The notes under the pieces are model-generated. The model searched no databases. It was not told the origin of the DNA and saw nothing but the letters and a program-made list of their open reading frames with translations. Below, one piece after another: positions 1-64,000 of a DNA stretch of 64,000 nt. Both the position numbers and the translations under genes were made by a program. Origin of the DNA: Myxococcota bacterium (GTDB lineage: Bacteria > Myxococcota_A > UBA9160 > UBA4427); contig OZ252299.1 in assembly GCA_965250285.1 (NCBI GenBank), positions 5,632,001 to 5,696,000 of the forward strand, written 5' to 3'. Positions within the stretch are counted from its first letter, which is position 1, and each line of letters starts with the position of its first letter.

Positions 1-1444
1 CGGCCGCCATGCGCCCGATCGGCTGCCTGCCTGGTGCGGGCGCGCGCCATGCGACGAAGGCGGCGAGAAGGGCGTTGGTCGCGATGGCGAGCGAGATGGC
101 GCGGGCGAAGCCGAGGGCCGGAATCAAGAAGAAGCCTGCGCCGAGCGCGCCGATGATCGCGCCGACCGTGTTCCACGCGTAGACGCGGGCCGAAGCCGCC
201 GCGGCCGTGGTCTCGTCGCGCGCGTAGAGGCGGACGGCGAGCGGAAACGTGGCGCCGAGGAGCACGGTCGAGGGCAGCAGCACGGCGATGCTCGCGATGG
301 CGTCGGCGGCGAGCCGGCTCGCGCCGCCGTCGGCGAGGGCGCGCGTGAAGACGGGCAGGGCGTCGATCGCAAAGAACGCGCCGAGCGACAGCAGGCCGAT
401 GCCCAGCTGGCAGACGAAGAGCGCGCGAGCCGCGCTCGTCGTCGTGCGACTGAAGCGCGTCGCCGCGGCCGAGCCGAGCGCGATGCCGGTCAGGAAGCTC
501 GCGAGCATCGTGGCGAATGCGTACACGCTGCCGCCGAGCACCTGGCCGAGCAGCCTCGTCCAGAGCACCTCGTAGCTGAACGAGACCGCGCCGCTCGCGA
601 GCATGACGGGCAGCACCCAGCCATGCGCGAAGCCGCCGCGTCGACTCGCGGCGACGTCGGGGCCTGCGTCGGTCGCTGCTTCGCCGCGCACGCCGACACT
701 GGCCGCCGCCACGAACACGGCCGCGTTGGCGGCGACGGCCACCCACACGGTGCCCGACAAGCCGAGCGCCGGCAGCAGCCAGAACCCGGCGAGAAGGGTG
801 CCGATCACGGCGCCGGCCGTGTTCAGTGCGTAGAGGATCGCGATGCGAGGCCCGACGTCGCGTTGCCGATGGATCGCCTCGCGTGCGAGCAGCGGGAGCG
901 TGGCGCCCATGAGACCGGTCGGCACGATCAGCACCGCGAACGCCGTGACCAGGTAGAAGATCGCGTGCACCGGGTGGCCGGCGGCGGGCGGCGCCCCCGA
1001 CGTCGCGAAGAGCCAGGCGTGGAGCGCGTCGGCGCCGCGCAGCGCGAAGGGCACGCAGAGCGCCGAGACGGCGATGGCGCCTTCGAGGACGCCGTAGACG
1101 AGCACCGGTCGCCGCACTCGGCCGACGAGGCGCGCCGCAACGGCGGCGCCGACGGCGAGCCCGGCCATGTAGGCGGCGAGGACGGTCGCCACGGCGAGCT
1201 CGCTCGTGCCGAAGACGAAGGCGAACGTGCGCGTCCACGCGGTCTGATAGATCAACGCGGCGAGGCCAGAGAGGAAGAAGCACAGCAGCAGCAGCGCGAA
1301 CGACGACCGCGAGGGCTCGGCGCCGTTCGGTACGCCGCCTGTCGCCGTCGAACCGCCGTCGTTCGATGCGCCGAGCGCGCTGGCGTTCGATTCGCCGCTC
1401 GAAGCCGAGTGTTCGACGGGTTCGGGCTCGCTCGCCTCGGTCAT
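1..1444 (-). CDS. Fused MFS-like membrane/spermidine synthase protein (3' end lies outside the window)
   Basis: Not in the ORF track because it runs off the edge. Manual translation from the ATG at 1444 gives MTEASEPEP...FALLLLCFFLSGLAALIYQTAWTRTFAFVFGTSELAVATVLAAYMAGLAVG. A second repeat (SGAVSFSYEVLWTRLLGQVLGGSVYAFATMLASFLTGIALGS) and YALNTAGAVIG / YAWNTVGAIIG are typical of this family. Confidence 0.85.
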   Translation of the reverse strand, partial: MTEASEPEPVEHSASSGESNASALGASNDGGSTATGGVPNGAEPSRSSFALLLLCFFLSGLAALIYQTAWTRTFAFVFGTSELAVATVLAAYMAGLAVGAAVAARLVGRVRRPVLVYGVLEGAIAVSALCVPFALRGADALHAWLFATSGAPPAAGHPVHAIFYLVTAFAVLIVPTGLMGATLPLLAREAIHRQRDVGPRIAILYALNTAGAVIGTLLAGFWLLPALGLSGTVWVAVAANAAVFVAAASVGVRGEAATDAGPDVAASRRGGFAHGWVLPVMLASGAVSFSYEVLWTRLLGQVLGGSVYAFATMLASFLTGIALGSAAATRFSRTTTSAARALFVCQLGIGLLSLGAFFAIDALPVFTRALADGGASRLAADAIASIAVLLPSTVLLGATFPLAVRLYARDETTAAAASARVYAWNTVGAIIGALGAGFFLIPALGFARAISLAIATNALLAAFVAWRAPAPGRQPIGRMAA

Positions 1445-1460
1445 GATGGCCGGACCGTTC

Positions 1461-3983
1461 TCAGGAGGGATCCGTCTGGGGCGCAGCACCACCTGCGCCG
1501 CCGTCGAGGGCGCCCAGCGCGGTCTGCGACGGTGCGTGCCGGGGGTCGATCTCGAGCGCGCGTGCGTAGGCGTCGCGGGCCTTCTCGGGTCGGCTCATCT
1601 GCTCGAGGGCCTGGCCGAGATGCAGCAGGTAGTCGGCGTTCGGCGGCCGTGCGTGGTCGGCCGCGAAGCTGAACTGGTACATCGCGGCGTCGAAGAGCCC
1701 CTTGGCCATGTAGACCCGGCCCAGGGCATCGGCCGCCGCGACCTGATCGCCCGGCACGGCCACGGCCTCGCGAGCCAGCTGTTCGGCGCGGTCGAGGTCG
1801 CCGCCGAGCGCGACGAGCAGCGTCGCGGTGTCGGCCTTCAGCATCGTGAACTGAGCGCCCTCGTCGAGCGCCTCTTCGAAGAGCGCCAACGCTTCGCTCG
1901 CACGGCCCTGCTGCGCGAGCATGCGGCCGAGCACGACCTTGCGGTGCACCGTCAAGGTGCCCCGGGCGCGCTGCTGTTGGAGCGTCTCGATCACCGCTTC
2001 GGGGCTCGAAGCCGCGTTCGCGAGCGTCATCAGGACGGCGAGCGCGTCATCCCCCTGGCCGCGTCGCAGTGAGAGCGCGCGCTCGGCGTCGGTGCGTGCC
2101 GCCTTGGCGTTGCCGATGACCAGCATGAGTCGGGCACGGATCTCGTAGAGCCGCGGATCGAGGCGACGCTGCGCGAGGGCATTCTTCACACGCACGAGCG
2201 CGACGTTCGGCTCGCCGAGAGCGAGATCGGTCTCGATGAGGGCCTCGAACACGCGTGTGTCTCCGGGCGTCCGTTCGTGGGCGCCGGCCAGGGCCATGCG
2301 CGCGGCGTGCAGGGTCTGCGGGTGGTCGCGCTCGCGTTCGAAGAGCTCGACGGCGGCTTCGTTCGGAGCATCCGGACGGTCGACGAGGCGGAGCAGCCGG
2401 CTCCGCCCGGCGGCCCGTCGACCGAGGTCGTACTCGATCCGCGCGCGCAGGAGCAGCTGATTCGGGGTGAGGTCGTCGCCCCGGTCGAGCTGTCGGAGCG
2501 CAGCGAATGCCGCCTCGGGCTGACCCAGGCGGCGCAGCAGCTCGGCCTTGTGCGCCCACAGCGCGGCGTCGAACTGCTTCGAGTCTTCGATCTGTCGCTC
2601 GACCGTCGCGAGGGCGTCCTCGAGCAGCCCCAACTGCTCTTGCGCGCGAGCCAGCACGCGGAGCGCCTCATTGTCGCCGGTCGAGGCCGCGATCGGCTGG
2701 ATCGTCTCGAGCGCCTCGCGCGGCGCGTTGGCCCGCAGCGCCCGGCGCGCGATCAGCAGGCGTGTCTGGATGTCGTCGGGATGCCGCGCCTGCAGCTCCT
2801 CGAGCGCACGAGCCGCATCGGCGGGGCGCCCGTTTCGCGCCTGGATCTGCACGATCTGCGCGAGGAGGATCGGCGTGTCGTCTCCAGCCTCGATGCGCCC
2901 TCGCAGATGAGCCACCGCGTCGGCGCGCCCGCGATCGACCTCGATGGCGCGCGCGACCACGACGTGCGTGCGCGAGTCGTCGCCGGCCTGATCGAGCAGG
3001 GCCTCGACGATGGGCTGCGTCGGTTGGCCCGCGTTGCGCGCCAGCTGGATGCGCGACTCCCAGCGATCGATGCGCTTCGGTTCGAGCTCGGTGAGCCGTT
3101 CGACCGCAAAGAGCATCGATGCGCGGTCGCCCCGCGAGCGGGCGAATCGCGACAGGGCTTCGAGGGCGTTCACCTCGGCCGCCGTGTCACCGCGGGCGGC
3201 TTCGACCGCGGCTCGGTACTGCGTCATGGCGTCGTCCTGGCGACCGGGCCAGCCCGCGAGCAGCTTCGCCTTCGAGATGAGGACGGTCGACAGCTCTGTC
3301 CCGCCCTTCGCGATGTAGGCGTCGTAGGCCCGGAGCGCCGCCTGGAAGTCGGCGGGGTTCAGCACCGTGCGCCCGGGCTTGAGCCGAAGGATGCGGATGC
3401 GCGTGCCGTAGACGCGGGCCCGAGTCCACTCGACGTCGGCGAGATCGGGGGCCTGGGCCTCGGCCTCTTGGACGCGGCGCACGGCGGCCCCGTGATCGTC
3501 GTTCAGGGCGTCGGCTTCGGCGCCGACGAGCAGCGCATTGACGTGACCGGGGGCGTCGGCGAGCACCGCCGTGGCGATCTCGGCGGCCCGTTTCGGGTCG
3601 CTGAAGAGCAGCGCCCGAGCGAGGTCGACCCTGTAGTCGTGCTGGCCGGGGTCGAGCGCGACCGCTTCTTCGAGATAGAGCTGCGCCTCTTCGACGACGC
3701 CGAGCCGCAACATCGCGCGGCCGAGCAGCGCATGGGCGCGGGGGTTGCTCGGGTCGAGCTCGACGGCGTTGCGAAGCTCGATCGCGGCTTCCCGCACGTC
3801 GAGCACACCGCGCGGATCGTCGAGCAGGCGCTCGCCCTCGGCGACGTGGTCGGCGGCGCGCTCTTCGGGCCCCTTGCAAGCGACCCCGAGCATGGCGACG
3901 CACGCGAACACCGCGGCGAGCCCGAACACCGCGCCGCGCCGGGCGGGCCGGCGCGGCGATTGGTCGGTCCATCCCGAACGCAT
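1461..3983 (-). CDS. Large TPR-repeat lipoprotein (PrsT-like, PEP-CTERM system associated)
   Basis: 840 aa with a signal peptide and lipobox (LGVAC) and TPR-like repeats throughout (AIELRNAVELDPSNPRAHALLG; KARDAYARALEIDPRH). Lies next to PEP-CTERM genes. Confidence 0.8.
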   Translation of the reverse strand: MRSGWTDQSPRRPARRGAVFGLAAVFACVAMLGVACKGPEERAADHVAEGERLLDDPRGVLDVREAAIELRNAVELDPSNPRAHALLGRAMLRLGVVEEAQLYLEEAVALDPGQHDYRVDLARALLFSDPKRAAEIATAVLADAPGHVNALLVGAEADALNDDHGAAVRRVQEAEAQAPDLADVEWTRARVYGTRIRILRLKPGRTVLNPADFQAALRAYDAYIAKGGTELSTVLISKAKLLAGWPGRQDDAMTQYRAAVEAARGDTAAEVNALEALSRFARSRGDRASMLFAVERLTELEPKRIDRWESRIQLARNAGQPTQPIVEALLDQAGDDSRTHVVVARAIEVDRGRADAVAHLRGRIEAGDDTPILLAQIVQIQARNGRPADAARALEELQARHPDDIQTRLLIARRALRANAPREALETIQPIAASTGDNEALRVLARAQEQLGLLEDALATVERQIEDSKQFDAALWAHKAELLRRLGQPEAAFAALRQLDRGDDLTPNQLLLRARIEYDLGRRAAGRSRLLRLVDRPDAPNEAAVELFERERDHPQTLHAARMALAGAHERTPGDTRVFEALIETDLALGEPNVALVRVKNALAQRRLDPRLYEIRARLMLVIGNAKAARTDAERALSLRRGQGDDALAVLMTLANAASSPEAVIETLQQQRARGTLTVHRKVVLGRMLAQQGRASEALALFEEALDEGAQFTMLKADTATLLVALGGDLDRAEQLAREAVAVPGDQVAAADALGRVYMAKGLFDAAMYQFSFAADHARPPNADYLLHLGQALEQMSRPEKARDAYARALEIDPRHAPSQTALGALDGGAGGAAPQTDPS

Positions 3984-3991
3984 GAAGCGCC

Positions 3992-6424
3992 TCAGGACTC
4001 CCTCAGCTGATCGAGCGCCGCCTGTGCCTCCTGCGCCTCGGGGAAGGTGTCGCCGCCGAGTGCCTTGGTCAGGATCTCGCGCGCTCCCTCCTTGTCGCCG
4101 CTCGCCGAGCGAGCGAGACCGAGTCGGTACTCGATCGACGGCGAGTCGGGACGCGCATCGAGTGCGCGCGTCAGGACGGTGATGGCCTGGTCGACATCGC
4201 CCCGCTTGAGGTGCACGTAGCCCAGGGTGTCGAGGGTCTCAGCCGTGCGATCGAGGCGCACCGCCCGCTGGGCGAACGCGAGCGCATCGTCGAGCCGCTG
4301 ACCGCCCTGGGCGAGCAGGAAGGCGAGATCGTTGTTGGCACCGAGGTGGCCCGGGTCGAGCTCTACGGCCGCGCGCAGCCGCTCCACGGCGCCATCGATG
4401 TCCCCCATCATCAACGACACCTGGGCGCCCGAGTAGAAGTACGCGGCCGTGTCGTCCGATGCTTCTGCGGCCTTGTCGTAGTAGATGCGCGCCTCATCGA
4501 AGCGACCGGCCTCACGCGCGAGCGAGCCCATGCCGTCGAGCGAGAGCGCGAAGTCGGGGTCGGCCGCGAGCACCTGCTCGAACTTCTTGCGCGCCTGATC
4601 CGAGCGTCCCGTCGCGGCCAGCACACGGGCGTGCAGGTCGATGTTCGTGAGCGACTCCGGGTTCTTCGCCGCGGCGCTGGCGACGCGGCGCTGGGCCTCG
4701 TCGCCTCGGCCGACCTCGAGCAGGTTGGTCGCGAGTGCGCGAAGGACCTCGACGTTCGTTGCTGCATCGAGATCGATCGGCGCCTCGAGGATCGCATCGG
4801 CCGCGGCCTGGGGGCCCTCCCTGCGGCGCTTCAGCTCGGCGAACTCGACGTAGGGCCGAGCGCTCTCGGGCTCGCGCGTCTTGAGGTTCTGCAGGACGCC
4901 TTCGGCTTGCTCCCAGTTCTCGAGCTCGATGTGCGAGCGCGCTGCGATGACGTGCGCGCGGTCGTTGATGAAGGGCCGCTTGGTCATCTGTCGCGAGGCG
5001 AACTGCTGCGCGTTGCCCCAGGCGCCCTGGCCGTAGTAGATCTCGGCGAGCCGGAGTGCTGCGTCCGTCTCGCTCTCGCCCACGCGCACCGCCTCGCGGA
5101 ACTCCGTGATGGCGCGCTCTTCGTCGCCGACGCCGAGGGCGGCGCGACCGGCGAGATAGCGTGCGCCGGCGTTGTTCGGCCAGAGCCGCAGGCCCGTCTC
5201 GAGCTTGGCCAGCGCAGCCGCCGGCTCGTCGCGCTCGAGCAGGATCGCGCCGTCGAGCAGGTTGCGGTAGCTCGGCTCGTTGATCGAAGCGGCGACCTCT
5301 TCTGCGCGGTCGAGGTCGCCCTCTTCGATGAGCATGTCGGCGAGCGCGAATCGCAGCGGCGGCGTCACGTTGCCCGAGCGCTCCATGGCGGCCTCGAGGG
5401 CTTCACGTGCCTTGCCGGGCTCGCCGAGCTTGCGATAGAAGCTCGACAGCATGCGCCAGGCCTGGGGCGTGTCGAAGAGCTCGACCGTCTCCTGCAAGAA
5501 CGCTTCGCCCTCTTCGCGGTGCGCTTCGTCCGAGAGCAGATCGGCGAGCTTGCCGCGCAGCCCGAGGTCTTCGGGCGTCGCATCGACCGCCTTGCGCCAG
5601 ACGTCGATCGCCTTCGCGGGCTGTCCCGTCTCGATATAGAAGTCGGCGACCCACTGCTGCACGAGCGGGTTGGCGGGATACGCCTCGAGGCATTCGTCGA
5701 ACTGCTCGGCGGCCTTCTCGTCTTCTTTCTGGCTGCGGTAGAAGGTCGCGACGGCCGAGCACTTGCGGGCCGCGTCATCGTCGTTGCCCGACGCGCTCGC
5801 GCGCTCGTACAGACCCTGCCAGAGCGCCTCGGCCTCATCGACGCGATTGAGGTCGATCAGCGCGCCACCGCGCAGGCTGGTCGCGGCCGTATCGTCGGGA
5901 CGCAGCGCCAGGATGGCGTCGGCGTCTTCGAGCGTCTTCTCGGGCTGACCGGCGACGAGGTTCGCGTTCGCGCGCGTGAAGAGCGCGGTCACGTTCTCGG
6001 GCTCGAGATCGAGCACCTTCGTTGCCGCGCGGACGGCTTCTTCATTGGTGCCGTTCTGCATCAAGGTCGACGCGAGCAGCAGGCCGGCCGGGACCGCGTG
6101 GCTGTCGGTCTGGCTCGCCTTCTGGAGCGGCCAGACCGCCAGGCTCGGTCGACCGGTCTGGACGAGGGCGATGCCGAGCCGGTAGTTGGCCTCGGGGTGA
6201 TCGGGCTCGTCCGACAGCACCTGGCGAAGGGGGGCGATCGACGGATCGAACTGGCCCGCTTCCTGGAGCGAGCGGATCTCGGACATCTTCGTCTCGGTGC
6301 CCCCCTGGCAGCCGATGCCCAGGGCGACGATCGAGGTGAGCGTCCACAGCACGAGCGAGTGCTGAAAACGCGGCAACTGTCCGAAAAGAGTGCGCTTTTC
6401 GGGCGAGGGGGGAAAAGGCGACAT
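3992..6424 (-). CDS. Large TPR-repeat lipoprotein (PrsT-like)
   Basis: Start set at the ATG of MSPFPPSPEKRT. Hydrophobic segment with lipobox LGIGC, continuous TPRs, and C-terminal ANNDLAFLL...ALAFAQRA...TLDTLGYVHLKRGD as seen in PrsT-type proteins. Confidence 0.82.
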   Translation of the reverse strand: MSPFPPSPEKRTLFGQLPRFQHSLVLWTLTSIVALGIGCQGGTETKMSEIRSLQEAGQFDPSIAPLRQVLSDEPDHPEANYRLGIALVQTGRPSLAVWPLQKASQTDSHAVPAGLLLASTLMQNGTNEEAVRAATKVLDLEPENVTALFTRANANLVAGQPEKTLEDADAILALRPDDTAATSLRGGALIDLNRVDEAEALWQGLYERASASGNDDDAARKCSAVATFYRSQKEDEKAAEQFDECLEAYPANPLVQQWVADFYIETGQPAKAIDVWRKAVDATPEDLGLRGKLADLLSDEAHREEGEAFLQETVELFDTPQAWRMLSSFYRKLGEPGKAREALEAAMERSGNVTPPLRFALADMLIEEGDLDRAEEVAASINEPSYRNLLDGAILLERDEPAAALAKLETGLRLWPNNAGARYLAGRAALGVGDEERAITEFREAVRVGESETDAALRLAEIYYGQGAWGNAQQFASRQMTKRPFINDRAHVIAARSHIELENWEQAEGVLQNLKTREPESARPYVEFAELKRRREGPQAAADAILEAPIDLDAATNVEVLRALATNLLEVGRGDEAQRRVASAAAKNPESLTNIDLHARVLAATGRSDQARKKFEQVLAADPDFALSLDGMGSLAREAGRFDEARIYYDKAAEASDDTAAYFYSGAQVSLMMGDIDGAVERLRAAVELDPGHLGANNDLAFLLAQGGQRLDDALAFAQRAVRLDRTAETLDTLGYVHLKRGDVDQAITVLTRALDARPDSPSIEYRLGLARSASGDKEGAREILTKALGGDTFPEAQEAQAALDQLRES

Positions 6425-6839
6425 GGGGCGCGTCGTGCCTCCTGGGGTCGAGGGGAGCCAGAGCATAGAGGGATCTTCAGCGCGATCCAAGCAAGAACGC
6501 GGCCAGACATCCGATCTCCGCTCGGGACGTGGGTGGCCCGACCGTGCGCGAAGGTGATCACCTCGCTCGACGGTGCTCTGCACGACTCATCTGCCCTGCG
6601 AAGCGTCCGGTGGACGCCCGCGCGGGACGCGATGCGGGCGGGCGGACCGGTTGCCACTGTGATGTTCGGTGCGGTGTGGGAAGTCGCTTTCCTACATTGG
6701 GAACGCCCTTGGAGTCGGTCGAAAGACATTTCCCATCTGAGAAGCGACTGAAGAGCCTCTCGTTCAGAATTCGAGACTCTGAGGCCGACCTGAACAGGTC
6801 GCCCGCGGGGTTCCAGATGCCGCGCAGCGGGGCTGCGCG

Positions 6840-6855
6840 TGGCACAGCCTGTGCA
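6840..6855 (+). promoter_or_regulatory. Putative sigma54 (-24/-12) promoter
   Basis: TGGCACAGCCTGTGCA has exact GG-N10-GC spacing (consensus TGGCAC-N5-TTGC). It points toward the PEP-CTERM genes, a class associated with sigma54/PrsR control. It is also a near-palindrome, so it could instead be a transcription factor site. Confidence 0.5.
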
Positions 6856-7109
6856 TTTGTGAGCCCCCGGTCGATGGCCCGGAAGGGGCTGCGCCGCGCG
6901 CAGGGCACGGCTTCGGGCTCGATCGGTCGAGTGATACGGTCCGCGTGGAAATGTCTCTAGAGCGGAAAAAACGGCCCTAGAGCCTCAAAATGGTGGACAA
7001 ATCACACGGCAGAGATGCAGAATCACCCCACCGATCGCACCCTCGTCCGCTCAAGTTGCTCGGCGGTCGGAGAAGAGGGTGGGGTCGCTGCTCGATCTGC
7101 CGGTCGATG

Positions 7110-7172
7110 CGGAAAGCGGAAGCGAGAGCTGACGCAGAAGCAGAAGCAGAAGCCGAAACAGAAGCTGAAGTC
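7110..7172 (+). repeat. Degenerate hexamer microsatellite (GCAGAA)n in the intergenic leader
   Basis: ...gacgcagaagcagaagcagaagccgaaacagaagctgaag... Confidence 0.6.
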
Positions 7173-7469
7173 GAACGCGGCGCTGGAGCCATGCGGAGTG
7201 GAAGCCGAGTCGAAAGCCGACGCTGGATCAGTGGTCGACTGAGATTCAAGGCGCAAAAAGCACGAAAGCCACGAAACCAGGATCCAGAGTCGACGGCAGC
7301 GAGCGGTCTGCACCACGCAAGTCCCGGTTGTGCCAAGCGATTTCAAGCGCGGCCGGCGCCTTGTGAGACCAGGACCGAAGGAAAGACGCGCAAGTCAAGC
7401 AAGACAGAGAGACGGCAAGACAGGCAGAGCAACACAACAGCAAGTGAGAGAACCACAAAAGGGATGCAC

Positions 7470-8438
7470 ATGATGTTACGCAAGTTCTTAGTGCTTCTGG
7501 CGGCTCTCGGCTTGATCGTGAGCACCGCCGGAACGGCGGCAGCCGGTGTCCTGGCGGCCCCGGATTCGGAGTTCACGTTCAGGCTGGGCAGCCTCGCCCC
7601 GATCAGCGTCACGGGTTCGTACCAGGACGGCGGCAACGCCACGCTCAGCGACAATGGCGCTGCGCACGACCTGGTCGAGACGGGCGGCATCTGGGCGACC
7701 GCTGGCAAGGCGGCCGGTACGAGCCTCTTCACGGGCGTCGCGCTGATCACGGACCTCGTCCTGTCGGCGACCGACGACTCGGGCACCTTCACCGCGAGCT
7801 TCTCGGCCCCGAACTCGGTGGGCGGCAACCTCAGCGGTGGTGGCCAGACGGTCTACTCGGGCACCCTGTGCCCGACGGGCTGCCTCGGCGGCACGGCCGG
7901 CATCACCGGTCAGCTCGTCGTTCAGGTGGCCGGCGCGCCGTTCCCCTACGCCCTGGGCGTCGTGGGTATCGGTGGCAAGCAGACCCTGACCATCGGCACC
8001 GACCAGATCGTCGCCACGGGCGGCCCCTGGCTCACGGGTAAGATGCGCATCACGGGCGTTACGACGAACGTGATCCAGCTGCCCAACCGCCCGGGCTCGC
8101 CGACGGGTGTCGGCGTCACGCTGAACCCGACCTCGATGGAGGAGGTGAAGACCTTCACCACGATGGGTGGCTTCCGCACGGACAACGAGGGTGCCCCGAT
8201 CCTGACGCAGGGTACGGTGACCGTCAGCGGCACGAACGCGCTCGCATCGGCTTCGGCCGCGGGCACGGTGACGCTGATCTCGCCGCTCCGCGTCGACACC
8301 GGGCCGCTCGCGGTCGGCACCATCCCGGGCGTCGCGACCAAGAAGTTCGTGTTCGCCCCCGAGCCGGGCACGCTGCTGCTGCTCGCTTCGGGCGCCGCGG
8401 GTCTGGTCCTGATCGGACGACGCCGGATCAACAAGTAG
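7470..8438 (+). CDS. PEP-CTERM sorting domain surface protein, paralog 1
   Basis: Signal peptide MMLRKFLVLLAALGLIVSTAGTAAA, Gly/Thr/Ser-rich body, and C-terminal APEPGTLLLLASGAAGLVLIGRRRINK. RBS-like aaggga upstream. The longer ORF from 6990 is judged a spurious extension. Confidence 0.92.
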   Translation: MMLRKFLVLLAALGLIVSTAGTAAAGVLAAPDSEFTFRLGSLAPISVTGSYQDGGNATLSDNGAAHDLVETGGIWATAGKAAGTSLFTGVALITDLVLSATDDSGTFTASFSAPNSVGGNLSGGGQTVYSGTLCPTGCLGGTAGITGQLVVQVAGAPFPYALGVVGIGGKQTLTIGTDQIVATGGPWLTGKMRITGVTTNVIQLPNRPGSPTGVGVTLNPTSMEEVKTFTTMGGFRTDNEGAPILTQGTVTVSGTNALASASAAGTVTLISPLRVDTGPLAVGTIPGVATKKFVFAPEPGTLLLLASGAAGLVLIGRRRINK

Positions 8439-8475
8439 GTCTCCGACCTCCTTCGCTGATCCAGCGGACGAAATG

Positions 8476-8516
8476 AGGCGGTCACCCCGAAAGGGGTGGC
8501 CGCCTTCTTCGTTTTG
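8476..8516 (+). terminator. Rho-independent terminator
   Basis: aggcggtcacccc-gaaa-ggggtggccgcct followed by tcttcgtttt. Confidence 0.88.
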
Positions 8517-8732
8517 GGGCCCGTGCCGCCGAGCTCGAGGTCAGCCAGCTTTGACCCGCGGGGAACACATTCGTGCGCGGGCCGGCCCAAAAATTCTCGA
8601 CTTTGCCTGACCCGGTCTTCAAAATGATCCTGTCGGAAGTTCCGACGCTGTGTCTTTCGTCAAACACAGCACCCTCCCATGTCACGGAACCGGCTTGGCT
8701 CCGCGGCATACGACATAAGGACTGACTCGAAC

Positions 8733-9701
8733 ATGCTGAAGAAGTTATTGGCAATCGGGGCTGGCCTCGCCTTGACCATTTCGCTGAGCGGAACGGCCAT
8801 GGCGGGTGTCTTCAGTGCTCCGGATTCAGAGAGTTTCGTTCAGCTCGGTGGTGGCAACGCCATCACCTACCCCGGTACGTACCAGGGTGGCGGCTACGCA
8901 ACGCTGAGCGACAACGGCTCTGCGCACGACCTGACGGTCGGCGCGGACGTCTTCGTGACGACGGCCAACAATGCAGGGACCAGCCTCTTCACGGGCCTGG
9001 CTCTCATTACCGACCTCGTGATCACGGCGGCGAACAACAGTGGCAACTACACCGCGAGCTTCTCGGCCCCGAACTCGGTGGGCGGCAACCTCAGCGGTGG
9101 TGGCCAGACGGTGTACTCCGGCACGATCTGCCCGACGGGCTGCCTCGGCGGCACGTCGTCGGTCGACGGCCAGACCGTCGTTCTCGTGGCCGGTGGTGTG
9201 CCCTTCCCGCTTCCGACGTCGGTGCTCGGTGTCGGCGGCAAGACGACGCTGGTGCTCGGTACCGATCAGCTCGTCGTGACCGGTGGCCCCTGGCTCACGG
9301 GTAAGATGCGCATCACGGGCATCACGACGAACGTGATCTCGCTGCCGAACCGCCCGGGCGCGCCCACGGGTGTCGGCGTCACGCTGCAGCCTTCGTCGAT
9401 GGAGGAGGTCAAGACCTTCACCACGATGGGTGGCTTCCGCACGACGAACGAAGGCGCCCCGATCCTGACGCAGGGTACGGTGACCGTCAGTGGCACGAAC
9501 GCGCTCGCTTCGGCTTCGGCCGCGGGCACGGTGACGCTGATCTCGCCCCTGCGCATCGACACGGGTCCGCTCGGCATCGGCACCATCCCCGGCATCGTGA
9601 AGAACACGTACGTGTTCGTGCCCGAGCCGGGCACGCTCCTGCTGCTCGCTTCGGGTGGTGTGGGCCTCGTCCTTCTGGGACGCCGCCGGATGAACAAGTA
9701 G
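8733..9701 (+). CDS. PEP-CTERM sorting domain surface protein, paralog 2
   Basis: Signal peptide MLKKLLAIGAGLALTISLSGTAMA and C-terminal VPEPGTLLLLASGGVGLVLLGRRRMNK. RBS taagga. Colinear with paralog 1. Confidence 0.92.
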   Translation: MLKKLLAIGAGLALTISLSGTAMAGVFSAPDSESFVQLGGGNAITYPGTYQGGGYATLSDNGSAHDLTVGADVFVTTANNAGTSLFTGLALITDLVITAANNSGNYTASFSAPNSVGGNLSGGGQTVYSGTICPTGCLGGTSSVDGQTVVLVAGGVPFPLPTSVLGVGGKTTLVLGTDQLVVTGGPWLTGKMRITGITTNVISLPNRPGAPTGVGVTLQPSSMEEVKTFTTMGGFRTTNEGAPILTQGTVTVSGTNALASASAAGTVTLISPLRIDTGPLGIGTIPGIVKNTYVFVPEPGTLLLLASGGVGLVLLGRRRMNK

Positions 9702-9738
9702 GCCGACGACCTACTTCGCTGATCCAGCGAACGAACCG

Positions 9739-9778
9739 AGGCGGTCACCCCGAGAGGGGTGGCCGCCTTCTTCGTTTC
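9739..9778 (+). terminator. Rho-independent terminator (duplicate of the one at 8476)
   Basis: aggcggtcacccc-gaga-ggggtggccgcct followed by tcttcgttt. Confidence 0.88.
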
Positions 9779-9897
9779 GGGGCTCGCGAAGCGGCGGCAC
9801 GCTTCGATTCTCTTGCTCTAAGAGCCCGATTTTGTTAATCAAATCGTTCCGCCGGCGGGCTTGATCGCCGGTTCCCCCGATTGGGAGGCGCCCGCCG

Positions 9898-11385
9898 TTG
9901 CTCCGCAAGATCCTCGATTCGCCCTGGCCCTACTTCGCGCTGGCCGCGGTGTTGCTGGTCGCCGGCGTCCTGTCGCAGATCGAGTTCGAGCGGCCCAAGC
10001 CGCCGCGTGAGGGGCCCGAGGCGCTGCTCGACCTGCGCGATCGCGACGACCTCAACGTGATCTTCATCCTGGTCGACACGCTGCGGGCCGACCGCCTGCA
10101 GCCCTACGGCTACGAGCGGCCGACGAGTCCGTTCCTCGATCGGCTGGCGAGCCGGGGCATCGTGTTCGATCACGTCGAGAGTCAGTCGAGCTGGACGAAG
10201 GCCTCGATGGCCTCACTGTGGCTGGGCATGTATCCCGAGCGCACCGGCGTGCAGCGCTTCATGCACGGCGTGCCCGCCGAAGCCGTCATGCCGGCCGAGC
10301 TCTTCCAGGAGGCCGGCTACCGCACGGCGGGCATCTGGCGAAACGGCTGGGTCGCCAACAACTTCGGCTTCGATCAGGGCTTCGACCTGTACTACCGGCC
10401 GTCCCGCAACAAGCCCGTGAACGCGGTGCGCAAGCACAACCCGGGCGTGCAGCGCATCCCCGGGACCGATCTCGACGCGACCGAGTCGGCGATGGAGTTC
10501 ATCCTCGGCAACGTGCAGGATCGGTTCTTCCTCTACATCCACTACATGGACGTGCACCAGTACCTGTACACCGACACGACCCCCGACTTCGGCACGGCCT
10601 TTCCCGACATCTACGACATGTCGATCCACTGGACGGATCAGAACATCAAGCTGCTGATGGAGATGCTCGAGGAGCAGGGTCTGGCCGACAAGACGCTGGT
10701 CGTCATCTCGTCGGATCACGGCGAAGCGTTCTGGGAGCACGGGATGGAGGGGCACGCGCGCAACCTCTACCGCGAGACCCAGGAGGTGCCGTGGATCATC
10801 GTGCCGCCGTTCGAGCTCGAGCGGATCGACGTCGAGGAGCGCGTCGCGAACATCGACGTCTGGCCGACGATCCTCGACCTCGTGGGCATCCCCGCGCCGC
10901 CCGGCATGGACGGCCGCTCGTTGGTACCGCTGATCCTCGCGTCGGCGGGCATCGAGTCGCCCGAGGCCGAAGAGCTGCGCAGCCGCACGCTCTTCTCGCA
11001 GCTCGATCGCTCGTGGGGGCAGCCCGACAAGGATTCGAACCCGATCATCGCTGCGGTCCGCGACGACCACCGCTACGTCGAGTTCATCCTGAAGCGCGAC
11101 GAGGGCGAGCTCTTCGATCGCAGCGAAGATCCCCTCGAACGCTTCAATCTGCTCTCGAAGCAGGAAGACAAGGCCGAGGAGCTCCGCGGGGCGATCGATG
11201 GTCTGCTCGAGGCCCCGAAGCCCGAATGGGGCGGATCGCTCGAGGTCGAGCTCGACGAGATGAAGCGCAATCAGCTGCGCGCATTGGGCTACGTGATCCC
11301 GGCGCAGGATCGGCGCAAGGCCGCTCGCGAGGAAGCCGAGCAAGAGGGCGGCGAGGCGGCCGACGGCGCCGACACCGAGCAGTAG
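9898..11385 (+). CDS. Sulfatase-family (alkaline phosphatase superfamily) enzyme with an N-terminal membrane anchor
   Basis: TTG start after ggagg. Motifs NVIFILVDTLRAD, YGYERPTSP, SSWTKASMAS, HYMDVH, SDHGE, DVWPTILDL and QLRALGY. Confidence 0.88.
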   Translation: MLRKILDSPWPYFALAAVLLVAGVLSQIEFERPKPPREGPEALLDLRDRDDLNVIFILVDTLRADRLQPYGYERPTSPFLDRLASRGIVFDHVESQSSWTKASMASLWLGMYPERTGVQRFMHGVPAEAVMPAELFQEAGYRTAGIWRNGWVANNFGFDQGFDLYYRPSRNKPVNAVRKHNPGVQRIPGTDLDATESAMEFILGNVQDRFFLYIHYMDVHQYLYTDTTPDFGTAFPDIYDMSIHWTDQNIKLLMEMLEEQGLADKTLVVISSDHGEAFWEHGMEGHARNLYRETQEVPWIIVPPFELERIDVEERVANIDVWPTILDLVGIPAPPGMDGRSLVPLILASAGIESPEAEELRSRTLFSQLDRSWGQPDKDSNPIIAAVRDDHRYVEFILKRDEGELFDRSEDPLERFNLLSKQEDKAEELRGAIDGLLEAPKPEWGGSLEVELDEMKRNQLRALGYVIPAQDRRKAAREEAEQEGGEAADGADTEQ

Positions 11386-11610
11386 CGCGGCGCCCTACGC
11401 GTCTTCGCCGACGCTGATTCCTGAGCGCGGCGCGCTGTGGGTCATCGCCGACGCGGACTCAGTAGCGCGGCGCCCGACGCGTCTTCGCCGACACCGAGCA
11501 GTAACGCGGCGCCCTACGCGTCTTCGCCGACACCGAGCAGTAACGCGGCGCCCTACGCGTCTTCGCCGACACCGAGCGGTAGCGCGGCGCCCTACGCGTC
11601 CTCGCCGACG
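11367..11610. repeat. Tandem array of about 6 copies of a 39-40 bp unit spanning the convergent sulfatase/ddl junction
   Basis: Unit cgccgacaccgagcagta(g/a)cgcggcgccctacgcgtctt, with copies starting at 11367, 11406 (degenerate), 11446, 11486, 11525 and 11564. Confidence 0.9.
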
Positions 11611-12716
11611 TCCACCGGGCCCGGGCGGCGATAGCTCGTCTCGAGCCTTGCCCGGGCGTGATGACGCTCCATCGCCAGCTCGATCAACCGGTCGAGCAGC
11701 ATCGGGTACGAGAGCCCGGTGGCCTCCCACATCTTGGGATACATGCTGCCATCGGTGAAGCCGGGCAGGCTGTTGAGCTCGTTGATGTAGAGGTCGCCGG
11801 TTGCGCGGTCGAGAATGAAGTCGACGCGCGCGAGCCCCTCTGCCTCGAGCGTCTGATACGCAGCGACCGCCATCTCGCGGATCTTCGCCGTCGTCGGCTC
11901 GTCGAGCTCGGCGGGGATCACGAGCTCGGTGGCATCGTCGTGGTACTTCGACTCGTAGTCGTAGAACGCACTCGTGCAGCGAATCTCGCCGGGCAGCGAC
12001 GCCTCGGGTCGCTCGTTGCCGAGCACGGCGACCTCGATCTCGCGCGGATCGAGCCCGCGCTCGATCAGGATCTTGCGGTCGTAGCGGAGCGCGTCTCGAA
12101 TCGCCCGCACCAGCTCAGCGCGGTTCTCGGCCGGCGAGATGCCGACCGAGCTGCCTGAGTTGGCCGGTTTCACGAAAACGGGCCAGCCGAGGGTGCGCTC
12201 GCTCTCGTCGAGTGTGGCTTCGAGGGCGGCGCCTTCGAGCTCGTGGGCGCGCCGGGTGATCCAGGGGACGACGGGCAGGCCGGCATCGCGCAGCAGTCGC
12301 TTCGCGACGTCCTTGTCCATCTGAACCGACGAGCCGAGCACGCCCGAGCCAACGTAGGGCAGGTCGGCGAGCTCGAGCAGACCCTGAAGCGCGCCGTCCT
12401 CGCCGCCCTTGCCATGGATGAGCGGCAGCACGACGTCGAGCGATCGCGCGACGGCTTCGGGGCTATCGGCAGACGGTACGAGCGTCACGTCGCCGGGGCG
12501 CGCCGGCATCAGCACCTCGCCGGGGGTCTCCGGCACGTCGGCCAAGAGCTGGCCGCCCGAGCCCAGATGCCAGCGGCCGTCGTGGTCGACACCGATCAGG
12601 GTCACGTCGTAGCGGCTCGGATCGAGTGCCTGCAGCACCGAGGTCGCCGAAACCACCGACACCTCGTGCTCGACGGAGCGTCCACCAAAGAGCAGCCCGA
12701 CTCGCAGCTTGGCCAT
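11592..12716 (-). CDS. ddl: D-alanine--D-alanine ligase
   Basis: MAKLRVGLLFGGRSVEHEVS, HGKGGEDGALQG, MDK, VKPANSGSSVG, FYDYESKY and NELNSLPG. GGAGG RBS. Confidence 0.96.
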   Translation of the reverse strand: MAKLRVGLLFGGRSVEHEVSVVSATSVLQALDPSRYDVTLIGVDHDGRWHLGSGGQLLADVPETPGEVLMPARPGDVTLVPSADSPEAVARSLDVVLPLIHGKGGEDGALQGLLELADLPYVGSGVLGSSVQMDKDVAKRLLRDAGLPVVPWITRRAHELEGAALEATLDESERTLGWPVFVKPANSGSSVGISPAENRAELVRAIRDALRYDRKILIERGLDPREIEVAVLGNERPEASLPGEIRCTSAFYDYESKYHDDATELVIPAELDEPTTAKIREMAVAAYQTLEAEGLARVDFILDRATGDLYINELNSLPGFTDGSMYPKMWEATGLSYPMLLDRLIELAMERHHARARLETSYRRPGPVDVGEDA

Positions 12717-12992
12717 GTTCCCCCCCTCCACGCGGCCCATGATAGGCCCGGGCTGAGCGCTCTGCCGTGGCGCGCATGTTCTAGAGCATCGGCCGCTTGC
12801 CGCAGATCTTGCGCGCGGGCTGCCGGCGCCGTGCGGGGGGCGTCGCGAGACCGGGCGCCTGGGCGCCCGAGCGCTCGGTTCTGGGCGCCGTGCGGCCCCA
12901 TCGGCTCGTTCGCGGCCCCACCGGGCCTGGTCAGTGCACGCCCGGCCGCGCGGTTGACCGCATCCGCCACCCCTCGTACCGTGCCCCCCGAG

Positions 12993-13877
12993 ATGACCCC
13001 CCCGCCGCCCGCGCAGCCCCTCGAAGCGGCCCAGACCGCGCTCTCGCCCGAGCTTCGTGCGAAGGAGGCCCGGCTGCGCGAGCAGCTGGCGGCCGCCGGC
13101 CCGCTCGTGGTCGCGTTCTCGGGGGGCGTCGATTCGAGCTACCTCGCCTGGGTGGCCCACGATGTCCTCGGTCACGACGCGCTTGCCGTCACCGCGCTCT
13201 CGGCTTCGTATCCCGCCCACCACCGCGAGATGGCCGAGCAGATCGCGCGCGACTTCGCGCTGCCCCATCGCTTCGTCGAGACCGACGAGATGACGAACGC
13301 GGCCTACCGCGCGAACGCGCCCGACCGCTGTTACCACTGCAAGACGGCGCTCTTCGAGCGCCTCGATCGGCTCGTTGCCGAAGAGGGGCAGGCCGCCATC
13401 GCGTACGGCGTGAACGCCGACGACGCGAGCGACTTTCGTCCCGGTCACCGCGCGGCTGCCGAGCACCGGGTGCTCTCGCCGCTGCTCGATGCCGGTCTCG
13501 ACAAGGCCGAAGTGCGCGCGCTCTCGCGCGCGGCGGGGCTGCCGACGTGGGATCTGCCCGCCTCGGCGTGTCTGTCTTCGCGGCTGCCCTACGGCACCGA
13601 AGTGACGCCCGAACGCCTGCGTCAGGTCGAAGCGGGTGAGGCCCGGCTGCGCGAGCTCGGTTTCGCGCAGGTGCGACTGCGACACCATGGCGATCTCGCG
13701 CGCGTCGAGATCGCGCCCGAAGAGATGCCCCGAGCCCTCGACGCCGAGATGGCGGAGCGGATCAGCGCCGCGATCAAGCCGCTCGGGTTTCGCTGGGTGA
13801 GCCTCGACCTGGATGGCTACCGCATGGGCTCACTGAACGAAGTGCTCTTCATTCGAAGCGAAGACGCCAAGAGCTGA
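12993..13877 (+). CDS. larE: ATP-dependent sulfur transferase, LarE family
   Basis: PP-loop AFSGGVDS, RCYHCK, DFRPG, ACLSSRLPYG, QVRLRHHGDLARVE and LDLDGYRMGSLN. Start is approximate. Confidence 0.88.
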   Translation: MTPPPPAQPLEAAQTALSPELRAKEARLREQLAAAGPLVVAFSGGVDSSYLAWVAHDVLGHDALAVTALSASYPAHHREMAEQIARDFALPHRFVETDEMTNAAYRANAPDRCYHCKTALFERLDRLVAEEGQAAIAYGVNADDASDFRPGHRAAAEHRVLSPLLDAGLDKAEVRALSRAAGLPTWDLPASACLSSRLPYGTEVTPERLRQVEAGEARLRELGFAQVRLRHHGDLARVEIAPEEMPRALDAEMAERISAAIKPLGFRWVSLDLDGYRMGSLNEVLFIRSEDAKS

Positions 13878-13938
13878 CGCCCGTGCGCGCGTCACCGGGA
13901 GAAGCGTCGGCGCCGTCGCGCGCCGCGCCACGAGGATC

Positions 13939-14844
13939 ATGATCGAGACCTTCGAGTGCACCGGACAGCCCCGAAACATGGGCTCCGATCAGGGACGGGC
14001 GCAGGCGCCGGCGATCCGCCGCTGCGTCGAGGCCGCGGGGTTGCCGCTTCGCCGATCGCGTCTCGCGAACCTGCGCCCCTTCGTGGTCGGGGGCACGCGG
14101 GGCGGCGGCGACGGCCGCGAGCTGATCCGCCACTTCACGCACCTCTCGGAGCGCATCGACGGGATCGCGCGCTTCGCCGACGTCGACGTCGACAGTGTGT
14201 TCGAGCTGCATCTCCGCACCGCCCGGGGCGCGGGCGGCGCAGGCCCGCTCGTCGCCCCGGCGGTCGCCGTCGCGGGGCCAGGGCTCGCCGGGTCGGCCGG
14301 GCTTGGGCTCTCGCGCGGGCTGCCCGTCGAGATCGGCGACGTCGATGCGTACTGCATCCGACGCAGCCGGCCCGAGGTCGGCTTCGCCTCGCTCGAGGTC
14401 ACGCTGCCTTGGCTGGCCTCGTCGCTGGCCGGCGTCAACGCAGCAGGCGTCTGCGTGGCCCTCGCGCCGCTGCGCGCACGACCGCGTGGGCTCGGCGCGG
14501 CCGCACCCTCCTACCTGCTGGTGCAGGAGTGCCTGCAGCGCTTCGAGGATGTCGAAGGCTGCATCGACTGGTGCCTCAAGCGGCCCGTGCTCGGCGACGC
14601 GACGCTCGTGCTCGCCGACGCGCGGGGCGAGACGGCGACGATCGATCTGCAGGGACGCGCGCGGCGGGTCGAGCGCCGTGAGAAGGGCCCGATCGGCGCG
14701 AATGCGACCGGGCCCGTCGAGGCCTCGTCGGCCGATGTCTCGCCCGGCGAGGGCGGCCTCTGCGTCGACCTCGACGCCGACTCGCGACGGCTCACCCTGC
14801 GACGGATCGGGGACGACGCCGAGCGCGTCACGCTCACGCTCTAG
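13939..14844 (+). CDS. Hypothetical protein resembling the peptidase C45/AAT (Ntn hydrolase) family, possibly degenerate
   Basis: N-terminal GQPRNMGSDQG and LAGVNAAGVCV...LLVQECLQRFEDVEG...LVLADARG match the C45 family pattern. No clear autoprocessing Cys. Confidence 0.5.
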   Translation: MIETFECTGQPRNMGSDQGRAQAPAIRRCVEAAGLPLRRSRLANLRPFVVGGTRGGGDGRELIRHFTHLSERIDGIARFADVDVDSVFELHLRTARGAGGAGPLVAPAVAVAGPGLAGSAGLGLSRGLPVEIGDVDAYCIRRSRPEVGFASLEVTLPWLASSLAGVNAAGVCVALAPLRARPRGLGAAAPSYLLVQECLQRFEDVEGCIDWCLKRPVLGDATLVLADARGETATIDLQGRARRVERREKGPIGANATGPVEASSADVSPGEGGLCVDLDADSRRLTLRRIGDDAERVTLTL

Positions 14845-14881
14845 TCGAGCGAGCCACTCGGCCCCGGCTTGGCGCCAGCCG

Positions 14882-16282
14882 CTACGGCGGCGCAGGCGCT
14901 TCGGGTTCGTGTCCCGGCGCGTCCTCGCGCGGGCCGCGCCATCCCCGCACCTCTTCGAGCACGGCCTTGGTCAGACGCGTGATCGCCAGCCCCATCAAGA
15001 ACGCGACGCTCGCGCTGCGCAGCACGCGCACCCAGATCGGCCAGTGGGGCTTGGCGAGGAAGCGCCACGTGTCGAGCAGCAGCAGGTGCTCGGTCAGCCA
15101 GGCGTAGAGCCCCCAGATGTAGAGACTGCAGAGCAGCTGCGCCGCGATCGCCAGGGGCCATCCCGCGAAGAACCAGAGCGGCAGCGACCAGGCGAGATAC
15201 TGGAAGGCAAAGAAGTTGGTGAACGCGAGCACGATCGCGTAGCCCTGGGCCACGGTCGCGGCGATCGCGTCGGGCGATCGGTGTCGTCGCCGAAGCCACG
15301 CCCAGGCGATCACGAGCGCCGTGACGATCTGGCCGTCGGCGCGGTAGTAGCCGTTCGCGAGCGTCACGAACGTGCGGCGGGCCGGCGCCGAGAGCGCGTG
15401 GAGCTCTGGATAGAAGACCTGGGGGCCCCAGATCAGGACGCCGCTCGTCGTCTGGATGCGCAGCCCCGAGTAGAGAAACACGGCCTCGATCGTCGCGCGC
15501 GGGTCGACGAGCAGCGCCGGGGCGAAGCCGACGAACGCCGTCGCGCCGAGGGCCGCCGCGAATCGAAAGCGCGCCTGCAGGTCGGGCAGGACGAGAAAGA
15601 GCGCCGGCGCGGCGAGCAGGCCCGGGATCTTGATCGAGGCGCCGAGGCCGAGCGCGACGCCGGCCCAGCCCGGCCGACCGTGGGCGACCGTGACGACCGC
15701 CCAGACCAGCGAACAGGCGACGACCGAGTCGGTATTGCCGTGGTGCGCCGAGAAGACGATCGCGAGGGGCGCGCACCAGTACAGCGCGCCGAGCAGATGC
15801 CGGTGCGCGCGAAACCAGGCGCGCTCACTGGTGGCCGCCAGCGCCACGACACCGAACGCGGTCGCGGCATCGACGAACACGAAGGGCAAGCGCAGCAGGA
15901 GGGGGAAGCTCGGACCGCCGGCCTCGGCGATGCGATGCAGGCCGGTGACCGCAAAGCCGGCGAGCGGCGGATGATTGAAGATGAATTCGCCGCCGCCGTA
16001 GTAGGTCACGAGCCCGAGTCGCTCGATCTCTCGGGCGTGGCCGGCCCACACATCGACGTCGACGGTGCCGGGGCTCCAGCCGACCAGCGCGGCGCGCAGG
16101 CCGAGGCCGATCGCGACGAGCACGCCGATCCCGATCTGCTCACGTGTGAGACCCATCACGTTCGCGGCGCTCGGCGTCGGCGGCTCCGTCGCGGCCTTCG
16201 GCTCGGTCGGCGCCTGGGGCTTGATCGGCGCCTGCGGCTCGGTCGGCGCCTGCGGCTTGGTCGGCGCCTGCGGCTTGGTCAA
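14882..16282 (-). CDS. GT-C fold membrane glycosyltransferase (GT87/DUF2029-like)
   Basis: Multi-TM protein with GTVDVDVW, FNHPP, HGNTDSV and IKIPGLL. Start set at TTG 16282 behind AGGAG; an alternative ATG lies at 16156. Confidence 0.7.
   Translation of the reverse strand: MTKPQAPTKPQAPTEPQAPIKPQAPTEPKAATEPPTPSAANVMGLTREQIGIGVLVAIGLGLRAALVGWSPGTVDVDVWAGHAREIERLGLVTYYGGGEFIFNHPPLAGFAVTGLHRIAEAGGPSFPLLLRLPFVFVDAATAFGVVALAATSERAWFRAHRHLLGALYWCAPLAIVFSAHHGNTDSVVACSLVWAVVTVAHGRPGWAGVALGLGASIKIPGLLAAPALFLVLPDLQARFRFAAALGATAFVGFAPALLVDPRATIEAVFLYSGLRIQTTSGVLIWGPQVFYPELHALSAPARRTFVTLANGYYRADGQIVTALVIAWAWLRRRHRSPDAIAATVAQGYAIVLAFTNFFAFQYLAWSLPLWFFAGWPLAIAAQLLCSLYIWGLYAWLTEHLLLLDTWRFLAKPHWPIWVRVLRSASVAFLMGLAITRLTKAVLEEVRGWRGPREDAPGHEPEAPAPP
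16190..16282 (-). repeat. 18-bp tandem repeat encoding (T/I)(K/E)PQAP, about 5 copies
   Basis: Units such as cggcgcctgcggcttggt on the + strand; translation TKPQAPTKPQAPTEPQAPIKPQAPTEPKAA. Confidence 0.85.
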
Positions 16283-16424
16283 AGAAAGACGTCTCCTGCC
16301 CGATGGGTTCGACTGGCATCTTCGCGCGACGTGGGGTTCCCTGCGCAGGGCGCATTCCCATGGCACGCCCGAGGCTGGCCCACGCCCGGCGCCCGCCGCG
16401 TGCGATCGGAGCATAGAGAAGCCC

Positions 16425-18599
16425 GTGACGCCCAGGTCGACCGAGCAGACGAGCTTCTGGCTGGGATGCGTGGGCGTCGCGCTCTTCTGGCTCGCGATCG
16501 GCTGGCCGGTCTTCGAGGGCACGGTCTACACCGACTCGGATCTCGGCAACTTCCACCTGCCGATGCGCTTCTTCTACGCCGAAGCGCTCGAGCGGGGCAG
16601 TGACTTTCACTGGTTTCCCTACGCATACAACGGTTTTCACCTCCACGGGGAGGGACAGGCGAGCCTCTATCACCCGCTCAACTGGCTGATCTACCGCTGG
16701 CTGCCGCTCGACGTCGCGTTCGTGCTCGACATCCTGCGAAACTACGTCTTTCTCGCCGTGGGCGCGTTCTTCTTTCTGCGCCGTGTCGAGGTGCGACGCG
16801 ATGCCGCGGTGCTCGGAGCTGGTCTGCTCGCCTTCGGCAGCTTCTCGATGCTGCACTTCATGCATCTGAACGTGATGGCCATCGTGGCGCACCTGCCGTG
16901 GGCGTTGCTCGCGATCGACATCGCCCTGCGATCGAAGCGCAGCGACCATGCGGCGTGGGCCACGGTCGCCGTCGCTGCGTTGACGGCGTCGCAGCTGCTC
17001 TTCGGTCATCCCCAGTTCGTGTGGATGTCTCTGGTCGCCGAGGCGGCCTACGCGCTCTTCGTGCTGCGGCGTGGCGCCGAGCGGCTGCGCTGGGCATGGC
17101 TGCTGGCCGCCACGCTGGTTGCGTTTCCGATGGCGGCGGTGCAGATGATCCCGCAGTGGGAGACGCTGGGGCTGTCCGAGCGAGCCCAGCCCCATGACTT
17201 CTTCGCGTATACCCTCTCGCTGCGACCCGAGAACCTCACGCAGCTCGTCTCGCCGCTCTTCTTTCGCGCGCGCGCCGTCGGCGGTGTCGAGGCGACCGAG
17301 TTCGCGGTCTACTCGGGCTCGCTCGTGCCCGTGCTGCTCGGCTGGATCGTCGTGCGTCGGCGCGCGTTCGGGCGCGCGGGGCCGCTGCTCTACGCCGCGC
17401 TCGGCTTCGCCGCGTTCGGCTTTCTGATGGCGCTCGGCGAGTACGGCCCGATCTACTGGATGCAGGCGAATCTGCCGGTCATCGAGGTGTTCCGAGGCCC
17501 GGCGCGCTATGTGCTGCTCGGGCAGCTCGGGCTCGCCGTCGCCTCTGCGATCGCCTTTGCCGATCTCGCCCGCTTCTGTGAACGCCGCGCGCGCGGCGAG
17601 ACGGCGACAGAAGACGGCGATCTGCGCTGGCTGGCCCTGCCGCTCGGCCTGGCCCTGGTCGTGCTCGTGCTCGGCCTGGCGAACCCGTTCAGCGGGTCGG
17701 TTGCGCGGGCGGTGTCGACGCCCGGCCGACTCGCGATGGGCGTCGTCGGGATCGCGGTCTTCACCGGGCTCGTGTTTCTCGCCGCGCGAGGCGTGCGGTT
17801 CGTGCTGCCCGCGTTGATCGCGCTCGCGCTGCTCGATCTCGGTGTCTACGGCATGACGTGGATGCGCCGCGAGAAGCCGGTCGACCTCGAGCGATTCGTC
17901 GCCCGGCGACGTGTGCCCGAGTGGACCGACCGCTACCGCATGCACTGGGGGCCCCAGGCCCTCTCAATGCGTCACATCCGACTGGCGAACGGCTATGCCG
18001 CGATGGTGCCCGAGCGGCGTCTGCCGCTCGAGGTGGTCGACATCGGCGCGCGCGCGCCTTCGCCCGAGATGTGGGCGGCGCTGCGCATCGCAGGGGTGGG
18101 CTTCGCGTACGGACGCCTGATCGATGATCCGCTGCCGCGGGTGCGCCTCGTTTCGCGGGGCGTGCGCGCCGAGCGGCTGCTCGAGCAGCTTCGCTCGATC
18201 GACCCGCGACGCATGGCGATCGTCGACGGCGACTTCCTGCTCGGGGGCGGACCGCCCGGCGACGTGCTCGTGCTCGATGATCTGCCCGGCGAGCTGCGCG
18301 TCGAGACGAGCGCGCCGACGCGTCAGATCCTCGTCTTCGCCGAGTCGCATCATCCCGGCTGGGTCGCGCGTCTCGACGGCGAGCCCGCCGAGATCCTGCG
18401 CGTGTATGGCGACTTCATGGGGGTGGGCGTGCCGAAGGGCGTCCACGAGATCGAGCTGCGCTTCGAGCCGAGCAGCGTGCGCACCGGACGCCTCGTCTCG
18501 CTCGCTGGCTGCGCCGCGCTCGTGCCGATCTGGTTCGGAGTGCGACGAAGCGGTCGGGGCCGCGATGCAGCGGCCCCTCGAGCGAGTGACTCCGACTAG
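16425..18599 (+). CDS. YfhO-family membrane protein (GT-C-like)
   Basis: DSDLGNFHLPMR, WFPYAYNGFHLHGEGQASLYHPLN, FRGPARY, and C-terminal LVFAESHHPGWVARLDGEP...GVGVPKGVHEIELRFEP. Start at GTG is approximate. Confidence 0.82.
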   Translation: MTPRSTEQTSFWLGCVGVALFWLAIGWPVFEGTVYTDSDLGNFHLPMRFFYAEALERGSDFHWFPYAYNGFHLHGEGQASLYHPLNWLIYRWLPLDVAFVLDILRNYVFLAVGAFFFLRRVEVRRDAAVLGAGLLAFGSFSMLHFMHLNVMAIVAHLPWALLAIDIALRSKRSDHAAWATVAVAALTASQLLFGHPQFVWMSLVAEAAYALFVLRRGAERLRWAWLLAATLVAFPMAAVQMIPQWETLGLSERAQPHDFFAYTLSLRPENLTQLVSPLFFRARAVGGVEATEFAVYSGSLVPVLLGWIVVRRRAFGRAGPLLYAALGFAAFGFLMALGEYGPIYWMQANLPVIEVFRGPARYVLLGQLGLAVASAIAFADLARFCERRARGETATEDGDLRWLALPLGLALVVLVLGLANPFSGSVARAVSTPGRLAMGVVGIAVFTGLVFLAARGVRFVLPALIALALLDLGVYGMTWMRREKPVDLERFVARRRVPEWTDRYRMHWGPQALSMRHIRLANGYAAMVPERRLPLEVVDIGARAPSPEMWAALRIAGVGFAYGRLIDDPLPRVRLVSRGVRAERLLEQLRSIDPRRMAIVDGDFLLGGGPPGDVLVLDDLPGELRVETSAPTRQILVFAESHHPGWVARLDGEPAEILRVYGDFMGVGVPKGVHEIELRFEPSSVRTGRLVSLAGCAALVPIWFGVRRSGRGRDAAAPRASDSD

Positions 18600-19363
18600 T
18601 CCCGGTCGTGGGCGAACGTGCCGAGGCTGCCCATGAACGACGTCATCCAGCGGCGCGGGGTCACGCGCCCGAGCACCTCGAGCGCGCGATTGCCGAGGCC
18701 CGGGACGACGAGGGGGCCGCGCCGCTTTCGCATCGCGCGCAGCGAGGCGTCGACGACCTTCTCGGGCGGCATCGCGAAGAAATCGAGCAGGCCGAGAAAC
18801 CGCTCGAGCCCGGCGCGCCCGAGAAACCCGGTGCGCGTGACGCCGGGGCAGAGGCCCTGCACGTAGACGCCGCGCCGCTTCGACTGGTACCAGAGCGACT
18901 CGCTGAACGACGCGAGGAAGCACTTCGTTGCGACATAGGTGGGTTGCACCGGCGTCGGCAGCCAGTTGGTGATCGACGAGAGATTGATCAGGGCATCCCC
19001 GGGTCGCGCCTGGGCCAGGTGGGCGTGGGCGAGCCGGATGGCCGCCGCACAGTTGACCGACAGGATCGCGAGCTCGTCCTCGACGTCGGCGTCGGCGAAG
19101 TCGCCGAACAGGCTGTAGCCCGCGTTGTTCACGAGCAGTGCGACCGGCTCGGCGCCCAGGTGATCGGTGCACCGCGTGAGCCCGGCATCGGTGCCGAGGT
19201 CGGCGACGAGCGGCCTGTGGCCTTCACCCGCGAGCTCGGTCATCAGCTCGGCGAGGCGCAGCTCGTTGCGCGCGACCGCCGTGATCGCGTAGCCCTCGCG
19301 CGCGAGTCGCAGCGCAAACGCGCGTCCCAGGCCTTCGCTCGCGCCGGTCACCATGGCTCTCAC
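18596..19363 (-). CDS. Short-chain dehydrogenase/reductase (DltE-like)
   Basis: TGASEGLG, VNNAG, catalytic YVATK and CPGVTRT. GTG start after AGGAGA. Confidence 0.92.
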   Translation of the reverse strand: MRAMVTGASEGLGRAFALRLAREGYAITAVARNELRLAELMTELAGEGHRPLVADLGTDAGLTRCTDHLGAEPVALLVNNAGYSLFGDFADADVEDELAILSVNCAAAIRLAHAHLAQARPGDALINLSSITNWLPTPVQPTYVATKCFLASFSESLWYQSKRRGVYVQGLCPGVTRTGFLGRAGLERFLGLLDFFAMPPEKVVDASLRAMRKRRGPLVVPGLGNRALEVLGRVTPRRWMTSFMGSLGTFAHDRD

Positions 19364-19388
19364 GATCGTTTCTCCTCGCCGGCTCGAA

Positions 19389-21434
19389 TCACCGCAGCCG
19401 CCACACTTCGTACACGCCAAAGCGCGCGATCGGCGCGTAGTGCGCGCGGAGATGCGCGTCGAGTCGGGGCAGGGCGCGTCGCACGCGTCGCCCCGCGTCG
19501 TCGTCGACGACGACCACCACCGTCTCGGGCTGGGCGCGCAGGGCGGGGATCCAGCCGCCATCCTCCAGACCCGCGAGCTCGCGCAGCGGCAGCATGTCGA
19601 GCACGGTGTTGTAGATCGCGTAGTCGTGCTCGGGGCGAAGCGGGGGTCGGCCGGTCACGTGGTGGAGCATCGCGTCGCCGCCGATCAGGAGCAGCGGTGC
19701 GGACGGAACCGCGGCGAGGGCGGCGACCAGCGCCTCGACGTCGCCCAGATGGCCGCGTTCGATATCGGCTCGCTTCACGGTGAGCCCCTCGGTGCGTGGC
19801 AGGGCGAGCGCGCGCGCCGGCGCATCGCGCAGGCGCCACGTGCGCAGCGCCACGGGCCAGGCCAGCCAGATCGGGACGATGAGCAGGAGCACCGCCATGG
19901 CGCTGCGTTGCGCGGTCGACGCGCCAGGGGCAAAGCGGCGCCAGGGCTCGTAGAGCACGATGGCGAGGAGCGGCATCCACACGGGCTGCGCGAACCAGGC
20001 GTTGTGCGCCCCGCGCGGGAACACCTGGTAGCAGAGCAGCGCCGAGAAGAAGGCGATCGGCAGCAGGGCGCGCAGGCGCGCGCGTTCGGCCGGATCGGGC
20101 TCGCCGCGTGCGATGCGCGGACCGAAGACCGCGACCGCGCCGAGCACGATGCCGGTGTGTATCACCCAGTCGAAGAGCGAGGCCGACCGCGTGAGCACCG
20201 CCGCGGTGTAGAGACGCGGGTTGGCGTGGGGCACGACGAGCACCGCGAGGGCCATGAGGAGGATGCCGAGGCCCGCCGTCGCCCGCGCCGCCCGGGGCGC
20301 GCGCCGGGCGCTGATGAGAAACGCCCCGGCGATCACGCCACTCGCGCCGATCGCGAACGTCGCGATGCTGGCCCCCGGTGTCATCGCCGGGATCGCGTAG
20401 TTCCGCCGACGCAGGGGGCGCTCGAACATGCCGACGAGCAGGTCATCGAGATGCCCGCTCACGAGATAGAAGAGCGCGACGAGCACGACGGGCACGAGGC
20501 CGCCGATCGCGAAGGGCAGCGCGCGGCTCTGCACGAAGGCGACGAGCGAGGGGCCGCTCGGCTGGCGGACGAGCGCGACGGCGACGCAGGCCATGAGGGC
20601 GTGGATCGGCGCGATGTGCACGAGATACTCGGCCACGCCCAGAAAGCGCGCGCCCGGCACGAAGAGCAGGGCTGCGGCGACTGCCCACGCGATCAGCCAG
20701 CCGGTGCGACTCGCGCCCGCGCCTTCGCGGGGGCGCGCCTCGAGGCCGGCGAGGGGCACCGCGGCGACCGCCAGCGACAGTCCGTAGGCGTTCATCACGC
20801 CGATGTTCTGCTTGAAGAACACCGCGAGCCCGGCCACGACCCCCGCCGCAACGAGCCCTCGGCGGCTCGGCGCGTCGCCTTCGCGCTGCAGCGCCCACGC
20901 GAGCAGCCCGGCGGCGGCGAGGCAGAGCGGGATCGTGAACAGCGCGGCGTGGGGCGCATTCACGTTCATGCTGGCGCGGCCCCAGTACACGATGCCGAGC
21001 AGGCCGACACCGAACGCGACGGGCAGCGGCACGAGCAGGCGCGCCACGCAGAAGCCGAGCACCACGGCCAGCGCCTTCCACACGGCGATCGCCTGGCGCA
21101 CGAAGAGGATCTCGCCGTCGCCCCCGCGTACGAGCGCGCCCAGCACGGCGATGGCGCCCGGACCGTAGTCTTCGACGAAGTCGCGGTGGGGCACCTCGCC
21201 CTGAGCCATGCGATGGCCCAGGCGCAGCAGGTAGCCCTCGTCGGTCATGTGGAAGGTGCGGTCGAGCGTCAGCCCGAACCAGAAGAGGGCGAGGCCGAAG
21301 AGCAGCAGCCCGCTGCCCGGCTCGAGAGGGCGCCGGATCGGGTGGATCGCCGACGTCGGCGGCGCATCGGCGCCGACGCTCGAATCAGCTGCGGTCTCCA
21401 CCTCGAGAGGACGAGGGCGCTCGTCCACCGTCAC
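19389..21434 (-). CDS. Polytopic membrane protein, probable GT-C glycosyltransferase (ArnT/PMT-like)
   Basis: First TM followed by TDEGYLL...GEVPHRDFVEDYGPG, then FKQN and many TM helices. Start is uncertain because of a 50-nt overlap with the helicase. Confidence 0.7.
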   Translation of the reverse strand: MTVDERPRPLEVETAADSSVGADAPPTSAIHPIRRPLEPGSGLLLFGLALFWFGLTLDRTFHMTDEGYLLRLGHRMAQGEVPHRDFVEDYGPGAIAVLGALVRGGDGEILFVRQAIAVWKALAVVLGFCVARLLVPLPVAFGVGLLGIVYWGRASMNVNAPHAALFTIPLCLAAAGLLAWALQREGDAPSRRGLVAAGVVAGLAVFFKQNIGVMNAYGLSLAVAAVPLAGLEARPREGAGASRTGWLIAWAVAAALLFVPGARFLGVAEYLVHIAPIHALMACVAVALVRQPSGPSLVAFVQSRALPFAIGGLVPVVLVALFYLVSGHLDDLLVGMFERPLRRRNYAIPAMTPGASIATFAIGASGVIAGAFLISARRAPRAARATAGLGILLMALAVLVVPHANPRLYTAAVLTRSASLFDWVIHTGIVLGAVAVFGPRIARGEPDPAERARLRALLPIAFFSALLCYQVFPRGAHNAWFAQPVWMPLLAIVLYEPWRRFAPGASTAQRSAMAVLLLIVPIWLAWPVALRTWRLRDAPARALALPRTEGLTVKRADIERGHLGDVEALVAALAAVPSAPLLLIGGDAMLHHVTGRPPLRPEHDYAIYNTVLDMLPLRELAGLEDGGWIPALRAQPETVVVVVDDDAGRRVRRALPRLDAHLRAHYAPIARFGVYEVWRLR

Positions 21435-22941
21435 GGCGATTGCCTCCCCCTCGCGATCGACCGCCCCGGCGGCGTCGCTTGCGCGGGCGGTCCCCGTCGC
21501 CCCCCGAGTGCGAAGCGCCGTCGTCGCTCTGGCTCTGACCGCCGGCGCGCTCCTCGGCCTCGGCTGCGGCTTCGGCGCCGATCGGCTTCTTGGCCTTCTT
21601 CTTCGGCGCGTCTTCGGTGATGGTCGTCTCGGGTCGGTGATCGTGCAGATAGGCCGCGGCGATGCCGGCCAGGTCGCGGCGACCTTCGCGGGTCTCGGCC
21701 ATCTCTTCGACGATCGGGATCAGGCGATCGATCTGCACCTTGAGCTCGTCTTCGGGCGCGTGCCGCATCTCCTGCTCGACCTTGACCGTCAGACGTTCGC
21801 GCAGGCGATTGCGCATGTCCTTCTCGGCGGGCGCCTTGCGCTCGGTCATCGAGATCTTGTTGACGTGCTGCATGCTCTTGAAGTTGCCGATGTCGAGCCC
21901 CGAGACCAGTGAAATCGCGGTGCCCGACTTGCCCGCGCGGCCGGTGCGTCCCGTGCGGTGGACGTAGGTCTCGGCCGAGTCGCTGGCGGCGTAGCTGATC
22001 ACGTGGGAGAGGTCGCTGATGTCGATGCCGCGTGCGGCGACGTCGGTGGCGACGAGGAACTTGAGGTCGCCGGCCTTGATCTTGGCCAGCGCCTTCTCGC
22101 GGGCGGCCTGCTGCAGATCGCCCGAGATCTGGTCGGCCTGGAACCCGCGCCGCTGCAGATACGAGGTGACGTAGCGCACGTCGGCCTTGGTGTTGCAGAA
22201 GATGATCGCGCTCTCGGGGTCTTCGTACTCGAGGATGCGCGCGAGCAGCTTCTCCTTCTCGCTCGCCTGGCACATGTAGAAGACGTGCTCGATCTGCTGC
22301 GGGGAGTCGGTCTCCTGATCCATCGCGACGAACTCGGGATCGTTCAGGAAGAACCGCGACAGCGACCGCACCTTCTCGGGGATCGTCGCCGAGAACAGGT
22401 AGCTGCGGCGCTGCTTCGGGAGGTACGACTCGATCTCGCGCATGTCGGGCCAGAAGCCGAGCGAGAGCATCTCGTCGGCTTCGTCGAAGACCAGCGTCTT
22501 CAGGTGGTCGACGTCCATGCGGCCGTTCGAGAGGTGGTCGAGGATGCGGCCGGGCGTGCCGACCACGACGTGCGCCCCCTCCTCGAGGCCCTCGAGCTGG
22601 GCGGCGTAGCCGACGCCGCCGTAGACCGCGAGCACGCGCACGCCGGCGTGCGAGCCGAGGGTCTCGACCTCTTGCTGCACCTGCAGCGCCAGCTCGCGGG
22701 TGGGCGCCATCACCAGGGCCTGCACCTGGGGCAGGCTCGTGTCGATGGCCTCGATGATCGGAATGCCGAAGGCGCCGGTCTTGCCGCTGCCGGTGTGGGC
22801 CTGGACGATCAGGTCGCGGCCCTCGCGCATCAGGGGAATCGTGGCGGCCTGGACGGGCATCGCCTTCGTCCAGCCGAGGTCGTGCAGGGCTTTCTGGATG
22901 TTTTCGGGAATGCCCTGGAATACAGCGTCGAGTTCACTCAT
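21385..22941 (-). CDS. DEAD-box ATP-dependent RNA helicase
   Basis: Q motif, AHTGSGKT, PTRELA, TPGR, DEAD, SAT, TDVAARGID and HRTGRTGRAG, plus an Arg/Gly-rich tail. Confidence 0.96.
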   Translation of the reverse strand: MSELDAVFQGIPENIQKALHDLGWTKAMPVQAATIPLMREGRDLIVQAHTGSGKTGAFGIPIIEAIDTSLPQVQALVMAPTRELALQVQQEVETLGSHAGVRVLAVYGGVGYAAQLEGLEEGAHVVVGTPGRILDHLSNGRMDVDHLKTLVFDEADEMLSLGFWPDMREIESYLPKQRRSYLFSATIPEKVRSLSRFFLNDPEFVAMDQETDSPQQIEHVFYMCQASEKEKLLARILEYEDPESAIIFCNTKADVRYVTSYLQRRGFQADQISGDLQQAAREKALAKIKAGDLKFLVATDVAARGIDISDLSHVISYAASDSAETYVHRTGRTGRAGKSGTAISLVSGLDIGNFKSMQHVNKISMTERKAPAEKDMRNRLRERLTVKVEQEMRHAPEDELKVQIDRLIPIVEEMAETREGRRDLAGIAAAYLHDHRPETTITEDAPKKKAKKPIGAEAAAEAEERAGGQSQSDDGASHSGGDGDRPRKRRRRGGRSRGGGNRRDGGRAPSSSRGGDRS

Positions 22942-22966
22942 GAGGGGCGGCAGGCTAGCAGGTCTG

Positions 22967-23369
22967 CGCTCGGCTGCGGACGCCCGGAGCACGGCATCTC
23001 CGGCACCTTCTCCCTGCGCCGACCTTCACCGTTCTTGCGCTCGGCTGCGGACGCGTGGAGCACCCCAGCTCCGGCACCTTCTCCCTGCGCCGATCCTCGG
23101 CGTACACGAGTACGCCTGCGGCCGGCTTCGGTCCGAGGGCGCCGGATCTGTGGCACTCCACGCGCCCTCGCTGCGAGCGACGTGACGGGGGAGAGTGCTC
23201 GGCTGCGGTCGTGTGGAGCACCTCAGCTCCGGCACCTTCTCCCTGCGCCGATCCTCGGCGTACACGAGTACGCCTGCGGCCGGCTTCGGTCCGAGGGCGC
23301 CGGATCTGTGGCACTCGACGCGCCCTCGCTGCGAGCGACGTGAGGGGGGAGAGTGCTCGGCTGCGGACG
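22967..23369. repeat. Tandem palindromic intergenic repeat (REP/MITE-like): two full ~158-bp copies plus partial copies
   Basis: Near-identical copies at 23039-23196 and 23197-23354, a truncated copy at 22967-23025 and a stub at 23355-23369. Nested inverted repeats: cgcgtggag/ctccacgcg, tccggc/gccgga and ggcgtac/gtacgcc. Confidence 0.85.
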
Positions 23370-23494
23370 TGCGGCCTTGCTGGGACGACGATGTGGGATT
23401 CTCGATGTCTTTGGCGTCGGGTGCGGGATCTGGGGAGTGGGGACGGGGGCTCTCGGCCCGCGGTGGTGGGGGGAGGCTGCTAGATTGGGCCGCC

Positions 23495-23794
23495 ATGTCG
23501 ACGTTTACCCGTGAGGACGTGATTCGTGTGGCCGAGCTGGCGCGGCTCGAGCTGAGCGACGACGAGGCCGAGCGCATGAGCGCCGAGCTCGGGCTGATCC
23601 TCGATCACGTCGAGGCGCTGCAGGCGCTCGATACCGAAGGCATCGTGCCGACGGCCCACGCGATCCCGCTGGCGACGCCGATGCGGGCCGACGTGCCCGA
23701 GCCGGGCATCGACCCCGACCGTGCGCTCGCCAACGCGCCCCGGCGGGAGGGCGACGCGTTCGCCGTACCCAAGGTGCTCGAGGACGACGGATGA
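23495..23794 (+). CDS. gatC: Asp-tRNA(Asn)/Glu-tRNA(Gln) amidotransferase subunit C
   Basis: MSTFTREDVIRVAELARLEL...ALANAP...FAVPKVLE. Overlaps the gatA start (ATGA). Confidence 0.95.
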   Translation: MSTFTREDVIRVAELARLELSDDEAERMSAELGLILDHVEALQALDTEGIVPTAHAIPLATPMRADVPEPGIDPDRALANAPRREGDAFAVPKVLEDDG

Positions 23795-25262
23795 GCGACG
23801 CGCGCGTCCCCGAAGACAGCCTGGCGGGCCAGCGAGCGGCCCTCGAAGCCGGCGAGTCGACGTCGGCCGGTCTGGTGGCGCAGGCGCTCGAGCGCTGCGC
23901 GGGGCCGGGGCGACGGCTCGGCGCGGTGATCGGCCTGCGCGAAGACGCAGCGCGGGCCGACGCCGAGGCGGCCGATGCCCGCCGCGCCGCCGGTGATGTG
24001 CGCGGGCCCCTCGATGGCGTGCCGCTGCTCTTGAAGGACAACATGGTGCAGCGCGGCGAGCCGACGAGCTGCGCCTCGCGCATTCTCGAAGGCTTCGTAT
24101 CGCCCTATGACAGCACGGTCGTCGAGCGGCTGCAGGCCGCCGGCGCCGTCATCGTGGGCCGCGCGAACATGGACGAGTTCGCGATGGGCAGCTCGACCGA
24201 GAACTCGGTGTACGGGCCGGCGAAGAACCCGTTCGACGAGACGCGCACCTGCGGCGGATCGTCGGGGGGCTCGGCGGCCGCGGTCGCCGCGGGGCTCGTG
24301 CCCTTCGCGCTCGGCAGCGACACGGGGGGATCGATCCGACAGCCCGCATCGTTCTGCGGGGTCACCGGCCTCAAGCCCACATACGGACGTATCTCGCGCT
24401 GGGGGCTCGTCGCGTTCGCGTCGTCGCTCGATCAGATCGGGCCGTTCACGCACACCGCCGAAGAGGCCGCATGGGTGCTGCAGGCGATCGCCGGCCACGA
24501 TCCGCGCGATTCGACGTCGATCCCGGCGGCGGTGCCCGACTTCGCCGCCGAGCTCTCGGGGGACGTCTCGGGGCTGACGATCGGCATCCCGCACGAAGCC
24601 TTCGAGACCGCGGGCCTCGACGCCGACGTGCGTGCGCTCGTCGAAGCGGCGATCGCCGAGATCGAGGCGGCAGGCGCCAAGACGATGCCCGTGCAGCTCC
24701 CGCACCTGAAGTACGGCGTCGACGCCTACTACGTGATCGCGACCGCCGAAGCGTCGAGCAACCTCGCGCGCTTCGACGGCGCAAGGTACGGCCGCCGCGC
24801 CGAGGGCGTGCGCGATCTCGACGAGATGTACCGGCGCTCGCGCAGCGAGGGCTTCGGGGACGAGGTGAAGCGGCGCATCCTGCTGGGCACGTTCGTGCTT
24901 TCGGCGGGCTACTACGACGCGTACTACAAGAAGGCGCAGCAGGTGCGGACGCTCGTGCGCGGCGACTTCGACCGCGCCTTCGAGCAGTGCGACGTCGTGG
25001 CGATGCCGACGTATCCCGAGCCGGCCTTCCCCCTCGGTGAGAAGAGCGAGGATCCGCTCTCGATGTATCTCGGCGACATCTTCACGGTCACGGCGAACCT
25101 CGCGGGTCTGCCCGGCGTCTCGATCCCGTGTGGCGAGACGCAGGGGCTGCCGGTCGGCCTGCAGCTGCTCGGCGCTCCGCTCGAAGAGGGGCGGCTGCTG
25201 CGGGTGGCCGACGCGTTCCAGCGCCGCACCGAGCATCACCTCGCCAGGCCGGAGGATGTGAA

Positions 25263-25266
<4 letters not shown>
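23791..25266 (+). CDS. gatA: Amidotransferase subunit A
   Basis: Amidase signature GGSSGGSAAAV, GSDTGGSIRQPA, SSNLARFDG and EVKRRILLGT. Confidence 0.97.
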
Positions 25267-26786
<1,520 letters not shown>

Positions 26787-26956
26787 GCGGCGGGGTCTGC
26801 GAGGGGCGTTCTCGCTCGCTCGGCTCCCGCATAGGTCGCCTGAGACACGTTCGCTCGGGCACGCGGGCCACTCCGAAGCGATCCGATGGGATCGCGCGAC
26901 GCCACTTGGGTAATCTGTGCGTTCGGGTCGGGAGGGATGCTGAGGAAGACGTCGTG

Positions 26957-28156
26957 GTGCGTGTTGCTGTTCTCATTCCGATTCTCGCGCTGACTCAGAT
27001 CGGCTGCACCGAGGTCGAGCCCGCGAGCGATGAGCCGCCGCGCATCGAGCTCGTGTCCGACGCCCGCGAGGCAGTCGTCGAGCAGCTGAGCTGCAGCGGG
27101 TTCGACCCGATGGAAGGCGCCATCGACTGCGCGCTCTCGGCCGAGTGGCCGTCCTCGCCGGACGCCGCCTTCGGCCCCTTCTCGGACGCCTTTCACCGCT
27201 CGACGGTGACGCCGACCGCCTTCTCGTTCACGGCGGAGGCGCGTCAGCACTTCACGCAGCCCGCGACGACACCGCCTTTCGGGATCATCGACAACGAATT
27301 CGTCTGGTTCGACGTCACCTTCGACGTGCTGCAGCCGGTGCGCATCAACATGTCGGGGCTCAAGGAGGCCGATCTGACGGCGGTCAGCGAAGCGGATGTC
27401 TTCTTGTATCGCGGAACCGACGTCGAGTACCGGCCGATCCACCCCTTCGAGCGCAACGGGTTCGACGACTCGCGTGTACTCGAGCCGGACCGCTACCGGC
27501 TCTTCGCGCAGGCGCTCGCGCCCAACTGGGTGAATGGATCGATGGCCGATGTGGAGCTCGACGTGACGTTCGAGCCCGCCGACGCGATGCCGCCGAGGTC
27601 GCCCAGCACGGGCGACGAGGTGGTCGTCGCGGTCGATGCCCGATCGGCCGAGCGCACCGAGCTCGATTGCCGTTCGGTCGCGGCGGGGCCGTGCCCCGAG
27701 CCCCAGGTCGTCGTGACCGGACCCCCGGCCCCCGGTGCGGACTGGGTTACCGACACCTTCGATTCGACGTTCGATCTCGCGGCCGGCACGGCGAGCGCTG
27801 TGGCCTGGACCAGGCGTGAGGGCCTGCTCTCGGCTCCAGGGGGGGCACCCGGCGACTACGCGACGCGCGATGCGTTCGTCTACGACGTCACGTTCGAGGC
27901 GCGCGCGCGGGTCGAGCTCGAGATCGAAGGCAACCGGGGTGCGATTTCTCCGTGTGAGGCCTCGTTCGAGGTGTACCGCGGCTCGGCGAAGCTCTTCGAC
28001 GCCATCTCGTCTGCGCCGGGTTCGACGTTCTCGTATCGCGGCGTGCTCGAGCCCGGCCCGTTTCGAATCGTCGCGACGGCCGGGGGCGGTTTCGATTGCT
28101 TGTATTCCTCAACATTCGATTTCGAAGCTGCATGGTGGCCGGTCGAGTCACGCTGA
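26957..28156 (+). CDS. Hypothetical lipoprotein with two internally repeated beta-rich domains
   Basis: MRVAVLIPILALTQIGC lipobox-like signal. Repeats FDVTFDVLQPVRINMSG...RVLEPDRYRLFA and YDVTFEARARVELEIEG...GVLEPGPFRIVA. Confidence 0.65.
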   Translation: MRVAVLIPILALTQIGCTEVEPASDEPPRIELVSDAREAVVEQLSCSGFDPMEGAIDCALSAEWPSSPDAAFGPFSDAFHRSTVTPTAFSFTAEARQHFTQPATTPPFGIIDNEFVWFDVTFDVLQPVRINMSGLKEADLTAVSEADVFLYRGTDVEYRPIHPFERNGFDDSRVLEPDRYRLFAQALAPNWVNGSMADVELDVTFEPADAMPPRSPSTGDEVVVAVDARSAERTELDCRSVAAGPCPEPQVVVTGPPAPGADWVTDTFDSTFDLAAGTASAVAWTRREGLLSAPGGAPGDYATRDAFVYDVTFEARARVELEIEGNRGAISPCEASFEVYRGSAKLFDAISSAPGSTFSYRGVLEPGPFRIVATAGGGFDCLYSSTFDFEAAWWPVESR

Positions 28157-28388
28157 CCCGACGCCGTGCGGGTTCGGAACGCGACACTTCTCGGTCCGCC
28201 GACGCCTGCGCAAACCACGTCGCTGCGGTCGCATTGCGCATCGCCTGCCAACGCATGCGCACGCGATGCGGCGCCTGTGCAGCTACGCAAAAAATGTGGG
28301 GATCATCACCCAGGGTCTGAGCCGAACCTGCCGAAACGTGACCATCGGACGGGGTGTCCGAGCACGGTTTGCGTTTCGGGGGGAGAGC

Positions 28389-30026
28389 ATGGCTTCGGCG
28401 ATTCACGCGCCCGCAGACGAAGGGGCGCCGCTTCGTTCACCGGAGATCGAGAGCGAGGCGAGCAAGCGCGGCCCGGGGGCCAGCCGGCATGCAGCGGCGG
28501 CCTTCGAGGGCGATCTGCGCGATTTCGACTTCGCGATGCTGCTGCATCGGCTCCATGTCGAGCGCGCCACCGGCGTGTTGATGCTGCAGAACGCGAAGAA
28601 GAAGAAGGCGGTCCAGCTCAAGGACGGCCACCCGGTCTCAGTCAAGTCGAACCTCGTCGAGGAGTGCCTGGGGCACATGCTCGTTCGCCAGGGCGTGATC
28701 GATCAGGATCAGGCGCGCCATTCGCTCGAGCAGGCCCGCAAGAAGGGGGGTCTGCAGGGCGAGATCCTCGTCGCGATGGATTGGATCGATGAGGAGCGAC
28801 TGGCCGAGGCGCTGCGCGCCCAGGCCGTCGACAAGCTCTACGAGATCTTCACGTGGAAGCGCGGTGGCTTCGGCTTCAAGCCGGGCAAGCGCATCAAGGG
28901 CGGCAACGCCCTGGCCCTCGATTACAGCGTGGCCAACATGATTCTCGCCGGCTGCCGCGACTACGTGCCCAGCCGCCGCGTCGACGACTTCTTCACGCGC
29001 TACGCGCTCGTCGAGATGGGCCGGGCTTCGAACGAGTTCGATCGCTTTCAAGACGTCACGGTCAGCCAGGCCGAAGAGAAGGTGATCTGCGAGGTCGCCG
29101 AGGGCGTGCTCGTCGGCGAGTACGTCGCCGAGGCCGACCGGGTGCGTCGCGCCGTCTACGGGCTCGTGGCCACCGGCCTGGTCGATACCAGCGGCGAGCC
29201 CGCAGCCGCCGTACCGGCCCGCAACCGCGAGGCCGAAGCCGACGACTCGCAGCCCGCGGTCATGCCCGAAGGCGTTGCGCCGGCGCCGCCGGCGGCCGAC
29301 GTCGACGCCGAAGCGAAGGAGATCTCGACCTGGCTCGATGCTGCGCGCGGTCGCAGCCACTACGAGCTGCTCGAGGTCACTTCGACGGCCGGCGATGACG
29401 GCATCCGCGAAGCCTACGAGCGGCTCGCGAAGCGCTTCCACCGCGACCGCTTCCGCAACGCGACGGCGGCCGTGCAGCGAATCGCCGACGAGGCTGCGGC
29501 GCGCATCCACCGCGCCTACGAAGCGATCGCGACGGCCGATGCCCGCCTGGCGTACGCCGCCTCGGTCAAGCGCGAGGCGAGCGAGGACAAGGACCGCGCC
29601 GAGACCAAGCGCGTGCTGAGGGCCGAAGCGGCCTTCCAGCGCGGCGAGGCGGCGCTGCGGGGTCGCGACTACGAAGCGGCGCTCGAACACTTCGGGGCCG
29701 CCGTGCAGGCCTATCCCGAGGAGGGCGAGTACCACGCCCACTACGGCTGGGCGCTCCATCTCTGCCATCCCGACGATGCCGCGATCGCGCACGAGGCGAT
29801 CGATCACGTCAAGAAGGGCGCCAAGCTGGCGCCCGATCGGGAGAAGCCCTACCTCTTTCTCGGCCGCCTCTGCAAGGCGGTGGGCCGGCTCGATGCCGCC
29901 GAGAAGATGTTCACGAAGGCTGTTCGACTGCGGCCCGAGTGCGTCGAGGCGCTGCGCGAGCTGCGGCTGATCAACATGCGTCGGGAGAAGGGCAAGGGCC
30001 TGATCGGCCGTCTGCTGGGTCGCTAG
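28389..30026 (+). CDS. DUF4388/PatA-N + J-domain + TPR protein
   Basis: FEGDLRDFDFAMLLHRLHVERATGVLML...IFTWKRGGFGF (DUF4388), SHYELLEV...IREAYERLAKRFHRDRF (J-like), and C-terminal TPRs. Confidence 0.82.
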   Translation: MASAIHAPADEGAPLRSPEIESEASKRGPGASRHAAAAFEGDLRDFDFAMLLHRLHVERATGVLMLQNAKKKKAVQLKDGHPVSVKSNLVEECLGHMLVRQGVIDQDQARHSLEQARKKGGLQGEILVAMDWIDEERLAEALRAQAVDKLYEIFTWKRGGFGFKPGKRIKGGNALALDYSVANMILAGCRDYVPSRRVDDFFTRYALVEMGRASNEFDRFQDVTVSQAEEKVICEVAEGVLVGEYVAEADRVRRAVYGLVATGLVDTSGEPAAAVPARNREAEADDSQPAVMPEGVAPAPPAADVDAEAKEISTWLDAARGRSHYELLEVTSTAGDDGIREAYERLAKRFHRDRFRNATAAVQRIADEAAARIHRAYEAIATADARLAYAASVKREASEDKDRAETKRVLRAEAAFQRGEAALRGRDYEAALEHFGAAVQAYPEEGEYHAHYGWALHLCHPDDAAIAHEAIDHVKKGAKLAPDREKPYLFLGRLCKAVGRLDAAEKMFTKAVRLRPECVEALRELRLINMRREKGKGLIGRLLGR

Positions 30027-30125
30027 CCCGGCGTCTTCGCCGCTCCCCCATGCGCGCGACGGCGTCGCGCGAGGTGAACGGCGCGAGGCGCACGGTGCAG
30101 GGCACCACGTGGAAGGAACGGCTCG

Positions 30126-31061
30126 ATGGGCGACAACCCCGCCGCAGGTGTGACCGGCGATTGGATCTGGCTCGACGGTGAGTGGGTGCCGTGGGCGGAT
30201 GCGAACGTCCACATCCTGACGCACAGCCTCCACTACGGCCTCGGCGTCTTCGAAGGCATCCGCTGCTACAAGACCGAAGACGGTCGCAGCGCCGTCTTTC
30301 GACTGCCCGAACACATGCGCCGGCTCTACGACTCGGCGCACATCAACCTGATGGACGTGCCCTACGACATCGACCTCGTGACCGAGGCGGTGTGCGAATC
30401 GCTGCGGCGCAACGGCCTCGACGAGGGCTACATCCGACCGCTCGTGTTCATCGGCGATGGCGCGATGGGTCTGCACCCCGGCGACAACCCCGTGCGGGTG
30501 GCGGTGATCAGCTGGGCATGGGGCAAGTATCTCGGCGAAGACGGCATGGCGCGCGGCATTCGGGCGAAGGTGTCGACCTTCTCGCGCCATCACGTCAACG
30601 CGAAGATGACCAACGGCAAGACCTGCGGCGACTATGTGAACTCGATCCTCGCGAAGCGCGAGGCCGTGCTCGATGGCTACGACGAAGCGGTCATGCTCGA
30701 CACGCAGGGGCTGGTGTCGGAGTGCACGGGCGAGAACATCTTCGTTGTCCGCGACGGGGTGATCCACACGCCGCTCGCGCACAGCGTGCTGAACGGGATC
30801 ACCCGGGCGTCGATGATCGAGCTGGCTCGTTCGAGGGGCATCGAGGTCGTCGAGACGACGCTGACCCGCGACGATCTCTACATCGCCGACGAGATCTTCC
30901 TGACCGGGACCGCCGCCGAGGTCACGCCGATCCGCGAGCTCGACCACCGGCAGGTGGGCGAGGGCAAGCGGGGGCCGATCGCCGAGCAGCTGCAGGCCGC
31001 CTACTTCGACGTCGTCAGCGGGCGCGACCCGAAGCATCTCGACTGGCTCACTTTCCTCTGA
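30126..31061 (+). CDS. ilvE: Branched-chain amino acid aminotransferase
   Basis: IWLDGEWVPW, HSLHYGLGVFEGIR, YIRP, GENIF, LNGITR and TGTAAEVTPI. Confidence 0.96.
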   Translation: MGDNPAAGVTGDWIWLDGEWVPWADANVHILTHSLHYGLGVFEGIRCYKTEDGRSAVFRLPEHMRRLYDSAHINLMDVPYDIDLVTEAVCESLRRNGLDEGYIRPLVFIGDGAMGLHPGDNPVRVAVISWAWGKYLGEDGMARGIRAKVSTFSRHHVNAKMTNGKTCGDYVNSILAKREAVLDGYDEAVMLDTQGLVSECTGENIFVVRDGVIHTPLAHSVLNGITRASMIELARSRGIEVVETTLTRDDLYIADEIFLTGTAAEVTPIRELDHRQVGEGKRGPIAEQLQAAYFDVVSGRDPKHLDWLTFL

Positions 31062-31128
31062 TTTTCCAGGTGCTTATGAGCGAGTCTGCGCCTCGCCGCG
31101 GGGTGCAGGCACCGGCTTGCATTGCGGC

Positions 31129-31157
31129 TGTATCACGTTGTGTCACGTTGTGATGCA
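31129..31157 (+). promoter_or_regulatory. Putative operator: tandem 10-bp direct repeat inside an imperfect inverted repeat
   Basis: tcacgttgtg occurs at 31133-31142 and 31143-31152, framed by tgtatcac...gtgatgca, directly abutting the ATG at 31157. Confidence 0.5.
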
Positions 31158-31894
31158 TGGACACACATGATGATCGCGACTTCGAGAAGGGCGGCGCCGC
31201 AGAGCCGGAGAGCGACGACCCCACGCGCCGGGAGCAGGCCCGTGAGGCGGGCGACAAGCGGGAGCGCCGCGAGGAGCGCTCGGGCAGCGGCTGCGGCTCG
31301 CGCGAGCGGCATCGACGCCACCGGCGTCATCGTCGACACCACCGCCACGGGGGCCGCAAGGAGCGGGTGCTGCACACCCGGGTCTCCGAGCAGCTGTCCG
31401 AGGACATTCGCCGCCTGGCCGACGATCTGCGCGTGCCGGCCTCGAACCTGGTGCGCAACGTGCTCGAAGAGGTCTTCACCGTCGTCGAGAACGTGAGCGA
31501 CGACATGGGCGGCCTCTTCGAGGATCTGGTCGAGGAGGCCGAAGGGGCGCGGGATCGGCTGCGCGAGCGAGAGCGACGCGGTCGACGCCGATCGCGCTCA
31601 CGGCGCCGAACGCGCCGCGACTTCGACGACGACGTCGAAGCCGAGCTGCGCGACGACGAACGCGAAGAGGCGTCGGACCGTGAAGACGATGCCGCTGCCG
31701 CGAGCCGCGAGCCGGATCGGCCCGACGAGCCCGCGTTCCCCGACGTGCTCGGCTGGCAGCCCCTCGTGCTGAACCACGCGCGCGTGTGTGCGCGCTGCGG
31801 GGCCGAGCTGTCGCGCGGCCACCGGGGCTTCATCGGCGTGACGGCGAACGGCCTCTCCGACATCATGCTCTGTCGCTCGTGCGTCGGTACCTAG
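31157..31894 (+). CDS. Hypothetical protein with a ribbon-helix-helix-like segment and a C-terminal Cys4 zinc finger
   Basis: KERVLHTRVSEQLSEDIRRLADDLRVPASNLVRNVLEE (strand-helix-helix pattern) and CARC...CRSC, with charged low-complexity linkers. Confidence 0.7.
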   Translation: MDTHDDRDFEKGGAAEPESDDPTRREQAREAGDKRERREERSGSGCGSRERHRRHRRHRRHHRHGGRKERVLHTRVSEQLSEDIRRLADDLRVPASNLVRNVLEEVFTVVENVSDDMGGLFEDLVEEAEGARDRLRERERRGRRRSRSRRRTRRDFDDDVEAELRDDEREEASDREDDAAAASREPDRPDEPAFPDVLGWQPLVLNHARVCARCGAELSRGHRGFIGVTANGLSDIMLCRSCVGT

Positions 31895-32004
31895 TCGGGC
31901 GCCCGGCCCGCTGAACGGTACGCTTCACGCGGCCCTCTCGGCGACGGGATCGATGCGATCCGGCCGGCCCGGTGGGCTCACCCGGGCCTCGGAGAGCGAC
32001 CGAC

Positions 32005-32991
32005 ATGACGAGCGTGCACGACCTGCGGACCCCGGCGCTGTTGCTCGATGTGCCGGCCTTCGAGCACAACCTGCGCACGATGGCCGACGCACTGCCGGGC
32101 TCACGCATGCGTCCGCACGTGAAGGCCCACAAGTGTACGGCGCTCGCGAAGCGCCAGTTCGAAGCGGGGCACCGGGCCTTCTGCGCGGCGGTCCCGCGTG
32201 AGATCGAAGGACTCGCCGCGGCCGGGCTTGGTGAAGACCTGCTGCTCGCCAACGAAACCCTCGATACCAAGCGACTGGGCGCGCTCGATGCGCGCGTGAC
32301 GATCGCCGTCGACTCGCCCGAGACGATCGCGGCCGTTGCCGAAGGCGGTCTGCGCGAAGTCTTGATCGACGTCAACGTCGGCCTGCCGCGTTGCGGCTGT
32401 CGGCCGGAGGATGCGGGGCGCCTCGCCGACGCGGCGCGAAAGCGGGGCCTCGAGGTGCGCGGTGTGATGGGGTACGAGGGGCACATCGTGGGCCTGGCCG
32501 AGCGCGACAAGCGCGAGGCCGGCTGCAAGAAGAGCATGGAGCTGCTCGCTTCGGCCCACGCCGACGTCGGGGGCGAGATCGTTTCGGCCGGCGGCACCGG
32601 AACGTTCGACTTGAACGATGTGGCCACTGAAATTCAAGCAGGTTCGTACGTGCTGATGGATACGGCGTACTCGAAGCTCGGGCTCCCGTTTCGCCCGGCG
32701 CTGCAGCTCCTGGCCACCGTCGTTTCGGTGTCGGCCGACTGGGCGGTGGCCGACACGGGCCTCAAGTCGCTCGGGATGGACCACGGCAACCCCGAGATCG
32801 AGCATGGCCGCGTGCTGTTCTGCTCGGACGAGCACGTCACGTTCGTCCCCGAGACGCCGGTCTGCGTCGGCGACAAGCTGCGGGTGGCGCCCGCCCACTG
32901 CGACCCGACGGCGGCGTACCACGAGCGCTACGCGCTCGTCGAGGGCGAGCAGGTGGTCGATTCGTGGGGGATCGACCTGCGGGGCTGGTAG
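32005..32991 (+). CDS. PLP-dependent alanine racemase-fold enzyme (D-threonine aldolase/DSD1 family)
   Basis: TPALLLD, RPHVKAHK, GYEGH, GGTGT, EIQAGSY, DEH and HCDPT. Confidence 0.9.
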   Translation: MTSVHDLRTPALLLDVPAFEHNLRTMADALPGSRMRPHVKAHKCTALAKRQFEAGHRAFCAAVPREIEGLAAAGLGEDLLLANETLDTKRLGALDARVTIAVDSPETIAAVAEGGLREVLIDVNVGLPRCGCRPEDAGRLADAARKRGLEVRGVMGYEGHIVGLAERDKREAGCKKSMELLASAHADVGGEIVSAGGTGTFDLNDVATEIQAGSYVLMDTAYSKLGLPFRPALQLLATVVSVSADWAVADTGLKSLGMDHGNPEIEHGRVLFCSDEHVTFVPETPVCVGDKLRVAPAHCDPTAAYHERYALVEGEQVVDSWGIDLRGW

Positions 32992-33152
32992 GCGAGGGCG
33001 AGCGGGCCGCGAGACGAGGCAGCGCCGTGCCCGATCGGCGGGCAGGGCAGAGCCGGGGCTCCGCGCGCCCGCGGCGAGGATCGGCTGAATTCAGCGATAT
33101 ACTGCAGGTCCCGGCCCATCTGACTGGCATGTGGCTTGCTTGAGTAGACCGA

Positions 33153-34661
33153 ATGCCTCCCCCGCCTCCGGATACGTCCTCAGACTCGGATCGCGCCGAA
33201 GCCCTGGGCTACCGCGGTCTCCCGAATCACTTCGACGGCCTCGTCGACGAACACGGCGAGGTGCGCGCCGCGTCGAAGATGCTCGACCGGGCCCTCAAGG
33301 AGCTGGGCGTCGAGGGGCTCGAGGAGGTGCAGCGAAACGCCGAGCTGTCGCTCCTGAACCAGGGCATCACGTTCACCGTCTACGCCGACGATCGCGGCAC
33401 CGAGAAGATCTTTCCCGTCGACGTGATCCCGCGCATCGTCACGGCGAAGCGTTGGGCGCACATCGAGGCGGGGCTGCAGCAGCGGCTGCGCGCCCTGAAC
33501 ATGTTCCTTCGCGATCTCTACGGCGAGCAGCGCATTCTGCGCGATGGCGTCGTGCCCACCGATCTGGTGGTCAACTCACAGCACTTCTGTCGCTCGATCG
33601 TCGGGTCGAAGATCCCGGGTGACGTCTTCATTCACGTCTCGGGCACCGACCTGATCCTGGACGAAACGGGCAACCCGCTCGTGCTCGAGGACAACCTGCG
33701 CGTGCCGTCGGGTGTCTCGTACGTGCTCGAGAATCGGATCGTGATGTCGCGGGTGCTCCCCGAGCTCTTGCAGAGCTACCGGGTTCGGCAGGTCGATCAG
33801 TATCCCCAGATGCTGCTCTCGGCGCTGCGGTCGCTGGCGCCCGATCCCCAGGCCGAGATCGCCGTGCTCACCCCGGGCATCTACAACTCGGCCTACTTCG
33901 AGCACTCGTTCCTCGCCGCACAGATGGGCGTGCAGCTGGTCGAGGGGCGCGATCTCGTCGTCGACGACGACGTGCTCTACATGAAGACGACGTCGGGCAT
34001 GCGTCGCATCGACGTGCTGTATCGCCGCGTCGACGACGCCTTTCTCGACCCGATCGCGTTCCGGCCCGACAGCGTGCTCGGTGTGCCGGGCCTGATGAGC
34101 GCGTACCGCGCCGGCAACGTCGTGCTGGCGAACGCGCCGGGGGCCGGCGTCGTCGACGACAAGGCGATGTATGCCTACGTGCCGCGAGCGATCCGCTACT
34201 ACCTCGAAGAAGAGCCGATTCTCGATCAGGTACCGACGTACCTGTGCCGCGAGTCCGACGGCCTCGCCTACGTGCTCGATCATCTCGAAGAGCTCGTGCT
34301 CAAGCCCACCGATGGGTCGGGTGGATACGGCCTGCTCGTCGGCACGGCGGCGACGAAGGACGAGCTCGCCGAGGCGCGGGCGGCGATCCGAGAAGAGCCC
34401 GAGCACTTCATTGCTCAGCCGATCCAGAAGCTCTCGACCCTGCCGACGCTCGTGGGTGAGGGCTCGCGTGAGGTCGCGCCGCGCCACGTCGATCTGCGCC
34501 CGTTCTCGGTCTGCAGCGCCCGCGAGCGCGTGGACGTACTGCCTGGCGGGCTGACGCGCGTCGCCCTGCGTGAGGGGAGCCTGATCGTCAACTCGTCGCA
34601 GGGTGGGGGCAGTAAGGATACCTGGGTGCTCTACGACGATGGGGAGTCGACCCATGCTTAG
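33153..34661 (+). CDS. Circularly permuted type 2 ATP-grasp protein
   Basis: GITFTVY, LEDNLRVPSGVSY, LTPGIYNSAYFEH, YRRVDDAFLDP, GLTRVAL and VNSSQGGGSKDTW. Confidence 0.95.
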   Translation: MPPPPPDTSSDSDRAEALGYRGLPNHFDGLVDEHGEVRAASKMLDRALKELGVEGLEEVQRNAELSLLNQGITFTVYADDRGTEKIFPVDVIPRIVTAKRWAHIEAGLQQRLRALNMFLRDLYGEQRILRDGVVPTDLVVNSQHFCRSIVGSKIPGDVFIHVSGTDLILDETGNPLVLEDNLRVPSGVSYVLENRIVMSRVLPELLQSYRVRQVDQYPQMLLSALRSLAPDPQAEIAVLTPGIYNSAYFEHSFLAAQMGVQLVEGRDLVVDDDVLYMKTTSGMRRIDVLYRRVDDAFLDPIAFRPDSVLGVPGLMSAYRAGNVVLANAPGAGVVDDKAMYAYVPRAIRYYLEEEPILDQVPTYLCRESDGLAYVLDHLEELVLKPTDGSGGYGLLVGTAATKDELAEARAAIREEPEHFIAQPIQKLSTLPTLVGEGSREVAPRHVDLRPFSVCSARERVDVLPGGLTRVALREGSLIVNSSQGGGSKDTWVLYDDGESTHA

Positions 34662-35694
34662 TCGCATTGCGCGTGGCCTCTACGGCCTCGGCCGTGAAGT
34701 CGAGCGCGCACAGAACGTGATTCGCGTGCTCGAAGTCAACCACAAGATGAACCTCGAACGCGCCGCGGTCGACGAGGCCAACGTCTGGAGCGCCATCGCC
34801 GACGCGTTCGGTTGTTGCGAGGACCAGCCCGACGAGCGCAGTCTCTATGACTGTCTCGTGCTGTCGGACGATCACGACTACTCGGTGCGCCGCTGCATTC
34901 ACAGCGCGCGCGACGAGGGTCGGTCGATGCGCGACCACATCAGCGAGGAGATGTGGCTCCACTTGAATCGGACGTGGCTCGACCTGGCCGATCTCAGCTT
35001 CACCCGCGTGCTGCGGATGGGGCGCTCCGAGTTCAACCGGCAGATCGAGGTGTTCTGCGACGCCTTCCACGGGCTGGCCGACGACACGATGATTCGCGGC
35101 GAGTCGTGGGCGTTCCTGCGGTCGGGCAAGCTGTTCGAGCGCGCGCTGCTCATCTGCCGGATCCTCGAGATCAAGCGGAAGTCGCTGGCGTTGGCTACCA
35201 CGACGGTCGGCGACCCGCTCGAGGTGCATCAGTGGCAGGCGCTGCTGCGTTCGCTGTCGGGCTACGAGCCCTACCGTCGGGCGTACGACGCGCGGATCAT
35301 TCCGCACCGGGTACTCGAGTTCGTGTTGCAGCGCGCCGACTTTCCAAGGTCGCTGGCGTGCACGCTCTACGGTCTGCAGTCGACGCTCGGTGAGATGAAC
35401 GGCGCCAACGCGCGGCAGACCCACGTCGCGGTCGATCTCGACCGTCTCATCAAGCAGGTCGGCGCGATCGACACCGACGAGATCGTCCGCTCGGGCAGCT
35501 TCGAGCACGAGCTGCACTGGATCGAAGAGCGCCTGGTCGCTCTCATTGCCGACTTCGAGATGGGCTACTTCACGAGCTCGCGACCGGCGTCGGAGCCGAT
35601 TACGGCCGCACCGGGGGCCGCGCTGGTGCCACAGCAGCAGCAACAGCAGCAGCGGCCCCGACAGATGCGTTTCGCCGGGAGGACTGCACAGTGA
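34654..35694 (+). CDS. Alpha-E domain protein (DUF403)
   Basis: MLSRIARGLYGLGREVERA, ISEEMW, GKLFERA, WQALLRS and FPRSL. Overlaps the ATP-grasp stop and has a C-terminal poly-Gln tract. Confidence 0.92.
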   Translation: MLSRIARGLYGLGREVERAQNVIRVLEVNHKMNLERAAVDEANVWSAIADAFGCCEDQPDERSLYDCLVLSDDHDYSVRRCIHSARDEGRSMRDHISEEMWLHLNRTWLDLADLSFTRVLRMGRSEFNRQIEVFCDAFHGLADDTMIRGESWAFLRSGKLFERALLICRILEIKRKSLALATTTVGDPLEVHQWQALLRSLSGYEPYRRAYDARIIPHRVLEFVLQRADFPRSLACTLYGLQSTLGEMNGANARQTHVAVDLDRLIKQVGAIDTDEIVRSGSFEHELHWIEERLVALIADFEMGYFTSSRPASEPITAAPGAALVPQQQQQQQRPRQMRFAGRTAQ

Positions 35695-36566
35695 AGCCGT
35701 GGGATGCGAAGGGCATGGCGATGCTGCTCGTGACCCACGAGACGCGGCTCGCCTATGCCGAGCCCGTCGTCGAGGCGCACACCGAGATTCGCAAGACGCC
35801 GATCGATACGGGGCTGCAGCGGGTGGTGACCCACAAGGTCGACGTGTGGCCCCCCGCCAACGTCAAGTGGTATCGCGACTACTTCGACAGCTGGGTGCAC
35901 TACTTCAATCTGCTCGAGCCGCACTCGGAGCTGATGATCCGGGCCGAGGCCGTGGTCGAGACGGCCGATGCCGTCTGCTGCGGTCCGCAGCGAACCTTCG
36001 ACGACCGGCCCTGGCAGGCTCGCTTCGCCGAGTTCCTGCACTGGTCGCCTTCGGTGCCGCCCCTCGACGAGTACAATTCGATCGACAACCCGGTGCAGAG
36101 CGACCTCGGACCCGACGAGTTCCTCGATGCCTTGCGCGAGCTCGGCGCGATCTTCCAGGCCAAGTTCCGCTACGACCCCGAAGCGACCGACGTGAACTCG
36201 AGCCCGAAGGCGCTCTTCGAAGCCGGGGGGGGTGTCTGCCAGGATCTCGCCCACGCGATGATCGGGGTGCTGCGCACGCACGGCGTCGCATCGCGCTACG
36301 TCAGCGGGTACGTCTACGACCCGCTCGGCGATGATGAAGGCGATCACGTGCAGGGCGCTGCGGCGAGCCATGCGTGGGTGCAGGCCTGGCACCCCGAGCT
36401 GGGCTGGGTGGGGATCGACCCGACCAACCACAAGCTCGTCGACTGGCAGTACATCCGCGTCGCCGCCGGTCGCGACTACACTGACGTGCAGCCGCTGCGC
36501 GGCGTGTTCGTCGGCGCCGAAGAGCAGACGCTGAGCGTCGAGGTGAGCGTCCGTCGCATCGGGTAG
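35691..36566 (+). CDS. Transglutaminase-like protein
   Basis: Catalytic triad motifs GVCQD, SHAW and GIDPTN, plus RYVSGY and GRDYTDVQP. The start may be the ATG at 35715. Confidence 0.93.
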   Translation: MKPWDAKGMAMLLVTHETRLAYAEPVVEAHTEIRKTPIDTGLQRVVTHKVDVWPPANVKWYRDYFDSWVHYFNLLEPHSELMIRAEAVVETADAVCCGPQRTFDDRPWQARFAEFLHWSPSVPPLDEYNSIDNPVQSDLGPDEFLDALRELGAIFQAKFRYDPEATDVNSSPKALFEAGGGVCQDLAHAMIGVLRTHGVASRYVSGYVYDPLGDDEGDHVQGAAASHAWVQAWHPELGWVGIDPTNHKLVDWQYIRVAAGRDYTDVQPLRGVFVGAEEQTLSVEVSVRRIG

Positions 36567-36852
36567 CGACACGCGGTGTGCGCTCGGCTCGCGGGCCGAG
36601 GCAGTCGCCCCCGCTCTAGACCGTCCCGACGGCTCCACATGTCAATCGATGGGTCTCAGTCGACCCATTCGGCCCGCCCAATCGACACGCGCAGGCGATC
36701 TTGCTTGCCGATCCGCTCGGCCGATGATCCAATGACGATCGTCGCGATTCGCGTTCGCCTCGGTGCTGCGCGGATGAATCGATTGGGGTCGCGAGCACGA
36801 GACATCGGCGAGCGCCGAGCCGCGATGCTCTTCCGATCGGAGGAGGCAGGCC

Positions 36853-37290
36853 ATGAGGACCCGCGAGATCGTGTGGATCGTCGGCATTGCGGCGGCGCTC
36901 GGCGCAGTCGCGATCACGGCTTCCGTGGCAGGGACTGTCAACGACGTGGATGGAGACGGCGTCCCCGACGCGTACGACAACTGTGTGTTGGAGCCGAATG
37001 GGCCTTTGGCGGGCAAGTGTCGACTTCAGCAGGATGGCGACGAAGACGGCTTTGGGAACGCGTGCGATGCCGACTTCAACAACGACGGGGCGTGGGGCAT
37101 CGACGATATCTCGTACATGCTTGCGGAGATTGGGAGCACCGAGCCGCAGCTCGATTTGAACTGCGATGGAGCTGCAGGGGTCGACGATCTGTCCCGCATG
37201 CTGGAGAACCTCGGTGCCGTGCCCGGTCCATCGGGCCTGCCCTGCCAGGATTCGAATGCGTCCGGTTTGGGGACCTGCCCGCCGTACTGA
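36853..37290 (+). CDS. Small secreted Ca-binding protein: thrombospondin type-3-like repeats plus a dockerin-like domain
   Basis: GGAGG RBS and signal peptide. DVDGDGVPDAYDNC...QDGDEDGFGNACD, then paired DFNNDGAWGIDD and DLNCDGAAGVDD loops, ending PGPSG. Confidence 0.8.
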   Translation: MRTREIVWIVGIAAALGAVAITASVAGTVNDVDGDGVPDAYDNCVLEPNGPLAGKCRLQQDGDEDGFGNACDADFNNDGAWGIDDISYMLAEIGSTEPQLDLNCDGAAGVDDLSRMLENLGAVPGPSGLPCQDSNASGLGTCPPY

Positions 37291-37371
37291 GCGAGAACGC
37301 CGCGACAGCACTTCGGGCACTGCCCCGTCGCCCTGTGGTGTATGCTGATCCTCTCATCGGAGGCGATCGTC

Positions 37372-38526
37372 ATGCCGGCTTCCTCCCCCCTGGCCGACGG
37401 CGAAACGCTGCTCTTCGTCGGCACCTGCAAGGGCATCTTCTTTCTGCGTTCGAGCGATGCGCGCGCGAGCTTCAAGCTCGAGGGGCCGCACTTTCTCGGC
37501 CACCTCGCGTATCACGTCGTGCTCGATCCCCGCGATGGCCGCACCCTGCTCGCGGCGACGAAGACGGGCCATCTCGGCCCGGCGATCTTCCGCAGTGAAG
37601 ATCTCGGTCGGACGTGGCAAGAGGTCGCCCAGCCGCCTGCCTTCCCGAAAGTGCCCGACGGCGAGACGGGCCGGGTCGTTGATCACGCATTCTGGCTGCA
37701 GCCCTCGACCGCCGCCGAGCCCGGGGTCTGGTACGCCGGCACGTCGCCCCCCGCGCTGTTTCGAAGTGAGGACGCCGGGCGATCGTGGCACCCGGTGGCC
37801 GGCTTCAACGATCACCCCAAGTGGGGCGACTGGACGGAGGAGGGGGCCGACGGCACACCCGATGGATCGATCCTGCACTCGATCACCGTCGACCCCCGCG
37901 ACTCGGCGCATCTCTACGTCGGCTGCTCGGGCGGAGGCGTCTTCGAGAGCACGGATGCGGGCGCGGCGTGGCATCCCCTGAACGCGGGCTGCGAGGCGAA
38001 CTTCAACCCCGACCCGAATCCCGAGTACGGCCACGACCCCCACTGCCTGCGCGTGCATCCGGCGAAGCCCGACGTGCTCTGGCAGCAGAACCACTGCGGC
38101 ATCTACCGCATGGATCGAAACGAAGGGGTGTGGGAGCGCATTGGCAACGCGATGCCCCCGGATGTCGGCGACATCGGGTTCCCGATCGAGCTGCACCCGC
38201 GCGACCCCGATACGGCGTGGGTCTATCCGATGGACGGCTCGGACGTGTGGCCGCGGACGTGCCCGGGCGGCCGGCCGGCGGTGTATCGCACGCGCGATCG
38301 CGGGCAGAGCTGGCAACGCCTCGACGCCGGCCTGCCGCCCGAGCACGCCTGGCTGACGGTGCTGCGGCAGGCGATGGCGGTCGACGATCACGACCCGACC
38401 GGGGTCTACTTCGGGACGACGACGGGCGAGATCTTCGCCAGCGCCGACGAGGGCGAGTCGTGGCGCTCGATCGCGCGTCATCTGCCGCACGTGTTCAGCG
38501 TCGAAGTCGCGAGGGCGCCGGCGTGA
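37372..38526 (+). CDS. BNR/Asp-box beta-propeller protein (sialidase/YCF48-like), no signal peptide
   Basis: Asp-boxes SEDLGRTW, SEDAGRSW, STDAGAAW, TRDRGQSW and SADEGESW; WQQNHCGIYR and IGFP. ATG after GGAGG. Confidence 0.88.
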   Translation: MPASSPLADGETLLFVGTCKGIFFLRSSDARASFKLEGPHFLGHLAYHVVLDPRDGRTLLAATKTGHLGPAIFRSEDLGRTWQEVAQPPAFPKVPDGETGRVVDHAFWLQPSTAAEPGVWYAGTSPPALFRSEDAGRSWHPVAGFNDHPKWGDWTEEGADGTPDGSILHSITVDPRDSAHLYVGCSGGGVFESTDAGAAWHPLNAGCEANFNPDPNPEYGHDPHCLRVHPAKPDVLWQQNHCGIYRMDRNEGVWERIGNAMPPDVGDIGFPIELHPRDPDTAWVYPMDGSDVWPRTCPGGRPAVYRTRDRGQSWQRLDAGLPPEHAWLTVLRQAMAVDDHDPTGVYFGTTTGEIFASADEGESWRSIARHLPHVFSVEVARAPA

Positions 38527-38780
38527 GGGTGCGCATCCCGACGCCGCTGCAGTCGTACACCGAGGGCGTCGAGGTCGACGCCGACGGGGGGACGGTGGCC
38601 GAGCTGCTCGCCGACCTCGATCGGCGCTATCCCGGCATCCGCCACCGCATGATCGACGAGCAGGACGGGATCCGTCCGCACATGCGCATCTTCGTGAACC
38701 GCGAGCGCGTCGTATCGATCGAGTCGGTGCTCGAGCTCGGCGACGAGATTCAGATTCTGCAGGCGCTGTCGGGGGGGTAG
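38523..38780 (+). CDS. MoaD/ThiS family ubiquitin-like protein
   Basis: GTG start overlapping the upstream TGA. 85 aa, RVRIPTPLQSYT...TVAELLADLDRRYPG...IFVN...GDEIQILQALSGG, ending in di-glycine. Confidence 0.92.
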   Translation: MRVRIPTPLQSYTEGVEVDADGGTVAELLADLDRRYPGIRHRMIDEQDGIRPHMRIFVNRERVVSIESVLELGDEIQILQALSGG

Positions 38781-38907
38781 GGCGAGTGTGGCGCGCCATG
38801 CGTCGGAACCGACGCATCCGAATGCCACGCATCGACGCGATGACGTGCGACACTGTAGGAGCCGACGCCGGCCGCCGAGCCACGGCCCGCGCGAGGAGGC
38901 CCGCCCG

Positions 38908-39582
38908 ATGCGTTCGCAGCTCTTCCGTTTCTGGCTCGTCGTGATCGCGATGCTCATGGTCTCGCCCGCGGCGAGTGCGATCTCTCTGAGGATGATTCCG
39001 ACCAGCGGCGATCCGACGTGGCTGATCCCGGGCGAATCGTTCACCGTCGCGCTCGTGCTCGATACCGAGGGGACGATCGGCATCGAATCCTTCTCGGTGG
39101 GACTGACGTTCGATCCCGAGGTCATCACCTACAACGTCGGCGAGTCGGATCTGACGGACTGGGTGCTCTACACATGGAACGGGGGCAAGACGCCGACGTG
39201 GCTCGAGCCGACGCACGAGCCTCCGTTGTACTCGCCCACGGCGCTGTACCCGATGTACGCCCAGCTCAATCTGGCGTTCATCGAACCGAACCTGAGATCG
39301 ACCGACGTGGCAGGGGACGGGATCGTGCTCGGTCACCTGAGATTCGATCAGCGCCCGAACCAGATGGGCGAGGTCTCACCGCTCTTACTCGGCTTCTTCG
39401 GCGGGGGAACGCACTTCCTGGTCGATGGTGCGGACGTGTCCGACGAGGTGAGTCTCAACGAGTTCTTCGTGCTCATTGCGCCCGAGCCCGGCACCGCACT
39501 GCTCGTGGGCGCCGGGCTCTTCGGTCTGGGCGCCGCGGCGCGGCGGCGATCGAAGCGGCCCGGGCGACCACCCGCGCCCTAG
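38908..39582 (+). CDS. PEP-CTERM protein with a cohesin-like domain
   Basis: AGGAGG RBS and signal peptide. PGESFTVALVLD...ESFSVGLTFDPEVITY...GDGIVLGHLRF, and C-terminal APEPGTALLVGAGLFGLGAAARRR. Confidence 0.8.
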   Translation: MRSQLFRFWLVVIAMLMVSPAASAISLRMIPTSGDPTWLIPGESFTVALVLDTEGTIGIESFSVGLTFDPEVITYNVGESDLTDWVLYTWNGGKTPTWLEPTHEPPLYSPTALYPMYAQLNLAFIEPNLRSTDVAGDGIVLGHLRFDQRPNQMGEVSPLLLGFFGGGTHFLVDGADVSDEVSLNEFFVLIAPEPGTALLVGAGLFGLGAAARRRSKRPGRPPAP

Positions 39583-39896
39583 CGCTCGGGCACCTCGATG
39601 CGCGGCTTCTCGTCGTTTCGGCGATAGAGGATCACCGTGTGGCCGACGAGGCCGCACAGCTCGGCGCGGCCCATCCGGGCCAGCTCGGCCGCAGCGGCCT
39701 TCTTGTCGTCGGGCCGGTGCAGCTTGACTTTCACGAGCTCGTGGTGCTCGAGCGCATCGTCGAGTGCGCGGCCGACCGCATCGGAGAGGCCGCCATCGCC
39801 CACCGAGACGACGGGCTTCAGCCCGTGCGCGAGCTTGCGCAGGTGCTTGCGCTGATAGCCGGCGAGCGTGCCGGGGTTCGGGGCTGAGTCGGTCAT
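39579..39896 (-). CDS. yhbY: CRM-domain RNA-binding protein YhbY
   Basis: QRKHLRKLAHGLKPVVSVGDGG, ALEHHELVKVK and VGHTVILYR. Confidence 0.93.
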   Translation of the reverse strand: MTDSAPNPGTLAGYQRKHLRKLAHGLKPVVSVGDGGLSDAVGRALDDALEHHELVKVKLHRPDDKKAAAAELARMGRAELCGLVGHTVILYRRNDEKPRIEVPER

Positions 39897-40097
39897 GGGG
39901 GGTCTCCGCAGCCGGGGCGGGGCGAGCAGGGCGGGCCTCGGCGAGCGCGGCAGGGTAGCGGGGCCGGCCCCGACCTGCCCCGCCGTCGGCTGCGATGGGA
40001 GCGGAATTTCGCAGCGTGAGGTGAAGGGGGCATCCGCTCGGCGAGGTGCGGGTCTTGCTCAGGGCGCCCCTTCGAGGTGCCGATAACGGGCGGCATC

Positions 40098-41885
40098 ATG
40101 GCCAACAAGACTCCCGTACCGCTCCTGGGTCGGCTCGCGATCCAGCTCAAGCTCGTGTCGAAGGAACAGCTCGGCTCGGCGCTGCAGAATGCCTCCGGCA
40201 CCGGCGGCAAGCTCGGCGACGTGATGGTCGAGATGGGCCTCATCAACCGCGCGCAGCTGCAGAAGCTCGAGCAGGTGCAGAAGGACGTCATCGCCAAGCA
40301 CCGCGCGAAGAAGGCGGCCGAAGCGGGCGCCGCGGCGCAGGCCGCACCGCCGGCTGCGCCCAAGCCCGATCCGGTCCACGCGGCCGCGGCGCAGGCGACG
40401 CAAGACGCGGCCCCCATGACCGGCGAGCAGGTGCTCGAGCTGAGCGAGCCCACCGGCAGCTCGGGCCTCGAACTCGGCGAGCCCGGCGGTGGTGGCGGCG
40501 ACGGTTCGGGTCTCGACATCGCGGGGCCCGGTCAGCAGAGTGGATCGGGCCTCGAACTCGCCGGCCCGGGCGAAGCGACGGGCGGGTCGGGTCTCGAGCT
40601 CGACGCCCCTGCAGGCGCCGCATCGAGTGCATCCGAGTGGGGCGATGACTCGCTCGAGCTCGGGGGGCCGGCCGCCCCTGTGGCCGAGCCCGCCGCCGCG
40701 CCTGCGGCGCCGACGCCGCAAGCGGCGCCCGCGGCCCCCAGTGCACCCCAGGCCCCGGCGCCGAGCGGCCCGCGCCTCGAGATCGAAGGCGATCCCGGGC
40801 TCGAGCTGAACCTGCCCGTCCCCGACGACGCCCATCGCCAGAAGCTCCAGCAGGTGCTGCAGGCCGGTGTTCAGGCGGGTGCGAGCGACGTCCACATTCA
40901 CGCCAACGGCCGGATCCTCTGGCGCGTGAACGGTGAGCTGACGAGCCCCGACGAGAGCGTGCTCGACCCGGCGTCGAGCGAGGCGCTGGTCTCGGCCGCG
41001 CTGACGGCCAGCGAGCAGCAGACCATCATGCGCTCGGGCGAGATCGACTACTGCCTCGAGCTGCCGGGCATCGGCCGCTTCCGCGCGAACAGCTACCGCC
41101 AGCAGCGCGGCTTCGACTCGGTGTACCGCGTGGTGTCGGCCGAGCCGCCGACCCTCGAGTCGCTCGGGCTGCCCGCAGATCTGAAGCGCTTCACGACGTA
41201 TCACCAGGGCATGGTGCTCATCACGGGCCCTGCGGGTTGCGGGAAGTCGGCCACGATGGCGGCGCTCGTGAATCTGATCAACGAAGAGCGCGAAGAGCAC
41301 ATCCTCTGCATCGAAGACCCGATCGAGATTCTGCACCCGAGCAAGAAGTGCCTGGTGAACCAGCGCCACGCGGGCCAGCACACCGCGAGCTTCGCGCGCG
41401 CCCTGCGCGGTGCGCTTCGTGAGGATCCCGATGTGATCGTCATCGGTGAGCTGCGCGACCTCGAGACGATCTCGCTCGCGATGACCGCCGCCGAGACCGG
41501 TCACTTCGTGCTCGCCACGCTGCATACGAACAACGCGGTGCGTACGATCAACCGCATGATCGGCGCCTTCCCCGCGAACGAGCAGGGGCAGATCCGCACG
41601 ATGCTGAGCGAGAGCCTGCGGGCCGTCATCTCGCAGCGCCTCGTGCCCCGGGCCGATGGCCAGGGCCGCGTGCCCGCTCTCGAGCTGCTCGTGCTCAACA
41701 AGGCGATCGCCAACCTCGTCCGCGACGAGAAGACGGTGCAGATCCGCTCTTCGATCCAGACGGGCAAGGCGCACGGCATGTACCTGCTCGAGCAGAGCCT
41801 CGACGAGCTCGCGAAGCAGAAGGTGATCACGCGTGAGACGGCGCTCAAGTTCGCCGAAGACGAGAAGCTCATCACCGGGTCCTGA
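40098..41885 (+). CDS. PilT-family type IV pilus ATPase with an N-terminal MshEN-like domain and a long low-complexity linker
   Basis: ASDVHI, GRFRAN, Walker A GPAGCGKS, IEDPIE, ALREDPDVIVIGE, AETGH..LATLHT and AIANLVRD. N-terminus LLGRLAIQLKLV..QL..AL / KLGDVMVEMGLI..QL..L..Q. Confidence 0.9.
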   Translation: MANKTPVPLLGRLAIQLKLVSKEQLGSALQNASGTGGKLGDVMVEMGLINRAQLQKLEQVQKDVIAKHRAKKAAEAGAAAQAAPPAAPKPDPVHAAAAQATQDAAPMTGEQVLELSEPTGSSGLELGEPGGGGGDGSGLDIAGPGQQSGSGLELAGPGEATGGSGLELDAPAGAASSASEWGDDSLELGGPAAPVAEPAAAPAAPTPQAAPAAPSAPQAPAPSGPRLEIEGDPGLELNLPVPDDAHRQKLQQVLQAGVQAGASDVHIHANGRILWRVNGELTSPDESVLDPASSEALVSAALTASEQQTIMRSGEIDYCLELPGIGRFRANSYRQQRGFDSVYRVVSAEPPTLESLGLPADLKRFTTYHQGMVLITGPAGCGKSATMAALVNLINEEREEHILCIEDPIEILHPSKKCLVNQRHAGQHTASFARALRGALREDPDVIVIGELRDLETISLAMTAAETGHFVLATLHTNNAVRTINRMIGAFPANEQGQIRTMLSESLRAVISQRLVPRADGQGRVPALELLVLNKAIANLVRDEKTVQIRSSIQTGKAHGMYLLEQSLDELAKQKVITRETALKFAEDEKLITGS

Positions 41886-41940
41886 TGCCCGAAGCTCCAC
41901 CCCCATTCGGGCCGCGGAGCCCGCGAACGAGAGGCGAACC

Positions 41941-43008
41941 TTGGCCGAGATCGACAAGCTCCTGGTGCACTTGAAGGAGAACGGTGGCTCCGATCTCCAC
42001 CTGGTGGCCGGGCTCGAGCCGCGCATGCGCGGCAAGGGCCGGATCGGCGTGATCGATGGCTGGGGTGTGCTCGACGACGAGCGCCTCCGCGACCTGCTCC
42101 GCGAGATCACCACGACGAAGACATGGACCGAGTACGACTCGACCGGCGATCTCGACTTCGCGTACGGGCTCGAGGGCGTCGCGCGCTTTCGTGCGAACTA
42201 CTTCGTGCAGAATGGCGGCGCGGCGGCGGTGTTTCGGATCATTCCCGAAGAGATCATCTCGCTCGAGGATCTGAAGCTGCCCCAGGCCATTCACAGCCTC
42301 GCCGATCTGCACGAGGGGCTCGTGCTCGTCACCGGCCCGACGGGCTCCGGTAAGTCGACGACGCTGGCGGCCATCATCGACCGCATCAACAAGACGTACT
42401 CGAAGCACATCGTGACGATCGAAGACCCGGTCGAGTTCGTGCACCAGAACCGCAACTGCACGTTCTCGCATCGAGAGGTCGGTCTGCACACCGAGGGCTT
42501 CTCGCCCGCGCTTCGCTCGGCGATCCGCCAGGACGCCGACGTCGTGCTCGTCGGTGAGATGCGCGAGATGGAGACGATCTCGCTCGCGATCACCGCGGCC
42601 GAGATGGGCATGCTCGTGTTCGGCACGCTCCACACCAACAACGCCGCCAAGACGGTCGACCGCATCATCGATGCGTTCCCCGCCGACGAGCAGAACATGG
42701 TGCGGCTCTCGCTCTCCGAGTCGCTCGCGGCCATCGTGTCGCAGCTGCTCGTGCCGACCGCCGACGGCAAGGGTCGCGTCGCCGCCAACGAGATCCTGCT
42801 GCGTACCCAGGGTCTGCCCAACGTGATTCGCGAGGGCAACAACCAGATGCTCTATTCGATCATCCAGTCGGGGAAATCGGAGGGCATGCAGGCGATGGAC
42901 GACGTGCTCTTCGAGTACGTCAAGGACGGCAAGATCAGCGGTCACGACGCCTTCATGAAGGCGACGGAGAAGCAGCGCTTCGAGAACTTCGTCGAAGAGG
43001 TCGCTTAG
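41941..43008 (+). CDS. pilT: Type IV pilus retraction ATPase PilT
   Basis: TTG start after gagagg. GSDLHL, RFRAN, GPTGSGKST, IEDPVE, AIRQDADVVLVGE, FGTLHT and NVIRE. Confidence 0.9.
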   Translation: MAEIDKLLVHLKENGGSDLHLVAGLEPRMRGKGRIGVIDGWGVLDDERLRDLLREITTTKTWTEYDSTGDLDFAYGLEGVARFRANYFVQNGGAAAVFRIIPEEIISLEDLKLPQAIHSLADLHEGLVLVTGPTGSGKSTTLAAIIDRINKTYSKHIVTIEDPVEFVHQNRNCTFSHREVGLHTEGFSPALRSAIRQDADVVLVGEMREMETISLAITAAEMGMLVFGTLHTNNAAKTVDRIIDAFPADEQNMVRLSLSESLAAIVSQLLVPTADGKGRVAANEILLRTQGLPNVIREGNNQMLYSIIQSGKSEGMQAMDDVLFEYVKDGKISGHDAFMKATEKQRFENFVEEVA

Positions 43009-43215
43009 GCCCCGCTTCGCCCGCGCCTGCGTCCGCGCGTCCGCGACGACTGCCTCGTCACCGAACAATCTCCTCGTTCGCTCGGCCCGACCCGCTTCGG
43101 GCCTTGGCAACCGGGCCCCCACCGCGCCACACTGGGGTGCCGCGGCGTGATCCGCCGCGCGGTTCATCCTGTCTCGGGTGTCCCGGTTCGGACCAGCGAG
43201 GTCAGCGAACAAGGC

Positions 43216-44379
43216 ATGCTGCGTCGTCTCGTGGTGATCCCGATCGCGCTGCTCTTCGCAGGCATCATCGTGGGGCTCCACTACTACCTCGCTCGGCGGC
43301 TGGTCGTCGCGCCGCAGTGGCCCGAGCCGGTCGAGTCGCTGCTGCTCGGGCTCGTGGTCGTGCTGGCCGCGCTGCTCTTCGTCGGCCCGATCGCCGAGCG
43401 CTTCCTGACCCCCGACCAGGCGAAGTGGATCGTCTGGCCGTCCGCACTCTGGATGGGCGTGGGGTGGTTGGTGCTGGTCGGGCTCGTGTTCACCGACGCC
43501 TTGATCGGGCTGCTGGGGCTCTTCGGATCCGCCGAGATGCTGCCGGTGGCCGCTCGAGTGCGTGCATTCGTCCTGCTGCTCGTGGTCGGACCGGCCACGA
43601 TCTCGGCCGTGAAGTCGGCGACGTCGAAGCCCTTCGTTCATCAGGTGCGCGTCGGCCTCGATCGCTGGCCCGACGGCGTGCGTCCGCTGCGAGTGGTGCA
43701 GATCACCGACATTCACATCGGCGTGCTGCTCGGGCGCGACTTCGCGCAGTGGCTCACCGACGAGGTCAACCGTCTTCAGCCCGACGTCATCGCGGTGACC
43801 GGCGACCTGGTCGATGGCACCGTCGAGCATCTGCGCGAACGCGTCGCGCCCTTCGCCGATCTGGCCGCTCCCCTCGGTGTCTACTTCGTGACGGGCAACC
43901 ACGATCACTACTCGGGCGGCCGCGACTGGGTCGCCGAGATCGAGCGGCTCGGGCTGACGCCTCTGCGCAATCGACACGTCGTGCTCGACGTCGACGGGCG
44001 TGAGGTCGTGCTGGCGGGCGTCGACGATCATCGCGGCGGCTACGTGCCCGGTGATGGCGGGGAAGACCTCGACGCGGCGCTCGCAGGCACGCACGACGAC
44101 CGGCCCGTCATTCTGCTCGCGCACGACCCGACGACCTTCAAGGCCGCGAAGGAGCACCACGTCGACCTGCAGATCTCGGGGCACACCCACGGCGGTCAGA
44201 TCTGGCCCTTCCACTATCTCGTCCGACTCGCGCAGCCCTGGGTCGCGGGGCTGCACCAGGAGAACGGCAGCACGATCTGGGTGAGTCGGGGGACGGGGTT
44301 CTGGGGGCCGCCGATGCGGCTCGGCGCGCCGGCCGAGATCACCAACCTCTCGATCGGCTCGCCGCTGTCGAACTTCTGA
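43216..44379 (+). CDS. Membrane-bound metallophosphoesterase (YkuE-like)
   Basis: N-terminal TM helices, then TDIH, TGDLVD, GNHD, LLAH, GHTHGGQ and GPPMRLG. Confidence 0.93.
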   Translation: MLRRLVVIPIALLFAGIIVGLHYYLARRLVVAPQWPEPVESLLLGLVVVLAALLFVGPIAERFLTPDQAKWIVWPSALWMGVGWLVLVGLVFTDALIGLLGLFGSAEMLPVAARVRAFVLLLVVGPATISAVKSATSKPFVHQVRVGLDRWPDGVRPLRVVQITDIHIGVLLGRDFAQWLTDEVNRLQPDVIAVTGDLVDGTVEHLRERVAPFADLAAPLGVYFVTGNHDHYSGGRDWVAEIERLGLTPLRNRHVVLDVDGREVVLAGVDDHRGGYVPGDGGEDLDAALAGTHDDRPVILLAHDPTTFKAAKEHHVDLQISGHTHGGQIWPFHYLVRLAQPWVAGLHQENGSTIWVSRGTGFWGPPMRLGAPAEITNLSIGSPLSNF

Positions 44380-44447
44380 GCGCGGCGCGAGCCGGCAGCG
44401 CATCGGTCAGGCGCGAGCCGGGTGCTCGATTCGCCTTCCGGCTTCCT

Positions 44448-46226
44448 CTACGTGCGATCCGAAGGGCTCGCGGCGGCGAGGCGGACGGTGAAGCATGCGC
44501 CGCCCTGCGGGTTCGGCGCGTAGACCAGCTCGCCGCCGTGGCCGCGCACGATCTCGTGCGAGATTGAGAGGCCGAGCCCGGTGCCGTCGCCCACCTCTTT
44601 CGTCGTGTAGAACGGGTCGAAGATGCGATCGCGGATCGACTCGGGCACGCCCGCGCCGTCATCGATGACGCTCACTTCGGCGCTGTCGCCGTGCTGCAGA
44701 CTCTCGATGACGATGTGCCCCTGGCCGTCGACGGCCTGCAGCGCGTTCGTCAGCAGATTGACGAACACCTGGGTCATCTGGTCGGGTGAGACGTGCGCCC
44801 GACAGTCGTGGCCGAAGCGGCGTTCGAGGCGGACGCCCGGGCCGATCTCGGGAGACGCGAGTCGAACCACGCGCTCGAGCAGCTGATTCAGGTTCGTCTG
44901 GAGCCGGCCGCCGGGCCCCGCGTGCGACAGCTCTCGCACGTCGCGGACGATCGCCGCGGCCCGGTCGATGCCCTCGACCGACTCGCTGATGAGATCTTCG
45001 CCGTCCTTCAGCACCTCTTCGAGCGAGGCGCCGTTCTCACTCGCCGCCAGGCACGCATCGAGCGTCTGCCAGTGCTCCCGCAGCACACCGAGGTTCGTGC
45101 GGACGAACGAGATGGGGTTGTTGATCTCGTGCGCGATGCCCGCGGCCATCTGGCCGACGGCGGCGAGTCGACCCGATGTCACCAGTCGGGTCTTGAGCGA
45201 CTTGACCTCACGCACGTCGCGCAATACCACGACCCGGCCGAGCGGCGCGCCGCGCTCATCGCGCACGGTCGAGATCGAGAGCGAGACCGGCTGCGAGTGT
45301 CCCGACAGGTCGAGCAGCTCGCACTCGACGCCCAGCCGATCCTCGGGCGCGCCGAGATCGAAGCCGGAGAGGTGCTCGCCGAGCGGGCGCCCGACGAGCC
45401 CTCGATGATCGTCGCCGAGCAGGTGGGCCAGGCTCTCGTTTGCGAGCACCACGTGGCCGTCGAGATCGACGAAGGCGACGCCCTCGTTCAGCGCGTGGAG
45501 GATGTGCTCCGAGATCAGCGCGGGCGTGGCCGTGATGTGCGAACCGTTCGAGCCCGAGATCGTCCAGAGCGAAGTCAGCGCGATCAGGCCGAAGCCAGCG
45601 GGTGCGAGGCGGGGTGTCTCGAAACCGAGCGCCGGCAGAACCACGTCGGACAGACCGGCGACGACGACCATCAGAATCACGCTGATGAGCAGAACGCGCC
45701 CCTTCGGTCGCCCGCGTCGGCTGAAGTCGGGCGAGTCGGCGAGCGCGCGTGAGAGCGTGACGTACGCCAACACCGCGCAGCCGAAGAGATAGACGACGCT
45801 CACTGCGAAGAGCGGGCCGTGGGCCGCCTGAGCTCCGAAGCGCGTCTGCTCGACGCCCGAGAAGACGCCGCCCGTGAACAGCTGCCCCACGAACAGTGCG
45901 CCGCCGACGGCGTACATCGCACGCCCGATGCGGCGAGCTCGCACGTGGGGCCGCAGTGCGAGTTCGAAGCAGGTCGCGATGGCCACGGGCCCGATGGCAA
46001 TCAGGGTGAGCCCCGATCCGTAGAGCGCGAACGCGTCGATGCGCTCACTGCTGCTCACGCGATAGACGAAGGCGAGGCCCGTATAGATCGCGAACAGCGC
46101 CATGATCCCACGCGTGTACGCGTTGCGTCGCCGATCGTCCGGGCTCACCGGGCCGCTCCACACCGACAGGCAGTAGGCCATGCAGAGCACGCACGAGAAC
46201 AGCGGAATCAGGGCGTACGGGTCCAT
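44448..46226 (-). CDS. Sensor histidine kinase (7TM N-terminus + PAS + HisKA + HATPase)
   Basis: About 7 TM segments, a PAS-like region, AGIAHEINNP, NLLTNA, DDGAG, FDPFYTTK and GTGLGL. No adjacent response regulator. Confidence 0.92.
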   Translation of the reverse strand: MDPYALIPLFSCVLCMAYCLSVWSGPVSPDDRRRNAYTRGIMALFAIYTGLAFVYRVSSSERIDAFALYGSGLTLIAIGPVAIATCFELALRPHVRARRIGRAMYAVGGALFVGQLFTGGVFSGVEQTRFGAQAAHGPLFAVSVVYLFGCAVLAYVTLSRALADSPDFSRRGRPKGRVLLISVILMVVVAGLSDVVLPALGFETPRLAPAGFGLIALTSLWTISGSNGSHITATPALISEHILHALNEGVAFVDLDGHVVLANESLAHLLGDDHRGLVGRPLGEHLSGFDLGAPEDRLGVECELLDLSGHSQPVSLSISTVRDERGAPLGRVVVLRDVREVKSLKTRLVTSGRLAAVGQMAAGIAHEINNPISFVRTNLGVLREHWQTLDACLAASENGASLEEVLKDGEDLISESVEGIDRAAAIVRDVRELSHAGPGGRLQTNLNQLLERVVRLASPEIGPGVRLERRFGHDCRAHVSPDQMTQVFVNLLTNALQAVDGQGHIVIESLQHGDSAEVSVIDDGAGVPESIRDRIFDPFYTTKEVGDGTGLGLSISHEIVRGHGGELVYAPNPQGGACFTVRLAAASPSDRT

Positions 46227-46479
46227 TCGGACGAGATCTCCCGGTCTGTGGATCGGCCGCTCGAAGCACAGCCTTGAACCGGCGGCGGTGGCTCCCACGG
46301 GGGTCGCGCCGATGCCTTCGACTCGCGGATCGGTCACACTCCCGGCCCCGACCCCATGTCCGTTGGACCCATCTCTCCCAGTGCCGGCTCCGTTTGCGGC
46401 AGCACGTGCGCTGGCCCGAGAGAATTCAAGCGCCAGCCGAGCCGAGCTCGAGTGATCCAGAGGAAGGAAAGAGGAAGCG

Positions 46480-47715
46480 ATGATCGAATGGAGTGAGCAG
46501 CACGAGATGATGCGCGATGCGGTCCGCAAGTTCGTCGAGGCCGAGATCGTGCCGAACGTCGAAGAGCTCGAGCACGGCGACATGCCGCCCTACGACGTCC
46601 TGCGCAAGCTCTACGCGACCTTCGGGATGGACGAGATGGCCGGTGCGCGCTTCGACAAGCAGATCGCGGCCGAAGAAGCGGCCGCGGCGAAGGGTGAGCC
46701 CGTCGAGAAGAAGGAGCGCAAGCGGGGTGGCGGCGGGGACGGCGCCGCGATGAGCCTGATCCCGATCATCGAGCTATGTCGGTTCTGCCCGGGCATGGTG
46801 ACGGCACTCGGTGTGTCGATGGGCCTCACGGGCGGCGCGATCATGAGCAAGGGCACGCTCGAGCAGAAGAAGCGCTGGGGTCGAGATGTGCTCACGATGA
46901 AGAAGATCGGCTCGTGGGCGATCACCGAGCCCGGCTCGGGCAGCGACGCCTTCGGCAGCATGCGCGCGACCGCGCGCCGCGACGGTGACGGCTACGTGCT
47001 GAATGGCAACAAGACCTTCATCACGAATGGCCCCTACGCCGACACCATCGTCTTCATCTGCAAGCTCGAAGAAGCGGGTGTCGACCCGAAGGACCGCAAG
47101 GTGCTGACGTTCGTGCTCGACAGCGGGATGGAGGGCCTCGAGCAAAGCAAGCCGATGCGCAAGATGGGCATGCACAGCTCGCCCACCGGCGAGCTCTTTC
47201 TGCAGGACGTGAAGGTCGGCCGAGATCGCCTGCTCGGCGGCAGCGAAGACAAGAGCAAGGGCCGGGAGGGGGCGAAGGACACGTTCTCGACCGAGCGCGC
47301 GGGCGTGGCAGCGATGGCCCTCGGCATCATCGAGCGCTGCCTCGAGCTGTCGCTCAAGTACGCGAAGGAGCGCGTGCAGTTCGGCAAGCCGATCGGCGAG
47401 TTCCAGCTGATTCAGGACAAGCTCGCACGCATGGAGGTCGCGCGGCTCAACGTGCAGAACCTGGTGTTTCGCGTGATCGAATCGGCCGAGGTCGGGAGCG
47501 GGCTGACGTTCGCCGAAGCGTCGGCGATGAAGCTCTACTCGGCCCGGGCCGCGATGGAAGTCGCCCTCGAGGCGGTGCAGATCTACGGCGGCAACGGCTA
47601 CATGAGTGAGTATCAGGTCGAGCAGCTGGCGCGGGACGCCAAGGTGCTTCAGATCTATGCCGGCACCGACGAGATTCAGATCAGCGCGATCGCGCGCGAT
47701 CTGCTCTCTCAGTAG
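46480..47715 (+). CDS. Acyl-CoA dehydrogenase
   Basis: AITEPGSGSD, LNGNKTFITNG, RVQFGKPIGEFQLIQ, GGNGY and IYAGTDEIQ. Confidence 0.95.
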   Translation: MIEWSEQHEMMRDAVRKFVEAEIVPNVEELEHGDMPPYDVLRKLYATFGMDEMAGARFDKQIAAEEAAAAKGEPVEKKERKRGGGGDGAAMSLIPIIELCRFCPGMVTALGVSMGLTGGAIMSKGTLEQKKRWGRDVLTMKKIGSWAITEPGSGSDAFGSMRATARRDGDGYVLNGNKTFITNGPYADTIVFICKLEEAGVDPKDRKVLTFVLDSGMEGLEQSKPMRKMGMHSSPTGELFLQDVKVGRDRLLGGSEDKSKGREGAKDTFSTERAGVAAMALGIIERCLELSLKYAKERVQFGKPIGEFQLIQDKLARMEVARLNVQNLVFRVIESAEVGSGLTFAEASAMKLYSARAAMEVALEAVQIYGGNGYMSEYQVEQLARDAKVLQIYAGTDEIQISAIARDLLSQ

Positions 47716-47724
47716 CCGCCGCGC

Positions 47725-48447
47725 ATGGCCGAGATCGATCGCCTCATCGAGATCATGGCGCGGCTGCGCGATCCCGATGACGGGTGTCCGTGGGACGTCG
47801 AGCAGACCTTCGAGACGATCGCGCCGTACACCATCGAAGAGGCCTACGAAGTCGCCCACGCCATCGAGCGGCGCGACCTCGACGATTTGCGCGAAGAGCT
47901 CGGTGATCTGCTGCTTCAGGTCGTCTACCACGCCCGCATGGCCGAGGAGCAGGGCGCCTTCGCGTTCGACGACGTCGCGACCGCCGTCAGCGACAAGTTG
48001 GTTTGGCGGCACCCGCACGTGTTCGGAGATGCGCAGAGCGGCGGGGACGAGCGTCGCTGGGAAGAGCTCAAGGCCGCGGAGCGCGCCGAGAAGCAGGCTC
48101 GGGCCCGCGCGCGTGGGCAGGCGGATGATCCGCTGGCCGACATCCCGCGCGCTCAGCCGGCGTTGATGCGGTCGAGCAAGCTCGTCGGGCGCGCCTCCAG
48201 CGAGACGGGCGACGACTGTCAGGGCGAGGCCGAGAGCGCGGCGCGGCGCCTCGTCGAGTCGCATCTCGACGCGCTCGGCGAGGGCGTCGAGGTCGAAGCG
48301 CGAGATTCTAGTGCCCTCGGAGCCATTCTACTCGCATGCGTGCGGGTTGCGCGTGCACGGGGTCTCGATGCCGAGGTGTTGCTCCGCGAGGCCAACGCCG
48401 GGCTCGAAGCGCGGATCCGCGAGCGAATCCGTCACCCGAAACCCTGA
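47725..48447 (+). CDS. mazG: MazG nucleoside triphosphate pyrophosphohydrolase
   Basis: LRDPDDGCPWD, EEAYEV, EELGDLLLQVVYH and RHPHVFG. The second domain appears degenerate. Confidence 0.9.
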   Translation: MAEIDRLIEIMARLRDPDDGCPWDVEQTFETIAPYTIEEAYEVAHAIERRDLDDLREELGDLLLQVVYHARMAEEQGAFAFDDVATAVSDKLVWRHPHVFGDAQSGGDERRWEELKAAERAEKQARARARGQADDPLADIPRAQPALMRSSKLVGRASSETGDDCQGEAESAARRLVESHLDALGEGVEVEARDSSALGAILLACVRVARARGLDAEVLLREANAGLEARIRERIRHPKP

Positions 48448-48572
48448 TCGGGCACCCGCCTCGTCAAGTGCGTGGCGTCACGCGCCGATGAGAACGAAGA
48501 GACGTTCTCGTCGGGAGGTGGATGCGCTCGCCATGGGGCCGCGCGCCCACCCTCCGCTCGCCCGAGAAGCGC

Positions 48573-48968
48573 ATGTTCGTCAGCGACGCCCATCTCTTCG
48601 TGCCGCGCGAGATCCGTTGGACGCCGATCATGGCGCTGCGGTACACCGCGTCGCGCAAGCGCAAGTCGCTGATGCGCCGTCTGAAACGAGACATCCGAAT
48701 GGTGCTGCCCGCGTTGGCGCTGGCCTGCACCTTTGCGGTCACGCTCGCGACGACCGAGCTGGCGATCATCGTCGTGCCCACGGGCGCCGAGCAGAGCCCC
48801 GGCGTGGTCCAGGTTCAGGAGACCATGGCGCGGCTGCTCGCGCCGGCTGAGCCCGAGGCCGCACCGGCACATGCCGAGCGTCGGTCGAACGAAGACGAGC
48901 GAGAGCGCGGGCCGGTGGCGGCGGACGTGCCGCGCCATGCCCGAGCCAGCGTGGCGATGCTGCACTGA
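48573..48968 (+). CDS. Hypothetical single-TM protein
   Basis: ORF filling the gap between mazG and the FKBP gene, with a basic stretch followed by a hydrophobic helix. No family recognised. Confidence 0.45.
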   Translation: MFVSDAHLFVPREIRWTPIMALRYTASRKRKSLMRRLKRDIRMVLPALALACTFAVTLATTELAIIVVPTGAEQSPGVVQVQETMARLLAPAEPEAAPAHAERRSNEDERERGPVAADVPRHARASVAMLH

Positions 48969-49001
48969 TCGCCGGCCCGAGCGCTCTTCTGGGTGCGCGG
49001 G

Positions 49002-49706
49002 CTACTCGACGATCTCGATCAGTTCGACCTCGAAGGTCAGCACCGAGCCACCCTTGATGCCCCGGTTGCCTCGGTCGCCGTAGGCGATCTCGGGCGGGCA
49101 GATCAGCGTCGCCTTCCCGCCTTCCTTCATCATGCCGACCCCTTCGGTCCAGCAGGCGATGACGCGGTTCAGAGGAAACTCGGCCGGCGTGCCGCGCTGC
49201 ACCGAGCTGTCGAACACCGTGCCGTCCCGGAGCGTGCCGTGGTAGTGCACCTTGACGGTGTCCGTCGCGCCCGGTGACTTGCCGTTGCCCGGCTCGATCT
49301 CGGTGAAGATCAGGCCCGAGGGCATCACCTTCGCGCCCTTCGACTTGCCGGCCTTCTCGAGGAAGGCGGTCCCCGCCGCCTTTTCCTTTTCGAGCGCCTG
49401 GCCAGCGCGGTCTTCCGCGAGCGTGCGCAGCTTCGGATCGAAGGTCGCTGCGTCGAGCTCCATGGCTTCGCCCGCGAGACCCGCCTCCACGCCTTCGATC
49501 ACGAGATCCTGCTCGGCCGGCGTCAACATGAAGCTGTCGAGGTTCTTGCTCATCACGACGCCCAGGTAGTAGAGCGTCTTCTCGTCGTCGTTCTTGGGCT
49601 CGGCGAGCGTCAGGCCCGGGATCGCGATGGCCACGAGCAGCGCGAGGCCGAGCGCGAGCTTTGCGGCGCGGCGGGTGAGGGGCTGCGCGAAGGAGGGGCG
49701 GGTCAT
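49002..49706 (-). CDS. FKBP-type peptidyl-prolyl isomerase (FkpA/Mip-like)
   Basis: Signal peptide, then VKVHYHGTLRDGTVFDSS, VIACWTEG, PPEIAYG and LTFEVEL. Confidence 0.95.
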   Translation of the reverse strand: MTRPSFAQPLTRRAAKLALGLALLVAIAIPGLTLAEPKNDDEKTLYYLGVVMSKNLDSFMLTPAEQDLVIEGVEAGLAGEAMELDAATFDPKLRTLAEDRAGQALEKEKAAGTAFLEKAGKSKGAKVMPSGLIFTEIEPGNGKSPGATDTVKVHYHGTLRDGTVFDSSVQRGTPAEFPLNRVIACWTEGVGMMKEGGKATLICPPEIAYGDRGNRGIKGGSVLTFEVELIEIVE

Positions 49707-49936
49707 TCTCGGGTCTCCAGACTTCGGTGAGTGAAACTCGGATCGTCGAACCCTCGGCACGGCGAGGGCCGCAGAGCATACCCCAGGCGGGGTCTCCGGG
49801 ATCAAGTGGATTCGGCGTGAACCGCAGAGCCGAGCGCACGCTCGACCAAGCCGGGCGAGCTGCGGTGTGTGCCGCGGATCACGCCCTGGCGTGCCGCACC
49901 GGAGGCCCGTGCGACACGGTTGCTAGGCTCGAAGCC

Positions 49937-51070
49937 ATGTCGGCCTCTTCGGGTGTGGACCGCGATGCGTGGCTCGATGCAGTGGGCATCGTCGGTGCGC
50001 CCCTGCTTCAGCTGCTCGCCGACTTCGAGGCCGTCGCGCGTCATCTGCATCCGCCGGCGATCGCGGCGCTGCGGGAGCGGCTCACCCCGGACGTCGAAGC
50101 CCTGGCGGTGGCCGTCGACGCCTTCGCGGCGCTCTCGGTGCCCGAGGGCTTCGAAGGTCTCGCGGCCTGCCTGCGCGATGCGAGCGACGCTGCCCTCGAT
50201 GCGGGGCGAAGCTTCACCGACACCGGCGCGCCACACGATGCGATCGGGCGCGTCCTGGGCGCGATGCGGCGCCACGCCGAAGCGCAGGCGCTGCTGTTTC
50301 CGCTCGCCGATGTGTTGCCGCCCGTCCATCGATTCTTCCTCGAGCCGCCCGTGCGGGAGACTCTTCCTCTGCCGGCGCCCGTGGAGCGCGCCAATGCGGC
50401 CCCGGATGACGGTTCGGGTGTGGGACTCTTCCGCGCTGCGAACGGTTCCGATGAGCGAGGGGGTTTCAGCCTCTTCGTGCCCCCGCCGGTGGGCACCGCG
50501 CCGCGGCCGCTCGTCGTCGCCCTGCACGGCGGCAGCGGGCATGGCGCCGAGTTCATCTGGACCTGGCTGCGTGAGGCACGTTCACGCGGCTTTCTCTTGC
50601 TCGCACCGACCTCGTTGCGCACCACCTGGTCGCTCAGCGCCGAAGACGAGGACGGTCCCAACCTCTTGCGACAGCTCGAGTGGGTGACGCGCCGCTGGTC
50701 GATCGACCCCGATCGCCTGCTGCTCACCGGGCTCTCGGATGGCGCGACGTACACGCTGCTTCACGGTCTCGGCGACGGCACGCCCTGGAGCGCGCTGGCG
50801 CCGGTCTCGGGCGTCTTCCATCCGTTCAACTTCGTCAACGGCAACGTCGAGCGCGCACGCGGCCGTCGGATCCATCTCGTGCACGGCGCGCTCGACTGGA
50901 TGTTCCCGGTGGCGACGGCGCGCGAAGCGGCCACGGTGCTCGAAGAGGCCGGGGCCGATCTCGTCTATCGCGAGATCGACGACCTCTCGCATGCGTATCC
51001 GCGCGAAGAGAACGCGCACATCCTCGACTGGTTCGATCCGTCGCTGGCGCTCGAGCGTCCCGGCGACTGA
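49937..51070 (+). CDS. Alpha/beta hydrolase (phospholipase/carboxylesterase-like) with an N-terminal helical domain
   Basis: LVVALHGGSG, nucleophile elbow GLSDG, HGALD and SHAY. Confidence 0.85.
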   Translation: MSASSGVDRDAWLDAVGIVGAPLLQLLADFEAVARHLHPPAIAALRERLTPDVEALAVAVDAFAALSVPEGFEGLAACLRDASDAALDAGRSFTDTGAPHDAIGRVLGAMRRHAEAQALLFPLADVLPPVHRFFLEPPVRETLPLPAPVERANAAPDDGSGVGLFRAANGSDERGGFSLFVPPPVGTAPRPLVVALHGGSGHGAEFIWTWLREARSRGFLLLAPTSLRTTWSLSAEDEDGPNLLRQLEWVTRRWSIDPDRLLLTGLSDGATYTLLHGLGDGTPWSALAPVSGVFHPFNFVNGNVERARGRRIHLVHGALDWMFPVATAREAATVLEEAGADLVYREIDDLSHAYPREENAHILDWFDPSLALERPGD

Positions 51071-51080
51071 CCTGCGCATT

Positions 51081-51156
51081 CGCTCGAGGCGTCGCCTTTC
51101 GACGCTTGATCAGCGCTGACGCTCGAAGCGTCGCCTTTCGACGCTTGATCAGCGCT
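51081..51156. repeat. Tandem duplicated hairpin (39-bp period) at the convergent hydrolase/uvrA junction; possible terminator
   Basis: cgctcga(g/a)gcgtcgcctttcgacgcttgatcagcgct at 51081 and 51120, with stem a(g/a)gcgtcg/cgacgctt. Confidence 0.8.
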
Positions 51157-53986
51157 TGCGGCGACGCGCGACGAGCGGCTTGAGATAGCGGCCGGTGTGG
51201 GTGCCCTTCATGCGGGCCACCTGCTCGGGCGTGCCGGTCGCGACGATGCGTCCGCCATCTGGACCGCCGTCGGGACCGAGGTCGATCACCCAGTCGGCCG
51301 TCTTGATCACGTCGAGGTTGTGCTCGATCACGACGATCGTGTTGCCCGCTTCGACGAGCTCGTTCAGCACGGCGAGCAGCTTGCGCACGTCTTCGAAGTG
51401 CAGGCCGGTCGTCGGCTCGTCGAGGATGTACAGCGTGCGACCGGTGGCGCGCTTCGCGAGCTCGCGCGCGAGCTTGATGCGCTGAGCCTCGCCCCCCGAG
51501 AGCGTGGGCGAGGGCTGGCCGAGGTGCACGTAGTCGAGGCCGACGCGCTCGAGCAGGCGCAAGGGGCCTGCGATCTTCGGGTGGCTCTCGAACAGTTCGA
51601 GAGCCTCACGGACGGTCATCTCGAGCACGTCGGCGATCGAGTGGCCCTTGTACTGGATCGCGAGCGTGGCCTCGTTGAAGCGTCGCCCTTCGCACTCCTC
51701 GCACTTGACGAACACGTCGGCGAGAAAGTGCATCTCGATCTTGCGCACGCCGTCGCCCTCGCAGGCCTCGCAGCGACCGCCCTTCACGTTGAACGAGAAG
51801 CGGCCGGGCTTGTACCCGGCCACGCGCGCATCGGGCAACAGCGCGAAGAAGCTGCGGATCTCGTCGAACACCTTGATGTAGGTGGCGGGATTGCTGCGCG
51901 GCGTGCGGCCGATGGGCTTCTGATCGATGTCGATCACTTTGTCGAGCTGCCCGACGCCCGCGAGCCGCTTGTGGGCGCCCACTCGCTGGGTGCTCTCGGC
52001 GATGAGCTCCTTCGCCACGGCGGGGTAGACGATGTCGTTCACGAGCGTCGACTTGCCGGCACCCGAGACGCCCGTGACCGCCGTCAGGACGCCGAGCGGG
52101 ATCTCGATGTCGACGTTCTTCAGGTTGTTCTCGGTGGCGCCCTGCACCTTGAGTGCGCCGGTCGACGTGCGGCGCTCGCCGGGCACCTCGATCTCGCGTC
52201 GCCCCGACAGATACTGGCCCGTGAGGCTCTGCTTGCTGCGCTCGAGCTGCTTGGGCGTGCCATCGAAGACGATGTGGCCGCCCTGGATGCCGGCGCCCGG
52301 TCCGAAGTCGATCACGTGATCGGCGGCTCGAATCGTCTCTTCGTCGTGTTCGACGACGACGACCGTGTTGCCGATGTCACGCATGCGCTCGAGGGTCTCG
52401 AGCAATCGCTGGTTGTCGCGCTGGTGAAGGCCGATCGACGGTTCATCGAGGATGTAGATCACGCCGGTGAGCTCGCTGCCCACCTGACTCGCGAGTCGAA
52501 TTCGCTGGCTCTCGCCGCCCGAGAGCGTCGGGCCGGCGCGGTCGAGTGAGAGGTAGCCCAGACCGACGGCGCCGAGGAAGTCGAGGCGCGAGCGAATCTC
52601 CTTGAGCACCTCGGTGGCGATCTTGCGCGCCGCCCCCGTGAGCTTGAGACCGCCAAAGAAGCCGCGGGCGTCCTCGACGGTCATGGCCGACACGTCGACG
52701 AGGCTCTTCGATCCGATCAAGACCGAGGCGCTCTCGGTGCGCATCCGGCTGCCGCCGCAGGTGCTGCACTTCGTGTTCGCGATGAACTGCGAGTACCAGC
52801 GCTTCATCGACTCGCTCTTCGTATCCTTGAAGCGCCGCATCAGCCGGGGGATCACGCCCTCCCAACTCATGTCGAACTCACCGCGGCCGCTGCGGTTCTT
52901 CCAGCCGATCTTGAACTTTCGCTCACCCGACCCGAAGAGCAGCATGTCGCGCTTCGACTTCGGGATCTTCGACCACGCCTTGTGGGGATCGATCTTGAGC
53001 TGCTCGAGGATCTGCCGGCGCATACTCGCGCCCCAGCCCGTCTTCTCGCTGGTGTTCTCGCCCCAAGGCTTGACCGCGCCCGACTCGATCGACAGTGCGG
53101 CGTCGGGCACGATCAGCTCGGGGTCGAACTCGAAGCGCGTGCCCAGGCCGTTGCAGTCGGGGCACATGCCCTGGGGCGAGTTGAACGAAAATGCCTGGGG
53201 CGTGAGCTCGGGAAACGAGATCCCACAGTGGGTGCAGGCCGCGGCCTCGGTGAACGTCTGGTCTTCACCGTCGATGTGCGCGAGCAGGCTGCCCTTGCCG
53301 ATGCGCAGCGCGGTCTCGACCGACTCGGTGAGCCGTCGGCCGATGCCCGTGCGCACGACGATGCGATCGATCACGGCCTCGACGGTGTGCTTCTTGCGCT
53401 TGTCGAGCGCCTCGACGTCTTCGATCTCAACGATGTCGCCGTCGATGCGCAGCCGCACGTGTCCGGCGTGCCGCGCGTCGGCCAGCAACTCGCGGTGCTC
53501 GCCCTTGCGATTGACGAGCAGCGGCGCGAGCAGGATCACGCGCGTGCCGTCGCCGTTGCCCTGGAGCGTCTTGGCGATCTGCTGAGCGGTCTGCGCCTGC
53601 ACCTTGCGGCCACACTGATGACAGTGCTGCACGCCGACCCGCGCGTAGAGTACGCGCAGGTAGTCGGCGATCTCGGTGATGGTGCCGACGGTCGACCGTG
53701 GGTTGTTCGACGCGGTCTTCTGCTCGATCGAGATCGTGGGCGACAGGCCGCGAATCGTGTCGTAGCGCGGCTTCTCCATCTGGCCGAGGAACTGGCGGGC
53801 GTAGGCCGACAGGCTCTCGACGTAGCGGCGTTGCCCCTCGGCGTAGAGGGTGTCGAAGGCGAGCGACGATTTGCCCGAGCCCGAGACCCCGCACAGCACG
53901 ACGAGCTTCTTCTTGGGGATCTTCACTTCGACGTCGGCGAGGTTGTGCTCGCGGGCGCCCTTGATGTGGATGTGATCGAGCTCCAT
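51149..53986 (-). CDS. uvrA: Excinuclease ABC subunit A
   Basis: [33 protein letters not shown], zinc fingers, [21 protein letters not shown] and [12 protein letters not shown]. Confidence 0.98.
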
Positions 53987-54204
53987 GGCATCGAGAGTAG
54001 CGAGGGCGTCAAGGGGCGGGGCGCTCGTCGGCCGTCTGGTGACACGCCCGGGCAGTGGACCGACGCGGTCGTGTGCATCGACGTCGGGCCATCGGCGGCC
54101 CGATCTCGACGGGGCGCGCACGTCACCCCCGGAGGCGGGCCGGGATCTCCTATGCTCCGACTCCGCCCATCCGTCACCCGCTGCCGCCGAGGGAGACCGA
54201 ACCA

Positions 54205-55458
54205 TTGGACGAGATCCAGCGCTGGATCGCCGAGATTCTGAGCCCGCTCGCCGCGCAGCTGGGGCCGATCTCCCTGCTGCTCGTGGCTTCGGCGGTCGTC
54301 TACCTCGCGACCCGCATCTGGCTGGTGCGCGCGGTGCGTCGCCTGACGCGCATGACCTCGACGACCTGGGACGACGCGCTCGTCGAGCAGAGGGTCTTCC
54401 TGCGGCTCGCGCACGTCGCGCCCGCCTGGGTCATCTACTACTGGCTCCCGACCATCGACAACCTGCCCGAGGAGTTCGTCGCCCTCGTCGAGCGGTTCAT
54501 GGTCGCCGCGATGGTCGTCATCGTGATCACGACGATTTCAGCGCTCCTCGACGTCACCAACGAGATCTATAGCCGAAACCCCGAGTACCGAAGGCGCCCG
54601 ATCAAGGGCTACGTCCAGCTCGCGAACATCTTCCTCTACGCGCTGGCGGCGATCTCGGTCGTCTCGATCCTGCTGAACAAGTCGCCGCTGGTCTTCATCT
54701 CGGGCATCGGTGCGATGACCGCGGTGCTGCTGCTGATCTTCAAGGACACGATCCTCTCGCTCGTGGCCAGCGTGCAGATCGCGACCAACGACATGATCCA
54801 CGTGGGCGACTGGGTCGAGATGCCGCAGTGCGGTGCCGACGGGGACGTCATCGACATCGCCCTGCACACCGTCAAGATCCAGAACTGGGACAAGACGATC
54901 ACGACCGTCCCTACCCACCGATTCATCGAGGAGGGGTTCAAGAACTGGCGGGGCATGTCGAAATCGGGCGGGCGCCGCATCAAGCGCGCCGTGCAGATCG
55001 ACATCTCGTCGATCCGATTCCTCGAGAAGGACGAGATCGATCGATTCGAGAAGTGGTCGCAGCTGCGCGACTACATCGCCGAGAAGAAGCGCGAGCTGGC
55101 CGAGCACAACGCGGACCTCGAGGACGGGGGCACCCCGAAGGCCGATCTGCGGCTGCTCACCAACGTCGGCACGTTCCGCGCCTACGTCTTCAACTTTCTG
55201 AAGCACCACCCCAAGATTCACGATCACGGCTTCACGCTGATCGTCCGCCAGCTGGAGCCCGGCGCCCAGGGCCTGCCGATCGAGCTGTATTGCTTCAGCA
55301 ACGATCAGGACTGGGAGCGCTACGAAGGCATCCAGAGCGACATCTTCGACCACATCCTGGCGATCCTGCCCGAGTTCGGGCTGCGCGCCTACCAGGCCCC
55401 GACCGGGGCCGACTTCGCCGCGCTCGCCGGCCGTATGGGAGGCGCCGGGCATGGCTGA
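54205..55458 (+). CDS. Mechanosensitive channel, MscS family (YbdG-like)
   Basis: PIKGYVQL, GAMTAVLLLIFKDTIL, GDWVEMP, VKIQNWDKT, SGGRRIKR and TNVGTFRAY. TTG start. Confidence 0.93.
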   Translation: MDEIQRWIAEILSPLAAQLGPISLLLVASAVVYLATRIWLVRAVRRLTRMTSTTWDDALVEQRVFLRLAHVAPAWVIYYWLPTIDNLPEEFVALVERFMVAAMVVIVITTISALLDVTNEIYSRNPEYRRRPIKGYVQLANIFLYALAAISVVSILLNKSPLVFISGIGAMTAVLLLIFKDTILSLVASVQIATNDMIHVGDWVEMPQCGADGDVIDIALHTVKIQNWDKTITTVPTHRFIEEGFKNWRGMSKSGGRRIKRAVQIDISSIRFLEKDEIDRFEKWSQLRDYIAEKKRELAEHNADLEDGGTPKADLRLLTNVGTFRAYVFNFLKHHPKIHDHGFTLIVRQLEPGAQGLPIELYCFSNDQDWERYEGIQSDIFDHILAILPEFGLRAYQAPTGADFAALAGRMGGAGHG

Positions 55459-56194
55459 GCTCGACCTCACGGGCAAGGTGGCCGTCGTGACCGGCGCCAG
55501 CCGCGGCATCGGCGCCGATCTGGCCCGGCGATTCCACGCGCGCGGTCTCTCCCTCGGCGTCTGCGCGCGCTCGCAGCCGGTGCTCGAGGACAACGATCAC
55601 GTGGTCTCGCGCTCGGTCGACGTCACTGACGAGACGGCCTTCACACGTTTCGCCGAAGAGGTGGCCGCGCGCTTCGGCGCCATCGACCTGTGGGTGAACA
55701 ACGCGGGCGTGCTCGCGCCGATCAAACCCCTGCGCGACATCGACGCCGCGGCCTTTCGTGCGCATGTCGACGTCAACCTGACCGGCGTCTTCATCGGCGC
55801 ACGGCTCTACGCCCAGCACGTCCGTTCGCGCGCGGGGGGCGGTGTGCTGATCAACGTCTCGTCGGGCGCTGCGGTGAATCCGTACGAAGGCTGGGGACCG
55901 TACTGCGCGGGCAAGGCCAGCCTCGAGATGCTGACCCGGGTGCTCGCCATGGAGGAGCGCGCCGCCGGGCTGCGCGCCCACGCGGTCGCGCCCGGCGTCG
56001 TCGACACCGACATGCAGACGCAGATTCGGGAGAGCACGCAGGCGAACTTTCCGCGCGTCGAGCGCTTTCGGCAGCGCAAGCGCGAGGGCGCGTTCAACAC
56101 CGGGCGCTACGTCGCCGACGAGCTGCTCGCGATCGCGTTCGACCCGGCCCGGGAAACCGACGACGTCCCGCTGCGGCTCGAGGACGAGTACTGA
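55451..56194 (+). CDS. Short-chain dehydrogenase/reductase
   Basis: TGASRGIG, VNNAG, SSGAA, YCAGK and PGVVDTDMQ. Confidence 0.93.
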   Translation: MAELDLTGKVAVVTGASRGIGADLARRFHARGLSLGVCARSQPVLEDNDHVVSRSVDVTDETAFTRFAEEVAARFGAIDLWVNNAGVLAPIKPLRDIDAAAFRAHVDVNLTGVFIGARLYAQHVRSRAGGGVLINVSSGAAVNPYEGWGPYCAGKASLEMLTRVLAMEERAAGLRAHAVAPGVVDTDMQTQIRESTQANFPRVERFRQRKREGAFNTGRYVADELLAIAFDPARETDDVPLRLEDEY

Positions 56195-56244
56195 CGCGCG
56201 GTCGTTCGGTGCTCGATTCGAGCGCCGCCCCATGGATCGGGCTC

Positions 56245-56283
56245 GAAACGAAGACGCGCCCCACGGGAAGCCCGGGGGCGCGT
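56245..56283 (-). terminator. Rho-independent terminator downstream of the histone-like gene (possibly bidirectional)
   Basis: Hairpin acgcgcccc-(a)cggg-aag-cccg-ggggcgcgt; the minus strand continues cttcgtttc. Confidence 0.7.
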
Positions 56284-56409
56284 TCTCGAATGGTCGGACC
56301 GGGCGGCGGCTTCGGTGAGGCGCCTGCGGCGTGCTTCGCCGGTCCGGCCGCCGATGCCCCTGGGCCCACCGGCCCGATCAGCCGGAGGCGCGAGGGCTTC
56401 GGTGCTGGC

Positions 56410-56598
56410 TCACGGCACGTCGCGGTCGAGTACGGTCTTGCGTCCGTCGCTGCGCGCGCTCTCGATGGCCTCGTTGCACATCGTTCGGATGCGATCGGAC
56501 AGCGCGCCGAGCACCGACGCGGACGTCTTCATGTCGCCCTGCTCCTTGATGTACGCCTTCACCTTCGATGCGACCACGATCACTTCTGAATCGGCCAT
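56410..56598 (-). CDS. Bacterial histone-fold protein (Bd0055/HBb-like), 62 aa
   Basis: MADSEVIVVASKVKAYIKEQGDMKTSASVLGALSDRIRTMCNEAIESARSDGRKTVLDRDVP. It has the histone L2 motif RKTVxxRD and an AGGGGG RBS, and is the 3' part of the 150-aa ORF in the track. Confidence 0.9.
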   Translation of the reverse strand: MADSEVIVVASKVKAYIKEQGDMKTSASVLGALSDRIRTMCNEAIESARSDGRKTVLDRDVP

Positions 56599-56929
56599 TC
56601 GGTCGAACCCCCCTATCGTGTTCGATCGGGCTCGCACCCGATCGGCTGACCAGACCAGGGATCGCGCCCCGGCCGGGTGACGCCTCAGCGAACGCGCAGG
56701 CTCGCACCGGCGATCCTGCGCGTGCGCGGCACGGCCGTGCAGATCACGGCCCGCCCGCCCCCGCTCCAGACCCGTCTCGCACCCGCCTCTTCGCTTTGGC
56801 CGCTCGCAGGCCGCTTGGAGACCAGGAGATCGAGGCCCTGCTGGAGCGGGCTCTCGTCCCATGAGAATGCACTAGATCGCCCGAAACGCAATCGAGAAGG
56901 GTTTCACGGTGACACGAGAGTGCGGCAGA

Positions 56930-58207
56930 ATGGGGCAGATGCCCCACGATCAAGTCGAGAATCATCGGGTCGGAGACGCATCGGCGTCGGTCACGCTCTG
57001 CGGCGCGACGGTGTGGGACGGCGTCGGCGACCGGCCCACCCCCGAACCCCGCCGGGTGCGGGTCGAGCAGGGCCGCATCGCGGCCGTCGAGGCCGAGTCG
57101 CACGCGCCCGGCGGAGCGAGCCCGGGCGACGGCGAGACCGTCGACCTCGGTGGCTTGTTTCTGATGCCCGGGCTGATCGACGCGCACGTGCATCTGGGCC
57201 TCGACCCGACGATCCGCACTCCCGACGAACAGCTCGCGGTCGCCGAAACCGACCGACGGCTGCGCGCGATCGGTCGCGCGCGGGCGATGGCCGAGGCCGG
57301 CATCACCACGGCGCGCGATCTCGGCGGCGGCGACTACCTCGAGCTCGACCTGCGCGACGGCATCGCCGAAGGACGCGTCGTCGGCCCGCGCGTGCTGTGC
57401 GCCGGACAGCCGCTCACGCGACCCGACGGACACTGTCACTTCTGGGGCGGTGGCGCGGCCACACCCGAACAGGCCCGCACGGTGGTCGCCCGCCAGCTCG
57501 ACCGCGGTGTCGACTGGGTCAAGGTGATGGCGACGGGCGGTGTATTCACGAAGGGCACGAGTGTGCGCGATACCCAGTTCGATGCCGACGAACTCACGGC
57601 GGTCTGCGCTCAGGCCAAAGCCGCCGGCCGCTCGGTGGCGGCGCACTGCCATGGCACGGCGGGCATCCGCAATGCGGCGGTGGGCGGCGTGCGCACCATC
57701 GAACACTGCTCGTTCGTCGGCGACCAGGGCTTTGGCAGCGATCTCGACGCCGACGTCGTCGCCGAGATCGCGCGGGCGGGCGCGATCGTGTCGCCGACGA
57801 TGAACCTCGGTTGGGGACGTCGTCTCACCGACGCCGACGGTCGCGCGACCGACTTCTTCACGCGGATGTCCGCGGCCATGCGGGCCCTGCGCCAGGCCGG
57901 CGTGCCGCTGATCGCTTCGACGGACGCAGGGATCCCCGGTGTCGCCCACCACCGGCTGGCCGAGGGGCTGCTCGCCTTTCAGCGCTACGCGGCGTTCACA
58001 CCGGTCGAGCTGCTTCGAACGGCGACCAGCGGTGCCGCCGACGCGCTCGGGCTCGGCCGAGCAACGGGGCGGATCGCGCCCGGGCTTGCGGCCGACTGCA
58101 TCGCGGTGCGACGCGACCCAACGGTCGACCCGACGACGCTGCTCGATCCGGTCTTCGTCATGACGCGCGGGCGCATCGTGAAGCAGGCGACGCCGCAGGC
58201 GGCATGA
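56930..58207 (+). CDS. Metal-dependent amidohydrolase (prolidase-like subgroup)
   Basis: MPGLIDAHVH, GITTARDLG, VKVMATGG, VAAHCHG, IEH, STDAG and GRIAPG. Confidence 0.92.
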   Translation: MGQMPHDQVENHRVGDASASVTLCGATVWDGVGDRPTPEPRRVRVEQGRIAAVEAESHAPGGASPGDGETVDLGGLFLMPGLIDAHVHLGLDPTIRTPDEQLAVAETDRRLRAIGRARAMAEAGITTARDLGGGDYLELDLRDGIAEGRVVGPRVLCAGQPLTRPDGHCHFWGGGAATPEQARTVVARQLDRGVDWVKVMATGGVFTKGTSVRDTQFDADELTAVCAQAKAAGRSVAAHCHGTAGIRNAAVGGVRTIEHCSFVGDQGFGSDLDADVVAEIARAGAIVSPTMNLGWGRRLTDADGRATDFFTRMSAAMRALRQAGVPLIASTDAGIPGVAHHRLAEGLLAFQRYAAFTPVELLRTATSGAADALGLGRATGRIAPGLAADCIAVRRDPTVDPTTLLDPVFVMTRGRIVKQATPQAA

Positions 58208-58316
58208 CGCGCACGGCGCGGGCCGGGCGCCGCTCGGGCGCGCGCGCTCGGCGAGCCCGTGCAGGCGCCCGAATCACCCCTGAACGGATGCGCCGCGCAG
58301 GGCAGGCGCCGGCGAT

Positions 58317-58814
58317 TCAGCGCGCAGCCGCCGCGTGGGCGCCCCGCTCGATGTAGCGCCGCACGGGCAGCGCCAGGTCGGCCAGGTCGATCTGGTCGCG
58401 CCGGCGGAACCCGGCCCAGGCGATCTCCCGTTCGTCGGCGCGCGGCACCACGCGTTCGGCCTGATCGAGGGCCACGTCGAAGAAGTGCACGTGGTCGCGC
58501 CGGCCGAGGTACTCGACCTCGAACGCGTCCACGGGCACGAAGCGCGTCGCATCGAGATCGAGCCCGACCTCCTCGCGGGTTTCGCGACGAGCGGCCGCCT
58601 GGGGCGACTCGCCGCGGCCGATGCCGCCGCCGGGTAGAGTCAGGCCGCCCTTGTACGTATTGGTCACGAAGAGCCAGGCCTCGTTGGGTGAGCCGGCGTC
58701 GCGACGGATCACGGCGTAGGCGCCCGAGACGCTGGGGCGCGTCACGCGCCAGAACACGTGGGCGAAGGGGAAGGCGAGTCGCAGCGCCGATCGGTGGAGC
58801 AGGGCGGGGATCAC
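58317..58814 (-). CDS. NUDIX hydrolase
   Basis: Nudix box LPGGGIGRGESPQAAARRETREEVGL. Confidence 0.9.
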   Translation of the reverse strand: MIPALLHRSALRLAFPFAHVFWRVTRPSVSGAYAVIRRDAGSPNEAWLFVTNTYKGGLTLPGGGIGRGESPQAAARRETREEVGLDLDATRFVPVDAFEVEYLGRRDHVHFFDVALDQAERVVPRADEREIAWAGFRRRDQIDLADLALPVRRYIERGAHAAAAR

Positions 58815-58909
58815 GCGTGTCGCCCCCCTTGGTGCAGCTGTCGCTCGCGCTGCGTCGGGTGGTCGCTCATCGCCGCGCAGGTCGGCCGCGTTCGGCGCGG
58901 ACCGCTGGC

Positions 58910-59587
58910 TCAGCCGAACGCGGACATCGAGGCGAGCCGCTGCGTCACGAACGCGTCGATGGAATCACGGACGGCGTCGGACGTCGAGTCGAAGACGAGC
59001 CCGGCGCCTTCGCCGGTCCGCCCGACGCAGGATGCGCGCGCGTGCACGGGCTCGCTGCCGGGCAGGGCGAACTCGACGTTGATCTTCGTGCCCGGCTCGA
59101 TGCGCTCGTCGTCCCGCACATGGCAGCCGTGGATCGAGAGCGAGTCGAGCTGGGCGACGAATCGCTCACCGCCGTGGGCGATGCGCGCGACCAGCTCGGT
59201 CGGCACCCGCGGCGCGCCGCGCGGGGTCGACTCGAGGGCGCGCTGCAGCATGGGGTAGAGCAGGGAGAGCCGAACCGGGCGGAGCAGCTGGCCGACGATG
59301 CGCGGGTCGTCCTTGGGGCGCGGCTCGGCGCCCGTGACAACCACGATGGGCGTGTCGGGGTCGACGCTCGGCGGCGGAAGCCGCTCGAGGTGTCGATCGC
59401 CGACGAGCCGGATGCTCGGATCGAACGTCGGATCGTCGAAGCGGCCGACGAACGCAGCCTGAACGACGTCGTAGCCGAGGCCACCGAGGGCGGCGCGGGT
59501 CAGCCGGCTGAAGCTCTGCGGATCGACGTAGCTGGCGATGATTCCGCGTTCGGCGGTACGGTCGTCGTTGATCATGTCCGTTCTCAT
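58910..59587 (-). CDS. PilZ-domain protein with a degenerate receiver-like N-terminus
   Basis: PRGAPRV (RxxxR), SLSIHG (D/NxSxxG variant) and GAGLVF. Start at 59587 or 59575. Confidence 0.8.
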   Translation of the reverse strand: MRTDMINDDRTAERGIIASYVDPQSFSRLTRAALGGLGYDVVQAAFVGRFDDPTFDPSIRLVGDRHLERLPPPSVDPDTPIVVVTGAEPRPKDDPRIVGQLLRPVRLSLLYPMLQRALESTPRGAPRVPTELVARIAHGGERFVAQLDSLSIHGCHVRDDERIEPGTKINVEFALPGSEPVHARASCVGRTGEGAGLVFDSTSDAVRDSIDAFVTQRLASMSAFG

Positions 59588-59704
59588 CGGCCGGTTGCGG
59601 TCGAGCTTGACCTGCTTGCCGGTGCATTCCACGAATCTCGCTGGCCTTGCGAATATCGAGCAGGTGATCGAGGGCTTTTGCCCACGAGTCAGGAGGCGAA
59701 CGTC

Positions 59705-60658
59705 GTGAGTTCCGAAGCCGGGCCCGGGGCCGGACGCTGCGCCCCGTCGAGCACCGGTCCCGCTCATCCGGGCACGATGCTCGCTGCGCTGCTCGCCTGG
59801 CTCGATGCACGGAGTCGCGGCGACGCGATCCATCTGCGCCTCGAAGACCTCGACCCCGATCGCTGCAAGCCCGAGTACGCCGACCATCTTCTCGAAGCCT
59901 TCGCGTGGATGGGTCTCGAGTTCGATGGGGTGCGGCGGCAGAGCGAGTCGGCCCCGCTGCACGAGGCGGCCCTCGACCGGCTGGCGGCGATGGGGCGGCT
60001 CTACCCGTGCCGCTGCTCACGTTCAGAGCTGCGCCGCTCGGCCGACCGCGCCGCCGACGGCAGCTTCATCTATCCCGGCACGTGTCGCGGGCGGGCTCTG
60101 CCGACCCTCGAGTCGGGCGGCTGGCGCAGCGTCGACGAGCCGCTTCGTGTCGCGCTGCCGCCGGGCCGAATCGAGCCGGTCGATGAAGGCGGCCGTGATC
60201 TCGCCGCCGACCCGAGTGTCGGGTACGGCGATCCGATCGTGCGGCGACGCGACGGGGCCGTGGCCTACCAGCTCGCCGGGGTCGTCGACGACGCGGCGCT
60301 CGGGGTGACGCGCGTCGTCCGGGGGCACGACCTCGCTGCGAGCACGGCGACGCAGTGCGCGATCGCGTCGCTCCTCGATCTCGAGTGGCCGGTCTATCGA
60401 CACCATCTGCTGTTGCTCGAGCCGCACGGCGGCAAGCTCGCCAAGCTGCACGGCTCGGTCGGCTTCGACGCCGTGCGCGCGCACATGGACGGCGAGACCC
60501 TCGTCGGTCTGCTCGCCCACGCGCTCGGTCTGCTCGACCGCGCCGAGCCGGTGACGCCCGTATCTCTCGTCGATGCCTTCGACTGGGCGCGCGTGCGTCG
60601 CGAAGACCGCGCTGCAGTCTGGGATGCCGAGCGCGGGGTGCTCTCGTTCGGGGCCTAG
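59705..60658 (+). CDS. gluQ: Glutamyl-Q tRNA(Asp) synthetase-like protein (GluRS catalytic domain only)
   Basis: GRCAPSSTGPAHPGT, LRLEDLDPDR, YPCRCSR..YPGTCR, YQLAGVVDD, VVRGHDL and KLAK. No anticodon domain. AGGAGG RBS. Confidence 0.8.
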   Translation: MSSEAGPGAGRCAPSSTGPAHPGTMLAALLAWLDARSRGDAIHLRLEDLDPDRCKPEYADHLLEAFAWMGLEFDGVRRQSESAPLHEAALDRLAAMGRLYPCRCSRSELRRSADRAADGSFIYPGTCRGRALPTLESGGWRSVDEPLRVALPPGRIEPVDEGGRDLAADPSVGYGDPIVRRRDGAVAYQLAGVVDDAALGVTRVVRGHDLAASTATQCAIASLLDLEWPVYRHHLLLLEPHGGKLAKLHGSVGFDAVRAHMDGETLVGLLAHALGLLDRAEPVTPVSLVDAFDWARVRREDRAAVWDAERGVLSFGA

Positions 60659-60685
60659 CGCGCGTCGTGCGGGCCCCGTGGCACC

Positions 60686-61039
60686 TCAGAGATAGCCGGT
60701 GACGTGTCCGCCGACGGCGAACGTCGCGCTCACCGCCCAGAGAACGATGACCGACCAACCGGCTGCGCCGAGGCGGCCATTGTTGCGGCGCGCGCGCACG
60801 ACCCACTCGGTCGTCATCATGGCCAGCAGGACCATCGCGATGATCGCGGTCGGTTTTCGATCGCGCACGGCGAGCAGCAGGCCCCAACCGATCATCGCCG
60901 ACAGGCCGATGAGGACGGACAGGACGGTCGGGCGCAGGCCCTCGTCTTCGACGACGGGCCGGAAGTAGCGTTCGAGCTTGCTCTCTTGAGCGTCGGCCGG
61001 GGGATCGCCAATCGGTTCGCTTCGATTCGGATCGTTCAT
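60686..61039 (-). CDS. Small hypothetical membrane protein (3 TM)
   Basis: 117 aa with three hydrophobic segments, co-oriented behind the dioxygenase gene. Confidence 0.65.
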   Translation of the reverse strand: MNDPNRSEPIGDPPADAQESKLERYFRPVVEDEGLRPTVLSVLIGLSAMIGWGLLLAVRDRKPTAIIAMVLLAMMTTEWVVRARRNNGRLGAAGWSVIVLWAVSATFAVGGHVTGYL

Positions 61040-61152
61040 GGGCGAGGGGGGACTCCCGATGGGCGCAGGTCACATGATCGCGCACGCGGGGCCTGCCTGC
61101 GACGCAACGGAACGCACGTGAATCTGGACAACGAGTCGCGTGGGCGAAGCGC

Positions 61153-61977
61153 TCAGGCGTCGGGCGGTGCACCGCCGACCAGGATCGGAAACTGTCGATC
61201 CGGCGCGTCGCAGACCTCGCCCGGGCCTTCGGAGCCATCGGGAGGGAGCACGCGCGCGCCATCGGGGGCGTACTGCACGATGTACGCCTTTCGGACACCG
61301 TCCGTGAGGTTCGGACCCGTCGCGTGCGGTGTCAGCGACGAGAAGACGACGATGCCGCCCTTGCGAACCGGGGCGGCGACCGACCGCTGCGCGTCGTCGT
61401 CGACGCAGACGAACCCGAGCGGCCCGAGCTCATGGGCCAGCGTGCCGCGCCGGTGCAGCCCGGGCATGACATGGGGGCAGCCGTTGTCTTCGTCGGCGTC
61501 GGTGAGGGCGACCCAGCACGTCAGGTACTGCTGGGGCTCGACGTACGTGTAGCCGTTGTCCTGATGCCACGGGAAGGGCTCGCGTGCGCCCGGCTTCTTG
61601 TACACCGCTTGATCCCAGTACAGGCGGACATCCGGCCCGATCAGGTCGTGGGCGAGTTCGCGAAACACCGGGCCCGAGACGAAGCTGCGCAGCAGCGGCG
61701 ACTTCGCCACGAGATGGGTGCTGAACGTGATCTCACCCGAGCGGGCGATGAAGAGGCGTCCCTCTTTCTGGGTCTTCAGAAATGCCTCGACCTTCTCTTC
61801 CCACGGATCGATCTCGGCGGTCACCGCGTCGATCTCGCTCGCGTCGAAGGCGTCCTCGAGCACGAAGTAGCCGTGCTCGGTCCAGCTGCGGGCCTGCGCG
61901 TCGGTGATGCGTCGATAGGGCGCCACCGGCGCGTGCCACTCGAACGATGCGTTGCGGGGATGCGGGGTCGGCTGCAT
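61153..61977 (-). CDS. Phytanoyl-CoA dioxygenase (PhyH) family protein
   Basis: GYFVLE, WHQD, WVAL...ENGC, SSLTPH and PNLTDGVR. Confidence 0.92.
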   Translation of the reverse strand: MQPTPHPRNASFEWHAPVAPYRRITDAQARSWTEHGYFVLEDAFDASEIDAVTAEIDPWEEKVEAFLKTQKEGRLFIARSGEITFSTHLVAKSPLLRSFVSGPVFRELAHDLIGPDVRLYWDQAVYKKPGAREPFPWHQDNGYTYVEPQQYLTCWVALTDADEDNGCPHVMPGLHRRGTLAHELGPLGFVCVDDDAQRSVAAPVRKGGIVVFSSLTPHATGPNLTDGVRKAYIVQYAPDGARVLPPDGSEGPGEVCDAPDRQFPILVGGAPPDA

Positions 61978-62145
61978 GACGCAGCCGATGGTAGGCCGCC
62001 GCCCTCGCCGAGGCCCGCGCGCGATCGGCCTGCGCATGGGCTGCCGCGGCGTTGCGCGTCATGCGCGACCGGCGGGTCGGCCGCGCGACGCCTGGCTGTG
62101 TGACTCAAGGCACTCGAGCGCGATTCCGATGCGCTGACGTGAACG

Positions 62146-63009
62146 ATGTCGTTCCCCAGCGAGGACGCTCCGCCCATGTCCGAACACGGCGCGCTCAGCG
62201 AGAAGGACGTCGTGGCCCGCATCAATCGGTACTCCGGCCTGCGCTCGGTCGAGCGCGCGCTGAGTCCGTCGGTGCGCCGTCGTCTGCCGCTGGCCCAGGC
62301 GGGCCAACGTCACGACGTGCTGGTTCGGCTCCAGCGTCTGCTCGACGCCGTGCTGTCGAAGGGCGCCCGCACCGAGGGGGCCGTCGATCTCGAGGCCCTG
62401 TACGCGGTCGATGCCGAGCTCACGGCGCTGGGCGAGCACCTGGCCGCGACGCTGCGCCGAACGACGCTCGCCCAGTTTCGCGCCACGCTCCCCGACGTGG
62501 TGCAGGCCCACCGCGGCGACGCGGTCGCGCTGCTCGACTTCTGGCTCGAGGAGATGCGGCTCGACGAAGATCCGCTTCACCTCGTCGACTATCTGATCAC
62601 GCTGCTCTCGACCGACGAGGTCGATGGGCAGTTCACGGTCGTGACCGACCCGGCCGCGGTGAGCGAAGGCGTTCACCGGGCCGTCGAAGACCATCGGGCC
62701 GACGCTGCACCCCCCGAGGCCAAGCGCGCCCAGGACGTGGCCTCGACGTTACGAGCGGCGTCGATCGACGTGCTGCACGCCGAAGAACTCGAGACGATCG
62801 TGACCGAGATGCGCGCGCTGAAGTCGGATGCGGCGAGCGTCTACTTCGACGTCGACGTGCTGCGAAGCGCCGTGCAGTACAACGCGACGGTCAAGAACCG
62901 CTTCGTCGCGTTGCTCGAGATCGACCGTGCGCACGACGTCGCGGTCGAGCGCACGCTCGAGGCGCTGCGCGCCCTCGACGGCCCGCTCGAAGATCCCGCC
63001 ACCGACTGA
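62146..63009 (+). CDS. Hypothetical alpha-helical protein
   Basis: 287-aa ORF with coding-like codon usage filling the gap. No family recognised. Confidence 0.65.
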   Translation: MSFPSEDAPPMSEHGALSEKDVVARINRYSGLRSVERALSPSVRRRLPLAQAGQRHDVLVRLQRLLDAVLSKGARTEGAVDLEALYAVDAELTALGEHLAATLRRTTLAQFRATLPDVVQAHRGDAVALLDFWLEEMRLDEDPLHLVDYLITLLSTDEVDGQFTVVTDPAAVSEGVHRAVEDHRADAAPPEAKRAQDVASTLRAASIDVLHAEELETIVTEMRALKSDAASVYFDVDVLRSAVQYNATVKNRFVALLEIDRAHDVAVERTLEALRALDGPLEDPATD

Positions 63010-63142
63010 AGAACCGCGCGCAGCTGCCGTCGATTCGCAACCCGGGCCCACGAACGCAAACGCGCCGACCGACCCGAAGGTCGATCGGCGCGTTCTTGGC
63101 GCTCGCAATCGGTTCGCCGCCCAGATCAGGGCAGCCGCGACC

Positions 63143-64000
<858 letters not shown>

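Follow-up and report, generated by a model that had tools for sequence, protein, structure and literature searches.

The D and C genes of the locus

The window analysed here, a stretch of 64,000 nucleotides from the genome of a Myxococcota bacterium (G000), carries on its forward strand two genes for secreted proteins. One, at positions 36853..37290, encodes a cargo-less TSP3-dockerin protein of 145 aa (D, for dockerin-type protein), and the other, at 38908..39582, encodes a cohesin-fold PEP-CTERM protein of 224 aa (C, for cohesin-type PEP-CTERM protein), a divergent satellite paralogue. The 1618 bp between them hold two further forward-strand genes that we place outside the system, i.e., one for a BNR/Asp-box beta-propeller-type protein (37342..38526), which is conserved in a congener, and one for a ThiS/MoaD-family small ubiquitin-like protein (38529..38780). 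Neither the D nor the C ORF is disrupted: ribosome-binding sites, signal peptides, all six cysteines, and both Ca loops are in place. A promoter and terminator scan of positions 36500-40100 returned nothing above shuffled sequences. One public contig, from which this assembly may derive, covers positions 36000-40500 with 0 differences and shows that the DNA is contiguous. We considered and rejected a link to the adjoining ATP-grasp/alpha-E/transglutaminase genes or to the BNR/ThiS genes, as none of these lies beside D or C at the other G000 loci listed.

D begins with a hydrophobic, predicted Sec signal peptide (36853..36930), identified by inspection, with the mature start aligned with those of homologues. 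An acidic, TSP3-like Ca-binding arm follows (36931..37071; PF02412, TSP_3, E 5e-7), containing Cys44, Cys56, and Cys71; residues 3-60 of the D model align to thrombospondin-2 (Z 3.9). The dockerin module (37072..37218) is made of two near two-fold symmetric repeats, each a Ca loop of the form D-x-N-x-D-G-x5-D (37072-37107 and 37153-37188) plus a helix (57-65 and 84-92 in the model). The tail (37222..37287), conserved family-wide, consists of PGPSG (37222-37236) and two cysteines. In an alignment of D with 51 rows, both tail cysteines occur in 47, Cys56 and Cys104 are jointly present or jointly absent in 50, and Ca-loop positions 1 and 12 are conserved in 96-98%. The original prediction had described D as a signal peptide, TSP3-like repeats, and two dockerin Ca loops with no catalytic domain; the ORF, the Pfam match, and the loop pattern agree with this, and no catalytic domain was found in D.

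Both loops carry D/N at positions 1, 3, 5, and 12, as a dockerin requires. Of 5204 called genes, 10 contain the loop-pair pattern, TSP3 arrays among them; in 20 residue shuffles no gene ever did. The dockerin profile PF00404 does not match D at E<=0.1; it scores 18.4 bits on a D paralogue, below the cut-off of 22.9, and 25.8-30.5 bits on distant homologous tags, above it. A profile search against the PDB matched dockerins at E of about 3e-5. In the Foldseek search, the top 17 matches listed are dockerin-bearing chains, albeit with weak E values (at least 0.018). Structure comparison with VIA, which for D is a second look at Foldseek's matches and leaves Foldseek as the sole unbiased fold search, placed dockerins in the top 13 rows, the best being 2ozn_B (Z 5.8, rmsd 1.7 A over 52 residues). 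The dockerin fold proposed for D is thus confirmed at the level of the predicted model. Membership in the MtsC family was rejected (36.8 bits against a cut-off of 350), with the overlap confined to TSP3.

C has an N-terminal signal peptide, seen by inspection, a cohesin-fold beta-sandwich of 167 aa with a family-specific central insertion (38980..39480; AlphaFold model pLDDT 91.5), and a PEP-CTERM signal composed of a PEP motif, a transmembrane helix, and an Arg-rich end (39481..39558). The signal scores 20.3 bits with TIGR02595 (cut-off 16) and 20.2 bits with PF07589, just below the cut-off of 20.7. This bears out the predicted architecture of signal peptide, cohesin-pattern domain, and PEP-CTERM anchor, including the segments PGESFTV, FSVGLTFDPEV, and GIVLGHLRF. 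The cohesin profile PF00963 does not match C at E<=0.1, and among 12 paralogues scanned one scores 19.8 bits (cut-off 24.1); we dropped this profile as a presence test because it misses these proteins. In the VIA structure search of 48,161 chains, the top 18 rows are all cohesins (best Z 13.6, rmsd 2.6 A over 132 residues), and Foldseek matched cohesins at E 2.2e-6, confirming a cohesin jelly-roll fold for the modelled domain. At rank 19 (Z 10.6) pilin and adhesin domains begin to appear, into which the cohesin fold shades. When a larger C alignment served as a profile query against the PDB, the outcome was weak and mixed, with two cohesin-type chains at E 0.003-0.006 followed by TrwG chains.

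Relatives of C were gathered via genome paralogues and profiles (514 clusters at E<=0.001); a word-index search with the window cohesin domain returned no match besides itself. P0038, the top match of the C profile search, was discarded as a DUF11-repeat false positive. In the tree of C and its relatives, window C is a long branch, with at most 35% identity to every relative, and it retains most family-conserved cohesin residues.

Dockerin and cohesin genes in the genome

G000 has 13 cohesin-family ORFs, each single-domain, and two further cohesin-like genes for single-domain PEP-CTERM proteins. Of its seven dockerin-bearing genes, six have a cohesin as fusion partner or at a distance of 53, 72, 146, or 1618 bp; the background figure is 37 of 5204 genes. 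Cohesin-TM-TM-dockerin fusions number two in G000, one in G061, and two in G122, and were found in 7 of 150 top cluster representatives, one of them G000's own. A second type of pairing places a minimal dockerin next to a cohesin gene, and at two betaproteobacterial loci the same dockerin tag on peptidase-sized cargo directly precedes a PEP-CTERM protein that passes the PF00963 cut-off.

Window D is a satellite paralogue with 69% identity to another D (G000:C1:5168600-5169040) that belongs to a conserved triad in the order exosortase-EpsI, cargo-less dockerin, cohesin-like PEP-CTERM protein. Triad C lies at G000:C1:5169186-5169809. The window D and C genes are satellite (spare) copies of the triad genes. 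Among 60 family genomes having that exosortase, counts in which kin genomes are not independent, 50 show a short D ORF 310-918 bp after it, and in 4 D is missing after the best exosortase match. A third gene with a signal peptide and a beta-domain is present in 31 of 31 triad loci with enough DNA, and the PEP-CTERM tail was seen in 26. A D-profile result of 68/68 is inflated by TSP3 repeats and is not a dockerin count. A second family has the exosortase followed by D in 8 of 9 loci; its third gene, whose product is a doubtful cohesin, gave hhalign figures of 1.7% to the main family and 47% to a divergent set, and the figure for the third gene of genus g6 was 68%. Three other families showed the exosortase-D order at 0 of 7 loci. 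The family carrying the triad is likely one of myxobacterial relatives. The cargo-less triad and the cohesin-TM-TM-dockerin polyprotein appear to be new.

Six exosortase-family genes in G000 match PF09721 above the cut-off, one of them directly upstream of triad D and C, versus about 77 PEP-CTERM-like tails by regex count. The triad exosortase passed the cut-off of no named subfamily (best XrtW, 110.7 of 425). As in dedicated exosortase systems, enzyme and target are consecutive and conserved in the triad, whereas window D and C have no exosortase nearby. The original prediction had offered the minimal dockerin as an adaptor or cap. Its idea that the two families belong together is supported; instead of an occasional cap, however, the cargo-less dockerin is a core, co-operonic partner of the cohesin, encoded beside a specific exosortase.

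At the corresponding place in the congener, a dockerin gene sits directly beside a cohesin gene, with the pair immediately upstream of the BNR gene also found in the window. The congener has a dockerin gene at the position of window D and no C at the position of window C, and the gene order in the window is rearranged relative to it. Window C was rejected as a strict orthologue of the congener's C, given no DNA match and a different position. The worry that the linkage of the two genes is coincidental is largely countered at this locus by the adjacency in the congener; for the two families as a whole it is countered by genome-wide adjacency, the fusions, and the family-wide triad. Nevertheless, the window pair need not be cognate, since window C sits on a long branch and does not match the DNA of the congener's C. 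A complex prediction for window C with window D scored 0.00 in two runs with no folded controls and counts neither for nor against binding.

Codon bias and recognition positions

Codon bias, used as a proxy for expression, places triad D at percentile 99.4 and triad C at 99.7 (top 1%, ribosome-like), and window D and C at 19.6 and 15.8. In other triads, with G000's weights used throughout, the bias of C exceeds that of the exosortase in 23 of 23 cases and that of D does so in 19 of 23. Triad D and C are thus predicted from codon usage to be among the most expressed genes.

At positions 10/11 the two dockerin halves carry the same residue in 0.83 of cells, versus a shuffle mean of 0.24 and a maximum of 0.39 (n=51), and the half-to-half covariation is focused on these recognition positions, not on positions 2, 4, 8, 15, 16, and 19. 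Dual binding has been reported for symmetric dockerins (PMC5301203). At identical residues, the codons are the same in 128 cases and different in 85. The half-symmetry and the within-genome similarity could also stem from gene conversion.

A proposed envelope complex and its alternatives

We put at about 0.52 the probability that D plugs into the cohesin of the conserved operon to form an abundant, mainly structural envelope complex, with the window genes as satellite copies. This explanation builds directly on domain anatomy, gene order, fusions, conservation, and codon bias. Sec would export both D and C, and the co-operonic exosortase-EpsI would then cleave C at the PEP motif and attach it to the envelope or matrix. 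Regarding passage through the outer membrane, we note that GspD is encoded in the genome. D would fold with Ca2+ and three disulfides and bind C 1:1 in either orientation. With high co-production, most sockets would hold a cargo-less plug with its acidic TSP3 arm pointing outward, and some dockerin-tagged enzymes of relatives would occupy sockets left free. We picture the window pair as an accessory set, expressed weakly, that would add variety to the sockets available. A bolder version, which we regard as speculative and rather unlikely, makes the triad the main envelope coat of this lineage: a highly expressed cohesin, attached by an exosortase of its own, would be fully occupied by cargo-less, Ca-loaded dockerin, whose recognition residues would change per species in step with the central segment of the cohesin, giving a lineage-specific surface layer or a cell-cell cohesion code, with the polyproteins cut by exosortase and signal peptidase for 1:1 delivery.

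The original prediction had suggested cellulosome-style display, with an anchored cohesin capturing dockerin-tagged proteins. On such a reading the cohesin would mainly present dockerin-tagged enzymes, and a cargo-less D would be a placeholder, chaperone, or competitor setting the number of free sockets. We consider this unlikely, if well worth weighing. Relatives do tag S8 peptidases, a multicopper oxidase, a GDSL hydrolase, and FG-GAP proteins; C25 and M4 peptidases with the same tag sit beside cohesin-like PEP-CTERM genes, and in family f4 three cohesin-like matches adjoin tagged cargo. Cargo tags also resemble the triad D of their own genome at positions 10/11 (0.41 versus 0.24 when relabelled, reached in 6 of 5000 permutations), with control positions giving 0.28 versus 0.26 (419 of 5000); this comparison left 7 of 51 cargo loci and 2 of 34 triad dockerins unparsed and had one triad half (G080) mis-registered. 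Yet of 49 cargo tags, 23 agree with the triad D of their own genome at no more than 0.25, and 12 reach at least 0.6. The fit in G000 itself is poor: its 13 cohesins face a single tagged cargo protein, a TIGR03790 protein with a degenerate tag, no multi-cohesin scaffoldin was found among these ORFs and the two other cohesin-like genes, and none of the seven dockerin-bearing ORFs matched a catalytic family. A scan of 19 tagged proteins, of which 18 come from relatives, turned up no glycoside hydrolase. Moreover, the codon bias of the cargo-less D is as strong as that of the cohesin.

That the two proteins do not bind each other at all, C being a generic beta-sandwich adhesin or matrix protein and D a secreted Ca-binding protein that share only regulation and export, strikes us as very improbable. 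The gradation of the cohesin fold into pilin and adhesin domains would accommodate it, as would the many genomes and loci with D-type tags in which no cohesin was detected: a cohesin match is lacking in 2 of 5 tag-rich genomes, and most of 79 named tag loci have no PEP-CTERM neighbour within 3.5 kb. However, profile searches miss divergent cohesins (G080 has the triad but no PF00963 match), and the absence of binding would sit poorly with repeated independent pairing (the triad, the second minimal-dockerin pair, the cargo pairs, and two kinds of fusion) and with symmetric covariation focused on recognition positions. A different doubt concerns the window alone, whose genes could be drifting duplication leftovers outside an otherwise real system. 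Their low codon-bias percentiles, the lack of a nearby exosortase, the rearranged order, and the long branch of C all point that way, but we hold it to be quite improbable, as both ORFs are intact in every feature listed above, C keeps most conserved cohesin residues, and the congener keeps a dockerin gene at the same position.

Comparison with known systems

The function of cohesins and dockerins outside cellulosomes has been described as unknown (PMC5244752), and for PEP-CTERM proteins the route to the surface and the role there are described as unresolved, as is the final location, even in N. punctiforme (PMC12188702). The triad joins both questions in one operon kept by most family genomes and offers a compact case for studying them: the two soluble domains are each <20 kDa, natural pairs are plentiful, and a specificity series is already built in. 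The triad also suggests that some dockerins are made for their own sake and not as tags on other proteins. Should the pairs prove species-specific, orthogonal, disulfide-stabilised cohesin-dockerin pairs would be gained for Gram-negative display. The open-access literature searched contained no use of a cohesin-dockerin pair as an envelope component, as in the structural complex that we favour.

The C. thermocellum proteins OlpA and OlpC are anchored via SLH. Like these (PDB 3ul4, 4dh2) and like R. flavefaciens ScaE, C combines a single cohesin with a C-terminal envelope-sorting element, and its structural matches reach Z 12.8-12.9 to OlpA/OlpC and 10.8 to ScaE. ScaE is anchored by sortase through LPXTG (PMC12484212). 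In contrast to all three, the window system is diderm, uses PEP-CTERM/exosortase, has a cargo-less TSP3-dockerin as the partner, and comes with no scaffoldin or dockerin-linked glycoside hydrolase that we could find. The C. perfringens NagJ cohesin and NagH dockerin (PDB 2ozn) form a non-cellulosomal pair. The structural matches of D include the NagH dockerin, and those of C include NagJ cohesin chains. The NagJ/NagH modules belong to large enzymes, whereas D and C stand alone, C with a sorting tail.

The 'Planctosome' of freshwater Planctomycetes (PMC6461901) is a hypothetical diderm cohesin-dockerin assembly with TSP3 repeats and peptidase cargo. Its proposed anchor is a lamin-tail domain in a 2,210-aa protein, and its description mentions neither PEP-CTERM nor an exosortase operon nor a cargo-less dockerin. 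Systems of PEP-CTERM proteins and exosortases, some of them dedicated one-to-one, share with the triad the tripartite tail and an exosortase beside its target, and their PEP-CTERM proteins have structural roles in flocs and biofilms (10.1101/2023.06.07.544157; PMC12188702). The triad differs in that the target is cohesin-fold, a further gene encodes its putative ligand, and the exosortase, here fused to an EpsI-like domain, falls in no named subfamily by the cut-offs given above.

XrtH-like features also occur in G000, where one gene scores 80.3 bits against a cut-off of 86. XrtH is linked to IPTL-CTERM. Like midcut-by-XrtH (NF033207) and IPTL-CTERM (TIGR04174) proteins, the cohesin-TM-TM-dockerin fusions have an internal segment resembling a sorting signal and then a second hydrophobic segment. 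The matches to these families are weak (E 1.7e-6 to 0.013, all below cut-off; NF033207 gives 15.5-28.2 bits against a cut-off of 45, with one fusion unmatched). Unlike in midcut-by-XrtH proteins, the parts that flank this region in the fusions are a cohesin and a dockerin.

Folds and anatomy of the window proteins

Both open reading frames match the original prediction. D (145 aa; window positions 36853-37290, +) combines a signal peptide with a TSP3 arm (PF02412, E 5e-7), a pair of Ca-loop motifs of 12 residues each and a PGPSG tail, and it contains six cysteines. C (224 aa; 38908-39582, +) consists of a signal peptide, one domain of 167 aa and a PEP-CTERM tail (TIGR02595, above cut-off). Signal peptides were called by eye. 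In a Pfam scan, the cohesin and dockerin models matched neither protein. The AlphaFold model of C, built from a 52-row alignment, is a sandwich of nine to eleven strands (pLDDT 91.5) for which Foldseek retrieved a cohesin as the best match (E 2.2e-6), and cohesin-containing entries make up all but one of the 40 matches listed. Unbiased structural alignment of this model to 48,161 chains placed cohesins at all of ranks 1-18 (best Z 13.6, rmsd 2.6 A over 132 residues), with pilin and adhesin domains entering from Z 10.6, and the cohesin fold proposed for C is thus borne out by the predicted structure. For the D model (pLDDT 92.9), Foldseek put dockerins first, though with a weak E-value (0.018); upon re-alignment (Z 5.8), the stretch covering residues 45-96 fits the NagH dockerin (1.7 A) and that covering residues 3-60 fits thrombospondin. 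The D family profile matched dockerins in the PDB at E about 3e-5, and together these results uphold the predicted dockerin fold. Cys56 and Cys104 are both present in 39 of the 51 rows of the D family alignment and both missing in 11, a pattern that implies a disulfide between the second loop and the TSP3 arm.

Between D and C lie genes for a BNR-repeat protein and a ThiS/MoaD-like protein with a GG end (window 37342-38780; congener DNA 84% identical), and downstream of C are yhbY and two pilT-type genes. Elsewhere in the window, circularly permuted ATP-grasp, alpha-E and transglutaminase genes form one run (33153-36566), a known neighbourhood, which was not at the corresponding position among the congener's search matches.

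Since D and C are not adjacent, it had been allowed that their linkage might be coincidental. In the congener (G122), the order at the corresponding locus is D, C, BNR, ThiS, yhbY; DNA identity to the window is 77-86% for neighbouring genes and 70% for D, while the window C domain has no DNA match there. Thus, in one relative at least, the BNR gene was preceded by a D-C pair. The window carries a different C after thiS, the outcome of either a move or a replacement, on a long branch with at most 35% identity to all tree members. The comparison, along with the genome-wide pairing described below, argues against coincidence for the families and largely for this locus; the window proteins themselves are a putative cognate pair.

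Cohesins and dockerins across the genome

The host is probably a Myxococcota member that has not been cultured: among the top five named relatives of D, the first carries a Spirochaetaceae title and the other four carry Myxococcota titles. An iterated profile search found 13 C-family ORFs in the genome under study, each with a single domain. Seven ORFs bear dockerins: three cargo-less TSP3-dockerins, two dockerins fused to a cohesin, one minimal signal peptide plus dockerin (PF00404 above cut-off), and a TIGR03790 protein with a degenerate tag. All but the TIGR03790 protein either include a cohesin or sit 53, 72, 146 or 1618 bp away from one (1618 bp being the window pair), against a background of 37 of 5204 called genes with such proximity, so the count proposed in the original prediction does associate the two families within this genome. 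The seventh, which has no cohesin nearby (L009:4332-6074, in local coordinates; TIGR03790 102 bits, cut-off 67), ends in a degenerate TSP3-dockerin-PGPS tag; TIGR03790 is not known outside exosortase-bearing genomes.

One pair (D at 5168600, C at 5169186) lies directly 3' of an exosortase-EpsI fusion gene, and this triad (L001:1698-4806 = G000:C1:5166698-5169809) ends in a terminator-like GC hairpin and T run. Its exosortase falls below the cut-off for every named subfamily and may represent a new one. The triad D is 69% identical to the window D. A second pair, a minimal dockerin followed by a C-family cohesin (C2), faces the triad pair from 11 kb away, and this convergent pair recurs in G122, in another relative (G066) and at three named Myxococcota or deltaproteobacterial loci. 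The cluster at L001:12289-17080, comprising three tandem cohesin-PEP-CTERM paralogues, a sulfatase and the convergent pair, is separated from the triad by an S8 peptidase and an MFS/spermidine-synthase fusion. Another, unrelated tandem pair of cohesin-like PEP-CTERM genes (L008:3550-5300; PF00963 E 1e-4 and 1e-3, sub-cut-off) had no dockerin neighbour that we could find.

Conservation of the triad

Of 68 family genomes, 60 have a match to the triad exosortase at E<=1e-50, and in 50 of these a short D ORF follows the best match within 310-918 bp (48 by cross-reference to D-profile matches and 3 by inspection of fetched DNA, minus G076, whose D is a remnant lacking a signal peptide). Four genomes (G019, G159, G136 and G137) have no D there, the matches in G136 and G137 scoring like a second paralogue, and five loci end too near a contig edge to judge. 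The third gene encodes a signal peptide and a beta-type domain at 31/31 loci with enough DNA; the PEP-CTERM tail can be seen in 26 of them, and in the other 5 the contig stops short of it. The C profile directly retrieves fifteen third-gene products; a divergent set, largely from one genus (g5), aligns with this profile at 96% probability, and that of genus g6 at 68%. In family f9, D follows 8/9 best exosortase loci and is succeeded, where the DNA allows, by a similar small secreted protein whose homology to C is only putative (1.7% probability against C, 47% against the g5 set). The exosortase-then-D order was found at 0/7 loci in three further families, and the first C profile matched 10/24 family genomes and 0/96 others of the order. 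The two families thus co-occur across genomes as the original prediction required, although these counts are descriptions rather than tests because related genomes are not independent.

Signs of a possible interface

At positions 10/11 of each dockerin half (Ca-loop plus helix), the two halves share an identity of 0.83, versus 0.24 (maximum 0.39) with halves shuffled among the 51 proteins, and there is little excess at positions 2, 4, 8, 15, 16 and 19. The residues at 10/11 vary between genomes despite this. As judged from the alignment, the likeness falls exactly at the positions that recognise cohesins; dockerins with such symmetry have two binding orientations, and positions 10-11 are those mutated in tests of this (PMC5301203). 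Gene conversion could contribute to the symmetry, codons at identical residues being the same in 128 cases and different in 85. Cohesin paralogues also group largely by genome: C2 of G122 is 62% identical to its own paralogue versus 49% to its positional orthologue in the genome under study, a difference clearest in the middle strands.

Five genes in three genomes join both partners, encoding a signal peptide, a cohesin, an IPTL-like motif with a hydrophobic helix, a short basic loop, a second hydrophobic helix and a dockerin; such polyproteins lie at L002:4675-5760 and L004:4281-5378. By the predicted topology, the inner membrane would not separate cohesin from dockerin. Double cleavage may follow, for which an XrtH-like exosortase and signal peptidase are candidates: the fusions score weakly on the midcut-by-XrtH model, and the genome has an XrtH-like exosortase (L092:1264-2452, G000:C1:1538k; 80.3 bits, just below the cut-off of 86), followed by a small membrane protein gene, and about eight IPTL-like C-terminal tails (by regex). 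Convergent with the L004 fusion is a secreted Cys/Asp-rich repeat protein with an IPTL-like tail (L004:3280-4134) and no Pfam or NCBIfam match.

Among the best 150 cluster representatives, 112 have a PEP-CTERM end by regex and 7 combine cohesin and dockerin, one of them having a true PEP motif between the two. Their sole multi-cohesin C-family member, P0039 (1465 aa), has two N-terminal cohesins, TSP3 and FG-GAP repeats and PEP-CTERM. A direct cohesin-like-dockerin fusion lacking the helices occurs in G155, and at L056:1832-2839 a signal peptide, cohesin-like domain and dockerin form a single soluble chain whose gene immediately follows that of a cargo-less dockerin, an arrangement that could allow head-to-tail chaining.

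Proposed mechanism and alternatives

We propose that C is most likely exported and cut at PEP by the exosortase of its own operon, with attachment to envelope or matrix as the next step, and that D, folded with Ca2+ and disulfides, would form a 1:1 complex with C in either of two orientations. GspD is encoded in the genome; the route of PEP-CTERM proteins is unresolved even in studied systems (PMC12188702). Codon bias, measured against 29 ribosomal and elongation-factor genes, suggests that triad products are abundant and satellite products, including the window pair, minor: among 5174 genes, the triad D (99.4), triad C (99.7) and C2 (99.5) stand at the highest percentiles, above the triad exosortase (68), the minimal dockerin (33), window D and C (20 and 16) and the fusions (<5). 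With the same codon weights, C exceeds its own exosortase in 23/23 other triads and D in 19/23. Because D is cargo-less and apparently as abundant as C, the complex would be mainly structural and enzyme capture secondary. To this full reading, an exosortase-sorted cohesin carrying a cargo-less dockerin, we assign a probability of about 0.5. Binding of triad D to triad C is probable in itself, and for the window D and C the odds are even.

That enzyme display is instead the main job of the cohesin seems unlikely to us, the cargo-less D weighing against it. In its favour, relatives have S8 peptidases, a multicopper oxidase, a GDSL hydrolase and FG-GAP proteins that carry the TSP3-dockerin-PGPSG module as a tag. 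The module is also present in 44/80 genomes from other families of the order, as well as in Gamma- and Betaproteobacteria. In Aquabacterium/Burkholderiales cassettes (L098, L104, L106, L115, L121 and L129, about 1000-4400), a tagged protein of ~900 aa (identified as a C25 peptidase in L098, the single case scanned) directly precedes a 180-190-aa PEP-CTERM protein, two of which exceed the PF00963 cut-off. At positions 10/11, cargo tags are closer than expected to the triad D from the same genome (0.41 versus 0.24, reached in 6/5000 within-clade permutations, as against 419/5000 at control positions), but 23/49 match it poorly, so that many may use other sockets or none. It is quite improbable that the D and C families do not bind each other at all. 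For this reading speaks that many tagged loci have no PEP-CTERM neighbour within 3.5 kb and that 2/5 tag-rich genomes gave no cohesin-like match; against it stand the pairing, the fusions and the half symmetry. Scarcely less improbable is that the window genes are dead satellites of the system; their low codon bias speaks for this, and the intact reading frames with their signal peptides and domains speak against it.

Comparison with known systems

Searches of open-access full texts returned nothing combining cohesin, dockerin and PEP-CTERM, or dockerin and PEP-CTERM; cohesin and exosortase met only in an ANME review, whose retrieved portions treat them separately, and no description of the triad appeared in listings and the starts of abstracts. 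The weight of the finding is limited in that the window genes are satellites and the cohesin-dockerin binding is only predicted. Among proposals for diderms, the hypothetical planctosome comes closest (PMC6461901), and a survey of cellulosome producers' genomes records one PVC bacterium that has 13 dockerin fusions and a protein with two cohesins (PMC11557425). The cellulosome-style display originally envisaged was not supported here: unlike in a cellulosome, neither a scaffoldin nor a dockerin-borne glycoside hydrolase was found. The resemblance is rather to ScaE/OlpA-type anchors, with a single cohesin per anchoring protein.
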